Of a stretch of 64,000 nt of DNA, positions 1 through 64,000 are shown piece by piece; the first letter of the stretch is position 1, and the number at the start of each line of letters is the position of its first letter. The position numbers and the translations under genes are program-made. A model generated the notes under the pieces. That model saw nothing but the letters and a program-made list of their open reading frames with translations. It did not search any database and was not told the origin of the DNA. The stretch covers positions 17,517 to 81,516 of the IMG/VR virus record IMGVR_UViG_3300047472_000134. One strand, written 5' to 3'. This DNA is from a virus.

Positions 1-109
1 TCGCTGACGATCTCGTAGTCGTCAGGGTCAAAAATCGCCGGCCTCGGTCGGCGGTTCCCCTCATAAAAAGGGGTTCCAGACGTCGATTTTGGAGAATTTT
101 TAGGGCGCT

Positions 110-679
110 TTAGGCGCCCTTTTCTGTATATTTGAGCATGCGTTTCGTCCGGAAAGCCTGCTTTTCCGCTTCCGTCAAGGTTGGCTGGTTGAACAGCAGA
201 TTCGAAACTTCAATGGTCCATTTGTCCCGCTTCAGGTTCTTGGCGATGTTATCGAGTCCGCGGATTATGATGTAGATACCAGTCAGGAGCGGAAGGGCTT
301 CCGGAACAGCTTCGGGGATCTTGTCCGCGGCATAGAAAATGGCCAATAGGCCAACAGCGATCTCGATTCCACCGTAGATCTTGGGGAAATAACCACGGAT
401 CGCGAAAAAGAGCAGTGCGGCTATAACCACATACAATTTCAAGATGAAGGGCGCAGGGACTGCGGCCAACTCCCTTACTGTCGTCTCGACTTTGTGTCTG
501 AACCCCTCGTTTTTGAGAATGTGACCTGAAAGGTAGCCTGCCAGCACGCCAGCGAGGAGGGCCAAGACTAATGTGCCAATGGTGCCGATAGTTTTCCTAA
601 AAATGGATTTTACTTTTGAATTGACTTCCGGTGGGATGAACTTTTGAACTAGCATTTCAGGCCTTCTGAGATTGGACAT
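110..679 (-). CDS. Hypothetical membrane protein (3-4 TM)
   Basis: 189-aa ORF with several hydrophobic segments; lower GC. Confidence 0.65.
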   Translation of the reverse strand: MSNLRRPEMLVQKFIPPEVNSKVKSIFRKTIGTIGTLVLALLAGVLAGYLSGHILKNEGFRHKVETTVRELAAVPAPFILKLYVVIAALLFFAIRGYFPKIYGGIEIAVGLLAIFYAADKIPEAVPEALPLLTGIYIIIRGLDNIAKNLKRDKWTIEVSNLLFNQPTLTEAEKQAFRTKRMLKYTEKGA

Positions 680-714
680 ATATCGAGGGTTGTCCGGATC
701 TGAGTGCTCGTCAA

Positions 715-1134
715 GTGCCGAAAATCGTGTATCTTCTGTCTATGTTCATTCAGATCAACCGACACACCACAGGTGAGCACGAAACTGTCATAATCGGGCT
801 CGTGGAGCTAAATGACGATGATGTCGGTGAATTCTATATTCAGCTCGACAATGAACATCGTGAAGCGGCTCAGATTGTGATCACGATCGCCGGCTACGAG
901 GATGGGGAATCTTATGACGTGGGCTTTATTGCGGAGCTCGTGGATGGAATTCCGAGGCTGGATCAGGTTCAGGTTCTGAAATTCAAGGCCGAGGAGAAGC
1001 CTGTTGCGGTCGATTTTGACGACGATGCGGTGGTTCAAATGGCCAGACTTGTTGCTCGAGAGATCGCTGTTGAGAACCATATGAACCTGCATTATGCGGC
1101 TAAAATCGGCGTTAAGTCCTCGTATTTCCATTGA
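715..1134 (+). CDS. Acidic hypothetical protein
   Basis: 139-aa ORF followed by a terminator; start may be ATG 742. Confidence 0.6.
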   Translation: MPKIVYLLSMFIQINRHTTGEHETVIIGLVELNDDDVGEFYIQLDNEHREAAQIVITIAGYEDGESYDVGFIAELVDGIPRLDQVQVLKFKAEEKPVAVDFDDDAVVQMARLVAREIAVENHMNLHYAAKIGVKSSYFH

Positions 1135-1157
1135 AATTGCGGTTTTTGAGTTGTCAA

Positions 1158-1188
1158 CGGGCGTCCGAGAGGGCGCCCGATTTTCGTT
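1158..1188 (+). terminator. Intrinsic terminator
   Basis: CGGGCGTCC-GAGA-GGGCGCCCG then ATTTTCGTT. Confidence 0.65.
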
Positions 1189-1190
1189 CA

Positions 1191-1207
1191 AGAGTATGCA
1201 TTACTCT
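1191..1207. promoter_or_regulatory. Palindromic operator site 1
   Basis: AGAGTA-TGCAT-TACTCT; one of seven copies. Confidence 0.75.
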
Positions 1208-1489
1208 CGCGTTTCGCCTCTAGCGCCAGGTGCTGGTTCGGATTTAGAGGTTGGGCATCAGAGAGGTTCCCTAGACCCCTATGATAGCAGTCCGAAAAAC
1301 GAAAAATTTCCCGGAGTTTGTCTGACCCTATTAAGCGAAAAAAGCTGAATAAGATCAGATAATTAGGTGGTACCCTTCGTTCGCTTTCGGTGATGATAGG
1401 CATTAGATTGATAACAGTTGATCAAACGGGTCAACGAGGGGATGGCCTTGGCCAGCCCCTTGGCGGGAGACGTGCGTCTTCCTCCTCAC

Positions 1490-1534
1490 TTCCCCCACGG
1501 GGGAACGGATCAAACACTCTCCCCCACGGGGGAA
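1490..1534. repeat. Duplicated palindrome TCCCCC-AC-GGGGGA
   Basis: Copies at 1491-1504 and 1520-1533, just upstream of ATG 1552. Confidence 0.8.
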
Positions 1535-1551
1535 ACGAAAGGGACACGGAC

Positions 1552-2307
1552 ATGAGCACGACGACGGCGGTTAAGGAACAGACTAACATCCCAACGGGCT
1601 ACACGGTAGCGTCGGTTATCTCTCGGATCATGGCGCTAGACGTCGATGCTTCGGGCAATGCCGAAAAGGCAGCATGGAAGCGTTACATGAGCCTTTGCCT
1701 CCTGTCGCTGGCCAAGGGTTGGGACCTGAAGAAGGTTGCGGAACAGGTCTTTGGCGCCAATGCCAAGCCTTCCAAGACATTCCAGAACATGGCAAGCCTT
1801 GCCCGCAAGGTCCGCCACAATCCGGAATTGCTTGGCAATCATCAATGGGCCGACGTCAAGGTCATGGCCATTGAAGAGGCGCAGGACGCCACGATCGCCA
1901 TGATCAATCGCCACATGGCGGTGCTCGATGTCTCGTCCAAAAACGAGTACGAAAAGTTCTGCGAATTCTCCGCTGTTGAGGCAGGGGAGAAGAGGCAGCA
2001 GGACGCGGACGAAAAGGCTGCTGCAGCCAAGGCGAAAGCCGAAGCCGATTTGGCCGAAAAGGTCGAAACGGACAAGAAGGAGACGGACGCCAAAGCCAAG
2101 GCGGACGCCACTCCGGAGCGCACGCCAGCCGAGGCCGCGATTGCAGCCCTAGCGGATGCATCCTCCTCTGACTTGGTTCAAGTCGCCTTCCATTGCCTCA
2201 AGGGCAAGATTGATCTCTCGGATGCAATCGCCATCCGCGACTGGTTGGACAATGCCATCGCCATGGCCGCGACCCAGATCGAAGGCCCCGCTGCAGCCGC
2301 AGCGTAA
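1552..2307 (+). CDS. First early protein, Ala/Lys/Glu-rich, function unknown
   Basis: Long ORF with phage-like codon usage; ATG 1552 after AAGGGA. Confidence 0.8.
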   Translation: MSTTTAVKEQTNIPTGYTVASVISRIMALDVDASGNAEKAAWKRYMSLCLLSLAKGWDLKKVAEQVFGANAKPSKTFQNMASLARKVRHNPELLGNHQWADVKVMAIEEAQDATIAMINRHMAVLDVSSKNEYEKFCEFSAVEAGEKRQQDADEKAAAAKAKAEADLAEKVETDKKETDAKAKADATPERTPAEAAIAALADASSSDLVQVAFHCLKGKIDLSDAIAIRDWLDNAIAMAATQIEGPAAAAA

Positions 2308-2422
2308 GGCCCCCACTCCCCACCCACGAAGCAACACCCAAGGCACAACCGTGCCTTGGTCCACAACCCTGCGTCGCATCACATGACGCGAGAGACCAAC
2401 TTAAAAGCGCGAAGGAAGGCGT

Positions 2423-2839
2423 TTGGAAATGATCCGCGAAACGACAAATCCGAAATACCAGCAGCCAGCTCAACATTCCGGAAAGGTCCGCATCCTCGCG
2501 AACCGCAACACCGAGTTCTACGAAGGCGACTTCGTATCGGCTAGCTCGCGGGACATGTCCAAAGGCATTCCACCACAGCCGAACTTCGTGGATCGTAAGC
2601 CTCATGAGGCTCCGAGCCGCGAACCCGAGCCGAGAGACAGGCCGCTCGGGTCGAGCATGTGGATCTTGGATCAAGATTCAAGCGCCCCGCTCTGGTTCAT
2701 CAAGGACCGGACCACGCATCACATCTTCGCTCAGGTTCGCGGCTCACTGCCGTGGATCGTGGACCAGATGAAACTGCTCGCCGACCAGCTCGGAGGGCAG
2801 GTCAATGAACTGTATTATCAGAGGGCTAGGGACAACTGA
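2423..2839 (+). CDS. Hypothetical early protein (start uncertain, possibly 2657)
   Basis: Stop overlaps next ATG (TGATG). Confidence 0.5.
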   Translation: MEMIRETTNPKYQQPAQHSGKVRILANRNTEFYEGDFVSASSRDMSKGIPPQPNFVDRKPHEAPSREPEPRDRPLGSSMWILDQDSSAPLWFIKDRTTHHIFAQVRGSLPWIVDQMKLLADQLGGQVNELYYQRARDN

Positions 2840-3057
2840 TGTTTACGAACACATACCAACACGGATGGGATGATGCCATCCACAAGCGGCCGAAACCAGT
2901 CGGCATGTCAAGCGAGTATCGCGACGGCTACATGGCCGGCGAGCGCTACTGCATCAAGGAACGGACTGTGGAGCTGATTGCGGTCGGCGCCCTGGCCTTT
3001 ACCATGGGTGGCGTGTTCCTTGCATGGGTCGCCCAGAGCGTGGTGCTGGCCGTATGA
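2839..3057 (+). CDS. Small protein with C-terminal TM
   Basis: Coupled ORF with hydrophobic tail. Confidence 0.65.
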   Translation: MFTNTYQHGWDDAIHKRPKPVGMSSEYRDGYMAGERYCIKERTVELIAVGALAFTMGGVFLAWVAQSVVLAV

Positions 3058-3254
3058 CGGAATTCTGGTACCTCGATTTATCGGGCCGGGTTCTCGGCTC
3101 GGTTCAGGCATTCTCGTTTCGAGATGCTCATGCATGGCTGACCATGCAGGGTGTCTCGTACCACACGGTCACCAAATTTCGGCCTCGCCAGCGCAAGTCT
3201 CGCGAGCGTCGGATCGAGAAGCGTACTCGCCGGTACGGGGAGTTGGCGTTGTGA
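3054..3254 (+). CDS. Hypothetical early protein
   Basis: ATGA overlap with upstream gene. Confidence 0.6.
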   Translation: MTEFWYLDLSGRVLGSVQAFSFRDAHAWLTMQGVSYHTVTKFRPRQRKSRERRIEKRTRRYGELAL

Positions 3255-3380
3255 CGGCTATGATTGTCCCGGCTGGTCTATGTACCGGCCGGGATCTTGG
3301 ACGTGAACCAGAACCGCGACCCTTGTGTGGGTTGGGATTTTAAGAGTCGGGATTTGTGCTTTTCGGGTTTTCGGGTCGAG

Positions 3381-3406
3381 GTTCTGGTTCAGTTCTGGTT
3401 CAGTTC
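3381..3406. repeat. Tandem 11-bp repeat forming overlapping GTTC-N7-GTTC (LexA-box-like) sites
   Basis: GTTCTGGTTCA x2 plus GTTC. Confidence 0.55.
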
Positions 3407-3440
3407 AGGCCAGTGGAGTGTTTCGACGCCGCTCGAGGAC

Positions 3441-3459
3441 GAGAGTATTACTTACTCAA
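3441..3459. promoter_or_regulatory. Palindromic operator site 2
   Basis: GAGAGTA-TTACT-TACTCAA. Confidence 0.75.
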
Positions 3460-3536
3460 AAAATTTTCCCAGCAAACTAGGTAACCCCTTTTCTATTATC
3501 TCTCTTTCTCTCTCTCTATTCTCTAGGGAGAAAAAA

Positions 3537-3555
3537 GAAAGTAAGTAATACTCTT
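3537..3555. promoter_or_regulatory. Palindromic operator site 3 (inverted relative to site 2)
   Basis: GAAAGTA-AGTAA-TACTCTT; shares 15 bp with site 2 as an inverted repeat. Confidence 0.7.
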
Positions 3556-3738
3556 GAAAGAGAAGGGTCATCAACTGCCCCCGAAAATGGGAATTTCCAT
3601 CCCACCAGAATGGCCATAGACGAGCGTAAGCGCTGGCATGGTGCATTCCCTTCGACCACCCCTCCAATCGTGCTGGTGACTCGCCTCGTGGCGAGCTGAG
3701 CCTGTTTGGACCTGATCCAGATCCGAGATCCACGATCC

Positions 3739-3900
3739 ATGAACATTGAACGCATCAAACAGCTCGCGGAGCAGCATGGGCTCATCACAGCCCAGCGTAT
3801 CGTCGTCCGCGAAAAAGTCCGCGCAGCGATCCACCGAGCCCAAACCGTCGACGAGATCAAGGCGATCCTCCTCGACATGTATCCGGAGGTAAAACCGTGA
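3739..3900 (+). CDS. Small hypothetical protein
   Basis: MNIERIKQ..., phage codon usage. Confidence 0.55.
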   Translation: MNIERIKQLAEQHGLITAQRIVVREKVRAAIHRAQTVDEIKAILLDMYPEVKP

Positions 3901-3981
3901 CAAGGCGCCACTTCCCCATCCACCAACCCATCACACGCCAGAGCCCGACAGATCGGAGCCTCTGGATCATCAAGGTGAACC

Positions 3982-4227
3982 ATGACCAAGATTAAGCCCC
4001 TCGAATGGGACGCCCGCAATGAGGGCTTCGGCCACGGCCGGATCCACTATGGGTTCGGTGTCTTCAGGCACTGGTACGGCGTGAGGCGCATCAAGACAGG
4101 CTCTTGGGAATGCTTCTACCACCTCGGCGGGACCACGGTCCGACTGCCGCTCCAATCGAGCCTCGAGATCGCCAAGGCTGAAGCCCAGGCGGACTACGAA
4201 AAGCACATGCTGGGCGCCATAGCCTAA
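3982..4227 (+). CDS. Hypothetical early protein
   Basis: AAGGTG RBS; IKPLEW...AKAEAQADYE pattern typical of small phage proteins. Confidence 0.7.
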   Translation: MTKIKPLEWDARNEGFGHGRIHYGFGVFRHWYGVRRIKTGSWECFYHLGGTTVRLPLQSSLEIAKAEAQADYEKHMLGAIA

Positions 4228-4260
4228 TCCCACCACCCTCAATCTGAATCAGGATGAACC

Positions 4261-4593
4261 ATGTCGGTACTCGACTTGCTTACCCGTGCCCAAAATCTGA
4301 TCCGCGATCCAGCCAACTGGACGCAGGACTTCATCGCTCGCGACAAGATAGGCAGACCTGTCAACGTCACAGATCCGGACGCAGTTTGCTTCTGCAGTCT
4401 CGGCGCTCTGGCACGAGCTGAACCTGATCCAGAAGCACGAGCCAAGGCCAAGATTTACCTCCATGACGCTGTCGACCACCTGACGGGTGGCTGGGGCATC
4501 GCGACGTTCAACGACCGCGAAGGCCGCACCCACGCCGAGGTCATGGCCATGTGGGACAAGGCACGGGAGCTCGCCATTGCAAACGCCGCTTGA
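4261..4593 (+). CDS. DUF6197-like protein, paralog 1
   Basis: LIRDP-x2-WTQ...AR...CFCSLGA...FND...THAEV...WDKA. Confidence 0.75.
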   Translation: MSVLDLLTRAQNLIRDPANWTQDFIARDKIGRPVNVTDPDAVCFCSLGALARAEPDPEARAKAKIYLHDAVDHLTGGWGIATFNDREGRTHAEVMAMWDKARELAIANAA

Positions 4594-4915
4594 GACCCTG
4601 ACCCTCGCCCAGGATCTGATCCGCGATCCTCGCAAGTGGACCAAGGGCTACTTCGCTCGCAATGAGCGGGGAGCCATGGTCGAGGCCAACTCGCTGAACG
4701 CCAAGTGCTGGTGCGCCGTTGGTGCGGTGCTGAAGGTCTCGAACTACAGCCCCTATCTGGGGCTCAGCAACAACAGGGTGATCCGGCTGCTGAGCCAGGC
4801 CAGCAATGACGTGATCGTCCCTCATTTCAACGACAATCCCGACGTCACCCATGACGACATCATGGCGATGTTCAACCGTGCGAAAGGCCTGGCCCGTGAG
4901 CAACAAGCTGCTTGA
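4577..4915 (+). CDS. DUF6197-like protein, paralog 2
   Basis: TTG start after GGGAG; LIRDPRKWTKG...CWCAVGA...FND...THDD. Confidence 0.75.
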   Translation: MQTPLETLTLAQDLIRDPRKWTKGYFARNERGAMVEANSLNAKCWCAVGAVLKVSNYSPYLGLSNNRVIRLLSQASNDVIVPHFNDNPDVTHDDIMAMFNRAKGLAREQQAA

Positions 4916-5222
4916 ACTGATAACCGCCGGTCAGGAGCTGATCCGTGATCCTGCCCACTGGACCCAGGGCATCTATGCCCGCAACTCGGCCGGCGAAGCT
5001 GTCGGCATGCTGTCTGATCGCGCTTTTTGCTTCTGCAGCATCGGTGCTCTGCACCGTGCTCAACATAATCTCGATCTTGAATACGAACTGATCGACCAAG
5101 CGCACGAGATTCTGGACAAGGCCACCGGCGAGATCGAGAGCGTGGTCAAGGCGAACGACAGCAACTCGCACGACTATGTCATGGGCATGTGGGACAGGGC
5201 GAAGGAGCTGGCCAGTGCCTGA
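4896..5222 (+). CDS. DUF6197-like protein, paralog 3
   Basis: GTG start; LIRDPAHWTQG...CFCSIGA...ND...SHD...WDRA. Confidence 0.75.
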   Translation: MSNKLLELITAGQELIRDPAHWTQGIYARNSAGEAVGMLSDRAFCFCSIGALHRAQHNLDLEYELIDQAHEILDKATGEIESVVKANDSNSHDYVMGMWDRAKELASA

Positions 5223-5472
5223 CATCGAAATCTCCATCGACGTCGACATCACCGCCGGGATCGCATTCTGGGTCGATCCAGAACACTGGCTCGAGCTCGA
5301 TGAAGCAGGGAAGCGAGCCCACATCGCTGGCGTGATCGACGCCATCGCAGGGGACATGGCGAACGACGTGATCCGCTTCCGGGCCGGCAACCTGTCGGCC
5401 TCCATCACCGGACCAATCCAAGACACGATCTCCCTCGACGAGGTGCAGATCTATGATCCGAGGGAAACATGA
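5215..5472 (+). CDS. Hypothetical early protein
   Basis: GTG after AAGGAG; coupled. Confidence 0.7.
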   Translation: MPDIEISIDVDITAGIAFWVDPEHWLELDEAGKRAHIAGVIDAIAGDMANDVIRFRAGNLSASITGPIQDTISLDEVQIYDPRET

Positions 5473-5726
5473 ACCAGAGAATGACCTTCAACACTGGCCG
5501 GCTCTACACAGCGCTCGGCCAGGTGATCACGTTCGAGAAGCACGACGATCACGTCCTGTTCAAGGACCACAGCCGCCTGATCTGCGGCCGGATCGACGAT
5601 GTCCCTCCCCTGGGTGTCGAGATCCCGAAGTGGGTGATGAGCCACTACGACAAGAACAACTATCGCATGTCGACCGAGGCCATCGGCCTCGACCAGTCGG
5701 ACACGATCCACAACGTGAGGCTCTAG
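5469..5726 (+). CDS. Hypothetical early protein
   Basis: ATGA overlap; phage codon usage. Confidence 0.7.
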   Translation: MNQRMTFNTGRLYTALGQVITFEKHDDHVLFKDHSRLICGRIDDVPPLGVEIPKWVMSHYDKNNYRMSTEAIGLDQSDTIHNVRL

Positions 5727-5983
5727 CGGGGCAACTGACCCAAGATCCACTTGTTGCCTAGTTTGTTGTTGCAGGATCTGCAGCGCAATCGAGACGTGAG
5801 CGATCCAAGGTAGGCACCCTTGCCATACCTCCGAGCCAGATCCCAGCGATCGAGCCACGCTTCACGCTCACACTTGGGGCAGCTGACCCCAATCGCCTGA
5901 TACTCCGGGACATCGTCGAATGTGACGTGAATGGGCTCCTTGATTGGACCCAGATACGTGATGTCGCCTGACCGCTGTCTCAT
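5723..5983 (-). CDS. Small zinc-finger protein (CPKC...CRSC), moron
   Basis: 86 aa from ATG 5983; opposite strand to neighbours; has its own promoter. Confidence 0.75.
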   Translation of the reverse strand: MRQRSGDITYLGPIKEPIHVTFDDVPEYQAIGVSCPKCEREAWLDRWDLARRYGKGAYLGSLTSRLRCRSCNNKLGNKWILGQLPR

Positions 5984-5984
5984 C

Positions 5985-6018
5985 GTTCTTATTTCGTTCA
6001 CGCAATCGAAAGAGTCAA
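5985..6018 (-). promoter_or_regulatory. Promoter with alphaproteobacterial LexA box
   Basis: GTTC-TTATTTC-GTTC at 5985-5999; TTGACT -35 at 6018-6013 on the - strand. Confidence 0.75.
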
Positions 6019-6019
6019 T

Positions 6020-6415
6020 ATGACCGATTTCGTCAAAAGCTCGGGGTGCATCTTCACCGATCTCGAACTGACGCCGCCTCTTACCCTGTCCTACAAGAAC
6101 TGGAAGGGTGAAGTGGCCGACCGCATGATCATGCCGACAACCGTTTGGTTCGGGACGACCGAATGGCACCCCAACCCACAATGGTTCCTCAAAGGCACGG
6201 ACCTGGAGAAGCGTGAGGAGCGAGATTTCGCGATCGCTGACTTCGGGGCGAGCAAGGACCAGCTCATCGAACAGATGGCCGGCGCCCTCAACTTCATCCT
6301 GGCCTTCTACGAACCGGGCCAGAGCTACCTGGACACCAACGCATGGACCAGAGCCGAGGCCGGTGGCCGCAAAGCTTTGGCGGACGCGAAAGCTGCGGGG
6401 TACTTCCGTGCCTGA
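6020..6415 (+). CDS. WYL-like domain protein
   Basis: YKNWKGE...R...P...W...D..K...RDF pattern. Confidence 0.65.
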   Translation: MTDFVKSSGCIFTDLELTPPLTLSYKNWKGEVADRMIMPTTVWFGTTEWHPNPQWFLKGTDLEKREERDFAIADFGASKDQLIEQMAGALNFILAFYEPGQSYLDTNAWTRAEAGGRKALADAKAAGYFRA

Positions 6416-6515
6416 CGACGACTTCCCCTACCCCTACGACCTCAACGAGTTCGACGATGATGAAGACATCGACGAGCTGATCAGGAGCCTGAACCGTGAC
6501 CATGACCCCGCTTGA
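6408..6515 (+). CDS. 35-aa highly acidic peptide
   Basis: GTG start; fills the gap between coupled genes. Confidence 0.45.
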   Translation: MPDDDFPYPYDLNEFDDDEDIDELIRSLNRDHDPA

Positions 6516-6831
6516 AGTTCTCGTCGCCGGCCGTGACTTGCTGTCGGACCCTGACCGGTGGACGCAGCGTGCCCTTGCCCGAGACAAGAAGGGCGAAGCC
6601 ACGGACAATCCCTGGGACGCGAAGGCCACTTGCTTCTGCTCATTAGGCGCGGTCCACAAGGTGCTGGGCTCTGGTGAACTCGAGCTCAAGTTCGAGGTGA
6701 AGCAATACCTGTCACAGGCGGCTCCAACCCACAGTATCGTCCCCTACAACGACAACCACACTCACGCCGAGGTGCTTGCCGTCTGGGACGAGGCAATTAA
6801 GGCCGCGACCGCCGATGCACGTCACATCTGA
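6496..6831 (+). CDS. DUF6197-like protein, paralog 4
   Basis: AGGAG RBS; DPDRWTQ...CFCSLGA...YND..THAEV...WDEA. Confidence 0.75.
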   Translation: MTMTPLEVLVAGRDLLSDPDRWTQRALARDKKGEATDNPWDAKATCFCSLGAVHKVLGSGELELKFEVKQYLSQAAPTHSIVPYNDNHTHAEVLAVWDEAIKAATADARHI

Positions 6832-7138
6832 CGGGACAGCGTTCGGCCAGGTCGATCCCGGTCTCCTAGCCGAAACCCGCCAGCAGCAGAGCCTCTTCAA
6901 CACGGAGATGCTCAAGTACCGGGTCCGCGACGGACAGAAGCAACTGTCCATCGCCTTTCACACCAAGACCAGCATGCCGGCCATCTTCCTCGCCGCCGGC
7001 ACGTATCCGGGCCTCGCATCGATCGAGGTCCATTCGAAGAGCTTCGTCACTGTCCACACACCTTACCGGACACCTGAAGACGTGAAGCTGATGCGGAGCC
7101 ACTTCCGCGATCTCTGGCAAATGACCAACACCCTCTAA
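6815..7138 (+). CDS. Hypothetical early protein
   Basis: Coupled ORF. Confidence 0.6.
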   Translation: MHVTSDGTAFGQVDPGLLAETRQQQSLFNTEMLKYRVRDGQKQLSIAFHTKTSMPAIFLAAGTYPGLASIEVHSKSFVTVHTPYRTPEDVKLMRSHFRDLWQMTNTL

Positions 7139-7151
7139 GAGAGCGATCCCC

Positions 7152-8687
7152 ATGACTGCGAAACCTGCTGTGCAGACAGCGGGCAGCTTTGTGCTGCCTG
7201 CAGATATTGAACGCTATGACGACAAGGTCACCGTGACCCTGCCTCATGGCTCGCTGATGTTCGACACGGAATTCTCCAAGGGCTGGGGCTACCGCTCGAT
7301 CACTGTCCTTTCCAACGACGGTGACATCACGGTCGACGGCCAGTCAGTAACTGGGCTCGCAGAAATCTCGCGGCTCTATGGCTCATATGCCAAGGCGATC
7401 CACGTCCATCGCTCGGCAACCAACATGGCCACCGAGCTGCACCACAACGAGGTGCTGCCCTCACATGACAATAACCCTTGGCTGCGCCACCAGTGGTACC
7501 GCGACAACTTCCTTCGCTGGGTTGAGCTTATGCCGCGGCCGAGTGCAACGGTGCCTGGCGCCGTTGCCTACTACCAGAACCTGGACAAGCGCACCCGCAA
7601 CATCCTGACGCCGATCAAGCCTGGACGCTTCCTGAAGAAATTCTTCGGGGACATCCTTTCCGAAGAACAGATCCATAGCGCTGCCATGGAATGGGCATCT
7701 CGGAACGAGGGCATTCAGGTCCGCGTCACCCAGGACGCGGACGAGATCCAGACCATCTACCAGGCACACCACTTCGGCTCGTGCATGTGGTTCCCAAGTG
7801 GTGGGTACGAGGGTCACGTCCACCCTGCCCGCGTCTATGCTGGGCCGGATCTGGGCATCGCGTACATCGGAACGGTGGATGATCCGATCGCTCGCTGCGT
7901 CGTCTATCCTCAGAAAAAGCTCTACGTCTCGATCTACGGTGACGAGACCCGCATGGAGCCCCTCCTCCGCGAGATGGGCTACCGAAATGGCCATGGCCAC
8001 GAGTGGCATGGTGCTCGCATCCAGCGCATCGAGTATGGGAACGACAGGTTCATCCTGCCTTATCTCGACATGACCAGCGGTGTCGATGACCTCGGTGATT
8101 ACCTGCGGCTGGGTGGCTCGATCGAGTACGACAGCGACAGCGGAGTCACTCATCGCGACGACCGCACGGCGTGTGATGAGTGCAACGGTCGCTATGACAG
8201 GGAAGATATCACCTACATCGCGCACCTACAGCTCGATGTCTGCGATGACTGCTGCCACTCGAACTTCTTCTACTGCCATGGTGACCAAGAGTACCATCGT
8301 GACAGTGATCAAGCCACCACTCCTGGCGCCGGCTATTCCTACTCTGAGCACTTCGTCGAGAAGAGCAACGACTGGTTCAAGTGCGAGGGTCGTGAGGAAT
8401 GGTTCCAGAAGGACCGCGTCACCTACATCACCTGTGCAAGTGATATGACGTATTGCCTGAGCTACGCTCAGGACAACGGCTACTACTGTGAGTATTCACA
8501 GAAGTGGTTCGTGGATGAAGGCTGGAATGCGAGAGTAGAACTCGCGAACGGCAAAGAGGTCAATATAAACGAGTTCGGCTCCAAGGAGGAGTTCGAAACC
8601 TTCGTTGAGACCGAAGGCACCACGATGGTGTGCCTCCCCTCCGACAATCAGCTCGAACTCGAGCTCCCCCTTCAGGAAGCAGCATAA
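7152..8687 (+). CDS. 511-aa protein with GSCM/PYLD core and Cys-rich C-terminus
   Basis: Long ORF; motifs FGSCM, ARCVV, IYGD, PYLD; several CxxC. Confidence 0.8.
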   Translation: MTAKPAVQTAGSFVLPADIERYDDKVTVTLPHGSLMFDTEFSKGWGYRSITVLSNDGDITVDGQSVTGLAEISRLYGSYAKAIHVHRSATNMATELHHNEVLPSHDNNPWLRHQWYRDNFLRWVELMPRPSATVPGAVAYYQNLDKRTRNILTPIKPGRFLKKFFGDILSEEQIHSAAMEWASRNEGIQVRVTQDADEIQTIYQAHHFGSCMWFPSGGYEGHVHPARVYAGPDLGIAYIGTVDDPIARCVVYPQKKLYVSIYGDETRMEPLLREMGYRNGHGHEWHGARIQRIEYGNDRFILPYLDMTSGVDDLGDYLRLGGSIEYDSDSGVTHRDDRTACDECNGRYDREDITYIAHLQLDVCDDCCHSNFFYCHGDQEYHRDSDQATTPGAGYSYSEHFVEKSNDWFKCEGREEWFQKDRVTYITCASDMTYCLSYAQDNGYYCEYSQKWFVDEGWNARVELANGKEVNINEFGSKEEFETFVETEGTTMVCLPSDNQLELELPLQEAA

Positions 8688-9580
8688 TGATCGACACTCT
8701 GCTCGACATGTTCTCCTATCAGCGCCCCTGTGGGGGAGCGACGGAGAAACTTTTCATCGCCAAGTACCTCTCGGCCTTCCAGCCGGATGAATACGAGAAC
8801 CTGGTCCTGACCGTGGGCAGCAACCCGCGGATCCTCTTCTCGAGCCACATGGACACAGTCCATCGCTTCGATGGGATCAACAACACCCTCAAGTTCGACG
8901 GCCAGTTCCTGTCACAGACCGGCTCGAACTGCCTTGGCGCCGACGACACAGCTGGCGTCTTCCTGATGCTGGAGATGATCAAGGCCGAGATCCCCGGCGT
9001 CTACGTGATCCACTTCGGTGAGGAATGTGGTGGCATCGGGTCGAAGAGCCTGGCGAAAGGTAATCCGGACTTCTTCCGGGATATCGACATCGCGATCGCC
9101 TTCGACCGCATGGGTTATGAGGACATCATCACCCACCAATGCTTTCAGCAGACAGCCTCTGACGCCTTCGCTCTATCCTTTGCGGCCGAGCTGGGCGGCA
9201 GCTTCAAGCCGAGCGACGACGGCGTCTACACGGACACGGCCGAGTATGCCCACCTCGTTCCGGAATGCACCAACATCTCGGTCGGCTACTTCAACCAGCA
9301 CAACAAGGGCGAAACGCAGGACGTCCGCTTCCTGCTGGCGCTACGCGAAGCGCTGCTCCAGGTCCGATGGGAGAACCTCGTCGTCGAGCGCGATCCGAGC
9401 GAGGTGGTGAAGAAGAAGTCGAGCTACTCCTACAAGTTCGAGAGGCGGCTTGAGGAGCGCAGCATGCGGGATCTCGTCTGGGACTACCCGGATATCGCGG
9501 CTGACGTCATCCGCGCCATGGGCATTACGGTCGAGGATTTCGTGATCGCGATCGAGGAGCAGTACGGTGTCGCAGCCTAA
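8687..9580 (+). CDS. M20/M28-clan zinc metallopeptidase-like protein
   Basis: SHMDTV, LGADD, EECGGIGS, FDR, YTD, NISVGY..H motifs. Confidence 0.85.
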   Translation: MIDTLLDMFSYQRPCGGATEKLFIAKYLSAFQPDEYENLVLTVGSNPRILFSSHMDTVHRFDGINNTLKFDGQFLSQTGSNCLGADDTAGVFLMLEMIKAEIPGVYVIHFGEECGGIGSKSLAKGNPDFFRDIDIAIAFDRMGYEDIITHQCFQQTASDAFALSFAAELGGSFKPSDDGVYTDTAEYAHLVPECTNISVGYFNQHNKGETQDVRFLLALREALLQVRWENLVVERDPSEVVKKKSSYSYKFERRLEERSMRDLVWDYPDIAADVIRAMGITVEDFVIAIEEQYGVAA

Positions 9581-9815
9581 CTTCACCGTCAGCAAGACTG
9601 GTTCATGCTGGCTCGAGGGCGTGGGGCACTGCTCCTCACGCGACCTCCCTGCCCTCCTCTCAGTCCGATATGACGCAGTCGTCGAGCTCCAATGGGAGTT
9701 CATCGACACCTGCATCATCTGGCTGACCTTCGAAAAGATCCACGTCCTCAAAAACGGGGTGCAGAACTCTGCTCCTTGGTACAACACGGATATACTTAGG
9801 AGTTACTGTCAGTGA
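9567..9815 (+). CDS. Hypothetical protein
   Basis: GTG after GAGGAG; coupled. Confidence 0.55.
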   Translation: MSQPNFTVSKTGSCWLEGVGHCSSRDLPALLSVRYDAVVELQWEFIDTCIIWLTFEKIHVLKNGVQNSAPWYNTDILRSYCQ

Positions 9816-10213
9816 ATAAATCGAACCTGACGATACTTGCCGACTACCTCGACACCCTCCCCTCCCCTCAATTCGACATGACCTACTTCGCCCGCGACGA
9901 ACACGACGAGGTGCTCACCAGACCGGTGACCCACGAATGTGCGACCGTCGCATGCGCCGTAGGTTGGGGACCAGCTGCGGGAATCCCGGTCAACGACGCC
10001 TCCTGCTGGACACAGTACAGCCGTGACGCGTTCGGCCTCGAGCCCAATCTCGACGCCTGGAACTGGTGCTTCGCTGGAGCCTGGTCTCACATCGACAACT
10101 CACCGGCCGGCGCCGCCAAGCGGATCCGCCACCTCATAGAGGTCGGTCTTCCGTGGGACGCGGAGAGGCAGCGCCATGGACTGACACCGTACATTTTTGG
10201 AGTGAAGCATTGA
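9812..10213 (+). CDS. Hypothetical protein (FDM...CATVACAVGW)
   Basis: AGGAG RBS; GTGA overlap. Confidence 0.7.
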   Translation: MNKSNLTILADYLDTLPSPQFDMTYFARDEHDEVLTRPVTHECATVACAVGWGPAAGIPVNDASCWTQYSRDAFGLEPNLDAWNWCFAGAWSHIDNSPAGAAKRIRHLIEVGLPWDAERQRHGLTPYIFGVKH

Positions 10214-10410
10214 AATACATCATCCTCGCCCGCGACGGCTGCAGCTACTGCGACATGGCCAAGGCCATGCTGCCGGATGCGATCGTCTTGAACGACTACA
10301 CGGCTCACCTGATCGTCAAGGAAGGCGGCTTCGGTACCTTCCCGCAGATCTTCCACAACGGCAAGCACATCGGAGGCTACACTGAGCTCCTCTCCTACCG
10401 ACCAGACTGA
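10210..10410 (+). CDS. Glutaredoxin
   Basis: CSYC active site; TFPQIF..GKHIGGY; TTG start. Confidence 0.85.
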   Translation: MKYIILARDGCSYCDMAKAMLPDAIVLNDYTAHLIVKEGGFGTFPQIFHNGKHIGGYTELLSYRPD

Positions 10411-10618
10411 GTACCGGCTCGGATCGAGCGCAGCTATCTATGCGCCGGGGATCGTGAACTGGGCAATTCACGGCTACTGGAACAGGCCCGACCGCCCTCA
10501 CCTCGAGAACACGATCGCCAACGGCTGGAAGATTCCCGTCGAGGCTGTCCGCGCCCTTCTGTCGAAGAAGGTGCCGTACACGATCGAGGGCGAGACGGTG
10601 GTGTTCACCCATGGCTAG
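10382..10618 (+). CDS. Hypothetical protein with CTG start (not in ORF track)
   Basis: GGAGG-5nt-CTG; 78-aa open frame fills the gap; phage codon usage. Confidence 0.6.
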   Translation: MSSSPTDQTEYRLGSSAAIYAPGIVNWAIHGYWNRPDRPHLENTIANGWKIPVEAVRALLSKKVPYTIEGETVVFTHG

Positions 10619-10853
10619 ACAGTATGTGATCACCGAGCCTGAATACCAGTCGCTCCTCGACAGGCTCGACTTGGTCAACCTGCGAATGTCGAATGTCTGC
10701 GACCCCTACCGCCACCTCGACGACGCTTGGCGCAACCTGACCGACAAGGAGAAGGAGAACTGCAAGGCAGCGATCGACAACATCCACCGTGGGTTCCACT
10801 TCGTCGTCGTGCGTTGGGCTCAGGAGATGGGCTTCGACGGGAGGCGCAAATGA
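10611..10853 (+). CDS. Hypothetical protein
   Basis: Coupled ORF. Confidence 0.7.
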   Translation: MARQYVITEPEYQSLLDRLDLVNLRMSNVCDPYRHLDDAWRNLTDKEKENCKAAIDNIHRGFHFVVVRWAQEMGFDGRRK

Positions 10854-11065
10854 AGATCGAGAGAACCTCACGCGGATTCGCGATCGTCAAGTTCACCGAT
10901 CGCTATGGCGTCGATTGCAGTCTGCAGAAAAGCAGCCTCGCATTCGAGGACGCCATCTGGCTGGGCACGTCGGATCGCATGCACCTGACCCAGGACATGG
11001 TCCGCGATTTGCTGCCCCTCCTCACTCGCTTTGCTGAGACCGGCGAGATCCATGAGGACACCTGA
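10850..11065 (+). CDS. Hypothetical protein (RGF...F.DRYG..CSLQKSSLA...IWLG)
   Basis: GGAGG RBS; motif pattern common in phage proteins. Confidence 0.75.
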   Translation: MKIERTSRGFAIVKFTDRYGVDCSLQKSSLAFEDAIWLGTSDRMHLTQDMVRDLLPLLTRFAETGEIHEDT

Positions 11066-11300
11066 CAGTGTCCGCTACAGCTTAGGCTACGATGATTGGG
11101 GCAACCACCCTGCCCTTCTCCACCCGAATGACAAACTCGCCATTGACGGCGAGATCGACAACGGGCGCTACGGCAAGACCGGCGTGCCTCGAGCTGGTGG
11201 CGAGACGATCTGCAAGTGCGGCTTCTCGTTCTACCTTCACCCGCCGGTCCAAGGCGCTCTCTACTTCACCCGAACATGCGAAGGCATCGTCAAACTATAA
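11052..11300 (+). CDS. Hypothetical protein
   Basis: Coupled ORF with CKC...H...C. Confidence 0.6.
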   Translation: MRTPDSVRYSLGYDDWGNHPALLHPNDKLAIDGEIDNGRYGKTGVPRAGGETICKCGFSFYLHPPVQGALYFTRTCEGIVKL

Positions 11301-11304
11301 ACTG

Positions 11305-11334
11305 CGTTGACGCACGTTAACGCACATCAACGCA
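11305..11334. repeat. parS-like 10-bp tandem repeats, array A
   Basis: CGTTGACGCA CGTTAACGCA CATCAACGCA. Confidence 0.7.
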
Positions 11335-11343
11335 GGAACATTA

Positions 11344-11559
11344 ATGAGCAGAAAGATTACCTCGGTCATCGGACCAGAACCGATGCGAACAGGCGAAGAT
11401 CCCGATTTCTACTCGGTCGGGCGTAACGACGTCACCAAGATCGATGAGTGGGAGCAGAATCTCGGCTCCTACGCCATCATCTGGTTTGAGGTCTACACCT
11501 CAAAAGGCCTGCTGGCGAAGATGAACGCGATGCATGTCGCCGCTGTGCGTTATGACTGA
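11344..11559 (+). CDS. Hypothetical protein
   Basis: AGGA RBS; lies between repeat arrays. Confidence 0.7.
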   Translation: MSRKITSVIGPEPMRTGEDPDFYSVGRNDVTKIDEWEQNLGSYAIIWFEVYTSKGLLAKMNAMHVAAVRYD

Positions 11560-11630
11560 CGCACGTTAACGCATGACGCATTGTGCAGCATTTTGAGGCA
11601 TGTTAACGTCCTGTAAGGCATTGACATGCA
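11554..11630. repeat. parS-like repeats, array B (parA promoter region)
   Basis: GACTGACGCA CGTTAACGCA TGACGCA, then 10-mers mostly ending in GCA; TTGACA at 11621. Confidence 0.65.
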
Positions 11631-11666
11631 CTCTGCTGCTACAACAACAACGCTTAAAGGACGCAC

Positions 11667-12341
11667 ATGCCCGTAATTACGGTAGCGAACCCCAAGGGTG
11701 GGGCAGGGAAGTCGACCACGACTCTCGTCCTCGCCTCCACCCTGGCCTCCCGCGGCGCCAGTGTCATCATCCTGGACTGTGATCCGAACCAACCCATCAC
11801 TGGATGGAGGGGAGGGGACTCAAAGAGCAAGGTCATCGTCGATGGCGACGTCAACGAGAGCAACGTCACATCGAAGCTCGACCAATACCGGAAGGAATAC
11901 CAGTTCGTGTTCGTCGATCTCGAGGGCACAGCCAGCCGGTTGATGTCGCGGGCTCTGGCTCGAGCCAACTTGGCCGTCATTCCGATCCAAGCCAGCCCGA
12001 CAGATGCAGAGCTGGCTGCGAAAGCTATTCGCCTGATCCAGGAAGAGGAGCAGGCATTCGAGAAGACGATCCCGTATCGGATCCTCTTCACCCGCACGAG
12101 CCCAGTCATCGCGACCAAGCTAGAGAAAGCCATCCTCGCCCAATTGAAGGGAGGGGAGGTGCCAACCTTCAGCAACCACCTGAATGAGCGTGCGGCTTAC
12201 AAGTCGCTCTTCTATCACCAGCTGGATCTGGACGAACTGGACTCGAATGAAGTTAATGGCCTCCCGCAGGCTAGAGAAAATGCACTGCGCCTGGCTGAAG
12301 AGCTCATCGAGCTGGTCGTGCAGAAGAAAGAAGCAGCATGA
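11667..12341 (+). CDS. parA: Type Ib partition ATPase ParA
   Basis: Deviant Walker [20 protein letters not shown]; no N-terminal HTH. Confidence 0.93.
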
Positions 12342-12625
12342 CCGGCAAGAACCTTGGCTTCGGCCGTCTCGCAGAAATCAAGCCAGAGGCCGATGAGCCG
12401 GCGCCGATCCCTGACCGGAAGGTCGACGAAGTGGCCGAGAAGCATGGTTTCGTCAGCCGCGAGCCGGTCCAGAAAATTGTCCGCCGGAAAGAAGCGGAGC
12501 CTAGTGGGAACCTGAACATCCGCCCGCCGCTCTCGACCTACAATCGGTTCGTCCAGTGGGCGATCGACAACAACCTCAGCTACCCGCAGGCTCTGAAGGA
12601 GCTGATGGATAGGGCCAAAATCTGA
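12338..12625 (+). CDS. ParG-like ribbon-helix-helix centromere-binding protein
   Basis: 95 aa coupled to parA; C-terminal LNIR strand plus two helices. Confidence 0.8.
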
Positions 12626-13506
12626 TGCCTCAAGAGTTTCAATCTCACATCACCTTCAGATGCCCCAAGTGTCGTGAAGTCTCGTCTGGTCCCGTGACCA
12701 TCCCAGAACCGGACTGGTCGGCCGCAGAGGAAATGTCAGACCTCAACTCCGAAGGCCAGATCTCTATCCAGTGCCAGTGGTGTGACACTGCTTACGATGC
12801 CTATGTCATAAACAACGCCGGTTCAGTATCAATTACGTTGATCGATTTTGAAGAGGTCGTGGTCGACGCGGACCATGCCTTTTACTCTTTCGATGAGGAC
12901 TGGCCTGAACCTGAACTACCAACTGACCCTGCGGATATTTTCGAGGACCTTCAGTCGGAAGTTACTCATTGGCTGAAGCAGCATGGCAATGGCGACGGAG
13001 GTGCTTTGATCAACCGAATGCTCTTTGCCTCGCTATTCAGTGGCCTCGAGTCATTCCTCAGCGATACTTTGATCAAAGCCGTCACAGAGCGTCCCGAGGC
13101 TCTCGCCAATCTGCTTGAGCACGACAAAGACATCCTGACCGAGAAATTCACACTCCTTGAGATATCTAAACACCCCAACCTAGTGGTTGACACAGTAACA
13201 ACCCATTTGCGGGAAATTCTCTACCACAATCTACCCAAGGTGAACGCTCTCTACCGCATTGCACTAGGCATTGACTTCTTCAAAATGCTTGACAAGGAGG
13301 AGGTCAAAACGCTCAACAACGCGGTCCAGCTTCGCCATCACTGCGTTCACCGCAATGGCAAAGACATCGACGGAAATCGCCTTGATGTTTTCACGCCAGA
13401 ATATGTCTCATCGATCCTCGATCTCACAACTTGGCTGGTCAGAAAACTAGATGCTGCAGTGAGCGGGAAGCGACTCATTATAGACGATGACGACCTCCCC
13501 TTTTGA
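12625..13506 (+). CDS. Zn-ribbon plus HEPN-domain protein
   Basis: CPKC/CQWC; LESFL helix; Rx4H motif RHHCVH(RNG); lower GC. Confidence 0.75.
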   Translation: MPQEFQSHITFRCPKCREVSSGPVTIPEPDWSAAEEMSDLNSEGQISIQCQWCDTAYDAYVINNAGSVSITLIDFEEVVVDADHAFYSFDEDWPEPELPTDPADIFEDLQSEVTHWLKQHGNGDGGALINRMLFASLFSGLESFLSDTLIKAVTERPEALANLLEHDKDILTEKFTLLEISKHPNLVVDTVTTHLREILYHNLPKVNALYRIALGIDFFKMLDKEEVKTLNNAVQLRHHCVHRNGKDIDGNRLDVFTPEYVSSILDLTTWLVRKLDAAVSGKRLIIDDDDLPF

Positions 13507-13527
13507 CGCATCTGCGTTAACGCACGT
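13501..13527. repeat. parS-like repeats, array C
   Basis: TTTTGACGCA-TCTG-CGTTAACGCA-CGT. Confidence 0.65.
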
Positions 13528-13536
13528 CATTCAATC

Positions 13537-13568
13537 AAAGCCTCGGCCCCGCCGGGGCTTTTTCTTTT
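13537..13568 (+). terminator. Intrinsic terminator
   Basis: AAAGCCTCGGC-CCC-GCCGGGGCTTT plus T tract. Confidence 0.8.
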
Positions 13569-13578
13569 GGAGAACACA

Positions 13579-14010
13579 ATGCTGCTCAGCCATAGCCAAG
13601 CCCGAGCAATCGCGGAAGCGACCTGGGGGAGGGGAGGGACGCACTCCTACGGCACCAACACAGCCGGCGCGTTCTACTTCTCCTGCTCCGGACATGGTGG
13701 CTTCGTCATCAGCCTCGACTCCTTGACCAATGAGGAGCTCGTCGAGATCAGCCCCTATATCAATATCGAGGAGGGAACGCTGTATCGATGGGGCCGGCGA
13801 ACCCGCTTCATGCATCCTTACCGAACGTCGGGCTTCAAGATCTCGTTCGACGCGACGATCGACAAGGTCAAGTTCTTCCTGCTCGAGGAGGACTGCGACT
13901 GGGCGCTGGCCTACGTCTTCACCGGAATCCGACACAAGACCGACCCGGTCACACCGATCCGGGCGCAAGAATCATTCGAGAGGTACCATGTCAAAGAACA
14001 ACGAGCCTAG
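13579..14010 (+). CDS. DUF7007-like hypothetical protein
   Basis: SGHGGF and EEDCDWA motifs; GGAG RBS. Confidence 0.7.
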   Translation: MLLSHSQARAIAEATWGRGGTHSYGTNTAGAFYFSCSGHGGFVISLDSLTNEELVEISPYINIEEGTLYRWGRRTRFMHPYRTSGFKISFDATIDKVKFFLLEEDCDWALAYVFTGIRHKTDPVTPIRAQESFERYHVKEQRA

Positions 14011-14551
14011 CGCCTGGCTGCACCCAGAAGCAGGGTGGGCGCACGCCAACTACGACGAGATCCGCAAGCATTGCCTGAACGACGGCCCTCTTCCAATTCC
14101 GCTCTATACCCACCCATCGCCCACTCATAATGTGAGCGGGCTGAGCGAAATATTAGCGCTTAACGACGCACTGATCTGGCTTCTCTGGATTTACCAAAAG
14201 AATGAGTTTGCGACCAGGCGGGAAATAGTAGAGGTCGCCTCCGGTCCTCAGGCTGGTTTGTCTGAGTTCGCCGCTGAACTCGTAGGCGACGTCGATGACG
14301 ACGTCGTCTCCACCGCCATGGCGAGATTTAAGTACCTCTGCTTGCGCCTCTGCCCAGAGTTGGGCTCTTTTCGAATAGCGGAATCCGTCGAGGATCAAGA
14401 GACCGATGATCCCCATCACAATGAGCCAGTGGACACCCCAGATCACCTCGCTACTCATTTGTCCATTGTGACATGCCTTCTTGGGGTGAGCAATCGCCCG
14501 CCCGTTGCCGCTCGGGCCCACCCCGCGCCCGTAACGAGGGAGGCCGAATGA
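13988..14551 (+). CDS. Small phage protein extended by an in-frame insertion
   Basis: GAGG RBS; PLYTHP...HPAP; frame stays open across the antisense moron. Confidence 0.5.
   Translation: MSKNNEPSAWLHPEAGWAHANYDEIRKHCLNDGPLPIPLYTHPSPTHNVSGLSEILALNDALIWLLWIYQKNEFATRREIVEVASGPQAGLSEFAAELVGDVDDDVVSTAMARFKYLCLRLCPELGSFRIAESVEDQETDDPHHNEPVDTPDHLATHLSIVTCLLGVSNRPPVAARAHPAPVTREAE
14153..14458 (-). CDS. DUF3592-like membrane protein, moron
   Basis: N-terminal TM; ...G.KL.LLVNPEKP C-terminus; hairpin downstream at 14119-14141. Confidence 0.7.
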   Translation of the reverse strand: MSSEVIWGVHWLIVMGIIGLLILDGFRYSKRAQLWAEAQAEVLKSRHGGGDDVVIDVAYEFSGELRQTSLRTGGDLYYFPPGRKLILLVNPEKPDQCVVKR

Positions 14552-14901
14552 CCAACGTCTACTCAATCGACGTCAAAGTCTGGGCGACCGCCTACATCAA
14601 AGCCGAAACGCCAGAAGCTGCGGCCGAGATCGTTCGCAAGCTGCGGCGCGAGTGCCTGCAGATGCCGGAAGACAACTATGATGTTGGCGACGACCGCGTT
14701 CCCGTCTGCGAGATGCGGTTCGATCATTCGGACTTTCCGGAACTGAGCCTAGCCACCAACATGACCGTCGACGCGACGTTCATCGACAATATCAAGGCCA
14801 ATGAGCTAGAATTGGTCCACGAATCTGTTTTGAGGGCCGAAGCAGACGCACCGAGCTGCCAGCAGGTGCATCGGGAGGATGGTTCTCCCGACCAGGCGTA
14901 G
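14548..14901 (+). CDS. Hypothetical protein
   Basis: GGAGG RBS; ATGA overlap. Confidence 0.7.
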   Translation: MTNVYSIDVKVWATAYIKAETPEAAAEIVRKLRRECLQMPEDNYDVGDDRVPVCEMRFDHSDFPELSLATNMTVDATFIDNIKANELELVHESVLRAEADAPSCQQVHREDGSPDQA

Positions 14902-14913
14902 CCTGGCCCTCGA
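14830..14913 (+). ncRNA. Candidate structured leader RNA (four-way junction)
   Basis: TTGAGGG/CCCTCGA enclosing GCACC/GGTGC, TCGGGAG/CTCCCGA and CCAGGC/GCCTGG hairpins. Confidence 0.5.
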
Positions 14914-14928
14914 ACTGGAGTCGACGCT

Positions 14929-15018
14929 ATGTGGTTCTTTCCACTCAGCATCACTCTTACGATACGAAAAACCCGCACAGGCTGGCAGGCTAGTGTGCGG
15001 GTCATCTTCGTAACATAA
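14929..15018 (+). CDS. 29-aa peptide MWFFPLSITLTIRKTRTGWQASVRVIFVT
   Basis: GGAG RBS; followed by a 15-bp hairpin at 15019-15054. Confidence 0.55.
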   Translation: MWFFPLSITLTIRKTRTGWQASVRVIFVT

Positions 15019-15088
15019 GAGCGGGGGGCAGGATTTCGGTCCTGTCCCTTGCTCCAGCAATATATCCCCCAAATCACCGAGATACAAG

Positions 15089-15325
15089 ATGACCCTGATC
15101 GAACGCTTGAAAAAGCGAGCGGCGGAAGACGCTGTCTGCGCCGCAAACAACGAGGCAGTCGCCTCGGCTCTTGATGGCCAGATGGCTTTATTCGAAGCCG
15201 GCAAGGGCGAGCACAACATCTACGCCGTCCGAATGGCCGTTGACCACCGCAATTGTGCAAAGCGCGATCGGCAATGGAGTGCCGATCTGCTCGAGGCTAT
15301 CGAGATGCTGGGGGCGAAGGCATGA
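15089..15325 (+). CDS. Hypothetical protein
   Basis: ORF with coupled downstream gene. Confidence 0.65.
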   Translation: MTLIERLKKRAAEDAVCAANNEAVASALDGQMALFEAGKGEHNIYAVRMAVDHRNCAKRDRQWSADLLEAIEMLGAKA

Positions 15326-15519
15326 CAGTCTGCCCACGCTGCGACGACACAGGCCAGGCTGACAGCGGCGGTTCGACGCCTTGGGGTGAGTGGATCACAA
15401 TCCCCTGCGACTGCAAATCACAGCCCGAATGCTTCGACTGCATCGGAATGCTGTTCCCGACAGGGCTTTGCTACTGCGATGCCCAAGGCGTACCGAGGGG
15501 AGGACCAGACAATGGGTGA
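15322..15519 (+). CDS. Small Cys-rich protein
   Basis: CPRC, CDC, CFDC, CYC; ATGA overlap. Confidence 0.6.
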   Translation: MTVCPRCDDTGQADSGGSTPWGEWITIPCDCKSQPECFDCIGMLFPTGLCYCDAQGVPRGGPDNG

Positions 15520-15772
15520 ATATGCCGACGCGATGATCGACCGCATGATCTTCGGCGTGGCTCACGACCACCGCCGCAGCCGTCGCCGGCCGACCTACCA
15601 GTCAGGGACCGGCGACTTCATGTGGCGATCGGGTGAGGGCCTGATCAACATGTACGACATGACGCCTGAGCATCGCGAGAACGCGATGGAAGTCTGCCGA
15701 CGCAAGGGCAATTCCGGAAAACTCAAACAGCTGCAGCAGGTGCAGGCAGAAATGGCGAAGGTGAAACGATGA
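15512..15772 (+). CDS. Hypothetical protein (MGEYAD...)
   Basis: GGAGG RBS. Confidence 0.7.
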   Translation: MGEYADAMIDRMIFGVAHDHRRSRRRPTYQSGTGDFMWRSGEGLINMYDMTPEHRENAMEVCRRKGNSGKLKQLQQVQAEMAKVKR

Positions 15773-16014
15773 CCAACTACCTCTCGCCCACAGGGGCAGA
15801 AATCATCGGTACGGCTGAAAGCGTTCCAGCTGTCGCCGTCATCTCCTCCATTGGTGCTGATGGAACCCCAGTCTATGAGGGGCGAACAGATCTCTTTTGG
15901 GACGCTCAGGTCACACACCGCCGCGACGGCAAGATCCTCTTCCTCGACTACGAGGGTGAGATGTGGACCTTCGACCAGCTCGTGCCCGAGGAACAATCGG
16001 ACGCATCCGAGTAG
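15769..16014 (+). CDS. Hypothetical protein
   Basis: AAGGTG RBS; ATGA overlap. Confidence 0.7.
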   Translation: MTNYLSPTGAEIIGTAESVPAVAVISSIGADGTPVYEGRTDLFWDAQVTHRRDGKILFLDYEGEMWTFDQLVPEEQSDASE

Positions 16015-16102
16015 ATCCTTGCTATTATAGAGGGTTAGCCACGCTGACCAGGAAGGAGGTGGTTCAACTGACCGTCCTCGACACCGAAGTAGACTTGTAG
16101 CC

Positions 16103-16130
16103 AGGCCCGCGAAAGCGGGCCTTTTTCGTT
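16103..16130 (+). terminator. Intrinsic terminator
   Basis: AGGCCCGC-GAAA-GCGGGCCT-TTTTCGTT. Confidence 0.85.
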
Positions 16131-16149
16131 GAGAGTACGACTTACTCTC
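16131..16149. promoter_or_regulatory. Palindromic operator site 4
   Basis: GAGAGTA-CGACT-TACTCTC, perfect 7-bp arms. Confidence 0.8.
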
Positions 16150-16217
16150 GCCTTTCACCAATTCTCGCCGCCGCCGAGCCGAGATACCAAAATCCCGCAA
16201 CCTGATCAGGAGATCAC

Positions 16218-17078
16218 ATGAAGAAATTCTTCCTCGCAGCCGCTTTTGCGCTGCTCGCAATTCCCGCCAATGCCGCCGCAATTCGCCTCTGCACTGGCGC
16301 CGCCGACCAGCCCTACGCCGCGGCTGGCGAACTCATCAAGGACGAAGCCAAGGGAAACGGCCTGGATGTCGAAGTCGTCAAGGATACTGGTGGTAGCTGG
16401 GGAAACGTCCAGCTCTCTCTCCAGGGTAAGTGCGATGCGATTATCGGCCAGCCTGACGCTCTCGCTTACCTCAAGCGCACCGAGCCGGCGAACGCCGCCA
16501 AGTTCCTGCCGATCGCAGACCTTCACCGTGAATATGCCGCCGCAGTCTGCGGAAAGAATTCGGGCGTTACTGACATCGGGGATCTCGAAAACGACCCGGC
16601 CAAGTATTCCATCGCTCTTGGCGAGCGTGGCTCGGGCGCCTGGTTGATCTGGCAGAACTTCATCTCTGAAGACTCCGACTATTCAGGCGTCCGAACGACA
16701 GCCGAAAGCGGCGATGATGCTCTGTCGGCGGTGGCCAACGACCAGACGACGTGTGCCTTGGTACCAGCCGCTCTCGTCAACTCTGTGATGCGCTCGGCCG
16801 ACGAGCTGTACAGCGACAACCTGATCCTCGTGGGCGTCAACGACAAGGACTTCGACGACGCTCCTGATGCCCAGGGCAAGCCACTCTACACCTACAGCAA
16901 GATCCCCTCGGGCACTTACCCGAAGCTGCAGGGCTGGTTCAGCGGCAAGGCGACAATCAGCTGGCTCGCCAAGGTCTACGTCAACAAGGACACGCTGACC
17001 GACCAGAACGTCCGAAAGGCTTTGATCCGCTCGGTCATGAAGGCCCGCCAGAACGTCGTCTCCAACTTCGGCTCCTAA
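16218..17078 (+). CDS. TAXI/TRAP-like periplasmic substrate-binding protein
   Basis: Signal peptide; TG..Y, TGGS..N, D.IIGQPD, LHREY, GSG motifs. Confidence 0.75.
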   Translation: MKKFFLAAAFALLAIPANAAAIRLCTGAADQPYAAAGELIKDEAKGNGLDVEVVKDTGGSWGNVQLSLQGKCDAIIGQPDALAYLKRTEPANAAKFLPIADLHREYAAAVCGKNSGVTDIGDLENDPAKYSIALGERGSGAWLIWQNFISEDSDYSGVRTTAESGDDALSAVANDQTTCALVPAALVNSVMRSADELYSDNLILVGVNDKDFDDAPDAQGKPLYTYSKIPSGTYPKLQGWFSGKATISWLAKVYVNKDTLTDQNVRKALIRSVMKARQNVVSNFGS

Positions 17079-17156
17079 CAACCGTCTCTGCGAAGGCTCC
17101 CCTGCGGGGGAGCTTTCATAGAGCCTGTTGGCTCACATCATGAAAGGGCAAGCGCG

Positions 17157-17276
17157 ATGATGATCGCCGTATTCAATAACCTCCCCGAGTTGATCCTCGG
17201 GGTCACCTGGTCCGGTGTCGTCTTCGCCGCCGGCCGTCGTTTCGAGCGCTGGAAAGCCAGCCGGAACGCAATCTAA
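17157..17276 (+). CDS. 39-aa single-TM peptide (not in ORF track)
   Basis: MMIAVFNNLPELILGVTWSGVVFAAGRRFERWKASRNAI; AAAGGG upstream. Confidence 0.55.
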   Translation: MMIAVFNNLPELILGVTWSGVVFAAGRRFERWKASRNAI

Positions 17277-17311
17277 CTCACCCCCTCACAAACATCATCA
17301 AGGAGATAAGC

Positions 17312-17767
17312 ATGTTTGGTCTGACTAAGAAAATCATCGGCGCTGCAGCAACCGAAATCAAGGGTGCGAACGGCGAGAACAGCGATGCACTCGAGGCAGC
17401 TTGCGCCGCAGCAGCACTCGCAGCGGCCGGCGACGGTGACATTGGATCCTCGGAGCGCTCCAAGGCTCTCTCGCTTATCAAAAACAACAAGCGTATCGGC
17501 GGCGTCTACAAGGAGTCGGACATCGAGCGTCTGCTGGACCTCTACTTCAAGAAGGCTGAAGACGGTTCTGGCCGCAATGAGCTGGCCCGCGAGCTGGGCG
17601 ACCTGAAGTCCCATCCGAACGCCAAGGTGATGCAGGAAGACTGCTACCTGATTGCCAAGGATGTCTGCACCGACCCGAAGACGGGCGAGATCGACCCGAA
17701 GGAACAGGTGATGCTCGACAAGATCGCCAAGGTTCTCGGCGTCAACCCCGACGACTTCCTGTTCTGA
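17312..17767 (+). CDS. terB: TerB-family protein
   Basis: LEAACAAAAL.A.GDGDI..SE and GEIDPKE...L.KIA..LG motifs. Confidence 0.8.
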   Translation: MFGLTKKIIGAAATEIKGANGENSDALEAACAAAALAAAGDGDIGSSERSKALSLIKNNKRIGGVYKESDIERLLDLYFKKAEDGSGRNELARELGDLKSHPNAKVMQEDCYLIAKDVCTDPKTGEIDPKEQVMLDKIAKVLGVNPDDFLF

Positions 17768-17791
17768 TCCTCCCAATCAGATGACTGCAGC

Positions 17792-17824
17792 AGAGGCCAC
17801 CCGATTGGGTGGCCTCTTTCATTT
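17792..17824 (+). terminator. Hairpin/terminator after terB
   Basis: AGAGGCCACCC-GATT-GGGTGGCCTCT-TTCATTT. Confidence 0.65.
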
Positions 17825-17874
17825 CGAAGCATCGGTGAGAAGTACGACCTGACACCCGCAAACTAGGAGTCACC

Positions 17875-18228
17875 ATGACCCAAAAATTCCGAAAGGGTGA
17901 CATCGTCACCGTCCGCGCCGTCGTAACGACCGTTTACGATCATCACGAGGATACAGTTCTCGCGGACCAAATTAAGATCGAGATCGACGGCACCCACCAG
18001 GGTATCTTCTTGAAGCCGAGCCAGCTCACGATGGAGATCCCATTCTTCGCTCCAGGCGAGCGCGTCCGGACGAAGAGCAGCGTCAAGAACCCGGTCGATG
18101 GCACCGTCATGGCTAACGACGAGGGCCAGGTCTGGGTCAAGTTCGACCACGGCAAGCATGGCACGGTTTCAGCGCTCGAGCTCGAGCCTATCCCTGCGAA
18201 AGTGAGGCCACATGTGGTTGCGGCTTGA
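17875..18228 (+). CDS. Hypothetical protein (tandem SH3/KOW-like)
   Basis: FRKGDIV and FAPGERV repeats; AGGAG RBS. Confidence 0.7.
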   Translation: MTQKFRKGDIVTVRAVVTTVYDHHEDTVLADQIKIEIDGTHQGIFLKPSQLTMEIPFFAPGERVRTKSSVKNPVDGTVMANDEGQVWVKFDHGKHGTVSALELEPIPAKVRPHVVAA

Positions 18229-18589
18229 AACCCTCGAGCTTGAACAGATCGTCACGTCGTTGAGGGTTTCCCTCAACGACAACCAGGACGAGGACAATCG
18301 CAGAGCGATCTACAACTTGATCGAAAAGATCAACGAGACGCCAGATCCCGACACCCACAGCTTCGCCAGCGCGGTCGAGACCAACGATAACTTAGAGGTC
18401 GACGGTGATGTCGTGATCTCTCGTGGCGACGAAGGCGCTTTCGTCATGTCTTGGTCCTGGGTCTCTAACGAGGCAGCAGGCATCGAACCTGAAGCCGACG
18501 CCCAGTGTGAAAACTGCGGCTCCACGGACAACGACGGCTCTGATATCTGCACCGACTGCGGCGGCAAAATTACCAGCGAGGAAGAATGA
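18212..18589 (+). CDS. Hypothetical protein with C-terminal zinc ribbon
   Basis: CENCG...CTDCG. Confidence 0.7.
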   Translation: MWLRLETLELEQIVTSLRVSLNDNQDEDNRRAIYNLIEKINETPDPDTHSFASAVETNDNLEVDGDVVISRGDEGAFVMSWSWVSNEAAGIEPEADAQCENCGSTDNDGSDICTDCGGKITSEEE

Positions 18590-19977
18590 TTACCGGACAC
18601 ACGCTACTCGAATGGGGCTTCCCGAAAGGCCCCGCTTTCAGTGAGGCTCTGGCCTCGGCGCAGTTTATGGAACGGCAGGGCAGGGGGCTTGAGGATATCA
18701 AGTTCATCATCATGACGCAGGCACCAAAAGTACCCGACGTCATCGAGCTCCGCACCAACTCGATACCGTTCGCTCGCTTCCTGGAAGCCGAGACCGACGA
18801 TGAGATGCTGAACAAGATCTCGGTCGTGACCCACATGGACGCTCTGCTGCGGACGCCCACGATTGAGCGTGCCGCGATCATGCCCGACGCCTGCCCAGCA
18901 GGAAGTGTCATGGGGACCATCCCTGTCGGTGGTGTCGTCGCCACGAAGGACGCAATCCACCCTGGCTTCCACTCGGCCGACATCTGCTGCTCGATGGCCA
19001 TCTCGGTCTTCAGACGCAACGATGACGTGAGTAAGGTGCTGGATGCGGCCATGAAGGTCACTCACTTCGGACCTGGTGGCCGGCCGATCATGATTTGGCA
19101 CGATCGACAGCTCAATCAGCTGATCGATAAGTTCGCCGCGAACCCGTTCCTTGCTGGTCTGGAGCGCTATGCCACCGAGCACTTCGGCACGTCTGGCGAT
19201 GGGAATCATTTCCTATACGTTGGCGAAATCGAAAGCACTGGTGAGATGGCGGTCGTCACCCACCATGGCTCTCGCGGCCTCGGCGCTCAGCTCTACAAGC
19301 GAGGCAAGGCAGCTGCAGAACGCCACACCAAAATCCACGCTCCTCGGGTTCCGGCTCACAACGCCTGGATCAAGGCCGAGAGCAAGATGGGTGAGGACTA
19401 CTGGGCGGCGCTCCAGATCATCCGCCAGTGGACGAAGCTGAGCCATGCTGCGATCCATCGCGAGCTTGGCCTGGAGATCGGTAACGCGATCAAGGACCAG
19501 TTCTGGAACGAGCACAACTTTGTCTTCCAACGTACCGATGGTCTCTTCTACCACGCCAAGGGCGCCACGCCGAGTTTCAAGGGCTACGCCGCCGACGACG
19601 AGGGGATGACACTCATCCCCCTCAACATGTCCCAGCCGATCCTGATGACCCGCCACGCGAACAACGAGCAGGCTTTGGGCTTCGCACCACATGGCGCCGG
19701 CCGGAACCTCTCACGGACCAACCACATCAAGCGTCTGAGAGCAGAGTTTGGTGAACTCGGTCCTGGAGAGATCGCTGAAATCATGGAACGCGAAACCAAG
19801 GGGCTCGACGTCCGCTTCTACACCGGCAAGCCGGATGTCTCGGAGCTACCATCTGCCTACAAGGACGCGGACCAGGTTCGTGCTCAGATCGAGAAGAACA
19901 ACTTGGCTGAGATCGTCGACGTGATCCACCCGCGGGGCTCAATCATGGCCGGCAATACCGCTTGGAAGAGAAGATAG
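18586..19977 (+). CDS. rtcB: RtcB-family RNA ligase
   Basis: MPDAC, IPVG, DICC, GNHF, HHGSRG, HNF, KGATP, HGAGR, ELPSAYK motifs. Confidence 0.93.
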   Translation: MITGHTLLEWGFPKGPAFSEALASAQFMERQGRGLEDIKFIIMTQAPKVPDVIELRTNSIPFARFLEAETDDEMLNKISVVTHMDALLRTPTIERAAIMPDACPAGSVMGTIPVGGVVATKDAIHPGFHSADICCSMAISVFRRNDDVSKVLDAAMKVTHFGPGGRPIMIWHDRQLNQLIDKFAANPFLAGLERYATEHFGTSGDGNHFLYVGEIESTGEMAVVTHHGSRGLGAQLYKRGKAAAERHTKIHAPRVPAHNAWIKAESKMGEDYWAALQIIRQWTKLSHAAIHRELGLEIGNAIKDQFWNEHNFVFQRTDGLFYHAKGATPSFKGYAADDEGMTLIPLNMSQPILMTRHANNEQALGFAPHGAGRNLSRTNHIKRLRAEFGELGPGEIAEIMERETKGLDVRFYTGKPDVSELPSAYKDADQVRAQIEKNNLAEIVDVIHPRGSIMAGNTAWKRR

Positions 19978-19979
19978 CG

Positions 19980-20234
19980 ATGGCCGAGACAAACGTTGAA
20001 ATCCAACAACGAACGATTGTCGTCGAGACTACCAAGACAGTCTCGGTGTTGAGCGTGAGATATGACCCGGCAGAAGTCGACAAGATCCTTCTGAATTACG
20101 CTCTCGCAAACGAGCTACCTAGACTCGGGTTGGAATCTCACGAGCAGCTGGAAACCAAAGTCGAGGCCCACGTCGACTACTACAATGAAGAACACGAGGG
20201 CTTCACCGTCGAGATCGTCTTCGAAGGTCAATGA
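19980..20234 (+). CDS. Hypothetical protein
   Basis: ORF directly after rtcB. Confidence 0.6.
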   Translation: MAETNVEIQQRTIVVETTKTVSVLSVRYDPAEVDKILLNYALANELPRLGLESHEQLETKVEAHVDYYNEEHEGFTVEIVFEGQ

Positions 20235-20539
20235 CCGTTCTAGCCAACGGCTTCACCTTCTCGCAGGAGGTGGAGCTCTGCGAACTCTACTGGCCTGGCC
20301 AGCTGGCGCGTAGGCGCACCGGCAAGTCCCGCCGCAATCTCCGAAAAGCAGCCGCCCACAAGTGCCTGACAGATTTCAATCTGCTTCGGGGGCTCACCTG
20401 TGGGAACTGCGTCCACCGCCGGGGCAACATCTGCGAACTGACCTCGGACTTCTACGGCAACACCACCATCAAGAAGGAAGACACATGTCTAGGCCACTCT
20501 CCGAGAGAATTGCCGACAAACTCAACACCATCCAGTTGA
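20231..20539 (+). CDS. Cys-rich hypothetical protein
   Basis: ATGA overlap; CGNCVH...C...C. Confidence 0.6.
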   Translation: MTVLANGFTFSQEVELCELYWPGQLARRRTGKSRRNLRKAAAHKCLTDFNLLRGLTCGNCVHRRGNICELTSDFYGNTTIKKEDTCLGHSPRELPTNSTPSS

Positions 20540-20706
20540 GACGGTTACGACCGGAGCCGCCAGAAGCGCGGCTGCTCGATCCTATCCACGCCATTCAGTT
20601 CGCTATCCAGGCCGACGAGGGGATCGAGTTCCTCCGTAGCTGGAACCAAGGCGACTGGCAGACCTGTGCCCTTTACTGGCCCGAATGGCTGACCTTCAAT
20701 CCCTGA
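20485..20706 (+). CDS. Hypothetical protein
   Basis: AAGGA RBS; EGIEFLRSW..GD...WPE. Confidence 0.65.
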   Translation: MSRPLSERIADKLNTIQLRRLRPEPPEARLLDPIHAIQFAIQADEGIEFLRSWNQGDWQTCALYWPEWLTFNP

Positions 20707-20717
20707 GAGGAAATCCC

Positions 20718-20972
20718 ATGAGAATTTCGATCGTCGCCACTCTGGCGACTGGCATGCTCGCGAGCTGCTGCACCCTTCCGTACTCGACCATCCAGAAGGG
20801 TGAGCATCAGATCCCAGGCCATCCTTACAAGACGGCCGATAACTGCGAGCGCCGAGCGCCGATCGGCAAGTTCGACGCCAAGTGTGACATCCCGCTTGTC
20901 GGTTTCCGCAACTTCGCTGAGCCGTCGATCTCGACCGGCGCCGGAAGTGTCGGGGGCTCGTTCAACTTCTGA
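20718..20972 (+). CDS. Putative lipoprotein
   Basis: GAGG RBS; signal peptide with LASC lipobox. Confidence 0.6.
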   Translation: MRISIVATLATGMLASCCTLPYSTIQKGEHQIPGHPYKTADNCERRAPIGKFDAKCDIPLVGFRNFAEPSISTGAGSVGGSFNF

Positions 20973-21370
20973 TGAGACGCAAATCAAAGCTCTCCATCGA
21001 CGAGCTGGAGGCCGACGAGATCAAGCTCAAGGTTCGGCTCGCTCGGATCAAGGATGAGTTGGAGGTGACGCAGGGTCTGCTTCACCTCCACTACCGAGAC
21101 CTCACCAAGCTGGTCGGGCGCACTGCCCGATCGGATCGCGTTCCAGGCGGGATCATCATCCAAGATGTGACCTTCAAGACCTGGGATCGCCGCACTCCAC
21201 AGTCCGTGAGCGGTTACCGCCTAGACGGCGGCACCTCATGGACGACCATCCCCGTCACATCATCAGGGTACCAGGTCCATGACACTCACCCAACGAGCCA
21301 TGCTCCATTCCCGCCAGGGTTTCTTGGCCGAGCTGCGCCAAGCATCAGCAGCCCGTTACCTGCACGGTGA
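20972..21370 (+). CDS. Hypothetical protein
   Basis: TGATG coupling. Confidence 0.6.
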   Translation: MRRKSKLSIDELEADEIKLKVRLARIKDELEVTQGLLHLHYRDLTKLVGRTARSDRVPGGIIIQDVTFKTWDRRTPQSVSGYRLDGGTSWTTIPVTSSGYQVHDTHPTSHAPFPPGFLGRAAPSISSPLPAR

Positions 21371-21485
21371 CCGCCAAGGTCAGCAGCAGATTGGTCAAAC
21401 CATCATCGGCTTAGAAGCCGGCCAGGAGATCGAGAATGATTGGACCCTGGCAATCGCGAAAAGGTTTCTGCATGGCGTATCCTAA
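21279..21485 (+). CDS. Hypothetical protein
   Basis: AGGT RBS; coupled to next gene. Confidence 0.55.
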   Translation: MTLTQRAMLHSRQGFLAELRQASAARYLHGDRQGQQQIGQTIIGLEAGQEIENDWTLAIAKRFLHGVS

Positions 21486-21771
21486 GCACATGTCGATTGT
21501 TGAACAGACGATCGTTTCAAAAATCATACTCTTGGCGCTCGAGAAAGCCTACACGGTCTCTGTCTTTGATGGCATGGCCTGGGCTCTCAAACGGTCAACC
21601 GACTTCGAAGCGATCACCGCTGAAGTCAACGCCACAGATCTGACGGAACTCATCTTCCACTCGGCTGCTGACCAGTCACGGATCGGGGGCGTGACGCTCA
21701 TCCATGGCAACGACGAAGACGTCATTCACGACTACTCCGACAATCCCAGGACCACAGAGCTTTGTTCATGA
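21472..21771 (+). CDS. Hypothetical protein (...LIHGND.DVI.DYSDN)
   Basis: AAGG RBS; motif pattern common in phage proteins. Confidence 0.7.
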   Translation: MAYPKHMSIVEQTIVSKIILLALEKAYTVSVFDGMAWALKRSTDFEAITAEVNATDLTELIFHSAADQSRIGGVTLIHGNDEDVIHDYSDNPRTTELCS

Positions 21772-21947
21772 TTTTCGTGATCGCTCCAGGTACTGGCGAA
21801 CTTGTCCCAAAACGGGACGTAACTCAGATGCGCCTCCCCCTTCGAACAGGGTGGGACGGCTGGGCGGTCAAGGATAAGTCAACCGGCCAGCTCCACAAAT
21901 TCCGCACTTACAGACGGCTGAAAGCCTTCCTGAAAGAGCACGTTTAA
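21768..21947 (+). CDS. Small hypothetical protein
   Basis: ATGA overlap; terminator follows. Confidence 0.5.
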   Translation: MIFVIAPGTGELVPKRDVTQMRLPLRTGWDGWAVKDKSTGQLHKFRTYRRLKAFLKEHV

Positions 21948-21969
21948 CACGACCAAATCTCGTCAATTC

Positions 21970-21995
21970 AACCCGCCCCTGAGGCGGGTTTTTTT
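21970..21995 (+). terminator. Intrinsic terminator
   Basis: AACCCGCC-CCTGA-GGCGGGTT-TTTTT. Confidence 0.85.
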
Positions 21996-22012
21996 ATGTC
22001 GATAGGATCTCG

Positions 22013-22750
22013 ATGAACTTCAGCCTGACGAAAATCAGCAGAAATCAAAAGCTTGGCCCTATGCCGGCCGCAACCTCAGCTCGATCAACCTGCCCGACCT
22101 CTTGCCCACTTAAAGGGGCAGGCGGCTGCTACGCCGAGCATGGCCCAATGGCCATATTCTGGGGCAAGGTTGATCGTGGTGAGGCTGGCACTAACTTTGA
22201 CGTCTTTGTTAAGGAAGTCGAGCAGCTGCCACGTCGCCAAATGTGGCGCTACGGTCAGGCTGGAGACCTTCCTGGCGAAGGAGATTTGATCGACCGCGAG
22301 CAGATGTTAAGACTCGCAAAAGCAAACCGTGGTAGACCTGTCATAGCTTTCACGCATAAGCCTATAACAGACGAAAACCTTGAGACACTGCAGCTCGCCC
22401 AGAGGTTAGGTTTCAGTGTCAACTTGTCGGCGAATAACGTTGATCACGCCGATGAACTGGCTGTCCACGGACTGAATGTTGTGGTTGTTTTGCCTAGTGA
22501 GTACGAAAAGCTTTCATCGGAAACGATGACAGAGTATCGGGCTAGATTGAACCAATTACCGAAACGAACACCAGCAGGGCAGAGGATCGCTGTCTGCCCC
22601 GCTACTTACACGGAGACCACATGCCATCAGTGCGGCGTCTGCGCGAGTACCGAGAAGAGGTCAGCTGTCATCGGGTTTCCAGCACACGGGACCAAGAAGC
22701 GACAGGTCTCGACTATGGCCCGAAGGTTAGAACCTGTGCCGGCTGGATAA
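22013..22750 (+). CDS. GP88-like Cys-cluster (radical-SAM-like) protein
   Basis: N.KLG, CPTSC...GCYA, R...AGD, CPA...CHQCGVC...F.AHG. Confidence 0.7.
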   Translation: MNFSLTKISRNQKLGPMPAATSARSTCPTSCPLKGAGGCYAEHGPMAIFWGKVDRGEAGTNFDVFVKEVEQLPRRQMWRYGQAGDLPGEGDLIDREQMLRLAKANRGRPVIAFTHKPITDENLETLQLAQRLGFSVNLSANNVDHADELAVHGLNVVVVLPSEYEKLSSETMTEYRARLNQLPKRTPAGQRIAVCPATYTETTCHQCGVCASTEKRSAVIGFPAHGTKKRQVSTMARRLEPVPAG

Positions 22751-22766
22751 GAAGGAGATTAGGGGA

Positions 22767-22997
22767 ATGTTACACATGAGTGTCTTCATTCAGCCAGAGG
22801 TGGCCGCGGCCATACTGGACGTCATAGATGAGCTCTCGTCCGAGATCGACCTCTATTACGAAGACGACAACCTCGCAGCTGCAACACCCGCCTTCACCAA
22901 AATGGAGAAGCTGGTGAAGATGCTGGAGTCCGCCGGCTACACCGCACCGGACAGCTACCATCACATCATAGGCCGATATCGAAAGTTTGTGAACTAG
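22767..22997 (+). CDS. Hypothetical protein
   Basis: AGGAG/GGGG upstream; 76 aa. Confidence 0.6.
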   Translation: MLHMSVFIQPEVAAAILDVIDELSSEIDLYYEDDNLAAATPAFTKMEKLVKMLESAGYTAPDSYHHIIGRYRKFVN

Positions 22998-23069
22998 GAA
23001 TTTATTCCTTGCTCGCTGCCCGCCTCCCATGTAGAACAAATCGTGTCCAACAGACAGGGGGTGGAAAAA

Positions 23070-23278
23070 ATGTCGTCTAAGAAAAACCCACTATTGCATG
23101 ATTTTCAAATCGCCGTTATAGAGCCGTTCGCCCCCAAGGTTACGAAATGTTAATCACTTCGGGACCGCTCATATCGGACTTCGTGATCGCTGCAATGACT
23201 AAAAACATCGAAGAATATCAACGTCGTAGCGTCGAACGTCTTGACCGACTTTTGTCGGAGGAGGCAAAGGGCATCTAA
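23070..23278 (+). pseudogene. Possible frameshifted small gene
   Basis: 27-codon ORF plus an overlapping -1 frame joined near a C5 run; promoter TTGCTC-17-TAGAAC upstream. Confidence 0.3.
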
Positions 23279-23298
23279 GAGCCCCCATTAGTTGGCCC

Positions 23299-23748
23299 TT
23301 GGCTAACGGCATTGATGAATGTGCTCGCTCTGCGGGTGATCAGGCCGTGAAGAAGGGAAAACGATTGGATTATAAACAACTCGAGCGACTGAACCTGGCG
23401 GTGGCACGGTTCCGGGAATTGTACCCGGACGCCCCATTACTCACGTTCCAAGTCTTTCTCGATGTCGCGTTACATCCAGGGACATCGTCCGTGGATTTGA
23501 TACGCAGAACAGGCGCGTCTCAATCCGCCATCAGTAGACATTTGGTCTTGCTTTCGACCTGGACTTGGCAGGGCACACGGCCGAGTCTTGAACTAATCGA
23601 AATGCGACCGAACACATCCGCGAGGAAGGTTCCTTTTCTGACGCAGAAAGGGGTCGGCTTGGCGTGTGCTTTGATGAAGACAGTAGAGCCTGAACTGACG
23701 ATAACAGCAGCCGATTTCGCAACCCACTTAGCGAAGGCCGACCACTGA
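23299..23748 (+). CDS. MarR-like winged-helix protein (start uncertain)
   Basis: QVFL.VA..PG....L....G.SQSAISRHL..L...LT.KG. Confidence 0.75.
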   Translation: MANGIDECARSAGDQAVKKGKRLDYKQLERLNLAVARFRELYPDAPLLTFQVFLDVALHPGTSSVDLIRRTGASQSAISRHLVLLSTWTWQGTRPSLELIEMRPNTSARKVPFLTQKGVGLACALMKTVEPELTITAADFATHLAKADH

Positions 23749-23873
23749 GGAGGAGTTGAATGAAGCATTGATACCAATGAATTCAGACTGAGTTGAATCA
23801 GTCGAGGGGTGAAAAATCAATCATTCGTCGCCATCTCCAGGGTCAGGAACCGGATGGCTTACAAGGAACGTTT

Positions 23874-24311
23874 ATGACGACCAATACCGCATGGCATGCC
23901 GCCGCCCTCTATGATATCGAGAACACCAGCCTAACGGTGGCCGAGATCGCAACGAAATATGGGCGGTCCAGCAGTACGATCGATAAGCTCATCTTCACGA
24001 GCGGTGTCGTTCGCAAGTACCCAAATACCCGCCGCGGTCCAAAGCGCCGAGAGAATGGTCTCCCGCTCTCGCGTGAACACGTAGCGCTTGGCATTCGCCT
24101 TGGCATGGCTCGAGGGGTCGAGAAGCCACAGGTGTATGCTGATCGTCTAGGTGTCAGCCCGATCGTCTTGGCCAACATGGAAGCTGGCCTCCACGATTTT
24201 CAACTCAGCCAGATCCTCAAGATCTCGGCAATGATCGGCCAGCCGATTGGCGAGCTGATCCAATCCTTCGACAAGAACCTGTATCAAGGGAGAACGAATG
24301 CCCGTAATTAA
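23874..24311 (+). CDS. HTH protein with C-terminal XRE domain
   Basis: AAGGA RBS; ADRLGVS...LANMEAG.HD..LS...KI. Confidence 0.7.
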   Translation: MTTNTAWHAAALYDIENTSLTVAEIATKYGRSSSTIDKLIFTSGVVRKYPNTRRGPKRRENGLPLSREHVALGIRLGMARGVEKPQVYADRLGVSPIVLANMEAGLHDFQLSQILKISAMIGQPIGELIQSFDKNLYQGRTNARN

Positions 24312-24513
24312 AAGTCACGAGGAATACTTCCAGATTGTGCGGGAGTTCAATTTAGCTCCCCAGTGGCGCCAGGAACTCCTGATCACGGGGTTTCTGCTGA
24401 CTAAGTGCAAAGACATGCAGCCGATGAATGTTCGGCTTCGACTTCAGCGATTTTGGGACAGACAGGCACATCGACTCGGCGTGAGCGTCGGGGAGTTGAA
24501 GACCTGGAGCTGA
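24298..24513 (+). CDS. Hypothetical protein
   Basis: GGGAG RBS. Confidence 0.6.
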   Translation: MPVIKSHEEYFQIVREFNLAPQWRQELLITGFLLTKCKDMQPMNVRLRLQRFWDRQAHRLGVSVGELKTWS

Positions 24514-24531
24514 GCTCCCATATCTACCACT

Positions 24532-24726
24532 ATGCAAACGAAAACACAATTTATACAACGCCGCGACGAGCTTCTAGCAGAGGCGAACCGCGACGGCGTT
24601 TGGGATTCCAAACGCTATGATGAGATCCAGGATCTCATGAAGAGGATCGACTTAGTCCCTGACGACCCGATCCCAGATCAGCAAGAGTTGGACCTCCCAG
24701 AGGTCAAGCCAAAGAAGGCCCGATAG
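24532..24726 (+). CDS. Hypothetical protein
   Basis: 64 aa; terminator follows. Confidence 0.55.
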   Translation: MQTKTQFIQRRDELLAEANRDGVWDSKRYDEIQDLMKRIDLVPDDPIPDQQELDLPEVKPKKAR

Positions 24727-24750
24727 AAGTTCTATCGGGCCTTTTCTTTT
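24715..24750 (+). terminator. Intrinsic terminator
   Basis: AAGGCCCGATAGA-AGT-TCTATCGGGCCTT-TTCTTTT. Confidence 0.85.
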
Positions 24751-24865
24751 GCCCAGCGGACGGTGGCACATAACATCCGCAACTAGGGTCGGGGTTTCGG
24801 ACCTTTCTCCTGATGACCTGGTCGTCTAGCTCGGACGTGAAACGAGCTTTCTCTCTCTAAAGGAT

Positions 24866-25189
24866 ATGAAAATGAGAATACTCTTTGAGGTTCTCGAGCG
24901 CGATCGCTTTGAGATCTACGATCCTTGCATCCCCGCAGCAGCCGAAACGGCGAAGATCATTGCCGAGAGTGCGACATATGACACTCTGCGGATCCTGAAA
25001 TTCTGCCCTGCCACACTGGCGATCATAGATATGACCGCCGAGATGTACGAGGAGTACCGTGGCGACCACAGTGAGGACGCGCCACTGTGGGTTAAGTTGC
25101 AGTCCGATTTTGATATCCGGGCTGCAGAAGAGGCCAAAGACGCACGCGACTGGCAGCGTCATGTGAAGAGCCTTAGTCGTGCAGCTTAG
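24866..25189 (+). CDS. Hypothetical protein
   Basis: AAGGA RBS; 107 aa. Confidence 0.65.
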   Translation: MKMRILFEVLERDRFEIYDPCIPAAAETAKIIAESATYDTLRILKFCPATLAIIDMTAEMYEEYRGDHSEDAPLWVKLQSDFDIRAAEEAKDARDWQRHVKSLSRAA

Positions 25190-25502
25190 CGGCCTTGGAC
25201 TTCAACTCGGAGACGGGCATCGTCCGACCTTTCGAGAGGTTGCCCCTCTTTTTGATGAACCGGCGAGGGTTCAATTTTCCCTCTTCGTCGGTGAGCGCAT
25301 CAGCCAATCTAGTTGGCAAGAACCCAAGCGTGTTCAGTTTAAAAACGTCTTCGACAAGCCGATCGAAGATCTCAAGCGCTTCATTCCGTTCTATCACAAT
25401 CTGCTCCTGAATAGCGGCCTGCTCGAGCTCAGCTCTCTGCTGCTGAAGCACTGCGATCTTCTGATCGAGATCTACCAGCTTAGACAAACTGTCTGGCTTC
25501 AT
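25173..25502 (-). CDS. Coiled-coil protein with basic C-terminus
   Basis: AGGAG 8 nt before ATG on the - strand; divergent from the helicase. Confidence 0.65.
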   Translation of the reverse strand: MKPDSLSKLVDLDQKIAVLQQQRAELEQAAIQEQIVIERNEALEIFDRLVEDVFKLNTLGFLPTRLADALTDEEGKLNPRRFIKKRGNLSKGRTMPVSELKSKAAKLHD

Positions 25503-25515
25503 TATGGAAACTCCT

Positions 25516-26946
25516 ATGACTGATGCAACTTTACGAACCGACCAGGTGGCCGATCTTGCGTTTTACATGGCAAACCCAAAGTGCCTAAATTTATCGCACG
25601 CCGGGACTGGAAAAACACCGTCAGTCTGCGTCATGCAATACTTCATGTGGACGCAGAATGGTGTTGGGACTGTATGGGCACAACCTAAATCCCTACTCAA
25701 GAAAAACAAGCGTGAACTGCTGCGTTTTACCGACTTTACTGACGCCGATGTGGCAATTGTAGACGGCACTCCGAAGCAGGTTGAGAAGGCCCTCAACTCA
25801 GGCGCGAAGGTTTTTCTAATGGGCTTCCGCCGGCTTACTCTCTGCTGGCGGCAGCTACCTAGCTATGTGAAAGCCGTCCACGTCGACGAATTTCACATGG
25901 GCTACAAGAGCGCAGACTCCCAGAACTCACTGGCGCTCTTCAAAATGTTTGACAGCGGGCGGATGACGCACTTCATCCCAATGACCGGAACACTTATCGA
26001 CGGCAAACTGACGTCAGCTTATCCGGCCATTCGCGTCGTCGAACCGCGATACTATATGTCCCATGAGAACTTTCTACTATACCATGGGATTAAAGACTTA
26101 GACGGAAAGGTGGTCGCTTGGAAGAACCACGAGAAGCTGTCCAAGATCTTCGGCCGACACGCAATCCTTCGAACCTTTGCCAGTGTCCATGGTGAACAGG
26201 AGGTCGTCCATATTCCAGAGATGGTGGATATGGAGGACAAGCAGAGGTTTTACTACGACAAATTTCACGACGACGCTGTACTGGAACTCGAGAACTTCTA
26301 CCTGGACGGGACACTGCCAGGCGTAGCGTTTACCCGAGCCCGCCAGCTCATGGAACACCCGATCGAGTTCCCAGACCTGGCCAACCCTGGCCAGTTCATC
26401 GACATCCTGAAGGGCGAACCGACTGGCAAGGAAGAGCGGCTCAAGGTTCACTTCGAAGAGCACTATCTCAACGAGAAGCCGCTCATCATCTTCACGCCTC
26501 TGATTCCGCAGCAGAACCGCGTAGCAAAGCTGCTTGAGCAAGCTGGCATCAGCTACGTGGTCATCAACGGCTCGATCACTCAGAAACAGCGTGACGCCAA
26601 CAGCGATGCCTTCGAAGAGGGCAGGGTGCAGGCGGTCCTCGGAACGCCGATGACAGCGTCGTTCGGCTACAACTGGCAATTCAGCGGGAAGAAGGAGGTG
26701 GAGCACATGATCTTCACCTCGCTCGACTTCAGCGATGCCACTTTCGTCCAGGCTCGACAGCGAGCCATTCGTGGCAAGCGGTCCTCGCCGCTGCGGCTCA
26801 CGACGCTGGAGTACATCAGCTCTCTCGACCAGCACATCTGCAGCATCATCTACCGGAAGAGCAAGGATGCCAACAAGGTCGATCCTTCTCGACCTGTTCT
26901 CCAACTGTCTGGCTTCGAAGAGAAGAAAGAAAAACTCGCTGCTTGA
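25516..26946 (+). CDS. SF2 (SNF2-like) helicase
   Basis: AGTGKT, VDEFH, MTGT, G.N.Q, QARQRAIR motifs. Confidence 0.88.
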   Translation: MTDATLRTDQVADLAFYMANPKCLNLSHAGTGKTPSVCVMQYFMWTQNGVGTVWAQPKSLLKKNKRELLRFTDFTDADVAIVDGTPKQVEKALNSGAKVFLMGFRRLTLCWRQLPSYVKAVHVDEFHMGYKSADSQNSLALFKMFDSGRMTHFIPMTGTLIDGKLTSAYPAIRVVEPRYYMSHENFLLYHGIKDLDGKVVAWKNHEKLSKIFGRHAILRTFASVHGEQEVVHIPEMVDMEDKQRFYYDKFHDDAVLELENFYLDGTLPGVAFTRARQLMEHPIEFPDLANPGQFIDILKGEPTGKEERLKVHFEEHYLNEKPLIIFTPLIPQQNRVAKLLEQAGISYVVINGSITQKQRDANSDAFEEGRVQAVLGTPMTASFGYNWQFSGKKEVEHMIFTSLDFSDATFVQARQRAIRGKRSSPLRLTTLEYISSLDQHICSIIYRKSKDANKVDPSRPVLQLSGFEEKKEKLAA

Positions 26947-26961
26947 GTATTACTTACTCTC
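26943..26961. promoter_or_regulatory. Palindromic operator site 5
   Basis: TTGAGTA-TTACT-TACTCTC. Confidence 0.78.
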
Positions 26962-27065
26962 GCACGAGAGGGCTAAAATTCCGGACTTAGACATGCCAAA
27001 TAACCATCACCCACTGCGGTGGTGTGAGTGAAACTTAGACAGAAACAGAGACAGGAACTTAAAGA

Positions 27066-27776
27066 ATGAGCAATCAGTCAATCGCAGAAGCAATGGCAGC
27101 AGCACAGGCAGCAGCAGCGAACTACACCCCGCCGGCCAACGTTCCGGCCCAGGCGTCTGGTTCGACGGCTGTTGGCGCACCGGTCGCATCCGGCGCTCCT
27201 CTCGGCCTGGATGACATGCTGGGTGGCGGCGTATCCGTCGACGGCTGGATCAAGCTGACCGCGGACGGCATCAAGGTTGGTGACAAGACCAAGCCCCTCG
27301 ACACCATCGTCGTCTACCTCGACATGGCCTCGATCGCGTACAACTTCTCGATCAAGTACAATCTGAATGGCCAGGCCATTTACCACAAGACGTACGATCG
27401 CGTGACGGACGCACAGGGTGGCCCGTGGATCTCCACGATCCAGAAGTCACAGTCTATCGACCCGAAGGCCTACGAGTACCGCTCCGCTGAGATCCCGCTC
27501 GTCGTTGCAGAAGCGATCCCGTCCAAGACGGCTGGCGAGAATGCCGCCGAACCGGGTGACAAGCTGGGCCTCGCGCTGTCCACCACGGGCTGGGCGAAGT
27601 TCCAGGACTTCATCCGCAACCTCGGTCGCCAGCAGATCGATGCCAAGATCGGCGTCGTGAAGTTCACCCTCGGCTACGAGACAAAGAAGAAGGCTGGCGT
27701 GAACGACTGGGGCGTGCCGACCTTCCTCAATATCGAGGAAGTCGACGTGATCCCGGAACTGGGAACGGTTCACTAA
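27066..27776 (+). CDS. Putative single-stranded DNA-binding protein
   Basis: Position before exonuclease/polymerase; strong codon bias; function inferred from synteny only. Confidence 0.5.
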   Translation: MSNQSIAEAMAAAQAAAANYTPPANVPAQASGSTAVGAPVASGAPLGLDDMLGGGVSVDGWIKLTADGIKVGDKTKPLDTIVVYLDMASIAYNFSIKYNLNGQAIYHKTYDRVTDAQGGPWISTIQKSQSIDPKAYEYRSAEIPLVVAEAIPSKTAGENAAEPGDKLGLALSTTGWAKFQDFIRNLGRQQIDAKIGVVKFTLGYETKKKAGVNDWGVPTFLNIEEVDVIPELGTVH

Positions 27777-27790
27777 GGACCAATCCAGAG

Positions 27791-27817
27791 AGGGCGGCGA
27801 GAGCCGCCCTTTTCTTT
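27791..27817 (+). terminator. Intrinsic terminator
   Basis: AGGGCGGC-GAGA-GCCGCCCT-TTTCTTT. Confidence 0.8.
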
Positions 27818-27831
27818 GAGGAGATTTCCCA

Positions 27832-28572
27832 ATGCTGACCATCATTGATGGCAACAACTTCTTCCGCCGGCTGATCGAATTCGACGGCAAAGACGCCCGC
27901 TCGGTCCTGAACGATTTCCTCACCCCCCGCAAAGAGACGATCGTCGTCTGGGATGGTGCCAAGGGGTCGCAGCGCCGACGAGCTGTCTACCCTCAATACA
28001 AGACGAACCGAGGGCCGCTCGACAAGGACATCAGCGTCCAGTTCAACATGATCGTCGCGATCCTCGCCTACTGCGACGTCATCCAGATCTTCCATCCGGA
28101 ATACGAGGGTGACGATGTCGTAGCCATGCTGGCCCGAGACTACGCCAGCAAGGGACGCGAGGTTTACATCGACAGCACCGACCAGGACTTCCTGCAGATC
28201 GTCGGGGAGTATCCAAAGCTGGTCACAGCACGGGCCAACCCGAAGGTCGAGCCTCGGCTCACGAAGCTCTACAAAATCTGGATCGGTGACCAGTCGGACA
28301 AGATCTCAGGCATCCCTGGCTTTGGCCAGAAGACCTGGGACGAAACCGATATCTCGGAGCTTGAGCGGATGACCCGCAAGGCGATCGAGACTGGCGAGAT
28401 TGATGACATCGGCCTGCCAGGCCGCTGCAAACCCACTGCGGAGCTGCTCCGTACCCTCGACGAAATCATCTCGTTCTACCCCGTCCCGTTGGACGAGGTC
28501 ATGCAGAACGTCGTGATCGGCAAGCCTGATTACCAGCGGGCCGACGCGTACCTGAAGGAATTCCTCCTGTGA
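27832..28572 (+). CDS. 5'-3' exonuclease / flap endonuclease
   Basis: IDGNN, YK.NR, EGDD, TDQD, GDQSD.I.GIPGFG.KT. Confidence 0.9.
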   Translation: MLTIIDGNNFFRRLIEFDGKDARSVLNDFLTPRKETIVVWDGAKGSQRRRAVYPQYKTNRGPLDKDISVQFNMIVAILAYCDVIQIFHPEYEGDDVVAMLARDYASKGREVYIDSTDQDFLQIVGEYPKLVTARANPKVEPRLTKLYKIWIGDQSDKISGIPGFGQKTWDETDISELERMTRKAIETGEIDDIGLPGRCKPTAELLRTLDEIISFYPVPLDEVMQNVVIGKPDYQRADAYLKEFLL

Positions 28573-31316
28573 GCGAACTGCCTATCAAAACCATTCTGAT
28601 CGATGCCACCAACTTCGATCAGCACGCCTTCACTGTGATGCAGGCGATCAAGAACACGTCGTTCATTGGCATCGACGTGGAAACACAAGACAGCAACCGC
28701 CACGCCGGCCTGACGGCCCTGTGTGGCTACAAGGAGGACGGCACGAAGTCGAAGACAGCCAAGCTGGTCTTCGACATGAAGCGCACGGTCATGACTGGCT
28801 TCTCGCTTTACCCCGAGGGCCATGACGCTGCCTACTACATCAACCTGAACCACGCCGACGTCGAGAACAGGCTCCCCTGGGAGCAGGCTCGCAAGCTGAT
28901 CGACGTCAAGCCAGCTGGCTCGCACTGGATCGCTCACAACGCGCCCTACGAGTTGACCAGCTACAAGAACTGCTACGATCTGACGCTCTCGGAAATCATC
29001 TGCACGATGCAGATGGCAGTCTCGGCCTTCGGCCCCGACGAATACGATCTCAGCAAGTTCATGGCAGCGGGGCAGGGTGGTATCGCCGCCCTCAAGAACC
29101 AGCTTCTGCAGGAATGCATGAAGTGGGATCCGAGCAAGAAGGGCATGCCCCCGGCGCTCGAGGAAGTCGTCGGCAAGATCATCGCCAAGGAGAGCAAGGC
29201 CGAGCATTCTTACATCGGCTTCGTCAAGAACGTCGCCTATGGCTACGGTCTGAAGGGCTTGGTGAAGAACTTCTTCGACTACCAGATGACCACCTTCGAC
29301 CAGGTGCTGAACGGCAAGGCTCACATGGGCCAGCTGACCGGCGCCGAGACGGCCTCATATGGTGCGGAGGACGCCTACTGGGCGGTTCGCCTGTTCCGCC
29401 ACCTGATGGATTACATGGCCAAGACCAACCCGGCCGTGATGGGCACGTTTTTCGATCAGGAAAACCCAATGATCCATGTGTTCTCGAACATCTGGGACGA
29501 GGGCATGAAGGTCAACACTGAAGCAGTCTTCGACCGTCGTGACAACGAGCGGGTGAACATGGCTCAGATCCTGCTTCGGCTGAAGGCCGAGGTGAAGAAG
29601 AAGCTGCCATTCAACGACGAACCACACGCCGGCCTGATGAAGGGAGAGAAGTGGTACCAGACCGGCTACAAGAAGTACCGAGCCCAGATCGAGCAGTGGG
29701 CAAACAGCGCCGACTGGGTCGAGAAGACCGAGGCTGACGAGGAGACTGGCGACTTCCCGCCACAGTCTGACGCTGCCACGTTCGCCCAGTGCCACCAGGC
29801 ACGCGGTCCTGTGTCCAACGCTTGGTCAATCGAGACGGACAAGGCTGAACCAACTGGTCCCAACCTGTCGCACTACATGCCGATCCGCGTGATCATGTAC
29901 GATCTACTCGGTGAGGAACTGATCCGGTCGCAGGGCAAGGTTCAGAGCGACGGCGAGGCCCGCGGCAAGATGCTGGATCGGCTCGAGGACGACGTCTCTA
30001 AGGCGATCATCCAGGGGCTGAACGAGATCTCAGGCGTCGAGCAGCGCATGAAGCTCTACCTCACGCCGTACACCCAGCTGATGGACCCGGAAACGGGATG
30101 CCTCTACCCGCTGGTGTCGTCGATGCTCGCCACCCGCCGCATGGGTGCCTCGGTTCCGAATCCGATGCAGCTCGCCAAGCGTGGTGCCTCGACTTACGTC
30201 CGTGGCTTCTTCGAAGCCGACCATGATGACCATGTCATCGTGTCTTGCGACTGGTCGGGCGTCGAGCTCGTCGAGATCGGTGAATTCTCAGGCGACCCGG
30301 AGTTCATCAAGGCGTTTGGCCAGATCCCGCATGAGGATCTGCATGGGGGTGCTGCTGCTGACATTCTGTCCGTAGACGTGCCTGGCCTGACGGAAAAGGC
30401 CTTCAAGGCTCTGAAGGACTTCAAGACGGCCGACGACTACCGTGACCACTTCGGGCAGGAGATGACGAACTACAATCGTCTCTTCACCAACCTGAAGGGC
30501 CAGGAGCTGAAGGTCGGTGACGCCTACAAATACTGGCGTACCGAAGTCGGGAAGGGTGCCAACTTCAACTATTGGTACTCGGGCTTCCTGGGCACGATCG
30601 GTGACCGCATGGGCTGGCACGTCGACAAGACGGGTGATGCTACGAAGCGGTACCGTGAACGCTTCTCGGTAGCCGAGCAGTGGCGCGTCAATCTGATCGA
30701 GCAGGGCAAGCGTCTCGGCTATGTCGAGTTGCCTGATCATCACCGTCGCGTCCGCTTCGAAGCCACGCCCATGTGGGCCGAATACTTCGGCTCCAAGTTC
30801 AAGCTGCCCACCGATGGCGCTGATGAGCTGGTCCACCGCTACAACGCGGTCTGGGACTATATCATCCGCAAGATCCAGGGCCGTGCGAACAACCAGCTGG
30901 TCAACGCCTTCATTCAAGGCAGCTGCGCCACGCTGGCCAAGCGGTCGATCATCAAGATCAATCGCCTTGCCCGCGAGCGTGGTTGGACCAGCCGTGAGTT
31001 CCGCTTCATGATGCCGATCCACGACGAACTTCTGTTCTCGGTCCATCGGTCCATCGTCGTCGAAGCGATCAAGCTCATTCGCGACACCATGATCGACCAT
31101 CCGGACATGTTCAAGCTCACGAAGCTCGATGCATCTCCATCGGTCGGCCTCACCTTCGAACCCTACAGCGCCAAGAAGGGCGTGCTCCTCGGACAGGTCG
31201 AACTGTTCGAGCTGCCTGAAGCTGTGGGGGTTGGCAACGTAAACGGACGCGCCACGGACGATCAGACCCGTGGTGTTGTCGACTACCTCTTCGAACAACG
31301 GAAGCTTGCAGCATGA
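28569..31316 (+). CDS. Family A DNA polymerase with 3'-5' exonuclease
   Basis: DVET, HNA.YE, YGAED; DWSGVEL, R...K..NF..Y, IQGS, IHDEL. Confidence 0.93.
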   Translation: MSELPIKTILIDATNFDQHAFTVMQAIKNTSFIGIDVETQDSNRHAGLTALCGYKEDGTKSKTAKLVFDMKRTVMTGFSLYPEGHDAAYYINLNHADVENRLPWEQARKLIDVKPAGSHWIAHNAPYELTSYKNCYDLTLSEIICTMQMAVSAFGPDEYDLSKFMAAGQGGIAALKNQLLQECMKWDPSKKGMPPALEEVVGKIIAKESKAEHSYIGFVKNVAYGYGLKGLVKNFFDYQMTTFDQVLNGKAHMGQLTGAETASYGAEDAYWAVRLFRHLMDYMAKTNPAVMGTFFDQENPMIHVFSNIWDEGMKVNTEAVFDRRDNERVNMAQILLRLKAEVKKKLPFNDEPHAGLMKGEKWYQTGYKKYRAQIEQWANSADWVEKTEADEETGDFPPQSDAATFAQCHQARGPVSNAWSIETDKAEPTGPNLSHYMPIRVIMYDLLGEELIRSQGKVQSDGEARGKMLDRLEDDVSKAIIQGLNEISGVEQRMKLYLTPYTQLMDPETGCLYPLVSSMLATRRMGASVPNPMQLAKRGASTYVRGFFEADHDDHVIVSCDWSGVELVEIGEFSGDPEFIKAFGQIPHEDLHGGAAADILSVDVPGLTEKAFKALKDFKTADDYRDHFGQEMTNYNRLFTNLKGQELKVGDAYKYWRTEVGKGANFNYWYSGFLGTIGDRMGWHVDKTGDATKRYRERFSVAEQWRVNLIEQGKRLGYVELPDHHRRVRFEATPMWAEYFGSKFKLPTDGADELVHRYNAVWDYIIRKIQGRANNQLVNAFIQGSCATLAKRSIIKINRLARERGWTSREFRFMMPIHDELLFSVHRSIVVEAIKLIRDTMIDHPDMFKLTKLDASPSVGLTFEPYSAKKGVLLGQVELFELPEAVGVGNVNGRATDDQTRGVVDYLFEQRKLAA

Positions 31317-31837
31317 CGAACTTTGCACTGATGACAGACCGAGGTCTTATTGGCCTCGCTTTCCACACTGGACCTCGCGACCGCACTGAGATCCAGACGC
31401 TCTACCTCGGCACCAGCTCCTGCCACCAGTGGCAGAAGCTCGACGACTTCAACGTCGTCTTTATCACGGCCGACAAGGCTTACGCGTTGGACTACGCCGG
31501 CCTTGAGAGCGTGATCATCTACCTGGCCGAGTATGATCTGGAGAGCCACCTGCGGCAGTATCTGATCCGGCTCCAGGGTGCGATCAAGATCAAGCCGAAG
31601 CCGGAACCCGAGGTCGCAGCGGCCAAGCCACTGCCCACTGAGATGCTTGCTCCAGCGGCTCCGGTCGAAGACCGCAAGCGGTGGTCGGCTCGGGTCCGGA
31701 CCAAGATGTGGAGCGGATACCTGGATGAGAAGGAGTACCTGATCGAAGAGGTCTCTGAGCTGCAGGACATCATCGAGAAGGGGGCGTCCTTCCCCGACAT
31801 CCGGAACATCAAGATCAAGCTGGAGTACCGCCTCTGA
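31313..31837 (+). CDS. Hypothetical protein
   Basis: ATGA overlap; phage codon usage. Confidence 0.7.
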   Translation: MTNFALMTDRGLIGLAFHTGPRDRTEIQTLYLGTSSCHQWQKLDDFNVVFITADKAYALDYAGLESVIIYLAEYDLESHLRQYLIRLQGAIKIKPKPEPEVAAAKPLPTEMLAPAAPVEDRKRWSARVRTKMWSGYLDEKEYLIEEVSELQDIIEKGASFPDIRNIKIKLEYRL

Positions 31838-32076
31838 GCACAAAGATCACGCAGGACACCCGCAAAATCTACCGGAGGGCTCTCGAGCCCTTCGGAATAT
31901 CGATCTTCGATTTCGTGTGGCGCGGCAAGCATCCCGCCCTCGTCTTCGAACTGAACGGGAAGGAGCACCGGATCGTGATGGCCGGGAGCCCGAGCGATCA
32001 TCGCGCCCGAATGAACAACATCACCTTTCTCAAACGCTACATCAGGGGCATCAATGACCAGCAAACTCTCCACTGA
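31834..32076 (+). CDS. HicA-like protein with CTG start (not in ORF track)
   Basis: GGAG-8nt-CTG overlapping the upstream stop; GKH...GSPSDHR...N motifs; 80 aa. Confidence 0.65.
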   Translation: MSTKITQDTRKIYRRALEPFGISIFDFVWRGKHPALVFELNGKEHRIVMAGSPSDHRARMNNITFLKRYIRGINDQQTLH

Positions 32077-33169
32077 AATCTACAAGCGCGACTCCAAGGG
32101 TAAGATCCGGACCTGGCAGTATGAAGTCCAAGGCGACAGCTGGCGCACGATCGCCGGCCTGCAGGATGGCAACAAGGTCGAAAGCGCCTGGACGGTCTGC
32201 GTACCGGCGAGCCAGCCCACGGCCGAGGCCCAGGCTCAGTTCGAAGCCGACGCTGAGCGGACCAAGAAGCTGAAGCGTGACTACCATCTGACGATCGAAG
32301 GCACGGCGGTCGCCAAGTATTTCGCGCCTATGCTGGCCGAGAAGTACGACCGCGAATTGGTCGGTGAAGGTGACTTCGCCCAGCCCAAGCTGGATGGCAT
32401 TCGGTGCATCGCCACGAAGGACACCCTGAAGACCCGCAAGGGTGAGCTGATCACCAGCTGCCCGCACATCCTCGAGCAGCTGCAGCCGGTCTTCGCTCGC
32501 CACCCTGACATCGTCCTCGACGGTGAACTCTACAACCACGAATTCAAGGACAACTTCAATGAGCTCGCTTCGATCATCCGTAAAAAAACTCCTGACGCAG
32601 ACCAACTTGCCAGGGCTGGTCGTGATGTCGAGTTTCATGTTTACGATCTGGTTGACCCTCGCCAACCACACGCCACCACCCTTGACCGTATCGCTGCACT
32701 GACGACGCGCCTCTACGACGCCGGCCTGTCGATCCAGATCGTACCGTCGCATGTCGTCGACGACCATGACGAGGTGCGGGCTCTGTTCCTCAAGTACGTC
32801 GCTCTTGGCTACGAGGGCCTCATGATCCGCCGCGGCACTGCTCCCTACGAGCACAAGCGGACGGACGCTCTCATGAAGTACAAGGAGTTCGTGACCGAGG
32901 AGTACGTAATCTCCGAAGTGCTCGAGGGTGTCGGGAACTGGGCCGGCTACGCGAAGGCGGTCGAGTTCATCATCCCCGGCGACGTCCGCACCGAGCAGGG
33001 TGATCGGCCGAAGGCAGGCATCAAGGGCAACCAGGCCTTCACCAGGGCTCTCCTCGCTCGCAAGGACCAGCTGGTTGGCAAGACGGTCACTGTCCAGTTC
33101 TTTGAACTGACACCGGCCGGCATCCCACGCTTCCCGATCGCGATCGACTTCGACCGCCCCGACGCCTGA
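32054..33169 (+). CDS. ATP-dependent DNA ligase
   Basis: PMLA, KLDGIR, LDGELY, YEGLMIR, LMKYK, PRFP. Confidence 0.92.
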   Translation: MTSKLSTEIYKRDSKGKIRTWQYEVQGDSWRTIAGLQDGNKVESAWTVCVPASQPTAEAQAQFEADAERTKKLKRDYHLTIEGTAVAKYFAPMLAEKYDRELVGEGDFAQPKLDGIRCIATKDTLKTRKGELITSCPHILEQLQPVFARHPDIVLDGELYNHEFKDNFNELASIIRKKTPDADQLARAGRDVEFHVYDLVDPRQPHATTLDRIAALTTRLYDAGLSIQIVPSHVVDDHDEVRALFLKYVALGYEGLMIRRGTAPYEHKRTDALMKYKEFVTEEYVISEVLEGVGNWAGYAKAVEFIIPGDVRTEQGDRPKAGIKGNQAFTRALLARKDQLVGKTVTVQFFELTPAGIPRFPIAIDFDRPDA

Positions 33170-33423
33170 TGGCTTTCGGAGCACGCCAGGAGGCAGATGG
33201 CCGTTGGGTTCTCTGCCTCCGCAAGGGCCGCACAGTGGACGGATGGTCCCACACCGATGGCTCGCGGACCACTTTCGAGTTCGCATCGCAGCGCCGAGCT
33301 AAGGCGTGCGCCGACGAACTGAACGAAACCTTCTGGGACCAATACCGAAAATACAAGCTGGGGGACGAACCCCCAGCCTTCGCCAACGACATGACTGATT
33401 GCATAAGGAAACACTGGAAATGA
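33169..33423 (+). CDS. Hypothetical protein
   Basis: Coupled on both sides. Confidence 0.65.
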   Translation: MAFGARQEADGRWVLCLRKGRTVDGWSHTDGSRTTFEFASQRRAKACADELNETFWDQYRKYKLGDEPPAFANDMTDCIRKHWK

Positions 33424-34352
33424 CAATCACTGCCAAGATCATCGCGGACTCCATTAGCACCACTGGAGTGCGGCTGACCACTCTGCAGCTCCGCTACCCT
33501 CGCTTCATCCACGCCGAGGAGCTAACGCACCGTGTGCTCTCGAGCACGACCGAGGGTGTCCTCTACGAGATCATCCACGATGGTTTGATGTACGACGAGA
33601 ACCTGAGCCGCAACGCTGGCAGCTCGCGAGCAACTCCGGTCCAGAAGCTGATCCAGGATATCATCGACGATACGGCTATGCCAATGCACTGGGGCAAGAA
33701 CCAGCCTGGGATGCAGGCTCGCGAAGAGCACGCCGCTCTGATCAACATCCACGATCGCGAAGGCGACGTTCTCGCTGAAGACCTGACCGCCAAGCAAGCA
33801 TGGATCTTCGCCCGGGACCAGGCGATCGCAGTGGCTCAGTCGTTCGACGAGGCCGGCTATCACAAGCAGATCGTGAACCGGCTGCTCGAGCCCTACGCCC
33901 ACATCAACGTCATCGTCACCGCGACTGAATGGGACAACTTCTTTACGCTCCGTGATCATCCGGACGCCCAGCCTGAGATCCAGGTTCTGGCTCAGCAGAT
34001 CAAGGCAGCGATGGCCGACTCCAAGCCGAACAAGCTCTGGGAAGGCCAGTGGCATCTGCCCTACGTGGCGGACAACGACGAGGAAGTCTGGAACTACGCG
34101 ATGGAGAACGACCTGGGCCTGGTCGACGTCGCCCGCAAGGTCTCGGTCGCCCGCTGCGCCCGTGTCAGCTACCTCGGCTTTGACGGGAAGAAGACCAAGG
34201 TTGCGGCCGACGTCTCGCTCCACGACAAGCTGGTGGTGGCTGAACCGCTCCACGCTTCGCCGGCTGAGCACCAGGCTACGCCGACGCCGGGGGAGAATGG
34301 TCGCAACTTCCGCGGCTGGACGCAGTACCGACAGGTGCTTGAAGGCTACTGA
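33420..34352 (+). CDS. thyX: Flavin-dependent thymidylate synthase-like
   Basis: PRFIHAE..THR, SRNA.SSRA, HKQ..NRLLEP, LR.HPDAQPEI, HASP.EH. Confidence 0.85.
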   Translation: MTITAKIIADSISTTGVRLTTLQLRYPRFIHAEELTHRVLSSTTEGVLYEIIHDGLMYDENLSRNAGSSRATPVQKLIQDIIDDTAMPMHWGKNQPGMQAREEHAALINIHDREGDVLAEDLTAKQAWIFARDQAIAVAQSFDEAGYHKQIVNRLLEPYAHINVIVTATEWDNFFTLRDHPDAQPEIQVLAQQIKAAMADSKPNKLWEGQWHLPYVADNDEEVWNYAMENDLGLVDVARKVSVARCARVSYLGFDGKKTKVAADVSLHDKLVVAEPLHASPAEHQATPTPGENGRNFRGWTQYRQVLEGY

Positions 34353-34374
34353 TTTTAAGACTTAGACATTGATT

Positions 34375-34414
34375 AAAGGGCGAGAGTACACATTACTCTC
34401 GCCCTTTCTTTATT
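34375..34414 (+). terminator. Terminator whose stem contains operator site 6
   Basis: AAAGGGCGAGAGTA-CACAT-TACTCTCGCCCTTT-CTTTATT. Confidence 0.8.
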
Positions 34415-34449
34415 GAGATTAGACAGCGTTCAAATCATGTAGCTAGTGC

Positions 34450-34884
34450 ATGAAAAAGAACTCTGGAAAACCATCTGAAAGCCTTTTCGAAGGCGTCTGG
34501 CTTAGGCTCGGGAAACGGGCCTATTGCTATCGCATCGCTGATGCGGCCGAAGTTCGTGGCCGCACCGGCAAGATTGGCGTCACACGCGCCACACCTTCCG
34601 ACTACATCGTCAGCTTTGACGGCGAAACAATCTACGCCGAAGTCAAGTCGACCCAGGAGAAAACCTCCTTCCCATTCTCGCTCCTGAAGAAGGGGCAAAA
34701 TGCAGCCGCCCCTCAAGTTGTGAGCGCGGGCGGCAGCTACATCGTCTTCGTGCATCACCTCATCACCGGCACTTGGTACGCACTCCCCTGGCAAGTCATC
34801 CAGGCAGTGAAGGATCTCGGCCGCGCCTCAATCCCTTGGACAGAACTGGATAATTTCAAATGGACGCACCAACCCACTTTCTAG
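34450..34884 (+). CDS. RecU-like Holliday junction resolvase (PD-(D/E)XK)
   Basis: PSDY...AEVKST...Q motifs. Confidence 0.75.
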   Translation: MKKNSGKPSESLFEGVWLRLGKRAYCYRIADAAEVRGRTGKIGVTRATPSDYIVSFDGETIYAEVKSTQEKTSFPFSLLKKGQNAAAPQVVSAGGSYIVFVHHLITGTWYALPWQVIQAVKDLGRASIPWTELDNFKWTHQPTF

Positions 34885-35426
34885 ACATCATGGTCGACAT
34901 CGAGACCACCGGAACCGTTGCAGACAGCAACAGCATGATCCAGCTCTCGGCTGTCAAATTCGACCTCGCCACCCAGTCGGTCCAACCATTCCCGGAGTTC
35001 TTCGATCGCTGCCTTCTGCAGCCAAAGAACCGCTTCTTCGAAGAAGAGTGCCGCACCAAGTTCTGGGGCAAGCGTCCTCAGATCTACAATCAGATCCAGG
35101 CTCGTGCTGAAGACCCGGCGACCGTCATGCGGGACTTCGCTCAGTGGGTTGGTTTCAACAACCCGAAGCCGGTTCGCTTCTGGTCCAAGCCGACGACTTT
35201 CGACTGGTCCTTCGTCGCCTCGTATTTCCGCCAGTACGACGTCCAGAACCCGTTCCACTACCGCTGGGCGATCGACATGAACTCGTACATCAGGGGCCTG
35301 GCTCAGGATCCGACTGTCGAGAGCAACTACATCCCGTTCCAGGGTGAGGCGCACAACGCGATCTTCGACGTCCTCAATCAGATCAACCAAGTTTTCGATG
35401 CGGTGAACAAATATGGAAATCGTTGA
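34860..35426 (+). CDS. DEDDh 3'-5' exonuclease
   Basis: MVDIET, FD, HNAIFD. Confidence 0.85.
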   Translation: MDAPTHFLDIMVDIETTGTVADSNSMIQLSAVKFDLATQSVQPFPEFFDRCLLQPKNRFFEEECRTKFWGKRPQIYNQIQARAEDPATVMRDFAQWVGFNNPKPVRFWSKPTTFDWSFVASYFRQYDVQNPFHYRWAIDMNSYIRGLAQDPTVESNYIPFQGEAHNAIFDVLNQINQVFDAVNKYGNR

Positions 35427-36351
35427 GAATGGAAAGCGTCTTGTTCTTCTTGGAGACCCTCACCTGGGGCGGACTTTTCATAACGGGGTGCCTCTCCACC
35501 GCCGAGGGATGCGAGAGAAGCTTGTATGGCAGGATTTTCAAGCGTCTCTGCATCGTCCAGCTGGTGATTTTGACTATCACGTTTGCCTGGGCGACCTGTT
35601 CGACAAGTGGCTCGTGTCATACGACCTCATCCTGGATGTGGCTGAGCTATATCGGGGAGCAGCTGCGGCTCATCCTGGTGCTCATTTCCTCATCCTGAAG
35701 GGCAACCACGACTGGACCCGCGATCTCCAGCGTAAGTCGGCCTTCGACGTCCTCACCATTCTGGTGCGGGACATTCCGAACCTGACCATTGTTTCGGACG
35801 TCGTCACCATGGACGGCTTTGTGTTCTACCCCTGGCATCCCCTTTGGGATGCCAGTGAGAAGCTGACCGGTGTCGAGGGCCACATCCTCTTCGGTCACTT
35901 CGACATCGAGTTCGGTGACCACAACATGGTCCCGACCACGCTGCACTTCGAAAAGATCTACACTGGCCACGATCACAAAGCCCGCACGCTGAAGCGTCAC
36001 GGGACCGAGGTCATCGTCGTCGGTTCGATGCAGCCTTTCGCCCACGGCGAAGAACCGGACGACAGTCTCTATATCACCGTCCGCGCCGAGGACATCACCG
36101 ATCCTTCGATCTTCAAGGACAAGTGCCTCCGGATCATCGGCCGCTATGACGGCGATATCGACTGCCTCCAGATCACCTACAAGCAGGACAAAACCGATGG
36201 CGACGACAGCCCAATCGAGGCCGTCACCATGGGTGACTTCGATATGGAAAAGCTCTTTGCGGAGTCTTTCGCTGAAGCCGGCGTCTCTGCTGGCCTCACT
36301 GCTCAGGTTCTGGACCAGTATCACACAAAGCGGAACGCAAATGGCTCTTAA
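35413..36351 (+). CDS. Mre11/SbcD-like nuclease
   Basis: GDPHLG, GDLFD, GNHD, GH, GHDH. Confidence 0.88.
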   Translation: MEIVENGKRLVLLGDPHLGRTFHNGVPLHRRGMREKLVWQDFQASLHRPAGDFDYHVCLGDLFDKWLVSYDLILDVAELYRGAAAAHPGAHFLILKGNHDWTRDLQRKSAFDVLTILVRDIPNLTIVSDVVTMDGFVFYPWHPLWDASEKLTGVEGHILFGHFDIEFGDHNMVPTTLHFEKIYTGHDHKARTLKRHGTEVIVVGSMQPFAHGEEPDDSLYITVRAEDITDPSIFKDKCLRIIGRYDGDIDCLQITYKQDKTDGDDSPIEAVTMGDFDMEKLFAESFAEAGVSAGLTAQVLDQYHTKRNANGS

Positions 36352-36613
36352 AGACCTCGACCGATCGCCCGCCGAATATCTCTGGGTCATGGACACATGG
36401 CTCGGAGTACCGGGCCTGTCGGCGCCCGAAGTGGCGATGATTCAGACGTTCAAAACCAGTGTTGAAAAAGGCCTCGCAGACTTCGACCAGCTGCGTCGCA
36501 TCGCCTCCCAACCAGCTTTCAAGCCAGTGCTTCGCTCAGCCATGTTCAAGGCGGCGATGGCCGGCGTCCTCTTCAATTGGAGTGAATACCCCTACCATGA
36601 TCAAGCAGCTTAA
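36341..36613 (+). CDS. Hypothetical protein
   Basis: Coupled between the SbcD- and SbcC-like genes. Confidence 0.65.
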   Translation: MALKDLDRSPAEYLWVMDTWLGVPGLSAPEVAMIQTFKTSVEKGLADFDQLRRIASQPAFKPVLRSAMFKAAMAGVLFNWSEYPYHDQAA

Positions 36614-38675
36614 TTATTCGGTCACGTTCCCGTCGACCGGCCGCACCCTGTCCGAAGCCGTCCTGTTCCAGGGCGGCTTTGGTGCTATTGTAGGTCCGAA
36701 CGAATCCGGCAAGACCATGATCGTTGAGATGGTCCGCTTCTGCCTCTTCGGCTCGGCAGCTCTCCGAGGCAAGGCCGAGGACTACAAGAACCTGAAAGCC
36801 TCGCTCGACTTCGTGATCCGGAACCAGGATTACACCGTCGATCGCACCGGGACCAAGGCTCAGCTCAAGGAAAATGGTGAAGTCGTCGCGGTCGGCATCA
36901 CCCCGGTCAATGTTAAGATCGCCCAGATCCTGGGCTTCGGCCTGACCGTGTTCGACATGGCCTGCGTGGCGAACCAGAACCAGCTCCTGGCGCTGGGTGA
37001 GATGAAGCCGGCCGAGCGCCGCCGCGCCGTCGATAGCGTGATCGGTGTTTCCGTCCTCGACGACCTCGCGAAGTCGGCCGGCGTCGAAGCTCTGGCCCAG
37101 AAGCGGGCAGGGGACGATCTCGCCTCGAACAACCGCCTGCCTATCGAGCCGGTGCTGCACGACGGCTACCGCGAAAGCTCGGAACTGTCCGAGGAGAAGG
37201 CTCAGCTGGACAGCATCCGCTCGCAGGCGGACCAGCTCCGCGGCTGGCTCGCGAACGAGAAGAAGAAGCCTGTGGCGCCGGTTGCGCCACACGGTCTCGG
37301 CTCAGCCGTCGTCCAGACGATGCTCGATGCTCAGAACGAGCGCAAGATTCAGCGTCAGGTTCTGGAAGGCGAGCTCGCTCGCATTCCGGCTGCATCCGGC
37401 ATCACCATGGACGAACTTGCGGCCGATCGCGAGAACCACAAGCTGGCTCAGGCTCATCGCGCCCGCCGGCAGTTCCTGGCCTTCAACAAGTTCCCGGATT
37501 TGGATCAGGACCAGATCAAAAGTATCCGCCGCGCCTGGGACGCTCACCACGACTGGCAGAAGGTTCAGCATCTGAAGAAGCAGAAGGCCGACCTGCTTTC
37601 CAAGGGCGAGCACACTTGCCCCAGCTGCACCCATCAGTGGCCAGTTGCGGGTGACGCGATCGAAAGCGTGGACCGGGAACTCGAGGTCTATTCCAAGTCC
37701 GTCCTGCTTCCGGAGAGGCCCTCGACTACGGAAGCAGAACTCGATCGTCATCAGCGCGAGCTCAACAACTGGCTCTCGGTCAAGGATGAGTGGAACGACG
37801 TCCACAGCAAGGCTCCGGAGACACCGCCGTCCGTCCGCTGGACGCTGGACCAGATCGCCAGCCTTGAGCACGGTATCCAGCTGCAGGACCGCCGCGCCGA
37901 GCTCGTCGCAGAGATCGAGAAGCTGAAGCCGGCCGACAAGGAACCGGACTACGCTACGATGCTGCGCCAGGCCCAGCAGCACGAGGCCCAGGTTGCGGCT
38001 TGGTCTACCCAGATGGATGAGTTCCGCGCCTGGGAGGCCGAGAAGAGCCAGAAGATGGTTCAGCTCGCGATGCTCGAGGTGGATCTGCAGGGCTACGACC
38101 AGCTGGTTGCTGAACTGAACCAGGCTCTCGCTTACGAGCAGGCCTACAAGGTCTGGTTCCGCGAGTTCCAGATCTACAACGAGCGGCTCGACAAATGCAC
38201 GACCTACTGGCTCGAAGCCGACGACTGGAACAAGGTCAAGGACGCTCTCCAGATCCTCCGTTCGAAGATTAAACAATATCTGGTTCCCTCACTTAATCGT
38301 GTCGCAAGCAGCTTGATTAGTCACATGACCGGAGGCGAACGACAGGCAATCAACGTGGACGAGGAATTCAATATTCTCGTCGACGGACAAACGATCGATA
38401 CCCTTTCCGGATCTGGCAAGGCAGTCGCTAACTTGGCGCTGCGTATTGGTCTGGGTCAGGTGCTGACGAACAATATCTTTTCTCTGTTCATGGGCGATGA
38501 AATCGACGAGTCCATGGATAAGAATAGAGCAGATAAAACCGCCGGAGTAATGCATACTCTGAAAGGTCGTATCTCGCAGCTTTTGCTCGTCTCACATAAA
38601 TCTCCATCAGCGGATTACTTCATCGCTGTAGGAGAAAATAGTGAATACCAACTCAGCAACGACCAGCCTGATTAA
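36597..38675 (+). CDS. Rad50/SbcC-like ATPase
   Basis: GPNESGKT, coiled coil with CPSC hook, LSGSG, DEID, VSH. Confidence 0.9.
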   Translation: MIKQLNYSVTFPSTGRTLSEAVLFQGGFGAIVGPNESGKTMIVEMVRFCLFGSAALRGKAEDYKNLKASLDFVIRNQDYTVDRTGTKAQLKENGEVVAVGITPVNVKIAQILGFGLTVFDMACVANQNQLLALGEMKPAERRRAVDSVIGVSVLDDLAKSAGVEALAQKRAGDDLASNNRLPIEPVLHDGYRESSELSEEKAQLDSIRSQADQLRGWLANEKKKPVAPVAPHGLGSAVVQTMLDAQNERKIQRQVLEGELARIPAASGITMDELAADRENHKLAQAHRARRQFLAFNKFPDLDQDQIKSIRRAWDAHHDWQKVQHLKKQKADLLSKGEHTCPSCTHQWPVAGDAIESVDRELEVYSKSVLLPERPSTTEAELDRHQRELNNWLSVKDEWNDVHSKAPETPPSVRWTLDQIASLEHGIQLQDRRAELVAEIEKLKPADKEPDYATMLRQAQQHEAQVAAWSTQMDEFRAWEAEKSQKMVQLAMLEVDLQGYDQLVAELNQALAYEQAYKVWFREFQIYNERLDKCTTYWLEADDWNKVKDALQILRSKIKQYLVPSLNRVASSLISHMTGGERQAINVDEEFNILVDGQTIDTLSGSGKAVANLALRIGLGQVLTNNIFSLFMGDEIDESMDKNRADKTAGVMHTLKGRISQLLLVSHKSPSADYFIAVGENSEYQLSNDQPD
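38543..38561. promoter_or_regulatory. Palindromic operator site 7 (inside SbcC-like gene 3' end)
   Basis: CGGAGTA-ATGCA-TACTCTG in an AT-richer stretch, 80 bp before the next gene. Confidence 0.65.
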
Positions 38676-39057
38676 GGAAGAGATCAAGCGCACGGGCGGC
38701 AACCTTTCCAAGGTCGCCCGTGCCCTCGGACTCGACTATTACGCCTTGCTCGACCAGCGCAAGCGCGAGATGTCCACCCGTCGGGTCGGCATCACTCCGG
38801 TCTCCGGACCAATCCCGGACGATTTCCGGACCCTCGGCCGCGAAGGCCACCAGCACAACGTCATCGCTGTAAAGCGCCAGGGCGAGGGCTGGCCAGAACG
38901 TTTCACCGCAGCCATTGCGGAAGCTCGCGAAAAGTATGACGCGGGCACACATGAAATGTGCCAGACGACGGAATTCGGTTGGGTAGTCCAATACCTGATC
39001 CCGCGCCTGAAGCCGGCTCCGCGCCGGAAGTTCTTCTCCGAAATGGTGGTCATGTAA
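38641..39057 (+). CDS. Protein with N-terminal Fis-like HTH
   Basis: TGGNLSKVARALGL; AGGAG RBS. Confidence 0.7.
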   Translation: MNTNSATTSLIKEEIKRTGGNLSKVARALGLDYYALLDQRKREMSTRRVGITPVSGPIPDDFRTLGREGHQHNVIAVKRQGEGWPERFTAAIAEAREKYDAGTHEMCQTTEFGWVVQYLIPRLKPAPRRKFFSEMVVM

Positions 39058-39058
39058 A

Positions 39059-39571
39059 ATGACCAGTATCCTTCTCTCTTCGGGTCGCCGCGTCGATCCT
39101 TTCAATCTCGATGGCGTCAAGCTCACGCTCGACGAACTCATCCCACCGCTCGCCAAGCTGTGCCGTTACACCGGCCACACCTCTGGCCATTACTCGGTCG
39201 CTGAACACACGGTCCACCTGATCAACAAGGTGCCTGTGGGTCTGAAGCGTGCCGCAGCTTTGCACGACCTGAACGAGGGTCTGACCAATGATCTGCCGCA
39301 TCCCTTCAAAGCCGCGCTGCCCGACTACGGACAGTTCGAGAAGGGCGTCCAGCAACACATCTTTCGTCAGTTCGATGAGCCATGGGAAAACATGGAACTC
39401 GTCACTCACTACGATCGCCGGATTTGCGCGGATGAAATGGAAGAGCTGTTTAGCCCTCCGTACATCATCCCCGGTCTCGCCCCCTTGGGCGGCATCAAGT
39501 TCGAGTGCTGGGAGTGGCGCGAAGCCGAACAGAAACTCCGTCAATCCTTCAAATTCCTGGGACTGCTCTGA
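39059..39571 (+). CDS. HD-superfamily 5'-deoxynucleotidase (YfbR-like)
   Basis: RY.GH, YSVAEH, LHD..E, D.P.P.K. Confidence 0.85.
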   Translation: MTSILLSSGRRVDPFNLDGVKLTLDELIPPLAKLCRYTGHTSGHYSVAEHTVHLINKVPVGLKRAAALHDLNEGLTNDLPHPFKAALPDYGQFEKGVQQHIFRQFDEPWENMELVTHYDRRICADEMEELFSPPYIIPGLAPLGGIKFECWEWREAEQKLRQSFKFLGLL

Positions 39572-40197
39572 TGACCATGCTCCGTTACAACGAGGGCAAG
39601 AACCCTCTTTCGCTCATCCCATCCAGCTTCATCGAAGCGATCTTCAGCAACGCGATGGAGTGCCACTCCGTCGTTCCGACGAAGCTGATCTGGCTGACCG
39701 GCCAGGTGCTCGATTTCGGCGCCAAGAAATACAGCGCCCACAACTGGCGCAAGGGTGGCAGCTGGTCGTCTGTGATGAACAGCGCCCTTCGTCATCTGCT
39801 GAAGATGATCGATGGCCAGAAGATCGATCCGGAGAGCAATCTTTCGGAGGCTGGCCACCTCGGCTGCAACATCGCGTTCCTGCTCGAGTTCGCCAGCCAG
39901 AGTGTTGGTGATGACGATCGCTACGTCTCGCTGGCTGCTCCGGAGGGCATCGACGCAGAACCACAGCCGAGTCTGATCTGGGTTCTGAACGAGCTGCTCG
40001 CCTGGCGCGATGGTGGCCCGCTGCATCACCTGCAGATCGCCGCCTGGGAGCTGGCCCGCTGGGTCGAGTGGGACAGCCACGACCCACAGCCGGTTCCGGA
40101 CAACGTCATCAAGTTCCCGGCCGCTCCCCGAATCCCGACCTCCGTCCTCCCTTTCGGCTTCCCTGCCTTCGACGGCTCCAACGTCGTCTTCCATTAA
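39571..40197 (+). CDS. DUF5664-like dATP/dGTP diphosphohydrolase
   Basis: GK..LSLIP, FGAKKY..NW.KG, ALRHL, DPES.L...H. Confidence 0.8.
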   Translation: MTMLRYNEGKNPLSLIPSSFIEAIFSNAMECHSVVPTKLIWLTGQVLDFGAKKYSAHNWRKGGSWSSVMNSALRHLLKMIDGQKIDPESNLSEAGHLGCNIAFLLEFASQSVGDDDRYVSLAAPEGIDAEPQPSLIWVLNELLAWRDGGPLHHLQIAAWELARWVEWDSHDPQPVPDNVIKFPAAPRIPTSVLPFGFPAFDGSNVVFH

Positions 40198-40203
40198 GGA
40201 TCA

Positions 40204-40752
40204 TTGAACATGCAAGCTTCTGAATACCAGGCCAAGTTCGGCCGCACCCGCGCTCCTGTCTTCTTCCCGCATAACGTCCATCCGGCCTTCGTCGGCCAGC
40301 TGATGGACGCCCGCAAGAAGTCGGCTGACCTGATCGACGCCGTGAAGCGGGCGCTGATCTATGGCAATACTGAGCGCCTGAAGAACACCGACTACGCCAA
40401 GGTGGCCGAGAACCCGCTCGATCTCCCGTTCTTCATGGACGTCGATGAGCTGCATGCCATCCTCGGAATGGAAGGGGAGGTCGGTGAGATCTCCGAAGCC
40501 GTTCTGTCCGAGGAACCCCGCGATGTGATCCGCGCCCGTATCGTCGATGAGGCCGGTGACTTCCTCTGGTACCTGGCTCTGCTTTGCGACAAGTTCGACA
40601 TCAAGTTCGAGGAGCTGTTCGCCGGCAACATCGCCAAGCTGGCCAAGCGCTATCCGGACAAGTTCACCACTGAGTTGGCGGTCAACCGTGATCTCGAGGC
40701 GGAAGCTGAAGTGTTCCAGCCAGGCCACCTCGAGGCGAAGACTCTGCACTGA
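40204..40752 (+). CDS. MazG-like NTP pyrophosphohydrolase
   Basis: LG..GEVGE, DEAGDFLWY, NIAKL.KRYP. Confidence 0.85.
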   Translation: MNMQASEYQAKFGRTRAPVFFPHNVHPAFVGQLMDARKKSADLIDAVKRALIYGNTERLKNTDYAKVAENPLDLPFFMDVDELHAILGMEGEVGEISEAVLSEEPRDVIRARIVDEAGDFLWYLALLCDKFDIKFEELFAGNIAKLAKRYPDKFTTELAVNRDLEAEAEVFQPGHLEAKTLH

Positions 40753-40839
40753 TCCAGCACGGTTCACAGTGCTTCAGCCCCGCCATGGCAACGGCCGGCG
40801 GGGCTTATTACCTGAGACATCCAACAAGGAAATCCCCCC

Positions 40840-41814
40840 ATGCTTTTCAACGAGCAAGTTGCGCGTAAGCCCAACCTGTACCCGTGGACCGACGACTATA
40901 TCCACGCCATTACCTCGTCCCCTTGGACGGTCAACGAATTCAATTTCCAGAGCGACTTCGACCAGTTCAAGACTGAGCTGTCCGACCAAGAGCGCCAGGT
41001 TGTTGTCCGCACGCTCTCCGCGATCGGCCAGATCGAGATCGCCGTGAAGGACTTCTGGGCGAACCTGGGCCGGAACCTGCGCCACCCAGCGATCAAGGAT
41101 CTCGGCTACGTCATGGCGTACACCGAAGTGATCCACAATCAGGCCTACGAGCGTCTGCTCGAGGTGCTCGGTCTCGAGGACGTCTTCGCTGAGAACCTGA
41201 AGGAAGATGTTGTCCGCAACCGCGTCAACTATCTCCGCAAGCATGCCCAGCGTGTCTACGAAGATGATCGCAAGCAGTACATCTATTCGATCATCCTGTT
41301 CACGCTTTTCGTCGAGAACGTCAGCCTCTTCAGCCAGTTCTATACCATCCTGTGGTTCAACCGCTGGCGCGAGGGTGTCCGTGTCCTGAAGGATACGGCT
41401 CAGCAGGTGCAGTACACCAAGAATGAAGAGACGCTTCATGCCCAGGTCGGCATGAAGATCATCAACACGCTGCGCCAGGAATATCCGGAGCTCTTCGACG
41501 CCGAGCTGATCACCCGCATCCAGGAAGAGTGCCTCGAGGCGTACAAGGCCGAGAGCAAGCTCATCGACTGGATGATTGGGGACTTCTCTGGTCAGAACAT
41601 CTCGGCCGACATCCTCAAGACCTTCATCGCCAACCGGCTGCAGGACAGCCTCGAGGCGATTGGCATCTCCTCCCCACTCAACATGCCTCGCATCCCGGAG
41701 ACAACCTGGATGGATGAGGAGGTCTTCGGCACCAACAAGACCGATCACTTCCACAAGAACTCTGTGGACTACTCCGAAAACGACCGCGCATTCGACGCCA
41801 AGGAACTCTTCTGA
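40840..41814 (+). CDS. nrdB: Ribonucleotide reductase class I beta subunit
   Basis: IE..V..FW, EVIH..AY, ENVSLFSQF, EE.LH. Confidence 0.93.
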   Translation: MLFNEQVARKPNLYPWTDDYIHAITSSPWTVNEFNFQSDFDQFKTELSDQERQVVVRTLSAIGQIEIAVKDFWANLGRNLRHPAIKDLGYVMAYTEVIHNQAYERLLEVLGLEDVFAENLKEDVVRNRVNYLRKHAQRVYEDDRKQYIYSIILFTLFVENVSLFSQFYTILWFNRWREGVRVLKDTAQQVQYTKNEETLHAQVGMKIINTLRQEYPELFDAELITRIQEECLEAYKAESKLIDWMIGDFSGQNISADILKTFIANRLQDSLEAIGISSPLNMPRIPETTWMDEEVFGTNKTDHFHKNSVDYSENDRAFDAKELF

Positions 41815-43454
41815 TGACCAACTGGATTACCGACGACACCCGCAAATTCCTCGCAACTGACTACCTGAAGCCAGGTGTGTCGGTGGAAGGCCGCATCCGC
41901 CAAGTGGCTCAGCGTGCCGGCTTCATCATGGACAAGCCCAAGCTGGCCAAGGATCTCGAGGAGTTTCTGCTCGCGGGCGATATGAGCCTTTCGTCTCCAA
42001 TCTGGTCCAACTTCGGTGAAGAGCATGGCCTGCCGATCAGCTGCAACAACGTGGTGATCGACGACAACATGGACAGCATTCTCATGAAGCTGGCCGAGGT
42101 TGGCAAGCAGACGCAGCTCGGCGCTGGTACCAGTGGTTACTTCGGCAAGGTGCGCCATCGTGGTGCCAGCATCTCTGGTGGTGGCAAGTCCTTCGGCGCC
42201 GTTCATTTCATGCAGCTGTACGACACGGCGACGTCCGTAGTGAGCCAGCGGAGTGTCCGCCGTGGCGCGTTCGCCAGCTATCTGCCGGCCGATCACGCGG
42301 ACATCGACGAGCATCTCACCATCCGTCAGAAGAATAGCCCGCTGCAGAACATCCACCCTGGTGTTTGCGTGACGGACAAGTTCCTTGAAGACGCTGAGAA
42401 CGGTAGCGAGCGTAACCAGCAGATCTGGGCTAGGATCATGGAGCGCCGCTCGAACAACGGTCGTCCATATATCTTCTTCCACGACAACGCCAACCGCTTC
42501 GCGGCCGACGTCTATCGTGATCAGAAGCGGACGATCTGGTCTTCGAACCTCTGCACCGAGATCATGTTGCCGTCGAGCCAGTACGAGTCGTTCGTGTGCA
42601 ATCTGCTGTCGCTCAACGCTTTGACCTATGACCGCTGGAAGGACACCAACATCGTTGAGTGCGCCATGTTCCTGCTCGACGCGGTGATGTCCGAGTACAT
42701 CGAGAAGACCAAGGACATGCCGCTGATGAAGGCGTCCTACAACTTCGCCATTCGTCATCGCGCTCTTGGCCTGGGTGTTCTCGGCCTGCACTCACTGTTC
42801 CAGTCCAAGATGATCGCCTTCGAAAGCCCCGAAGCGGCCATCCTCGAGCTGCGGATGTTCCAGCAGATCCAGGCCCAGAGCCTTGAAGCTTCGCAGAAGC
42901 TGGGCAAGGAATATGGCGTCCCGGAGATGCTCCTGAACTACAAGCGCCGCAACACCACCACCATGGCTGTGGCGCCGACGAAGTCCTCGGCCTTTATCCT
43001 CGGCCAGGTGTCGGAATCGATCCAGCCGGAAGAGAGCAACTACTTCGTCAAGGATCTGCAGAAGGGCAAGTTCTCGCACCGTAATCCGTACCTGCAGAAG
43101 CTGCTGGCGAGCAAGGGCCAGGATAACGAGACTGTCTGGCGCTCGATCCTCATGAAGGGCGGCTCAGTTCAGCACCTCGACATCCTGTCGGGCCAGGAGA
43201 AGGACGTGTTCCGCACGTTCAGCGAGACGTCCATGGACGTCGTCATCGAACGTGCAGCCGCCCGCGGACGCTTCATCGATCAGGGCCAGAGCCTGAACCT
43301 GAAGATCAATCCGTCCGCGACTCCTCGCGAGATCTCGACGCTTCATCGCAAGGCGCACCGTCTCGGCCTGAAGTCGCTGTACTATCAGGAGTCGACGAAC
43401 CCGAGCCAGGCTCTGGCTCGCGAGAACGCAGACTGCGCCGCATGTGAAGCGTAA
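41814..43454 (+). CDS. nrdA: Ribonucleotide reductase class I alpha subunit (short, no ATP cone)
   Basis: PISC, RRGA, SNLCTEI, APT.SS, DQGQS, LYY, C-terminal CAACE. Confidence 0.93.
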   Translation: MTNWITDDTRKFLATDYLKPGVSVEGRIRQVAQRAGFIMDKPKLAKDLEEFLLAGDMSLSSPIWSNFGEEHGLPISCNNVVIDDNMDSILMKLAEVGKQTQLGAGTSGYFGKVRHRGASISGGGKSFGAVHFMQLYDTATSVVSQRSVRRGAFASYLPADHADIDEHLTIRQKNSPLQNIHPGVCVTDKFLEDAENGSERNQQIWARIMERRSNNGRPYIFFHDNANRFAADVYRDQKRTIWSSNLCTEIMLPSSQYESFVCNLLSLNALTYDRWKDTNIVECAMFLLDAVMSEYIEKTKDMPLMKASYNFAIRHRALGLGVLGLHSLFQSKMIAFESPEAAILELRMFQQIQAQSLEASQKLGKEYGVPEMLLNYKRRNTTTMAVAPTKSSAFILGQVSESIQPEESNYFVKDLQKGKFSHRNPYLQKLLASKGQDNETVWRSILMKGGSVQHLDILSGQEKDVFRTFSETSMDVVIERAAARGRFIDQGQSLNLKINPSATPREISTLHRKAHRLGLKSLYYQESTNPSQALARENADCAACEA

Positions 43455-43458
43455 GATC

Positions 43459-43484
43459 AGGCCCCTCACGGGGCCTTTTCTTTT
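43459..43484 (+). terminator. Terminator at the end of the + strand arm
   Basis: AGGCCCC-TCAC-GGGGCCT-TTTCTTTT. Confidence 0.8.
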
Positions 43485-43651
43485 GCCTTGTAGTCCAACG
43501 CGATCGACCCAGCACTCAAAATGAGACGCTCAGGGTCTTTGACTATGATGAAGGCGTAGGTGAGAGGAACGAGAAGAAGGCTAAGGCCCAGAACGAGACT
43601 TGACACCTTCAACTTAGAACCTCGAACCCCGCCGGAACGCATATGCTCCAC
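43466..43651 (-). CDS. Small single-TM protein
   Basis: 61 aa with a 20-residue hydrophobic stretch. Confidence 0.45.
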   Translation of the reverse strand: MEHMRSGGVRGSKLKVSSLVLGLSLLLVPLTYAFIIVKDPERLILSAGSIALDYKAKEKAP

Positions 43652-43933
43652 GGGTATTCTCCATTCAGAGTTAAAGGCGTTGTCTCGTTTCGACTGCTCT
43701 GGAAGAGTCCTCTACCGGTGGTCCCTAGCCAGTGCTGCCTATTGAAACGGCCAACACCAAATTCATGCACTGCAGCTCACCAAGGGTCCGGAGCCCCTGT
43801 AGGTGGTAAAGCTAACCAAACCTTCTCTAGTCTCGGTTAGCGGCCAACTCGAACAGCCCCCTCACGGGGCGATCGACATGCTTAATAACTCATGAATTGT
43901 GGAGTTGGTCAAGAAGAAGGCCCCGATCGGAGC

Positions 43934-44212
43934 CTAATTTTTTCCTGCTCTCCAGAGATCTTCGCGGGCGATGAGCCGCCGGCCGCACGAAGACTTCTTG
44001 TCGTCGAGCACGATGAACTCACCGAACTTGTCGTAGACCTGGCCCTTGGACAAGCGCTTGCCTTTCACTGGAGGTGAGACGAGCTCGTCGAAGCAGATCC
44101 TGAGATCAGCGGGCAGGGGAGGCGGCAGGCTTCGGCCAGACAGAGAGCAGCTGGTCAACATCATCAGGCTCAAAGCAAGTGTCGTCAGGGCGGGTGATTT
44201 TCGAACGGGCAT
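43934..44212 (-). CDS. o-spanin (Rz1-like lipoprotein)
   Basis: AAGGAG RBS; LTSC lipobox; Pro-rich; overlaps the i-spanin. Confidence 0.8.
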   Translation of the reverse strand: MPVRKSPALTTLALSLMMLTSCSLSGRSLPPPLPADLRICFDELVSPPVKGKRLSKGQVYDKFGEFIVLDDKKSSCGRRLIAREDLWRAGKN

Positions 44213-44450
44213 CAGCCAGCTCCTTCTTCAATGCATCAATTCGCTGGTACTGCTCGACCAGCTTGGATTGGTCGGCCGCTGTAATGGCGATACCTAGATT
44301 CAGATCCCGAACCTGCTGGACGAGAGCGGCCTGGGCGTGCTTCTCGTTCGCGACGTGTTGTCCGTAGAGATAGGCCACATAGAGCAGAGCCGCAGCTGCG
44401 GCTCCGATCATCAACCACTTCTTGAGTGGCGCGAGGAGGAGGGCGATCAA
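44106..44450 (-). CDS. i-spanin (Rz-like)
   Basis: TTG overlapping the endolysin stop; N-terminal TM plus coiled coil. Confidence 0.8.
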   Translation of the reverse strand: MIALLLAPLKKWLMIGAAAAALLYVAYLYGQHVANEKHAQAALVQQVRDLNLGIAITAADQSKLVEQYQRIDALKKELADARSKITRPDDTCFEPDDVDQLLSVWPKPAASPAR

Positions 44451-44938
44451 ACCGCGCCCCTCATGCACATCGTCCGCTCGATCGCCCGACGCTTGGCAAG
44501 TCCAGGCAAGATCACCTTCTTGCCCTTCACGGTACCTTTGTTCCAAGGCAGCATTGCGTTGCAGGCGGCGACGATGTTGCCGGTCCTCAAGTACCGAGCG
44601 GCGCTCGAGCCACAGAAGCCCCCAATTCCGATGTTGTAGGTGAAGCTGTCGAAGGCTCCCTTTGTCTCGGCGGGGAGGGCTTCCCAGTTCTGGACGCATG
44701 ACGCATTACCCTGATCGTAGTGGGCCATGCGCTTAACCAGGAGAGTGTGACACTCTTCCCTGGAAAATTGCCGGCCCTGCATGGACTTCGCATTCTCGGT
44801 TTCTCCCATGCAGTAGGTCAGCACGCCGACCGCGTCCTTGTAGACGTAGCCGACGTAACCCTCTGCCGGTTCAGCAATGGAAACGGCGATCGCAATAGCA
44901 GCGCTGGCGATCGTCGTGGTGATCGTCTTCTTAGCCAT
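44447..44938 (-). CDS. GH24 endolysin, SAR-type
   Basis: Ala/Ile-rich N-anchor; EG...Y.D.VG..T.C.G.T; YNIG; GL.KRR..E. Confidence 0.9.
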   Translation of the reverse strand: MAKKTITTTIASAAIAIAVSIAEPAEGYVGYVYKDAVGVLTYCMGETENAKSMQGRQFSREECHTLLVKRMAHYDQGNASCVQNWEALPAETKGAFDSFTYNIGIGGFCGSSAARYLRTGNIVAACNAMLPWNKGTVKGKKVILPGLAKRRAIERTMCMRGAV

Positions 44939-45170
44939 TCTTGGCTCCTGAGATTTTCTTTTGGGGAATGAGGCGTCCGTAGATCGCGCCAAAACCAACC
45001 AGGCCGTCGAGGACGGAGAAGGCGAGCCGGAGCTTAGGTGGGCTCTGGTCCATCATGGACAGGATGGTGTTGCAGATCGGTTCGAAGACGACGAGGAACA
45101 GGAAGAAGTAGACGCACCACAGCGACCAGGAATGACGGAGGATGGTTTTCCAGTCTTGGTGCAGCCGCAT
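44931..45170 (-). CDS. Putative holin
   Basis: L..DWK.ILRHSWS, two TMs, RLIPQ; directly before the endolysin. Confidence 0.75.
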   Translation of the reverse strand: MRLHQDWKTILRHSWSLWCVYFFLFLVVFEPICNTILSMMDQSPPKLRLAFSVLDGLVGFGAIYGRLIPQKKISGAKNG

Positions 45171-45499
45171 CAGAGCCCCGCGAACTTCTTGAGGAGCATC
45201 GGAGCGACCGTGGTGATGACGGCTGTGGACACAGAGCAGAGCGTGACAAGTCGCAGAACCTTTTCGTTGAGCGCCGTGTACTTGGCGGACAACTCGGACT
45301 GCTCCTTCTTCACCTCACCGATGGCTTCCTTGAACCCATCTTTCACTTCCCGCACCTGGCTGGCGACGAAGCTATTACGCTCCTCGAGCACGACCAGGCG
45401 CTCCATGAAATCAGCCAGCGCGACAACGCGATCGGACATCAGGCGGACAGCAGTTTCCAGGCTGTCGAGCCGGGTGTGAAGTGCGTCGTTCATAGGCAT
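45170..45499 (-). CDS. Coiled-coil protein with C-terminal TM (lysis-associated)
   Basis: Coupled to the holin. Confidence 0.7.
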   Translation of the reverse strand: MPMNDALHTRLDSLETAVRLMSDRVVALADFMERLVVLEERNSFVASQVREVKDGFKEAIGEVKKEQSELSAKYTALNEKVLRLVTLCSVSTAVITTVAPMLLKKFAGL

Positions 45500-45599
45500 A
45501 CGGAAACTCCAATTGGTTCCCGTAGATATGGTGATTCAGCCCTTGCGGTGCGCCCTGCGGTTGGTGCAGAGTGGTTCAGTTTGAATAACTTAGGGGTGT

Positions 45600-45914
45600 G
45601 TGATGAGGGGCATGCTTGCTGTTGTTTTGGGCCTGGCGATCGCCACGCCAGCGTCGGCCAGTTTCATGAATGGAAACGACCTAATGAAAGTTTGCTCGTC
45701 AGACGACAGGCTCGATAAGGGACAGTGCCTTGGCTACATCAAGGGTGTAGTAGATGTTGCTCCGAGGAAAGACACCTGCGTGCCCGCGGAGGCAACAGTG
45801 GGGCAAATAAGAGATATTTTCCTCAAATCTATGAAAGAAAACCCAGAGGACCGAGACCTATTGGCATCAGCGCTGCTTGCCGTTGCTTTACACGAAGCGT
45901 TCTGTGGCCGATGA
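45600..45914 (+). CDS. Rap1a/Tai-like immunity protein, moron
   Basis: Signal peptide; GNDL..C, C.GYI.GV.D, C.P...T.GQ, P..R...A..L...AL..AF.C. Confidence 0.8.
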   Translation: MMRGMLAVVLGLAIATPASASFMNGNDLMKVCSSDDRLDKGQCLGYIKGVVDVAPRKDTCVPAEATVGQIRDIFLKSMKENPEDRDLLASALLAVALHEAFCGR

Positions 45915-45928
45915 TCGGATAATGTATT

Positions 45929-46099
45929 TTATGGAACTAACGCATTGATATCATTGCCGAATAGCTGATCAAACCTATCCCGGATCATCTTCACGATCAA
46001 CTCAGATCCAGACAGTCCGTAGGTGTCAGCCAGGACCGCGAGTTTCTTGCGATCCTCCTCAGTGCCATAGGCGATTATGCCGGCGTTGCGTTTCTTCAT
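45929..46099 (-). CDS. 56-aa RHH-like protein (not in ORF track)
   Basis: MKKRNAGIIAYGTEEDRKKLAVLADTYGLSGSELIVKMIRDRFDQLF...; ATGA overlap. Confidence 0.6.
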   Translation of the reverse strand: MKKRNAGIIAYGTEEDRKKLAVLADTYGLSGSELIVKMIRDRFDQLFGNDINALVP

Positions 46100-46479
46100 G
46101 GCCAGGCTACCTGCACAGCAGCCTCGATCTCGGCCGGCGTGCTCGCACCACGGACAAGAGCCTTGGCCTGGCGCTCAGACCGCTCGATAGCCGGTGCGAC
46201 AACGCGCCAGTGTTGGGCCATAGTGAGGATGACGACCGCAGCGTCGAACACGGTCTCGTCCGTGCCTTCAGCTTCCTCGACGATCAACGGAATCTGGGCT
46301 AGATCCACATTCGGGTTCGCCATGACCAGTTCGGCCTGGCGTTCCTTCTCCATGTAGACCATGGCCTTGCCAGAGCCCAGCGTGATGTAGGCGCCGCGGC
46401 GTTGCTCGGCCGCTACGCTGATGTTGGCGATCGCCGCCTCACGAAGCGGCTCCAGGTTCTTGGTCAGTTTAAGCTGCAT
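46096..46479 (-). CDS. Tail fibre assembly-like protein
   Basis: Position; VY.EK..QA, A.IE..R..AK, A.T..EI...WP. Confidence 0.65.
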   Translation of the reverse strand: MQLKLTKNLEPLREAAIANISVAAEQRRGAYITLGSGKAMVYMEKERQAELVMANPNVDLAQIPLIVEEAEGTDETVFDAAVVILTMAQHWRVVAPAIERSERQAKALVRGASTPAEIEAAVQVAWP

Positions 46480-47029
46480 GGACTTCGACTCCGATTGCGC
46501 GAGGGAGATAGGGCCAGGACTCAATCACGAGCGTATAGCTCGCCGGCATATCTGCCTCGAGCTCGAGCGTGCCAGTAGTCAGCTCAAAGGTGTTCTCGTC
46601 GACGTGGACCGTGCAGCTATCAGGCAGGTTGGCAATGGTGAACGTCTCACCAGCCGTAAGCGAGATCAGGTCCGGAGTATCGAACGTTGGACGGTGTGTG
46701 ATCTGTCCGTCCAGAATGTAGTCGGTCATGATGTCCGCAGTCACATTCTCGGTGCGGCCAGTGATCATACGAGGTGTCGGAACATCGACGAGAACCTGGT
46801 TCCCCTCCCCGTCCAAAACAGGAGTGCCATTGTCTTCCGTCAAGGGCATTTTCAGGAAGTCAAATGCGGGATTACCGTCTTCGTCGAGCGCAGGGATGTC
46901 AGGCAGCGGGCGAGGTGGGAACTCAAGGAATGGGATACCCCTCACCTGTAAAACGTCGGTCAAACCCTCTGGTACTGGGTCGAAGATGATGTGCCGGATT
47001 TCGCCTTCGGAGCTGTGCTCGATGATCAT
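46469..47029 (-). CDS. Tail-associated protein
   Basis: Coupled; DEDGNP/DGEGNQ repeats. Confidence 0.7.
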   Translation of the reverse strand: MIIEHSSEGEIRHIIFDPVPEGLTDVLQVRGIPFLEFPPRPLPDIPALDEDGNPAFDFLKMPLTEDNGTPVLDGEGNQVLVDVPTPRMITGRTENVTADIMTDYILDGQITHRPTFDTPDLISLTAGETFTIANLPDSCTVHVDENTFELTTGTLELEADMPASYTLVIESWPYLPRAIGVEVHAA

Positions 47030-47403
47030 GTGTTATAGTCCCATACCGTATAGGCTGCTTGGATGGCAGAGCCCGTGCTGTTGTAATATTCGATCCTGTT
47101 CTCAAAACAGGTTGCCCAGCCTGATCCCCCCGCAGCCGCTTCAGGTCGCACAGCCGTAAAAAACCAGCTATCAAAACCTGCGACCTTAACTCCAATTCGA
47201 CACGTCGGCCGGGTGGCGAACGTCTTTGGGAAATAGACAACTTGGGTGGTGTTCGCCGGTACTGTGAGAGCCCCTGCTACAAGCATCCGCACACCCGAAA
47301 AGTCGGATGAGAAGTTTAGATCCCCCGGCAAAGCATCAACGACTTCCTTGCCAGGTGCTGACACTTTCAAACCCGACGATCCGAGCAGCACCCTGTTAGG
47401 CAA
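47026..47403 (-). CDS. Tail-tip accessory protein, paralog 3
   Basis: TTG after GGAG; NRVLLG..GLKVS.PG. Confidence 0.7.
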   Translation of the reverse strand: MPNRVLLGSSGLKVSAPGKEVVDALPGDLNFSSDFSGVRMLVAGALTVPANTTQVVYFPKTFATRPTCRIGVKVAGFDSWFFTAVRPEAAAGGSGWATCFENRIEYYNSTGSAIQAAYTVWDYNT

Positions 47404-47797
47404 CGATGGCGCTCCAAACTCGATAATAGATACCCCGGATAGAAGCCGCACCCGATGTGAGGGGGCCGAAAGGGTCGCCAGTTGCATCGGGCAGGTTCGG
47501 AGCCCTGATGAAGTCGAAGGTCGTTGCGCTGGTCCAGTGCAAACAGATTGCGTTCCAGCCGATCACGTCGAACTCAACGAGTGGACGCATATTGAGAGAG
47601 GGGATTGCGACTGTGCTCGGAATGAATGAGCCAGCTGTTTGTGGGATAAACCCATATTGGATTACCTGCAGAACCTTATCTGTGATCCGAAGCAGGAAGT
47701 CGTCTTCAGTCAGATTACTGAGAATTTCCTTCCCTGGCTTCGTCACCCACAAACCGGATTCGGTTCCCCTCTGACCCAGAAGCACACGATTGGTCAT
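47396..47797 (-). CDS. Tail-tip accessory protein, paralog 2
   Basis: MTNRVLLG...GLWVTKPG. Confidence 0.7.
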   Translation of the reverse strand: MTNRVLLGQRGTESGLWVTKPGKEILSNLTEDDFLLRITDKVLQVIQYGFIPQTAGSFIPSTVAIPSLNMRPLVEFDVIGWNAICLHWTSATTFDFIRAPNLPDATGDPFGPLTSGAASIRGIYYRVWSAIVA

Positions 47798-48252
47798 CAG
47801 TTCTTCACCAGGTAATAGTCGAAGTAGCCCCAAGCCTTCTGGTTGCCGCCTACGCGACCTTCAGCTGGCCACCAAGTGCCGGTCTCGGCTGTTATGGAGA
47901 GAATCCCCGTCGATGGATTCCATCCGTTCGAGAAAGCACCTCCAACGAAAATCTGAGCTTTGTAGTCGGGGTAATGCGGGCGCACGGAACAGATGATCAA
48001 TGGAAAATTCCCTGCCACGTACAAAGATGGCGGGATGTAAATGTTCGCGTACCATTGCCATCCCACCATATCCACGTAAGCCATCGTGCCGCGGATTGTG
48101 CCCTGCTGAACAACCTTGAGCAGACTGTTCCAGCGGCTGTCGAACGACAGCTTCTCGGGAGCAAGAGCCGTGTCGAGAACGTTGTTCCCTGGCCTCGACA
48201 CCCTCAAAACGAAGGTGTTGTCGAAAGCGCCAAGAACCACTCTGTTTGCCAT
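47797..48252 (-). CDS. Tail-tip accessory protein, paralog 1
   Basis: MANRVVLG...LRVSRPG..V...L.FDS.W. Confidence 0.7.
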   Translation of the reverse strand: MANRVVLGAFDNTFVLRVSRPGNNVLDTALAPEKLSFDSRWNSLLKVVQQGTIRGTMAYVDMVGWQWYANIYIPPSLYVAGNFPLIICSVRPHYPDYKAQIFVGGAFSNGWNPSTGILSITAETGTWWPAEGRVGGNQKAWGYFDYYLVKN

Positions 48253-51200
48253 TAGTCCGCGATCAAAATCCTAGAGTTGTCGAGCTCGATCCGCATCTTG
48301 TTGTTTGCTGAACGGGCCAGGCCAGCGACGACTTCCCCAAGGTTGGCAGAGAAGGCCGACAGCTGGGTAACAGATATGGAGTTCGCAGTGATGGCGCCAG
48401 CCGCCAGCTTCTCGGCAGTGATGCTTCCTGCATCAAGATGGTTCGTTTTGATTGCACCATCGGTGATCTCGGTCGCGCCCAGAGCCAGTGGGGTGCCGTT
48501 GGCGCTGTTGAGATTGAAGTTCGACCGGTTGCCATCCTTGTCCACGGCGCGGACCCAGACGTAATACTTCACACCGGCCGTCAGGCCAGGGATAACGCCC
48601 GACGTTCCAGACGAGACGCCGCCGTAGATTGCCGTCGTGCTATCGTCCGTGGTGCTGTAGAAGATCTCGATACGATCGAGGTCCGTGTCGGAGGGGTTGG
48701 TCCAGAACGCCGCAAGGAACTTGAATCCGGCCGTGACCGTGAGACCGGTTGGGGCTTCAGGCGGAATTGGATCGCCAGCGCCGCCACTCGGGAATGGGAT
48801 GTCCAGCGACATCTGATTGCCGAAGTTGAGGTTGCCGCCCTCCATCAAGTCATAAAAAGCTAGCTTGAAATACCACTTGGTGTTGGCCTCGAGCGGGATC
48901 GCGACGTTGTTGTTCGGACCCTTGTAGACTAGGTTGGCCGCGCTCGGAACGAAACTGTCCAAGGTGGAGGCGTGGATCACGACACCCTTGAAGTCGCGGA
49001 TCGCCGGGACGTCATAGTGAACGACAGCTGCATCGTAGAGCACCTCGACGCTCTGGGTCGCAGGAGCGGCCGGCGCGTCATTCTTCACCGACAGCACAAC
49101 GTAATCGGAGATGAATCCGAATTGATCCTTCGTCGCGACGGCGATCTTGAAGGCACGGCGAGGCGTGCCCTGCCCGTCGTTGACGTTGGCCGTGTACTCG
49201 TAGGTGTAGTAGGTCCGGTCCAGGCTCTCTTCGCGGATGACCGTATCCTGCAGATCGCGGACCTGGAGAACATACTCCTGGAAGTAGACGTCCTTGGATG
49301 CCGGCCACTGGAAGAGCGGCGAGCGGCTTTCGAAGTCCGTCTCGGTCGGCTCGTCGATCATGCGGAGGCTCTCGATGCCATCCACGACGCGGGTGTCACC
49401 GATCAGGCGGTGCTCGATGACTGAAGGCACCGATGCATAACCATTCACATCGACTGCAGAAATCTGGAAGAAGTATTCGCCAGATGGGATGTCGTCCCAC
49501 TCGAAAAGAGGGACCGGAGATTCGCCCAGCGTGGCCAGTGGTCCGTTGTCACGGGAGCCTTCGATCCGGTAGCGCGTCACGGTCTTCGTGGTGCTTGGAT
49601 CCCAGCCGAGGCTCAGGGTGGTGATCTGGCGGGCGCCGACCGTGCGGGTCGTTGCTCGGACGAGAACGTTGGTGACCGGCTCAGGTTTCTTCTTGGTGTC
49701 GAGGACATACTTGTCGAGCTCGTCGATCGAGCCGACATGACCGTCGATGAACAGCCACTTGGCTCGGTTCATCTGAATAGCCTGGATGTCGATGTTGTCC
49801 GGATCACCATCCGCTTCTGAGATCGACAGGACGCGGAATGCTACCGGAGCTGCATCGCCGTTCGCCTGCTCGATCGAGAAGACGGCATGCTCCGGAAGGT
49901 TGACCGGCAGATCGGTCAGCGTGTTCAGCTCGGTCAGGGCACCCGTGGCCGACGTCAGCTCACGGGTCTCGATCACGAAGTCCTCAGTGGCTTCGCTGAT
50001 AACCTGGAAGCTGATGCGGTAGCTGAAGCCAGGTTCGAGAAAGATCGGATCGCGGAGCTGGATCTTGCGGGGCGACGGGATGGACTGAACGCGGCCTGTG
50101 ACCCCGTTCTCCATATCCTCGTCGGCGCACAGGATCACATTGTAGGGCGACATGTAGAGGCCCATGCGATTGGTCTTGAAGTTGACCATCATGGTCTCGG
50201 TCGTGCCCGTGATCAGATCGTAGCGGGCGCGGCGGATCGCCTCTTCTTCATCCGTACAGCCAACCGCTTCGAAGTTGCTCGGGATGCGGCCATACTGATT
50301 GATGTGGTCCTGGTCGAAGACGCGACGACGGTCTGTCTGCCAGTTCAGATCTTCGTTGGTGAACGAGACGGTGATGTCGTTGTGGCGGGTGGAGATCTCC
50401 GTCCACGAGTAGGTGAAGAGACCATCGACGACGTTCTCAGGCGTGAAGATCGTGACCGGCGTGTCGTCGCGGTCGATCCGGATGACGCCTTCACCATTGC
50501 CGTCGTCGAAGAAGCGAGCGGCCATGATGCCGCACATGAAGTTGATGGCGTCACGACCGCCGCGGGCCTCAGTGATCAGGCCATTGAAGGTGAAGCGCGG
50601 CTTGCCTGAAGCGGTCGGCGTGTCGCACCAGACGCCAGCAGCGTAGACGTCCCACTTGTTCAGCGTGATCGGGTAGTAGGCATTCATGCCGTACCGATCG
50701 TTGAGCACCAGGTCGTTGACGATGTAGGCCAGGTTGTTGGTGTAGGCGAGCTTCCAGGCGCCATCCCAGAAACCAGTGTGGACACGAGTGGCTGGGTTGT
50801 AGTTCGATGGAACGCGGACGATGCGGCCGAGATAAACGCCCGAGAAATCCGGGACCGACGAGAACTGTTCGCTGGCGCGAGCCACGAGCTGCGTGACAGC
50901 CAGACCTGGGAACTTGTAGCCCTTGGCGGTGACCTCCTGGAACGACTCCCAGGTAATGCTGAAGAAGAGTTCGGTCGTGTCATTGGGCGACGTCTTGGTG
51001 ACGCGCCACATGTAGGGCTCGTCCACCCGGTCGACCGGGATGCGGAATTCCTTGGGGAAAGCAGAGGTGGTCTTGGCAGTGATCGCCACCTCGCCGTTCG
51101 TCAACGTGACGCTGCCGCCAGTGCCGTTCTCACCGAAGGTACCAGGACGCAGCGAGGAGCCGGCGATGATCCAGGCCGAGCCGTTGAAGAAGAACGCCCT

Positions 51201-52061
51201 GCCCTGTCCAGTGTGCAGCCAGTAGTCGCCCTGCTCGGGAACGAAGCCCACGATCTTCGGCCCGACGAAACCCTTCGTCTGCCTGTCCGCACCCTTGGAG
51301 GATCCCTCGGCCCAGGTCCAGACGTTGTTGGCGAACACCAGGCTGGCGGGGAAATACCAGCTGGAACCGTCGAAGATCTTTGGCTTATAGTTGTTCGAGG
51401 TGTCGAACCAGATGCCGGCCTTGGCGGTCGAGACCGGCTGACTTGCCGCCCAGTAGGTTGGCCGGTCGCCAGGCGAGGCGTTGATCTTGGCCGTCTGCGT
51501 CTCGTCGCCATAGAAGACGTCGAAGCTGTCGCCAGAGATCTGCGGCGGAAGCGGATTGACCTCCGGAGTCCTGACGGGCCTCCAGCTGCTGTCGCTGACC
51601 TTCTTGTACTCGATGCGCCAGCGACCAGTGTGGTTGAACGTGCCTTTGTCGTTCTGCTGCGCCAGCTGGTTGATGGTGAAGCGAAGATCGACGTAGTCGA
51701 CGTTGGTGTGCGTACCCTGGCGGACGATCGCTACGCCCGAGGCCATCTCGGTGTTGACGGTGGTCGAGGAGCCGAACCCGCCCATACGGGAGTAGATGTC
51801 CTCGCCCTGCTCGCTACCCTTGTAGTCAATGAGCTCGAAATTATCGAAGTTGTTGGAGCCGCTATCGTCCTGGAGGTTTGTGGTTCCGATGCGGTAGGAT
51901 TTGGCGCCGTTCTCCAGGCCGAAGATGGGGCCTTCTGAGACGCCGATGAGAGCTTCGACCACGTCGGTCGCGAAGAGACTGTCTCGAGTCTGGGTCGGTG
52001 ACTTTGCAGAACCTCCCTTCGAACCGCTGAGTTTTCGAAGGGATATATCATGTACTGTCAT
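48252..52061 (-). CDS. Tail tip / host-specificity protein (lambda gpJ-like)
   Basis: SEGPI.GL, VRVPSNY.P, WDG.WK.AYTNN.A, PRFTFN; FN3-like domains. Confidence 0.92.
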   Translation of the reverse strand: MTVHDISLRKLSGSKGGSAKSPTQTRDSLFATDVVEALIGVSEGPIFGLENGAKSYRIGTTNLQDDSGSNNFDNFELIDYKGSEQGEDIYSRMGGFGSSTTVNTEMASGVAIVRQGTHTNVDYVDLRFTINQLAQQNDKGTFNHTGRWRIEYKKVSDSSWRPVRTPEVNPLPPQISGDSFDVFYGDETQTAKINASPGDRPTYWAASQPVSTAKAGIWFDTSNNYKPKIFDGSSWYFPASLVFANNVWTWAEGSSKGADRQTKGFVGPKIVGFVPEQGDYWLHTGQGRAFFFNGSAWIIAGSSLRPGTFGENGTGGSVTLTNGEVAITAKTTSAFPKEFRIPVDRVDEPYMWRVTKTSPNDTTELFFSITWESFQEVTAKGYKFPGLAVTQLVARASEQFSSVPDFSGVYLGRIVRVPSNYNPATRVHTGFWDGAWKLAYTNNLAYIVNDLVLNDRYGMNAYYPITLNKWDVYAAGVWCDTPTASGKPRFTFNGLITEARGGRDAINFMCGIMAARFFDDGNGEGVIRIDRDDTPVTIFTPENVVDGLFTYSWTEISTRHNDITVSFTNEDLNWQTDRRRVFDQDHINQYGRIPSNFEAVGCTDEEEAIRRARYDLITGTTETMMVNFKTNRMGLYMSPYNVILCADEDMENGVTGRVQSIPSPRKIQLRDPIFLEPGFSYRISFQVISEATEDFVIETRELTSATGALTELNTLTDLPVNLPEHAVFSIEQANGDAAPVAFRVLSISEADGDPDNIDIQAIQMNRAKWLFIDGHVGSIDELDKYVLDTKKKPEPVTNVLVRATTRTVGARQITTLSLGWDPSTTKTVTRYRIEGSRDNGPLATLGESPVPLFEWDDIPSGEYFFQISAVDVNGYASVPSVIEHRLIGDTRVVDGIESLRMIDEPTETDFESRSPLFQWPASKDVYFQEYVLQVRDLQDTVIREESLDRTYYTYEYTANVNDGQGTPRRAFKIAVATKDQFGFISDYVVLSVKNDAPAAPATQSVEVLYDAAVVHYDVPAIRDFKGVVIHASTLDSFVPSAANLVYKGPNNNVAIPLEANTKWYFKLAFYDLMEGGNLNFGNQMSLDIPFPSGGAGDPIPPEAPTGLTVTAGFKFLAAFWTNPSDTDLDRIEIFYSTTDDSTTAIYGGVSSGTSGVIPGLTAGVKYYVWVRAVDKDGNRSNFNLNSANGTPLALGATEITDGAIKTNHLDAGSITAEKLAAGAITANSISVTQLSAFSANLGEVVAGLARSANNKMRIELDNSRILIAD

Positions 52062-52102
52062 ATACTTATCCGGCGTTCTTCATGTACCGGATTAAGTGGG
52101 GA

Positions 52103-53161
52103 TTAGTGAGCGGTTTTTCCAGAGCGCCAGCGAGCCCGCATCCACTTCAGACGCTCGGCAGCTTCGAACGGATCGAACTCCAGGCGGATGAAATTGATCG
52201 GGGACGAAGCGTAAGGATCGATGAGTGCGACGGGCATGTTGTACATGTCCTTGGCGTCGAGGTTCAGCTCCTCCGCATAGCGGTCGATTTTCTTGTAGCT
52301 GGCGACCTGGACGGCGTGCCAGATCTTCCCCGATGAGGGACGCATGCCGTGTGCATAGCCAGAGGTATGGATGTGTCCGCCGACATAGATGTCGTGGTGT
52401 TCGCCATCCAGCTGAGCCTTCTTGGCAGCGCCATAGCTCTCCGACCACATCGACTTGCCCTGGAAGCCATGGACAGCGTAGATCTTCACCTCGCGCTGGC
52501 TGGGCAGGGTCAGCCGCAGGCGGGCCTTTGTCGATTTGTGGACCGCAGCACTGCCGGCGAGGATGCCCTTCAGGATGTCGCCGCCCTGCCCCCAGACATC
52601 GTGGTTGCCGTTCAGATAGAACAGCCAGTTCACGCGGGTCAGGATATCCTCGACGAGAGCGATGGACTCGGCCGAGCTGGTGGACTGCTCAGCGTAAAGA
52701 CGGGCAAGACGGCCAGCCCAGTTGTTGAAGACGTCACCGACGTTGCCAGCGAACATGCCTTCGACGCTTCCGTCGATCAGGCTGACGTGATCCAGAACCT
52801 GCTTCAGATCCGTGCCATCGTCGTCCAGGTGCCAGTCGCCGGCCAGTGCCAGGCCGATCGGGCCATCGACCTTGCAGCGAACATTGATCAGCTTCTCGCG
52901 CTCGTAGATCTCGGACTTCCGAGCGAACTGCTCGATGCGCCGCTCGATGAGCTTCGCGACGTCGATGCTCTCAGCCAGCTTGCCGCCAGGGAGATCGACT
53001 TCGAACTGAGATTCAGCATCCGGATCGCTCCAGCGCTTGTTCATGCCGCGGATGCCCGACTCGGAAATGTCGTAGCCGCGTTCGCGAAGGTAGCGAGCGG
53101 CTGGCCTGAAGCCCCCCATCTCGTTGATCGCGTTCTTGATGAGGTCTTCAGATGGACGCAT
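52103..53161 (-). CDS. Calcineurin-like metallophosphoesterase with N-terminal HTH-like region
   Basis: GDWH, GDVFNN, GNHD, HG, GHIH. Confidence 0.85.
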   Translation of the reverse strand: MRPSEDLIKNAINEMGGFRPAARYLRERGYDISESGIRGMNKRWSDPDAESQFEVDLPGGKLAESIDVAKLIERRIEQFARKSEIYEREKLINVRCKVDGPIGLALAGDWHLDDDGTDLKQVLDHVSLIDGSVEGMFAGNVGDVFNNWAGRLARLYAEQSTSSAESIALVEDILTRVNWLFYLNGNHDVWGQGGDILKGILAGSAAVHKSTKARLRLTLPSQREVKIYAVHGFQGKSMWSESYGAAKKAQLDGEHHDIYVGGHIHTSGYAHGMRPSSGKIWHAVQVASYKKIDRYAEELNLDAKDMYNMPVALIDPYASSPINFIRLEFDPFEAAERLKWMRARWRSGKTAH

Positions 53162-53169
53162 GGATAATC

Positions 53170-53730
53170 CTATTTGGGGTTATATTCGATTGCGTTGATG
53201 TCGAACGACAGGAAGTGCCCGAAGCACAGGTGGCGTCCGTAGAGGATGGGGATGCGGGTACCGATGGTGACGGTGTTCTTCGGGGCGCCAAGGTAGCTGC
53301 TGCGCTGCTGCTGATCTCCGACGTCCGTCTGGGGCTTCGGAGCGAGCATAGCACTCAGGCCCCCCAGGATCGCCAGGGCGCCAACCTTCATCAGGATGGA
53401 GCCGAGAGCCGTGCCACCGAACATGAAGAAGCCCACGGCCACGAGCGCAACGCCGAGCAGGATCTGAAGCAGACCGCCAGACTTGCCGCCGGCCAGCTGT
53501 GGCACGATGTGGATGAACTCAAGCTCCTGGTCGAGCTGCTTGTAGAGCGACTCCTCCGTTTCGAAGCCGACAACCTTCGCCCGATGACGCCCGCGGATCG
53601 GGCACGGTGCAAAGCCGAGCAGCTGGCGCGTGACGCCCTCGACGGCCTCGGCTGCGGTATTGCAGTGGATCAGGATCGGGCCGTCGTGAAAGGCGGCGAA
53701 GTACCCGTGGAGGACGACTTTAATCAGCAA
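53170..53730 (-). CDS. Tail assembly protein I-like
   Basis: IHIVPQLAGG, Gly-rich hydrophobic stretch, G..IPILYG. Confidence 0.88.
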   Translation of the reverse strand: MLIKVVLHGYFAAFHDGPILIHCNTAAEAVEGVTRQLLGFAPCPIRGRHRAKVVGFETEESLYKQLDQELEFIHIVPQLAGGKSGGLLQILLGVALVAVGFFMFGGTALGSILMKVGALAILGGLSAMLAPKPQTDVGDQQQRSSYLGAPKNTVTIGTRIPILYGRHLCFGHFLSFDINAIEYNPK

Positions 53731-54043
53731 TGAGAACGTCCCCCTTCTCGACGTAGTATTTGGTCACGCCGTCGTTTCCGACGATGTAATGCTCGAGGTC
53801 GGGCCAGCTGCGAAATGCATGATAGTCGTCGGCCGACAGCACGGAGTCCGCGCCAGGGTGGGTGTGCCAGGAGGCAGCAGCCTGCGGCGTCCACAGAACG
53901 AGATCCTCGCCTTTGAAGTCAAAGCCCTGCGTCGGTTCCGGGTGGACGTTTTCGCACTCGATCAGCTCGCCAGACTTCAGCAGGAAGCCGCAGCGCTCAG
54001 TCTCGCCCTCATACAGGGAGTTCATTTTCTCGGAGATATTCAT
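53720..54043 (-). CDS. JAB/MPN domain tail protein (gpK N-half-like)
   Basis: ERCG, WHTHP...LSADD. Confidence 0.85.
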   Translation of the reverse strand: MNISEKMNSLYEGETERCGFLLKSGELIECENVHPEPTQGFDFKGEDLVLWTPQAAASWHTHPGADSVLSADDYHAFRSWPDLEHYIVGNDGVTKYYVEKGDVLIAD

Positions 54044-54500
54044 CGAGCTTCCTTCGGACGCGAGGGGGAACGAGGTCGAGCAATTCGGCGGTACCGGTCT
54101 CGCCTGTCAGCTTCACGTCCTTGTGTCGGATGACAGCCAGGGTGGTGTTGCGGCTTAGGCCAGCGTACGGTTCCGCGACCGAGAAGCGGCCCCAGAGATG
54201 GTGGAGGATCTTGCCGCTGTCGACGAGGACACCAACGTGGTTGGCGGTCTGCGAGTCGATGGCGCACAGCACAACGTCGCCGGCCTGGTACTCAGATGGA
54301 TGGCACTCAAGCAGCTCAAAACCGATCTTGCTGTAGCCGTCCATGTAGAGGTTCAGGCCATGCTTCCAGAAGAACTTCGGGCGGGCAAAGTTGGGCAGCG
54401 TGATGCCGAAGTTGTCGATATAGAAATTGCGGAGCAGCGTGTAGCAGTCCTGCTTTCCATAGACGAACGGCTTCATGGTGAGGTGTTCGTACTTGATCAT
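54009..54500 (-). CDS. NlpC/P60 tail protein (gpK C-half-like)
   Basis: G.QDCY.L.R, NHVGV, ILHH. Confidence 0.88.
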   Translation of the reverse strand: MIKYEHLTMKPFVYGKQDCYTLLRNFYIDNFGITLPNFARPKFFWKHGLNLYMDGYSKIGFELLECHPSEYQAGDVVLCAIDSQTANHVGVLVDSGKILHHLWGRFSVAEPYAGLSRNTTLAVIRHKDVKLTGETGTAELLDLVPPRVRRKLDEYLRENELPV

Positions 54501-54991
54501 CAGAAGCTCACCATCGGGAAGTCGGGCGGGATAAACATCCGGCATGGGATCTGGAAGTTGGCGCCTTCGGTCATGTTCCGGAGCTCGAGCGAGATGCTCT
54601 GGCCAGAGATGAGTTCTCGGATACGGCCGACGTACCACATGCGGCGAGTGGCAATGTTGATGTCGGCGTCCAGATTTCCACGCAAGACGCGGTATCGGAT
54701 GACGGTCGCCAGATCGAGCTGGCCCTTCTTCGCGGCCGAGTTGAAGATGCCGAAAGGGTTCATGACCTGGAGGAGTGGGCGGCTTTCTTCACCGTCTGCG
54801 GACTGGCTGTCGCCGGTCAGCTTGCAGGCCATTCCCTCGTACTTCTTGCCTTGCCATGTGATTGTGTCCTCGCCCTTGAAGCGGAATTCGACCGGCAGGT
54901 TCTTGAGCTTGACGTAGAACAGGTCGACCTCTGCATCAGCTTGAAGTTTTTGGGCCTCTTGCAGATGCTCGATCGGCGCATTCGTCGTCAT
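54500..54991 (-). CDS. Minor tail protein L-like
   Basis: ITWQG.KY, RP.L.V.N, ELR; position. Confidence 0.75.
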   Translation of the reverse strand: MTTNAPIEHLQEAQKLQADAEVDLFYVKLKNLPVEFRFKGEDTITWQGKKYEGMACKLTGDSQSADGEESRPLLQVMNPFGIFNSAAKKGQLDLATVIRYRVLRGNLDADINIATRRMWYVGRIRELISGQSISLELRNMTEGANFQIPCRMFIPPDFPMVSF

Positions 54992-55368
54992 GGCTGGGTC
55001 AGGATCTCCAGCTGGAATGGTTCAACTGTTCCTTTACCGTCCTCGGCAAGTGCGTAGTCGAGGGGTTTGGAAAAGCGGACGATCATTGTGCCATGACCAG
55101 GGAGGGGAAGCTTGAAACGCTTCCACAAGCGGTGGCGTTGATAGAACTTCTCAAGGCGATTGATATTGATCTCGGGCCTCACTGAGGGAATAACCCGCCC
55201 AGCTTCATCCGTGAAGAACACCATCGTTTTGAATTTCAGTGTATAGGTGACCTGATCAGGCCCTTTAGGTGCAGTGGTGAATTCCCAGCCCCTTCCAAAC
55301 TTCACGCCCGCAGACGATTCTGGGTATTTAACGGCCCAGGTGAAGTAGGGGAAATCAAACGTTTCCAT
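54988..55368 (-). CDS. Distal tail protein (gpM-like)
   Basis: METFDFP, VKFG.G.E, LEKFY..H...K.F; position. Confidence 0.75.
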   Translation of the reverse strand: METFDFPYFTWAVKYPESSAGVKFGRGWEFTTAPKGPDQVTYTLKFKTMVFFTDEAGRVIPSVRPEININRLEKFYQRHRLWKRFKLPLPGHGTMIVRFSKPLDYALAEDGKGTVEPFQLEILTQP

Positions 55369-56027
55369 CCCGGCTGATATGGGTTTGATTCCAGCACGTT
55401 ACAAGGGTTTGCGGGCTGCTCCACTTCTAAGGATAAATCTTGTTTATTCGTGGTCGTGACATTTTTCGACCCACCCCTGCCCCAGATCCAGGCGAGCCAT
55501 TCCTTGCAGGTGATACGGACGACGTTGAGCTTGTTTCGATCGTAGGCCAAGCGCTCGCGGTGGACGTTGATCAGGCCCAGATCCTCAGCCTTCTTGCAGG
55601 TTTTCTGAACCATTGAGCGGCAGACACCAGCGATGCTCGCGATCATGTCGACCGGCAGGTTCATACGGCTCTTCTTCCGGACTTCATCCGCGATCACGCT
55701 CAGGACGGCCAGCTCACCAGTCGTGAATTGGGCGGCGACCGAGGGGCTGATTGGCGCGAAGGCTGCACGACGACGACGACGGGCGATCGACGCGGCACGG
55801 TCCTGGGATTTGATCGCCTTCCGACGACGGAAGAAGTCCCGGCGTTTCCAGTTTGGTGCCCTTCTCGCTTGGTCAATCGCGTCGAACCAAAGGGTGGCCA
55901 TCTCATCTGACAGGTTCCCGCCAGCCCATTGTGTGGTGATCATGCGGTATAAGTTGTCGAGCTGGTTAGGTTGTAGGCTTTTGAGATAAACGATTTCTGG
56001 TTGTATTAAATGTTGGAGTGCAACCAT
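55302..56027 (-). CDS. Winged-HTH protein, candidate plasmid replication initiator
   Basis: IASIAGVCRSMVQK...AEDLGLI.V HTH with NVVRI wing; Arg-rich; ctRNA-like unit upstream; start uncertain (up to 56075). Confidence 0.6.
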   Translation of the reverse strand: MVALQHLIQPEIVYLKSLQPNQLDNLYRMITTQWAGGNLSDEMATLWFDAIDQARRAPNWKRRDFFRRRKAIKSQDRAASIARRRRRAAFAPISPSVAAQFTTGELAVLSVIADEVRKKSRMNLPVDMIASIAGVCRSMVQKTCKKAEDLGLINVHRERLAYDRNKLNVVRITCKEWLAWIWGRGGSKNVTTTNKQDLSLEVEQPANPCNVLESNPYQPGWKRLISPTSPGPLNTQNRLRA

Positions 56028-56083
56028 TCGGGTCGGTCCCTCTAAGACGCAGCTTGCCATTTCGAAAATCGCCAAATTTCCGA

Positions 56084-56190
56084 TTGACTTCTGATTCGTT
56101 TTATGAGAGCTTCAGACCTGTTGAAGGGCTTCTCTGAAGCTCGCTGGATATTCAAAAGCACTGAGGCGCCAACCTCGGTGCTTTTTCGTT
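56084..56190 (+). ncRNA. ctRNA-like antisense RNA with promoter and terminator
   Basis: TTGACT-TCTGATTCG promoter; GAGCTTCAGA/TCTGAAGCTC inverted repeat; AAAAGCACTGAGG-CGCCAA-CCTCGGTGCTTTT terminator; antisense to the wHTH leader. Confidence 0.6.
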
Positions 56191-56274
56191 TCTGCAGGAA
56201 TTGTTAACGCAAGAGTGATTCCTTTCGGCCAAATGATGTGGCATCTTGAACGAGTCGCTGAGTCGTGACAAGAA

Positions 56275-56295
56275 GGTACTCACCCCGTTAGTACC
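56275..56295. promoter_or_regulatory. Inverted repeat, probable RHH operator
   Basis: GGTACT-N9-AGTACC, 13 bp upstream of the RHH ATG. Confidence 0.5.
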
Positions 56296-56308
56296 GCGGA
56301 GTTAGTTA

Positions 56309-56488
56309 ATGAAAGCCAAAGACGCTGTTTTGACGATCAAGATTGAGCAGGAGCTTCGCGAAGCTTTCGCAGCTGAAGCTGCAGCTCAGGATCGTCCAGT
56401 CTCAAGTGTTCTTCGGGAATTGATGCGCGACTATCTGAGCCGTCGTCGGCCGATGGCTGAGATGCGTCACGATCAGCAAAGCGCCTGA
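56309..56488 (+). CDS. 59-aa RHH (CopG/antitoxin-like) protein (not in ORF track)
   Basis: MKAKDAVLTIKIEQELREAFAAEAAAQDRPVSSVLRELMRDYL...; GGAG RBS. Confidence 0.75.
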   Translation: MKAKDAVLTIKIEQELREAFAAEAAAQDRPVSSVLRELMRDYLSRRRPMAEMRHDQQSA

Positions 56489-56517
56489 GCAACTTACCCC
56501 CGTATAAAGATTTCTCG

Positions 56518-56922
56518 ATGCCCAAAATATTGAGTGGAGACTACAAGGGAACTGCCATCTGGCAGACCACTTTTCCTTGGTTCGGCAAACAGGCGAAATA
56601 TTTCAAGGGCGTCATGATTGCTGACCCCACCAAAGGCAAGATCTACACGAAGGACGAGATCGTCCGCGTGAAGGAACTAGGCGCCGCCACAGACTTCAAC
56701 GCCAGTCAGGGTTTTGGCGCCGCTGTCGGCGGTGCGATGCTTGCTGGACCAGTTGGAGCCTTGGCTGCTCTGGGAGCTCGCAAGAAGTCGTTTACCTACG
56801 GGATTGAGTTCACGGATGGAATGAAGATCGTCGTTCGTGAAGAGAACCCGGATAGCTACAAGGACTTCGGAATTTTCAAGAACTATGTCGAGCAGAAAGG
56901 CCTGCTCGACATTCAGTTCTAG
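56518..56922 (+). CDS. Glycine-zipper hypothetical protein
   Basis: GAAVGGAMLAGPVGALAALG; convergent with the tape measure gene. Confidence 0.7.
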   Translation: MPKILSGDYKGTAIWQTTFPWFGKQAKYFKGVMIADPTKGKIYTKDEIVRVKELGAATDFNASQGFGAAVGGAMLAGPVGALAALGARKKSFTYGIEFTDGMKIVVREENPDSYKDFGIFKNYVEQKGLLDIQF

Positions 56923-59900
56923 CCACCCATCTGAACCTGCTGGATCAGCTTCTTGAGCGTACCACGGCGCTGGATGTTGTCCGCTACGTGGGCAACGACA
57001 TCGTTCGGCCCCATCTGCGGCTGCTGATCCGGCGACACGATCCAGACGTTTACGACGCCTGAGCCCTGCTGCTGGTTGTCGTTGGCTACGCGGCCGGCCA
57101 GCTGTCCTTCCGAGATTTGACGGTTGCCCAGGTTGTTCATCTGGGTCAGCTTGTCTTCACCGATCATGGACACGGCCGACTGCCGCAGGACCATCTCGCC
57201 AGGCATCAGCTTGTAGTTTCCACCGTCACGGAACGGTGAAACCTTCGTGCCATTCGCAGCTCGGTTCATACCCCCGTTGGCCTTGCCTCCGACGACGCCA
57301 AGCAGCATCTTGCCGAAGTCACCGAAGATACCCGAGCTGCCGGTCTTGCTGTCACCGCCGCCAAACAGCGACATGATGATCTGGTTGGCGAGAGCCTTGG
57401 CAATGATCTGGATAAACATCTGCAGAATCGTCTGACCGAGCTGCTTGAAAGCCTCGCCGGCCGACATGGTGCCCGACGCGATGTTGGTGAAGAACTGCGA
57501 GAAGCCCGAGGACAGGCCGTCGAGCACTTCACCCCAGGTCGTCTCGAACTGCTTCGCCAGCGGGATCATCTGGTTGTTGGCGTCGATGATGCCGTTCTGC
57601 TGCGCCCAGGCGTTGGTGGCCGATTGGATGGCGCTGCTGACGGACGGACCCTGATTGGCCTTCGCGGCGTCGAGGAGGTTGTTGGTCTCCTTCAGCTCAT
57701 TGTTCTTTTTGAGGAGGTCGTTCTCCATGGTCTTGAGCTGGAGAATTTCCGTGTCACGGGAGCCGTCAGGGTTGTTCGCTTCAGCCTCTGCGGCCATCCG
57801 GCGAACTTCAGCGATCTCCTTTTCGATCAGCAGAACGCGGTTGGCTGCAGCCTCACGCTCGCGATCGACAACGTTCTGCTGCAGCTTTTGGATGTCGGCC
57901 TGCGTGTACTTGCTGGCCATGTCAGGCTGCTGAGCGATATCAAGAGCCGCCTTGGCGCGGTCGACTGGCTTGTTGAGTTCCTCGTCCGCTGCCTTGTAGT
58001 ATTCCTCCATTACCTTCTGGAGGTCGGAGTTCAGATTCTCACGCAGGCCGGCCTTCAGCTCCTTGAGCTTGTTGGCGTAGTCACCCGGATTTTCATCCTT
58101 GAGGGTGGCGTTCTCGGCGTCGAACTTCTTGATCTCCTGATCGAGCAGCTGGTCGTGGGCATCGTGAATCTGCTTCTGCAGATCGGTCAGGGACTTGGCG
58201 TCGTCCGTGAAGCGGACCTGGGTCTTCAGGTTGCCGATACGAGACTTGAGGTTGGTGATGGCAGCGTCGGCCTGTGCCTCGATACCCTTGTTGATGTTCT
58301 CCTTGACCTGTTTGTCGGTGTCGTCCGCGATCTTCTTGACCTCGACATCGCCCGCGGTGTCAGTGCCAGACAGGAATGCCTGAGCGCGGGACATACGCTT
58401 CCCGACATGGTTGACCGAAGGATCTTTGTTCGGGCGCTCGAACTGATCCATGAACGCCTTGGAAAGCGTCTGGGGATCTTCATCACCCGCCTTCAGGCGA
58501 GCAAACAGGTCTGGGTAGTCCCGCATAAGCTCCTTCAGTACGAAGTCGTACTGAGTGCCGATATCGTTCGAAGCCGTCCCGCGCTTGATAGCCTCCGACC
58601 GAAGCTCGTTCCAACGGGTGCCACGCCACTGAGCAACACCATGGGCAGAGCCGTGGTCACCAACAGCGTCAGGATTGAATTCAGATTCAACGGACAGGTT
58701 GGAAGCGATCGCCGCGGCGCCTGCCTTGGACAAACCCCGTTCCATGAAGTGCTTGATGGCCGACTGGGCGCTTCCAGCCATGGCCTTGCTGACGGGCTCG
58801 TTCAGATCGATGCCCTCGAGCTGAACGTCGATGTTGCCGATCTTATTGAGCTCGCCACCGAGCTGAGCAGTCAGCTCCTTGATCTTGGTGACGAGCGCGT
58901 TCATCGCGTCACTCGGCGGGGTCTTTTTCAGCTCGGCCGTCGCAGCTTCGATCTTCTCGCGAAGTGCCTTTGCCGAATCCTGAACCGCTTCCTTCTGGCG
59001 CTGGAGCGACTCCTTCTGCAGGTCGAGAGCCTTGGCATCGTTCGCACGCTGCTGCTCGGCGGTCTCGGCGGCTGCACGCTCGAGGAAGTCACTGCGTTCA
59101 TCCTGCAGCTTCTCGACAGCGTCAGTGTCCTTGTTCAGGTTCGCCAAGCGGATCAGCTCGTCATAGAAATCCACGATCTGCTTCGTGGTCGCGGCGCGGA
59201 GATCCTCGTAGCCCTTCTTCGCGGCCTCGAATGCTTCGTTGTTCCGAGCGCCTGAGATCTGGCGCTGCCAGCGGGCAAGCTCCTTATTCTGGTTCGTCTC
59301 GGCTTTTTTGACTTCCTTGGTGACGTACTTCGTCTGAGAGGTGATCGCCTTCTGGCTTGCCTCGTTCAACTTGAGCTGCAGTGCTGCGAGCGCCTGGTCG
59401 ATTCCAGACGATACAGCACTTCCGTCCAGGCCAGCCAGGTTCGGGTCGGAGGCGGACTCCTTTGCGAAGTCGTCCTTGAAGGCCTGGACCGACTTATCAC
59501 GTACCGTCTCGAGCCATTTGCGGACGGAGGCGTAGGCGGCAATCTTCTGCTCGTCGTTCATGCCGCCAGAGCTGATGCCGGCGATCCGATCGTTGAAGCC
59601 AGTCTGGATGTTCTGTGCCCGCTCTGTCAGGGCCGCATAGGACTTCGATCCCTGTACACCAGCGTTCGCCTCGTTACGCAGGATGACAGTGAGGTCGGCG
59701 GTAGCCGCCGCGGTCTTCGTCAGGTTGGCGACGATCGGATCGAGAGTCTCCTTCAGCGTCGTCAGGAAGCCGAGGTTGCCATCTGGATCGCCCTTGCGCT
59801 GAGCTACCGTGATCTGCTCATTCACGTATTTGCTGATCGACAGCGCCTGGCGGGCATCATGCACCTGGCTCAGATCACCCAACGAGATCCGCAGGGCACT

Positions 59901-62312
59901 TCCGATGTTCGTGCCGAATTTCTTGGAGATGGCATCGATCAGGTAGTTGTTCGAGGACGCTTCGACGGCGCCACCTACACCACCATTGGCCAGGTCCGCC
60001 TGCTCACGAAGATAGTTCGCCTGCGGTCCCTGGCGGTTGGTCAGCCTGTCGCGCTGTTCTTTCAGCTTGTCGATTTCAGCGCGGCGGGTCTCGGCAGCTT
60101 CTGCCAGTTCGGCCGCTCGGACACGAGAAGACGTCGAGCGGAGATCGTTCAACTCACGGATCAGGTCCGTGACCGACATGGTGTCGTCCTTGATCGACAG
60201 GCCGAGTTCGTTGAACTGAGTGCGGAGCTCGTCGATCTTTGCCTGACGGAGGAAGCCATCCTTGTTGAGCTCGTCGCGGCGATCGATCAGGCCTTGGATC
60301 GCAGTATCAAGGGAGCCGATCTTGCTTTCAGTCGCGTCCGCTGCGCCCTTGAGGTCGTTGACCTTGGACTCGAGGGCGTCGATGCTGGTCGTCAGCTCAT
60401 CCGCCCTGCCCTTCCAGGCGAAGAACGCACCAGTGGCAAGCACAACGCCGGCTACCAGCAGGCCGATCCAGTTCGAGGCCAGGACAGCCATAAGGCCAGC
60501 CAGTGCCCTGCTGAAGAAACCAAGCTCGACCGTGGCTCCAGCGACAACGGTGGAGGTCAGGGCGAACGCAGCGCTGAAGGTCGAGACCAGTGGGATCATC
60601 AGGCCGAGGCTCTTGATCAGGTTGCCGAACAGCGAAACTCCGAGCACCGTAGCGAGGACGCCAGCGACGGAACCAATACCCTGCAGGAGACCTGGAAACT
60701 GGTTAAGCCAAGAGACGATCTGTGTGGCGCCGACCATTACCTTCTGGAACACCGCCAGCAGAGGTTCAAAAGCCGTGAAGGTCGAAGCGCCCAAAGTGTT
60801 CTGAAGCGTCTGAGCCGTGTTGCTCAGCGAAGTCATCTGGATCGCGTTTGCTTCAACAGCAGCAGCCGAGAGCGTGAAGCTCCGCTGCATATCCTTGGCC
60901 AGTTCAGTGTTGTTCGCCAGAGCCAGGTAGGCTGCAGCCGAGCGGGTCTCGAGAGATTCGTAGGCTTCAGCCGCGCCGAAGCCCGCCTTCTTCAGGGTCT
61001 CGATGACAGGCAGGAAGCCCTTCGTCTTGACGTTGATATCGTCGACGGACAGGCCCGCCGCTCGCAGGGTTGCGGTCAGCTTCTTGGACGGGTCTTGCAG
61101 ATCGGTGAGCAGGGCACGGAAGCCAGTGCCCATCGTCGAGGCCTTCACACCCGACTGGGACAGAGCGCCCAGGATCGAGGTCGTCTCCTCGAGCGAGATA
61201 CCCATCGCTTCAGCAGTCGGGCCGATGTAGTTCAGCGACGTCTGGAGCTTGTCCACGGACAGCTTCGACAGGTTGAGCGCTGCGGTGAAGATGTTGGCGA
61301 CGTCGCCCGTGCGGCTCGTTTCGAGGTTGAAGGCAGTCAGGGTCGAGGTGACGACGTCAACCGCCTGGGTGAGGCTCGAGCCGGTCGCGGTTGCGAACTG
61401 AGCGATCGAGCCAAGCGACTCCGTCACCTGCTTGGTGGAGAGACCGGCCTGGGCCAGTTCAGTTGCTGCCTTGGCGATCTCGACCGTGCTGTAAGGAACG
61501 GCCTGGGCTACATTCAGCAGGTTCTGTTTGAAGGCCACCATCTCGGAGTTGGTCGCGGTCGAGATGGCCTGGAACTGATGCAGCTCCTTGTCCAGCTCGA
61601 CGATGCCAGAGCCGGCGCTCTTGATGGAGCTGAAGAGCCCACCGACTGCGGCGTAGTTCAGCATCACGCGACCCTGGATACCCATCAGGTCGGAGCCACC
61701 GTTGTAGTTCAGCTGCTCGAGGCGCTTGCGGCTAGCCAGTGCGGCCGAGCCATTCTCCCCTGCGTAGATTGTGTCGGCGCGGCGCTGGTCAGCCAGTCGG
61801 GATTTGGCCGAGAGTAAACGATCGCTGGAGTTGGCCACCTGCTGGGTGGCCGCATATTCTGCAGAGCGAATGCGGGCGTTGATCGCCTCTTCGGTCGTCT
61901 TCAGCAGGCTGACAGTCTGCTTGACGATCGCATCCTTGACGCTGGCCTTCACGGCCTCGGTCGAATTCCTGATGTCGCTGATCAGCGACTGGGCAACGGC
62001 GCGGTTGATATTGTTGGCGTCGGCCGAGCGACCGTTTACGCCCGAGGACTGGCCGACGCGACCGTAGAAGCCCCGCTCGATGGTGTCGGCCCGCGACTGA
62101 GCGCGGGCCTGCTGCGCGAGCGTTCCATCCTTGTAGAGATCGGTGATCTCCTTCAGGGCGGACTTCAGCTTCTTGACACCAGCCTCATTGACTTTGAGGG
62201 CCTGGTTGAAGTCGGCTGAGATACCGTTCAGTTGTTTACGAAGCGCCTCCAGCTCCTGTCGAGCTTCCTGAGTGTTCAGTTCGTAATCAACTTCAAAGGT
62301 ATTCTCAGCCAA
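56919..62312 (-). CDS. Tape measure protein with tail-lysozyme domain
   Basis: 1797 aa, helical; TP901-like core (ELAQAG, LSQSG...GT); NL..ES.FNP.A.GD.G..G.AQW...R...FERP. Confidence 0.93.
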   Translation of the reverse strand: MAENTFEVDYELNTQEARQELEALRKQLNGISADFNQALKVNEAGVKKLKSALKEITDLYKDGTLAQQARAQSRADTIERGFYGRVGQSSGVNGRSADANNINRAVAQSLISDIRNSTEAVKASVKDAIVKQTVSLLKTTEEAINARIRSAEYAATQQVANSSDRLLSAKSRLADQRRADTIYAGENGSAALASRKRLEQLNYNGGSDLMGIQGRVMLNYAAVGGLFSSIKSAGSGIVELDKELHQFQAISTATNSEMVAFKQNLLNVAQAVPYSTVEIAKAATELAQAGLSTKQVTESLGSIAQFATATGSSLTQAVDVVTSTLTAFNLETSRTGDVANIFTAALNLSKLSVDKLQTSLNYIGPTAEAMGISLEETTSILGALSQSGVKASTMGTGFRALLTDLQDPSKKLTATLRAAGLSVDDINVKTKGFLPVIETLKKAGFGAAEAYESLETRSAAAYLALANNTELAKDMQRSFTLSAAAVEANAIQMTSLSNTAQTLQNTLGASTFTAFEPLLAVFQKVMVGATQIVSWLNQFPGLLQGIGSVAGVLATVLGVSLFGNLIKSLGLMIPLVSTFSAAFALTSTVVAGATVELGFFSRALAGLMAVLASNWIGLLVAGVVLATGAFFAWKGRADELTTSIDALESKVNDLKGAADATESKIGSLDTAIQGLIDRRDELNKDGFLRQAKIDELRTQFNELGLSIKDDTMSVTDLIRELNDLRSTSSRVRAAELAEAAETRRAEIDKLKEQRDRLTNRQGPQANYLREQADLANGGVGGAVEASSNNYLIDAISKKFGTNIGSALRISLGDLSQVHDARQALSISKYVNEQITVAQRKGDPDGNLGFLTTLKETLDPIVANLTKTAAATADLTVILRNEANAGVQGSKSYAALTERAQNIQTGFNDRIAGISSGGMNDEQKIAAYASVRKWLETVRDKSVQAFKDDFAKESASDPNLAGLDGSAVSSGIDQALAALQLKLNEASQKAITSQTKYVTKEVKKAETNQNKELARWQRQISGARNNEAFEAAKKGYEDLRAATTKQIVDFYDELIRLANLNKDTDAVEKLQDERSDFLERAAAETAEQQRANDAKALDLQKESLQRQKEAVQDSAKALREKIEAATAELKKTPPSDAMNALVTKIKELTAQLGGELNKIGNIDVQLEGIDLNEPVSKAMAGSAQSAIKHFMERGLSKAGAAAIASNLSVESEFNPDAVGDHGSAHGVAQWRGTRWNELRSEAIKRGTASNDIGTQYDFVLKELMRDYPDLFARLKAGDEDPQTLSKAFMDQFERPNKDPSVNHVGKRMSRAQAFLSGTDTAGDVEVKKIADDTDKQVKENINKGIEAQADAAITNLKSRIGNLKTQVRFTDDAKSLTDLQKQIHDAHDQLLDQEIKKFDAENATLKDENPGDYANKLKELKAGLRENLNSDLQKVMEEYYKAADEELNKPVDRAKAALDIAQQPDMASKYTQADIQKLQQNVVDREREAAANRVLLIEKEIAEVRRMAAEAEANNPDGSRDTEILQLKTMENDLLKKNNELKETNNLLDAAKANQGPSVSSAIQSATNAWAQQNGIIDANNQMIPLAKQFETTWGEVLDGLSSGFSQFFTNIASGTMSAGEAFKQLGQTILQMFIQIIAKALANQIIMSLFGGGDSKTGSSGIFGDFGKMLLGVVGGKANGGMNRAANGTKVSPFRDGGNYKLMPGEMVLRQSAVSMIGEDKLTQMNNLGNRQISEGQLAGRVANDNQQQGSGVVNVWIVSPDQQPQMGPNDVVAHVADNIQRRGTLKKLIQQVQMGG

Positions 62313-62685
62313 GCGTGCCTCCTATTTCGGCAAATGCTTTGGCGAGCTCGTCGAAGGATTGAATCGCTTCGCTTTCGTTAGGTGCGGAGTTTCCTCCCCC
62401 TCCTCCAAGCGCTTCATCCACTACCAGGCGGAACGTCTCATATTCCTGGTAGTATCCGGCCATTCGCTCCTGGGATTTTAAGCTCACCAGGGTGGTCAGA
62501 TCCTCGAGGGAGTGTGACCAGTACACTTCCTCGAGTAGGCTGGGACGGACGCCCAGCGCCCAAATCAGGGAGTCGCGGAAGCTAAGTCCTTCAAGCCAGC
62601 CATGGAAGACTTGAGGCCCTCGAGCAGCTCCTTGTGGTTTTCGACGTGCTTGGCTGACTTTGCCAAGCGCCGCATGAAAAAACCC
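62305..62685 (-). CDS. Tail assembly chaperone extension (T segment, -1 frame)
   Basis: Overlapping -1 frame entered at G GGT TTT. Confidence 0.7.
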   Translation of the reverse strand, partial: GFFHAALGKVSQARRKPQGAARGPQVFHGWLEGLSFRDSLIWALGVRPSLLEEVYWSHSLEDLTTLVSLKSQERMAGYYQEYETFRLVVDEALGGGGGNSAPNESEAIQSFDELAKAFAEIGGTLG

Positions 62686-62972
62686 ATCAGGTGAGCTCCC
62701 GCCCAATCAAGGATGCGCTCGATGTCGTCGATCGAGATGTCGATATCGTCGATGTCTTCGACGGGCTTCAGTACCTTGCCGGTCACCTTCCGCTCAGCAA
62801 GTACAGCGGCGAGAATCTCGGCACGGAGGCCGTCGTCCAGCGACATGGCCGGCACAACTTCAGGCGAGCCGACGAGCAGAGAAAGTGCGTTCAGGAGTCC
62901 ATAGGACATGAACAGTTCACGTTCATTTCCGTCCTGGGTAATCGAGAGTTTGTCGTTGGTTTTTTCGGTCAT
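62565..62972 (-). CDS. Tail assembly chaperone (G)
   Basis: Lies between the major tail and tape measure genes. Confidence 0.8.
   Translation of the reverse strand: MTEKTNDKLSITQDGNERELFMSYGLLNALSLLVGSPEVVPAMSLDDGLRAEILAAVLAERKVTGKVLKPVEDIDDIDISIDDIERILDWAGAHLMGFFMRRLAKSAKHVENHKELLEGLKSSMAGLKDLASATP
62679..62685 (-). other. Programmed -1 frameshift slippery site GGGTTTT
   Basis: ATG GGT TTT TTC in frame 0; GGG TTT TTT CAT continues in -1 to 62305. Confidence 0.7.
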
Positions 62973-63000
62973 CAAAGATCCACTAAGTTCAAACAATTGC

Positions 63001-63025
63001 GCCCCAGTCATGTGGTGACTGGGGC
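63001..63025. terminator. Hairpin after the major tail gene
   Basis: GCCCCAGTCA-TGTGG-TGACTGGGGC. Confidence 0.5.
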
Positions 63026-63074
63026 GGATATTTGCAAGCCTCTGCGGGGCCTTAGAGGATTGTCTTAACCCGGT

Positions 63075-63875
63075 TTAGCGGGGGAAGAGAATTGCCGCGG
63101 CCGTGGCGTAGTCGGCGTAGAACGGATCGGATTCGACACCCGAGTAAGGCGTGAATTCGAAAGGCAAGTTGCCGAAGTTGTCCGTCTGGAACGCGACACC
63201 CAGACCCTTCGTGACCTTGACCTTCGGGAGGTAGATCGTGAAGGGAGCGTTATCGGCCGGCAGGAGGCCGACGATCTTCGCAGCGAACTCAGGCTGAACG
63301 TCCGAGCCACCAACGTCGATACGCTTGACCTTGCCGATACGCGAGCCTACCGGGAAGACAGACTTCGTGGACGGCTCGTGGCCAGCGGCCAGGGTGATGG
63401 TGGACTTGCCAGTCGCGAAAACGGCCGTAGCGATCTTGGCGATGTGGACCTTGTCGTCCAGGCCGTTCTGGATGAAGACGTAGTCGCCGGCGTTCAGCTT
63501 GGAACTGACGTCCGCGGTGACTTCGATCGACTTGGTGGCAGTTGCGTACGCGGCCGAGGCCAGCCAGATGTCAGTGACCGTGTCGAACTCAACGCCCGAG
63601 GCGTCCAGGCCAGCGGCGTAGCCCATGTTGCGGAGCGTGTATTCGTAGACCTCCATGGAAGCCTTCAGGCCATCGCCGTTCTTGACGGACATGACAACCG
63701 AGTTCTTCACGCCCTGAGTAAGTTCGACGAAGGTCGGGTCGGCGGTGAGCTGGAAGTTCTTCACCAGTCCGATGGAGTGCTCCTCCGGATTCAGCTTGTG
63801 AAGGTCGGCAGGTGCGCCGATCATGACGGTCGCCGTGCTGAGCAGGAATTTCTTGGTCTTAGCGTTACCCGCCAT
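63075..63875 (-). CDS. Major tail (tube) protein
   Basis: Position upstream of chaperones and tape measure gene; strong codon bias; GAGG RBS. Confidence 0.8.
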   Translation of the reverse strand: MAGNAKTKKFLLSTATVMIGAPADLHKLNPEEHSIGLVKNFQLTADPTFVELTQGVKNSVVMSVKNGDGLKASMEVYEYTLRNMGYAAGLDASGVEFDTVTDIWLASAAYATATKSIEVTADVSSKLNAGDYVFIQNGLDDKVHIAKIATAVFATGKSTITLAAGHEPSTKSVFPVGSRIGKVKRIDVGGSDVQPEFAAKIVGLLPADNAPFTIYLPKVKVTKGLGVAFQTDNFGNLPFEFTPYSGVESDPFYADYATAAAILFPR

Positions 63876-64000
63876 GGGATTTCCTCACGTTTGGGACAAT
63901 GGTTATTCCCTTGTTAAATGAGGAGAAAACCCCATATATGCTACGTTCAAAAACATTCAAAACGGTGGGAAATGCGTCGCTTATCAACCAGTCTTCCAGA

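Follow-up and report, generated by a model that had tools for sequence, protein, structure and literature searches.

In the 81.5-kb genome of the phage studied here, three genes sit between the tape measure gene (TMP) and the next tail gene. Why a tail operon should be interrupted at this place, and what the interrupting genes do, is the question that this locus raises. The window that was analysed consists of 64,000 nucleotides of this genome (IMG/VR record IMGVR_UViG_3300047472_000134), and its position numbers are used throughout (Table 1). A preliminary description of the window had proposed that the interruption is a candidate plasmid replicon, possibly of an uncharacterised type, in which a winged-helix initiator other than RepC is placed under antisense control in the style of the repABC operons.

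An island between two tail genes

The spacing between TMP and the M-like tail gene is about 1.6 kb, in agreement with the earlier view of an island that separates TMP from a distal-tail gene. In pMaq22A_3p, an 85.7-kb circular plasmid record which is syntenic with the window phage, TMP abuts M, and the 1.6-kb stretch is therefore an insertion relative to this plasmid. The winged-helix gene of the island is kept between TMP and M in L004, L005 and L006, with protein identities of 95, 67 and 49%, respectively. These three diverged relatives hold it at the same tail site together with a 250-nt leader. The final 67 nt of the gene overlap the start of the M-like gene. A tRNA or attachment site beneath the conserved C-terminal tail was looked for with ARAGORN, which reported no tRNA in the window.

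The two + strand genes of the island, encoding a ribbon-helix-helix (RHH) protein and a protein of 134 amino acids, form a swappable moron whose slot is occupied by a lipoprotein-like gene in L005 and L006. The RHH gene had been noted as an unlisted gene, and profile searches support it marginally: RHH_1 scores 20.7 bits against a Pfam cut-off of 20.5, RHH_9 scores 22.7 bits against 23.4 (E 9e-5) and the PHROG Arc-like repressor family matches with an E of 1.1e-5. The inverted repeat that had been ascribed to this gene was located immediately 5' of it. For the gene earlier called a glycine zipper, a Gly/Ala-rich centre can be read from the sequence, and its profile support consists of a weak match to phrog_20920. 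Neither of these two genes belongs to a conserved replicon, because both are missing from L005 and L006. NCBIfam and PADLOC gave no match for any of the three island proteins.

Table 1. Positions of the features discussed in the text (window numbering; an empty strand cell denotes a feature not assigned to a strand).
Feature	Position	Strand	Remarks
ParA (224 aa) and 95-aa partner, phage partition module	11667..12625	+	ParA itself 11667-12341
M-like tail gene	54988-55368	-	
Winged-helix gene, 241 aa	55302..56027	-	phrog_15967 (E 1.5e-40); ORF and source gene call
Promoter-like site TTGTAA-N17-CATATC	55376..55404	-	inside 3' end of winged-helix gene; GANTC at 55387
Three DNA blocks	55400..55475		nearly identical in the window, L005 and L006; unique in the genome
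Predicted leader of winged-helix mRNA, ~210 nt	56028..56236	-	hairpin loop 5'-UUGGCG-3'; putative transcription start
Antisense promoter-like site TTGACT-N14-TGA-GAGCTT	56084..56112	+	GANTC at 56093; most conserved non-coding block
Inverted repeat of the leader	56107-56116 / 56133-56142		10-nt arms, 100% complementary
Predicted countertranscribed RNA, about 66-70 nt	56119..56190	+	5' stem-loop, then terminator stem-loop
Terminator hairpin, loop CGCCAA	56154..56185	+	13 pairs by scan; RNAfold -17.2 kcal/mol
GANTC in early leader	56217..56221		GAGTC nearby in L005 and L006
Sense promoter-like site TTGTCA-N17-CAAGAT	56243..56271	-	two GANTC sites in spacer
Inverted repeat GGTACTCAC / GTTAGTACC	56275..56295	+	candidate operator, immediately 5' of RHH gene
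RHH gene, 59 aa	56309..56488	+	part of variable moron; Pfam/PHROG profiles; not kept in L005 or L006
134-aa gene, Gly/Ala-rich central segment	56518..56922	+	part of variable moron
TMP (tape measure gene)	56919-62312	-	

Structure and family of the winged-helix protein

The source gene call for the conserved gene is 241 amino acids long, which places its start at ATG 56027 and not at TTG 56075. The AF2 model of the 241-aa protein (mean pLDDT 76.5) shows a single, central winged helix (residues 95-172); the tail is disordered, and no oligomerisation domain follows the DNA-binding part. The model bears out the assignment of the - strand gene to the winged helix-turn-helix (HTH) proteins; the Pfam matches are to generic HTH only. 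GntR matches in Pfam were obtained for 15 of 28 family members, the best with an E of 1.9e-4, which is below the Pfam cut-off, and no effector-binding domain of GntR or MarR type was reported by Pfam in these 28 members.

Fold searches do not tell an initiator from a regulator. Foldseek against the PDB gave nothing at E <= 0.001, with MarR-type proteins as the best entries at an E of about 5e-3, and the wide VIA-align search placed CodY, TFE, ORC and CRP at the top (Z 8-10), among generic winged helices whose Z was 7-10 overall (<= 9.8). BFVD returned family members together with assorted HTH and replication-named phage proteins. A sequence search of solved structures gave helix-turn-helix turns only (E >= 0.02), and the ESM Atlas gave only unnamed or HTH_36-bearing clusters.

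The family is large, with 2816 clusters at 50% identity, and it is unnamed. Its members are called hypothetical, HTH, GntR or biotin operon repressor in the sources, none of which is a replication name, and no paper naming the family was found in the main texts searched. Of 20 longer members, P0196 alone has an addition, an AAA fragment at its C-terminus, and the other 19 have none, which is too thin to use. Paralogy with a 293-aa gene following ParA/ParB was considered and rejected (BLASTP E 0.45).

That the protein is not RepC, as had been stated, is supported by profile comparison. RP-C (PF03428 / RP-C_C) gave no match at E <= 1 in the window protein and none at E <= 0.01 in the 28 family members, and hhalign against a RepC profile, a thin one of two sequences, returned a probability of 1.2%. 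A six-frame search of the phage genome with PF03428 found nothing, and 14 control genomes were equally silent. Rep3_N and Rep3_C were likewise without a Pfam match in the window protein or the 28 family members.

Architecture of the leader

The sense promoter-like site upstream of the winged-helix gene is kept in L005 and L006 as TTGGCA-N17-CACAAT. On the opposite strand, a promoter had been proposed in the leader, and its hexamer TTGACT is present at 56084-56089 within a conserved block; a sigma-70 consensus scan of 54900-57100 called neither the sense nor the antisense promoter. The two highest non-coding values of three-way identity belong to the antisense promoter block (0.83) and the terminator (0.77), and values across most of the coding body range from 0.13 to 0.6. 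As judged from the sequences, the leader elements appear to be under selection.

The strong terminator with a CGCCAA loop was recovered on the + strand, with RNAfold energies of -17.2, -16.3 and -17.3 kcal/mol in the three copies; the corresponding - strand values are -14.5 and -13.6, with no detection in the third. In each of the three diverged copies, the position of a U.G wobble on the + strand would be a C.A mismatch on the - strand, and 97.4% of the cells in the terminator hairpin pair on the + strand. Covariation in the terminator amounts to two compensatory pairs among only three distinct sequences, a number that was reached by 84 of 500 shuffles and is not significant. The inverted repeat of the leader is also present as described; the outer part of this repeat (56107..56142) coincides with the antisense -10, and its inner part co-varies between relatives.

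From the sense and antisense promoter-like sites and the terminator of the leader, taken together, a countertranscript of ~68 nt is predicted. In the window, L005 and L006, the predicted RNA is 66-68 nt long and folds with -25 to -29 kcal/mol. It belongs to no Rfam ctRNA family: a search of 54900-57100 at E <= 10 returned only chance snoRNA and miRNA rows.

All four GANTC sites of the preliminary description are located exactly at 56093, 56217, 56252 and 56260. The site at 56093 falls in the spacer of the antisense promoter, and those at 56252 and 56260 fall in the spacer of the sense promoter. With four sites in 167 bp the cluster is the densest in the genome, a tightness which is not beyond chance when the 136 GANTC sites of the genome are placed uniformly (P = 0.30). 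In repABC loci, GANTC sites are described as enriched in the repABC and repE promoters (PMC11514494).

Elements outside the leader

The promoter-like site that falls within the 3'-terminal part of the winged-helix gene could, from its sequence and position, restart transcription of the downstream tail genes. The three DNA blocks at 55400-55475 are a candidate origin or late-promoter element. The partition module of the phage is 43 kb away from the winged-helix cassette, and its ParA and partner are 60% and 41% identical to the pair which directly precedes the homolog of the winged-helix gene in phage AmM-1. Besides ParA and structural genes, the phage encodes its own primase-helicase and a family A DNA polymerase. 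The scanned ORFs included no integrase.

Antisense terminators across the family

The earlier claim that the leader is built like a countertranscript unit gains support from the recurrence of this anatomy across the winged-helix family. At 13 of 30 loci, the 300 nt upstream of the gene contain an antisense terminator (dG <= -12), as compared to 2.05 +/- 1.4 in random windows (maximum 8 in 2000 random trials). A sense-strand terminator was found at 2 of the 30 loci, and L037 and L043 provide further antisense cases. A promoter-like site of the form TTGnnn-N16-18 precedes the hairpin by 35-57 nt at 12 of 15 loci listed. Of 329 terminator-like hairpins, 16 have the loop motif CG[CG]CAA or TTG[CG]CG; winged-helix leaders account for nine of the 16 entries (seven loci) and the bona fide repABC ctRNA for two. 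In L010 and L037 the UUGGCG motif is on the antisense side, opposite to the arrangement in the window. pMaq22A_3p carries a homolog at another place than between TMP and M, with an antisense terminator of its own whose loop is also CGCCAA.

Genomic context of the homologs

The proposed link to replicons is strengthened by plasmids without a typed replicon, on which homologs adjoin parAB. Homologs are present on 85 PLSDB plasmids. Five small plasmids carry ParA within about 2.5 kb of the homolog and have neither a typed replicon nor a Pfam Rep domain. On the small Methylocystis plasmid pSS37A-Re-6, parA, an RHH gene and the homolog make up one segment. Among 28 phage and viral loci, ParA or RepA is found within about 2.5 kb of the homolog in eight, and the homolog adjoins terminase, HNH or portal genes in 13-14. 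A Rep_3 initiator is present beside the homolog in pAU40rrn, two homolog-bearing Shinella plasmids replicate by repABC, and some homolog-bearing plasmids also encode Prim-Pol, DUF927 or DnaD-like proteins. No convincing iterons or direct-repeat arrays were found in the eight regions searched, and no AT-rich origin or DnaA box could be established.

The Ochrobactrum prophage POI1126 is of particular relevance here. It replicates as a plasmid, and its authors report par genes and no rep gene (PMC5492332). Its gp36, annotated as a transcriptional regulator, is a homolog of the window protein (E 2e-6; BFVD E 2e-10). The gene order in the POI1126 group is repA, repB, a match to Rfam ctRNA_p42d (45.3, 36.1 and 27.4 bits) and the homolog, with neither an S-element nor repC. 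In L002, L024 and L028, repA and repB are located directly upstream of the homolog.

Possible functions of the cassette

The reading that we favour is that the winged-helix protein acts as a non-RepC replication initiator, under control of a countertranscribed RNA, for a prophage in the plasmid state; on the sequence data available, the case for it appears evenly balanced. From the earlier proposal of an uncharacterised replicon with repABC-style antisense control, it retains the non-RepC protein and the leader anatomy, and it drops the RHH gene. The conserved core (55302-56271) would be a self-contained maintenance cassette that provides a phage-plasmid with a plasmid-type initiator for its prophage state. 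Transcription from the sense promoter would produce an mRNA with a leader of ~210 nt, and the convergent promoter would produce a ~68-nt countertranscript that ends at the terminator. The CGCCAA loop of the countertranscript would meet the UUGGCG loop of the leader, pairing would spread over ~70 nt, and synthesis of the initiator might be lowered because transcription terminates early, the RNA decays or the leader refolds. The predicted target is separated from the start codon by about 95-160 nt on the upstream side, for which reason the RNA would act without covering the ribosome site, and because its dose would follow the copy number, negative feedback would result. The GANTC sites in both promoter spacers may tie expression to the CcrM methylation state, as in repABC. 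On the - strand, the same hairpin would be a weaker terminator, possibly insulating the cassette from tape-measure read-through, with the downstream promoter-like site restarting the tail genes. What we observe is how the sequence is built, how far it is conserved and with which genes it is associated in genomes; both transcripts, the RNA-RNA pairing, the initiator activity and an origin are what we infer.

A transcription factor of mobile elements, which regulates lysogeny, late or maintenance genes under control of a cis-antisense RNA and does not start replication, is the main alternative, which we take seriously even if we would not expect it to be correct. Cis-antisense control of this kind has precedents in FinP acting on TraJ and OOP acting on cII. 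The generic MarR/GntR/CodY-like fold is in line with such a role, as are the GntR and HTH names in the sources and the annotation of POI1126 gp36. In 13-14 of the 28 loci, HNH and terminase or portal genes come next downstream, a position that would suit a late-gene regulator, and in the window the gene is followed immediately by tail genes M to J; coexistence of homologs with Rep_3 and repABC, and the lack of iterons in the eight regions searched, can be added on this side. However, small plasmids which are free of phage genes and have no recognised Rep keep the gene beside parAB, and no effector-binding domain of GntR or MarR type was found. Moreover, in a proven plasmid prophage (PMC5492332) that has no other rep candidate, a repABC-type ctRNA is followed by the homolog in the place of repC.

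An ordinary moron island, in which all of the 1.6 kb would consist of accessory genes for immunity, exclusion or defence that the prophage expresses, with the winged-helix protein as their local repressor, is an unlikely reading. The neighbouring slot is indeed variable, with the RHH and 134-aa genes exchanged for the lipoprotein-like gene, and divergent promoters and an inverted repeat are present between the winged-helix and RHH genes. However, the winged-helix gene and its leader are kept while the neighbours change, homologs elsewhere are unlinked to these morons, and PADLOC recognised none of the three proteins. Very improbable, in our view, is a role as the DNA-recognition subunit of packaging, similar to a small terminase. 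It is suggested by L015, L016 and L019, where HNH and TerL follow immediately after the gene and a small-terminase candidate of its own was not seen; against it, the gene occurs on plasmids that have no packaging genes, the window gene is far from TerL, and the modelled protein has no oligomerisation domain following its DNA-binding part.

A wider form of the initiator reading is put forward tentatively, its chances being somewhat short of even. The winged-helix family might be an unrecognised initiator class of Hyphomicrobiales plasmids, phage-plasmids and prophages, each member being controlled by a new ~70-nt class of UUGGCG/CGCCAA kissing-loop ctRNAs with CcrM-sensitive promoters. In POI1126-type elements, RepC would have been displaced from the repABC operon and the repABC ctRNA kept, and in the window the unit would have been transplanted into a tail operon with an insulating terminator and a restart promoter.

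If the initiator reading is true, dozens of completed alphaproteobacterial plasmids gain a replicon; the examined plasmids that are blank in replicon typing include Methylobacterium, Methylocystis, Methylosinus, Pleomorphomonas and Agrobacterium records. For POI1126, the homolog would be the rep gene which eluded its authors (PMC5492332). In Hyphomicrobiales, the module of ~1 kb, comprising initiator and ctRNA, would offer a vector backbone and an incompatibility marker. The POI1126 arrangement would be a clear example of RepC displaced by a non-orthologous protein within a repAB-ctRNA frame, and the window would indicate that a replication module can reside in a late structural operon when it has its own insulation. 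If the protein is a regulator instead, the predicted family-wide antisense RNA would still be an undescribed class of cis-antisense RNA.

Comparison with known systems

In organisation, the cassette resembles repABC. In these replicons the initiator's leader encodes a short antisense RNA that stops at a strong terminator, and a similar RNA is predicted for the cassette. The antisense promoter reads TTGAC(T/A) followed 2-3 nt on by GATTCG, as in the repABC ctRNA promoter, GANTC sites are present in the sense and antisense promoters of both (for repABC, see PMC11514494), and the loop is CGCCAA in the cassette as compared to CGGCAA in repABC. POI1126-type homologs follow repA, repB and a ctRNA_p42d-like element. 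However, the cassette protein is not RepC, and at 54900-57100 the predicted RNA is unmatched by RF00489 (ctRNA_p42d) and the S-element RF00490 is absent; as a positive control, the ctRNA model scored 63.5 and 49.7 bits and the S-element model 84.5 and 82.2 bits in Shinella repABC loci. The window cassette also differs in having no repA-repB upstream, with the nearest ParA 43 kb away, and in the distance of about 95-160 nt between the predicted RNA target and the start codon.

Among Hyphomicrobiales plasmid prophages, Ochrobactrum POI1126 and Sinorhizobium pLM21S1 persist as plasmids with par genes; the former has the homolog, and for the latter a RepC-like system is described (PMC5537653). In contrast to these, the window phage is a putative phage-plasmid, and its cassette is located in the tail operon and not beside par. 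In pMV158, repB is reported to be under dual control of the RHH repressor CopG and the antisense RNAII (PMC4485353). An RHH gene and a predicted antisense RNA also adjoin the candidate initiator gene in the window. However, the RHH gene is transcribed divergently from the winged-helix gene, and L005 and L006 lack it, so that the control circuit does not include it as a conserved component. Rep_3 iteron replicons differ from the cassette in that their initiators have two winged helices, whereas a single one is modelled here, and neither a Rep_3 domain nor tandem iterons were found for the cassette.

In the IncI-alpha, IncB and IncFII replicons, such as those with ColIb-P9 Inc RNA and R1 CopA, the antisense RNA and its target recognise each other loop to loop via 5'-UUGGCG-3', a hexanucleotide which is named in the title of Asano et al. 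1998 (cited in PMC10724649 and PMC3753616). These replicons belong to another bacterial class and use another initiator family, and the cassette has no evident leader peptide or pseudoknot; however, the hairpin loop predicted in its mRNA leader is the same UUGGCG.

The island between the tape measure and M genes

The virus record is 81,516 bp in length, of which the window covers bases 17517-81516, and is classed by IMG/VR as complete with direct terminal repeats (127 bp). The genome is of the siphovirus type, and its lambda-like tail genes run on the - strand (see table). Its replication genes encode a Prim-Pol/D5 primase-helicase, a family A DNA polymerase and a helicase, nucleotide-metabolism genes are also present, and the large terminase is gpA-type. 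The stretch is present in rhizosphere metagenomes. By large terminase, the nearest named relatives are ~80-kb siphoviruses, e.g. Caulobacter phage Seuss (43% identity), while the plasmid collection yields a single match (46%), pMaq22A_3p of Methylobacterium aquaticum (85.7 kb, circular; NZ_AP014707.1). It is syntenic with our phage for tube, chaperone, tape measure (TMP), M, L, K, I, J, primase, helicase and polymerase, and represents a complete relative with terminase, primase, polymerase, full tail module and ParA. Having the phage gene set together with ParA, it is therefore a phage-plasmid, which replicon typing leaves blank. The tail module of the window also holds a metallophosphoesterase-like gene between I and J, kept in the relatives L004-L006 and not detected in pMaq22A_3p, and an RtcB-type RNA ligase is encoded elsewhere in the window.

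TMP and M abut in pMaq22A_3p whereas they are ~1.6 kb apart in the window, which makes the island an insertion relative to pMaq22A_3p and agrees with the preliminary description, where this gap was considered abnormal. The - strand gene, read there as a winged helix-turn-helix, indeed encodes a winged-helix protein according to the structure model and generic HTH profile matches. Because the source's own gene call (P0001) is 241 aa, we move the start from TTG 56075 to ATG 56027, which is preceded by a GAGGGA Shine-Dalgarno sequence. The hairpin with a CGCCAA loop is called as a terminator by the terminator scan, and the accompanying inverted repeat is present (10 nt, perfect). All four GANTC sites are in place and form the densest cluster of the genome, but clustering this tight occurs in 30% of random placements; genome-wide, GANTC is ~2.2-fold depleted (136 sites versus 302 expected from base composition). 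The proposed + strand promoter is visible as a promoter-like site, although a scan for the sigma-70 consensus picks up no promoter anywhere in the island. The 59-aa ORF has an inverted repeat in front of it, but its RHH identity is marginal in Pfam, and the Rfam search of the island returned no match for the suspected countertranscribed RNA (ctRNA).

Relatives of the winged-helix protein (hereafter homologs) are encoded by 26 viral contigs. Three of these, L004, L005 and L006, belong to the same phage type as the window and have retained the gene at its site between TMP and M (95, 67 and 49% protein identity). Among them only L004 has the RHH and 134-aa genes; L005 and L006 carry in that slot an opposite-strand gene (130 aa or 122 aa) with a lipoprotein-like signal and no family match in NCBIfam or PADLOC. 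Since the winged-helix gene is kept while its + strand neighbours change, the island consists of a conserved winged-helix cassette and an adjoining variable moron slot.

Positions of the features (window coordinates unless a locus is named)
Feature	Position	Strand	Remark
Tube	63075-63875	-	
Chaperone	62565-63011	-	
Tape measure (TMP)	56919-62312	-	
134-aa glycine-zipper gene	56518-56922	+	
RHH gene	56309-56488	+	
Inverted repeat before RHH gene	56275-56295		
Sense promoter-like site	56271-56243	-	TTG(T/G)CA-N17-CA(A/C)(G/A)AT
Terminator hairpin	56154-56185	+	
Inverted repeat in leader	56107-16 / 56133-42		
Antisense promoter-like site	56084-56112	+	TTGAC(T/A)-N14-TGn-GAGCTT
Winged-helix gene	55302-56027	-	
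Near-invariant DNA blocks	55400-55475		
Internal promoter-like site	55404-55376		TTGTA(A/T)-N17-CA(T/C)AT(C/A)
M-like tail gene	54988-55368	-	
L tail gene	54500-54991	-	
K tail gene	54009-54638	-	
I tail gene	53170-53730	-	
Metallophosphoesterase-like gene	52103-53161	-	352 aa; phrog_7339, 'DNA repair exonuclease'
J tail gene	48252-52061	-	
RtcB-type RNA ligase	18586-19977	+	phrog_1075, E 2e-95
HEPN-like gene	12625-13506	+	293 aa; RiboL-PSP HEPN, sub-threshold, E 6e-5
ParA ATPase and 95-aa partner	11667-12625		
Lipoprotein-like gene between TMP and cassette	L005:862-1254	-	
Lipoprotein-like gene between TMP and cassette	L006:7315-7683	-	
repABC-type ctRNA match	L002:7146-7182	-	
repABC-type ctRNA match	L024:7439-7483	-	
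repABC-type ctRNA match	L028:7187-7235	-	
DnaD_N/HTH_36 protein, ~160 aa	L035:16919-17413		
DnaD_N/HTH_36 protein, ~160 aa	L033:11720-12205		

The winged-helix protein

The AF2 model of the protein (mean pLDDT 76.5) consists of an N-terminal helical part (residues 12-56), a basic helix (77-89), the winged helix (95-172), a short helix (175-183) and a disordered tail. Pfam gives sub-threshold generic HTH matches only (GntR in 15/28 members, HTH_36 in 6/28), NCBIfam and PADLOC give none, and PHROGs places the protein in phrog_15967 of unknown function (E 1.5e-40), with a faint match to a replication-initiation family (E 0.034). The winged helices retrieved by fold searches are of diverse kinds (CodY, TFE, ORC/Cdc6, CRP, MarR and RepA_N initiators), and hhalign against two RepC sequences aligns the recognition helix alone, with a probability of 1.2%. 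Thus, no specific family emerges from Pfam, PHROGs, NCBIfam, PADLOC, fold or hhalign searches. The family is large, comprising 2816 clusters at 50% identity (E <= 1e-3) or 1138 (E <= 1e-30), and none of its members bears a replication name in any source checked. In one member, P0196 (485 aa), the winged-helix part is followed by a C-terminal AAA ATPase fragment, the only domain fusion among 20 longer members scanned.

A predicted antisense RNA in the leader

Alignment of ~330 nt upstream of the winged-helix gene from four phages (the window, L004, L005 and L006) reveals conserved blocks within otherwise diverged DNA. The distance from the end of the sense -10 to the start codon is 216-220 nt in every one of the three lineages, and the spacer of this promoter-like site contains GANTC; in the antisense site, GATTC lies three bases past the -35. 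Every position of the terminator hairpin pairs on the + strand (97.4% of cells, one U.G wobble), and the wobble position is a C.A mismatch on the - strand in all three diverged copies. Hairpin energies are -17.2, -16.3 and -17.3 kcal/mol on the + strand as against -14.5, -13.6 and no detection on the - strand, where UUUUGAAUAU follows the hairpin. The outer part of the leader's inverted repeat, which is the antisense -10, is kept, and the inner part changes in step (CAGA/TCTG, TGA/TCA, CGA/TCG). Scored by identity in 30-nt windows, non-coding conservation peaks in the antisense-promoter block (0.83), followed by the terminator (0.77); the coding body mostly lies at 0.13-0.6. The RNA predicted from antisense -10 to terminator is 66-68 nt long and folds as a 5' stem-loop plus terminator. 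A formal covariation test on the three distinct sequences was not significant (2 compensatory pairs, reached by 84/500 shuffles).

The 3' end of the winged-helix gene contains a further conserved promoter-like site with GANTC. Three DNA blocks there are near-invariant between phages whose proteins share just 49-67% identity; each is single-copy in the genome, and one is AT-rich and contains TTATCC. By analogy with the internal origin of repC, these blocks are a candidate origin.

We scanned 600 nt upstream of homologs at 30 loci (the window, two named phages, 21 viral contigs and 6 plasmids), leaving out L004 as near-identical to the window, L012, L014, L015 and L027, where the gene is at or near a contig end, and plasmid pF, where it runs across the record start. 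An antisense-strand terminator-like hairpin (dG <= -12) lies within 300 nt of the start at 13/30 loci, which are not all independent (the window, L005 and L006 are close kin, as are L032 and L033), compared with 2.05 +/- 1.4 (maximum 8 in 2000 trials) for random 300-nt windows of the same loci. Sense-strand terminators occur at two loci, both being the same bidirectional hairpins. Phage POI1126 and contig L024 have weaker hairpins (-10.4), under the threshold, and two plasmids outside the set, pAtCFBP4996b and pMaq22A_3p, add further cases. A TTGnnn-N16-18-nAnnnT site precedes the hairpin by 35-57 nt at 12 of the 15 loci printed; in phage AmM-1 and the Methylocystaceae plasmids it is again TTGAC(T/A)-N14-TGn-GAGnnT. 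Of 329 terminator-like hairpins in all DNA examined, 16 have CG(C/G)CAA or the complementary TTG(C/G)CG as their loop: nine entries are winged-helix leaders (seven loci), two represent the genuine repABC ctRNA of a Shinella plasmid and five lie elsewhere.

Genomic company of the family

Among 28 phage or viral loci (two named phages and 26 contigs), ParA or RepA lies within ~2.5 kb of the homolog in eight (phages AmM-1 and POI1126, and contigs L008, L010, L011, L018, L024 and L028), HNH, terminase or portal genes adjoin it in 13-14, and three are of the tail-operon type. In AmM-1 the order is ParA, small partner, homolog. The window's own ParA and partner share 60% and 41% identity with these two, but the next gene there is the HEPN-like one, in the place that the homolog has in AmM-1. 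A homolog from Rhizobium ruizarguesonis (41% identical) lies on an 83-kb contig.

A tblastn search detects homologs on 85 plasmid records, for the most part small plasmids of Methylobacterium, Methylocystis and Shinella; we examined twelve of the records. In five (pSS37A-Re-6, pMSC49d, pSM30-2, M. bullatum plasmid 3 and pMNOD05) ParA and a small partner adjoin the homolog, with neither a typed replicon nor a Pfam Rep domain, and on three of the five there are genes for Prim-Pol, DUF927 or DnaD-like proteins as well. Plasmids pF (6.3 kb) and pAtCFBP4996b (72 kb) have no recognisable Rep, and the phage-plasmid pMaq22A_3p carries a homolog. PLSDB gene tables are incomplete, and a missing Rep annotation therefore counts for little by itself. 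Plasmid pAU40rrn has a Rep_3 initiator as well as the homolog, two Shinella plasmids have repABC, and the first 6 kb of a Microvirga plasmid were uninformative. A DnaD_N/HTH_36 protein is encoded on two homolog-bearing plasmids, and in M. bullatum plasmid 3 its gene is the next one downstream from the homolog.

POI1126 and two related 59-60-kb contigs (L024 and L028) share the order repA, repB, ~500 nt, homolog. Directly after repB the Rfam ctRNA_p42d model (RF00489) matches with 45.3, 36.1 and 27.4 bits (E 4e-7, 2e-4 and 0.08), all under the gathering score of 50, as compared with 63.5 and 49.7 bits at true repABC loci. Only the true repABC loci have the S-element, which lies ahead of repC; the POI1126-type phage-plasmids have neither S-element nor repC, and the homolog therefore sits where these would be. 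A second antisense terminator is located ~140-200 nt before their winged-helix gene. The POI1126 prophage has been shown to be a plasmid, and those who described it report partition genes and no other plasmid genes (PMC5492332). Of the single arguments that the winged-helix family can take over the role of RepC, this case is the strongest.

Possible function and comparison with known systems

We consider it an evenly balanced proposition that the winged-helix protein is a replication initiator. Arguing for it are the linkage to par on plasmids without a recognised Rep, the occupied repC slot in a proven plasmid prophage, the copy-control-style antisense architecture across the family and the plasmid nature of the syntenic phage pMaq22A_3p. 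Against it stand the generic fold, the coexistence with Rep_3 and repABC, the common position beside packaging genes and our failure to find an origin signature. That position also suits a late regulator, and a transcription factor under antisense control is a possible but less probable explanation; the remaining readings are less probable still.

If the protein is an initiator, the sense promoter would produce its mRNA with a ~210-nt leader, against which a constitutive ~68-nt countertranscript would be made. Its CGCCAA loop may contact the UUGGCG loop of the mRNA, followed by ~70-nt pairing 95-160 nt upstream of the start codon, and the initiator level would be lowered via termination, decay or leader refolding. 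It is possible that the - strand hairpin blocks read-through from TMP and that the internal promoter-like site restarts the tail genes.

In the literature we searched we found no description of the protein family, of the predicted RNA or of their placement in a tail operon. The general kind of system, in which a countertranscript throttles the gene of an initiator, is textbook knowledge. The hexanucleotide 5'-UUGGCG-3' named in the title of Asano et al. is the same as the mRNA-side loop of the winged-helix leader. For repABC of Agrobacterium, GANTC coupling to CcrM/GcrA has been shown (PMC11514494), and GANTC in both promoter spacers suggests that expression here may likewise be coupled to CcrM/GcrA.
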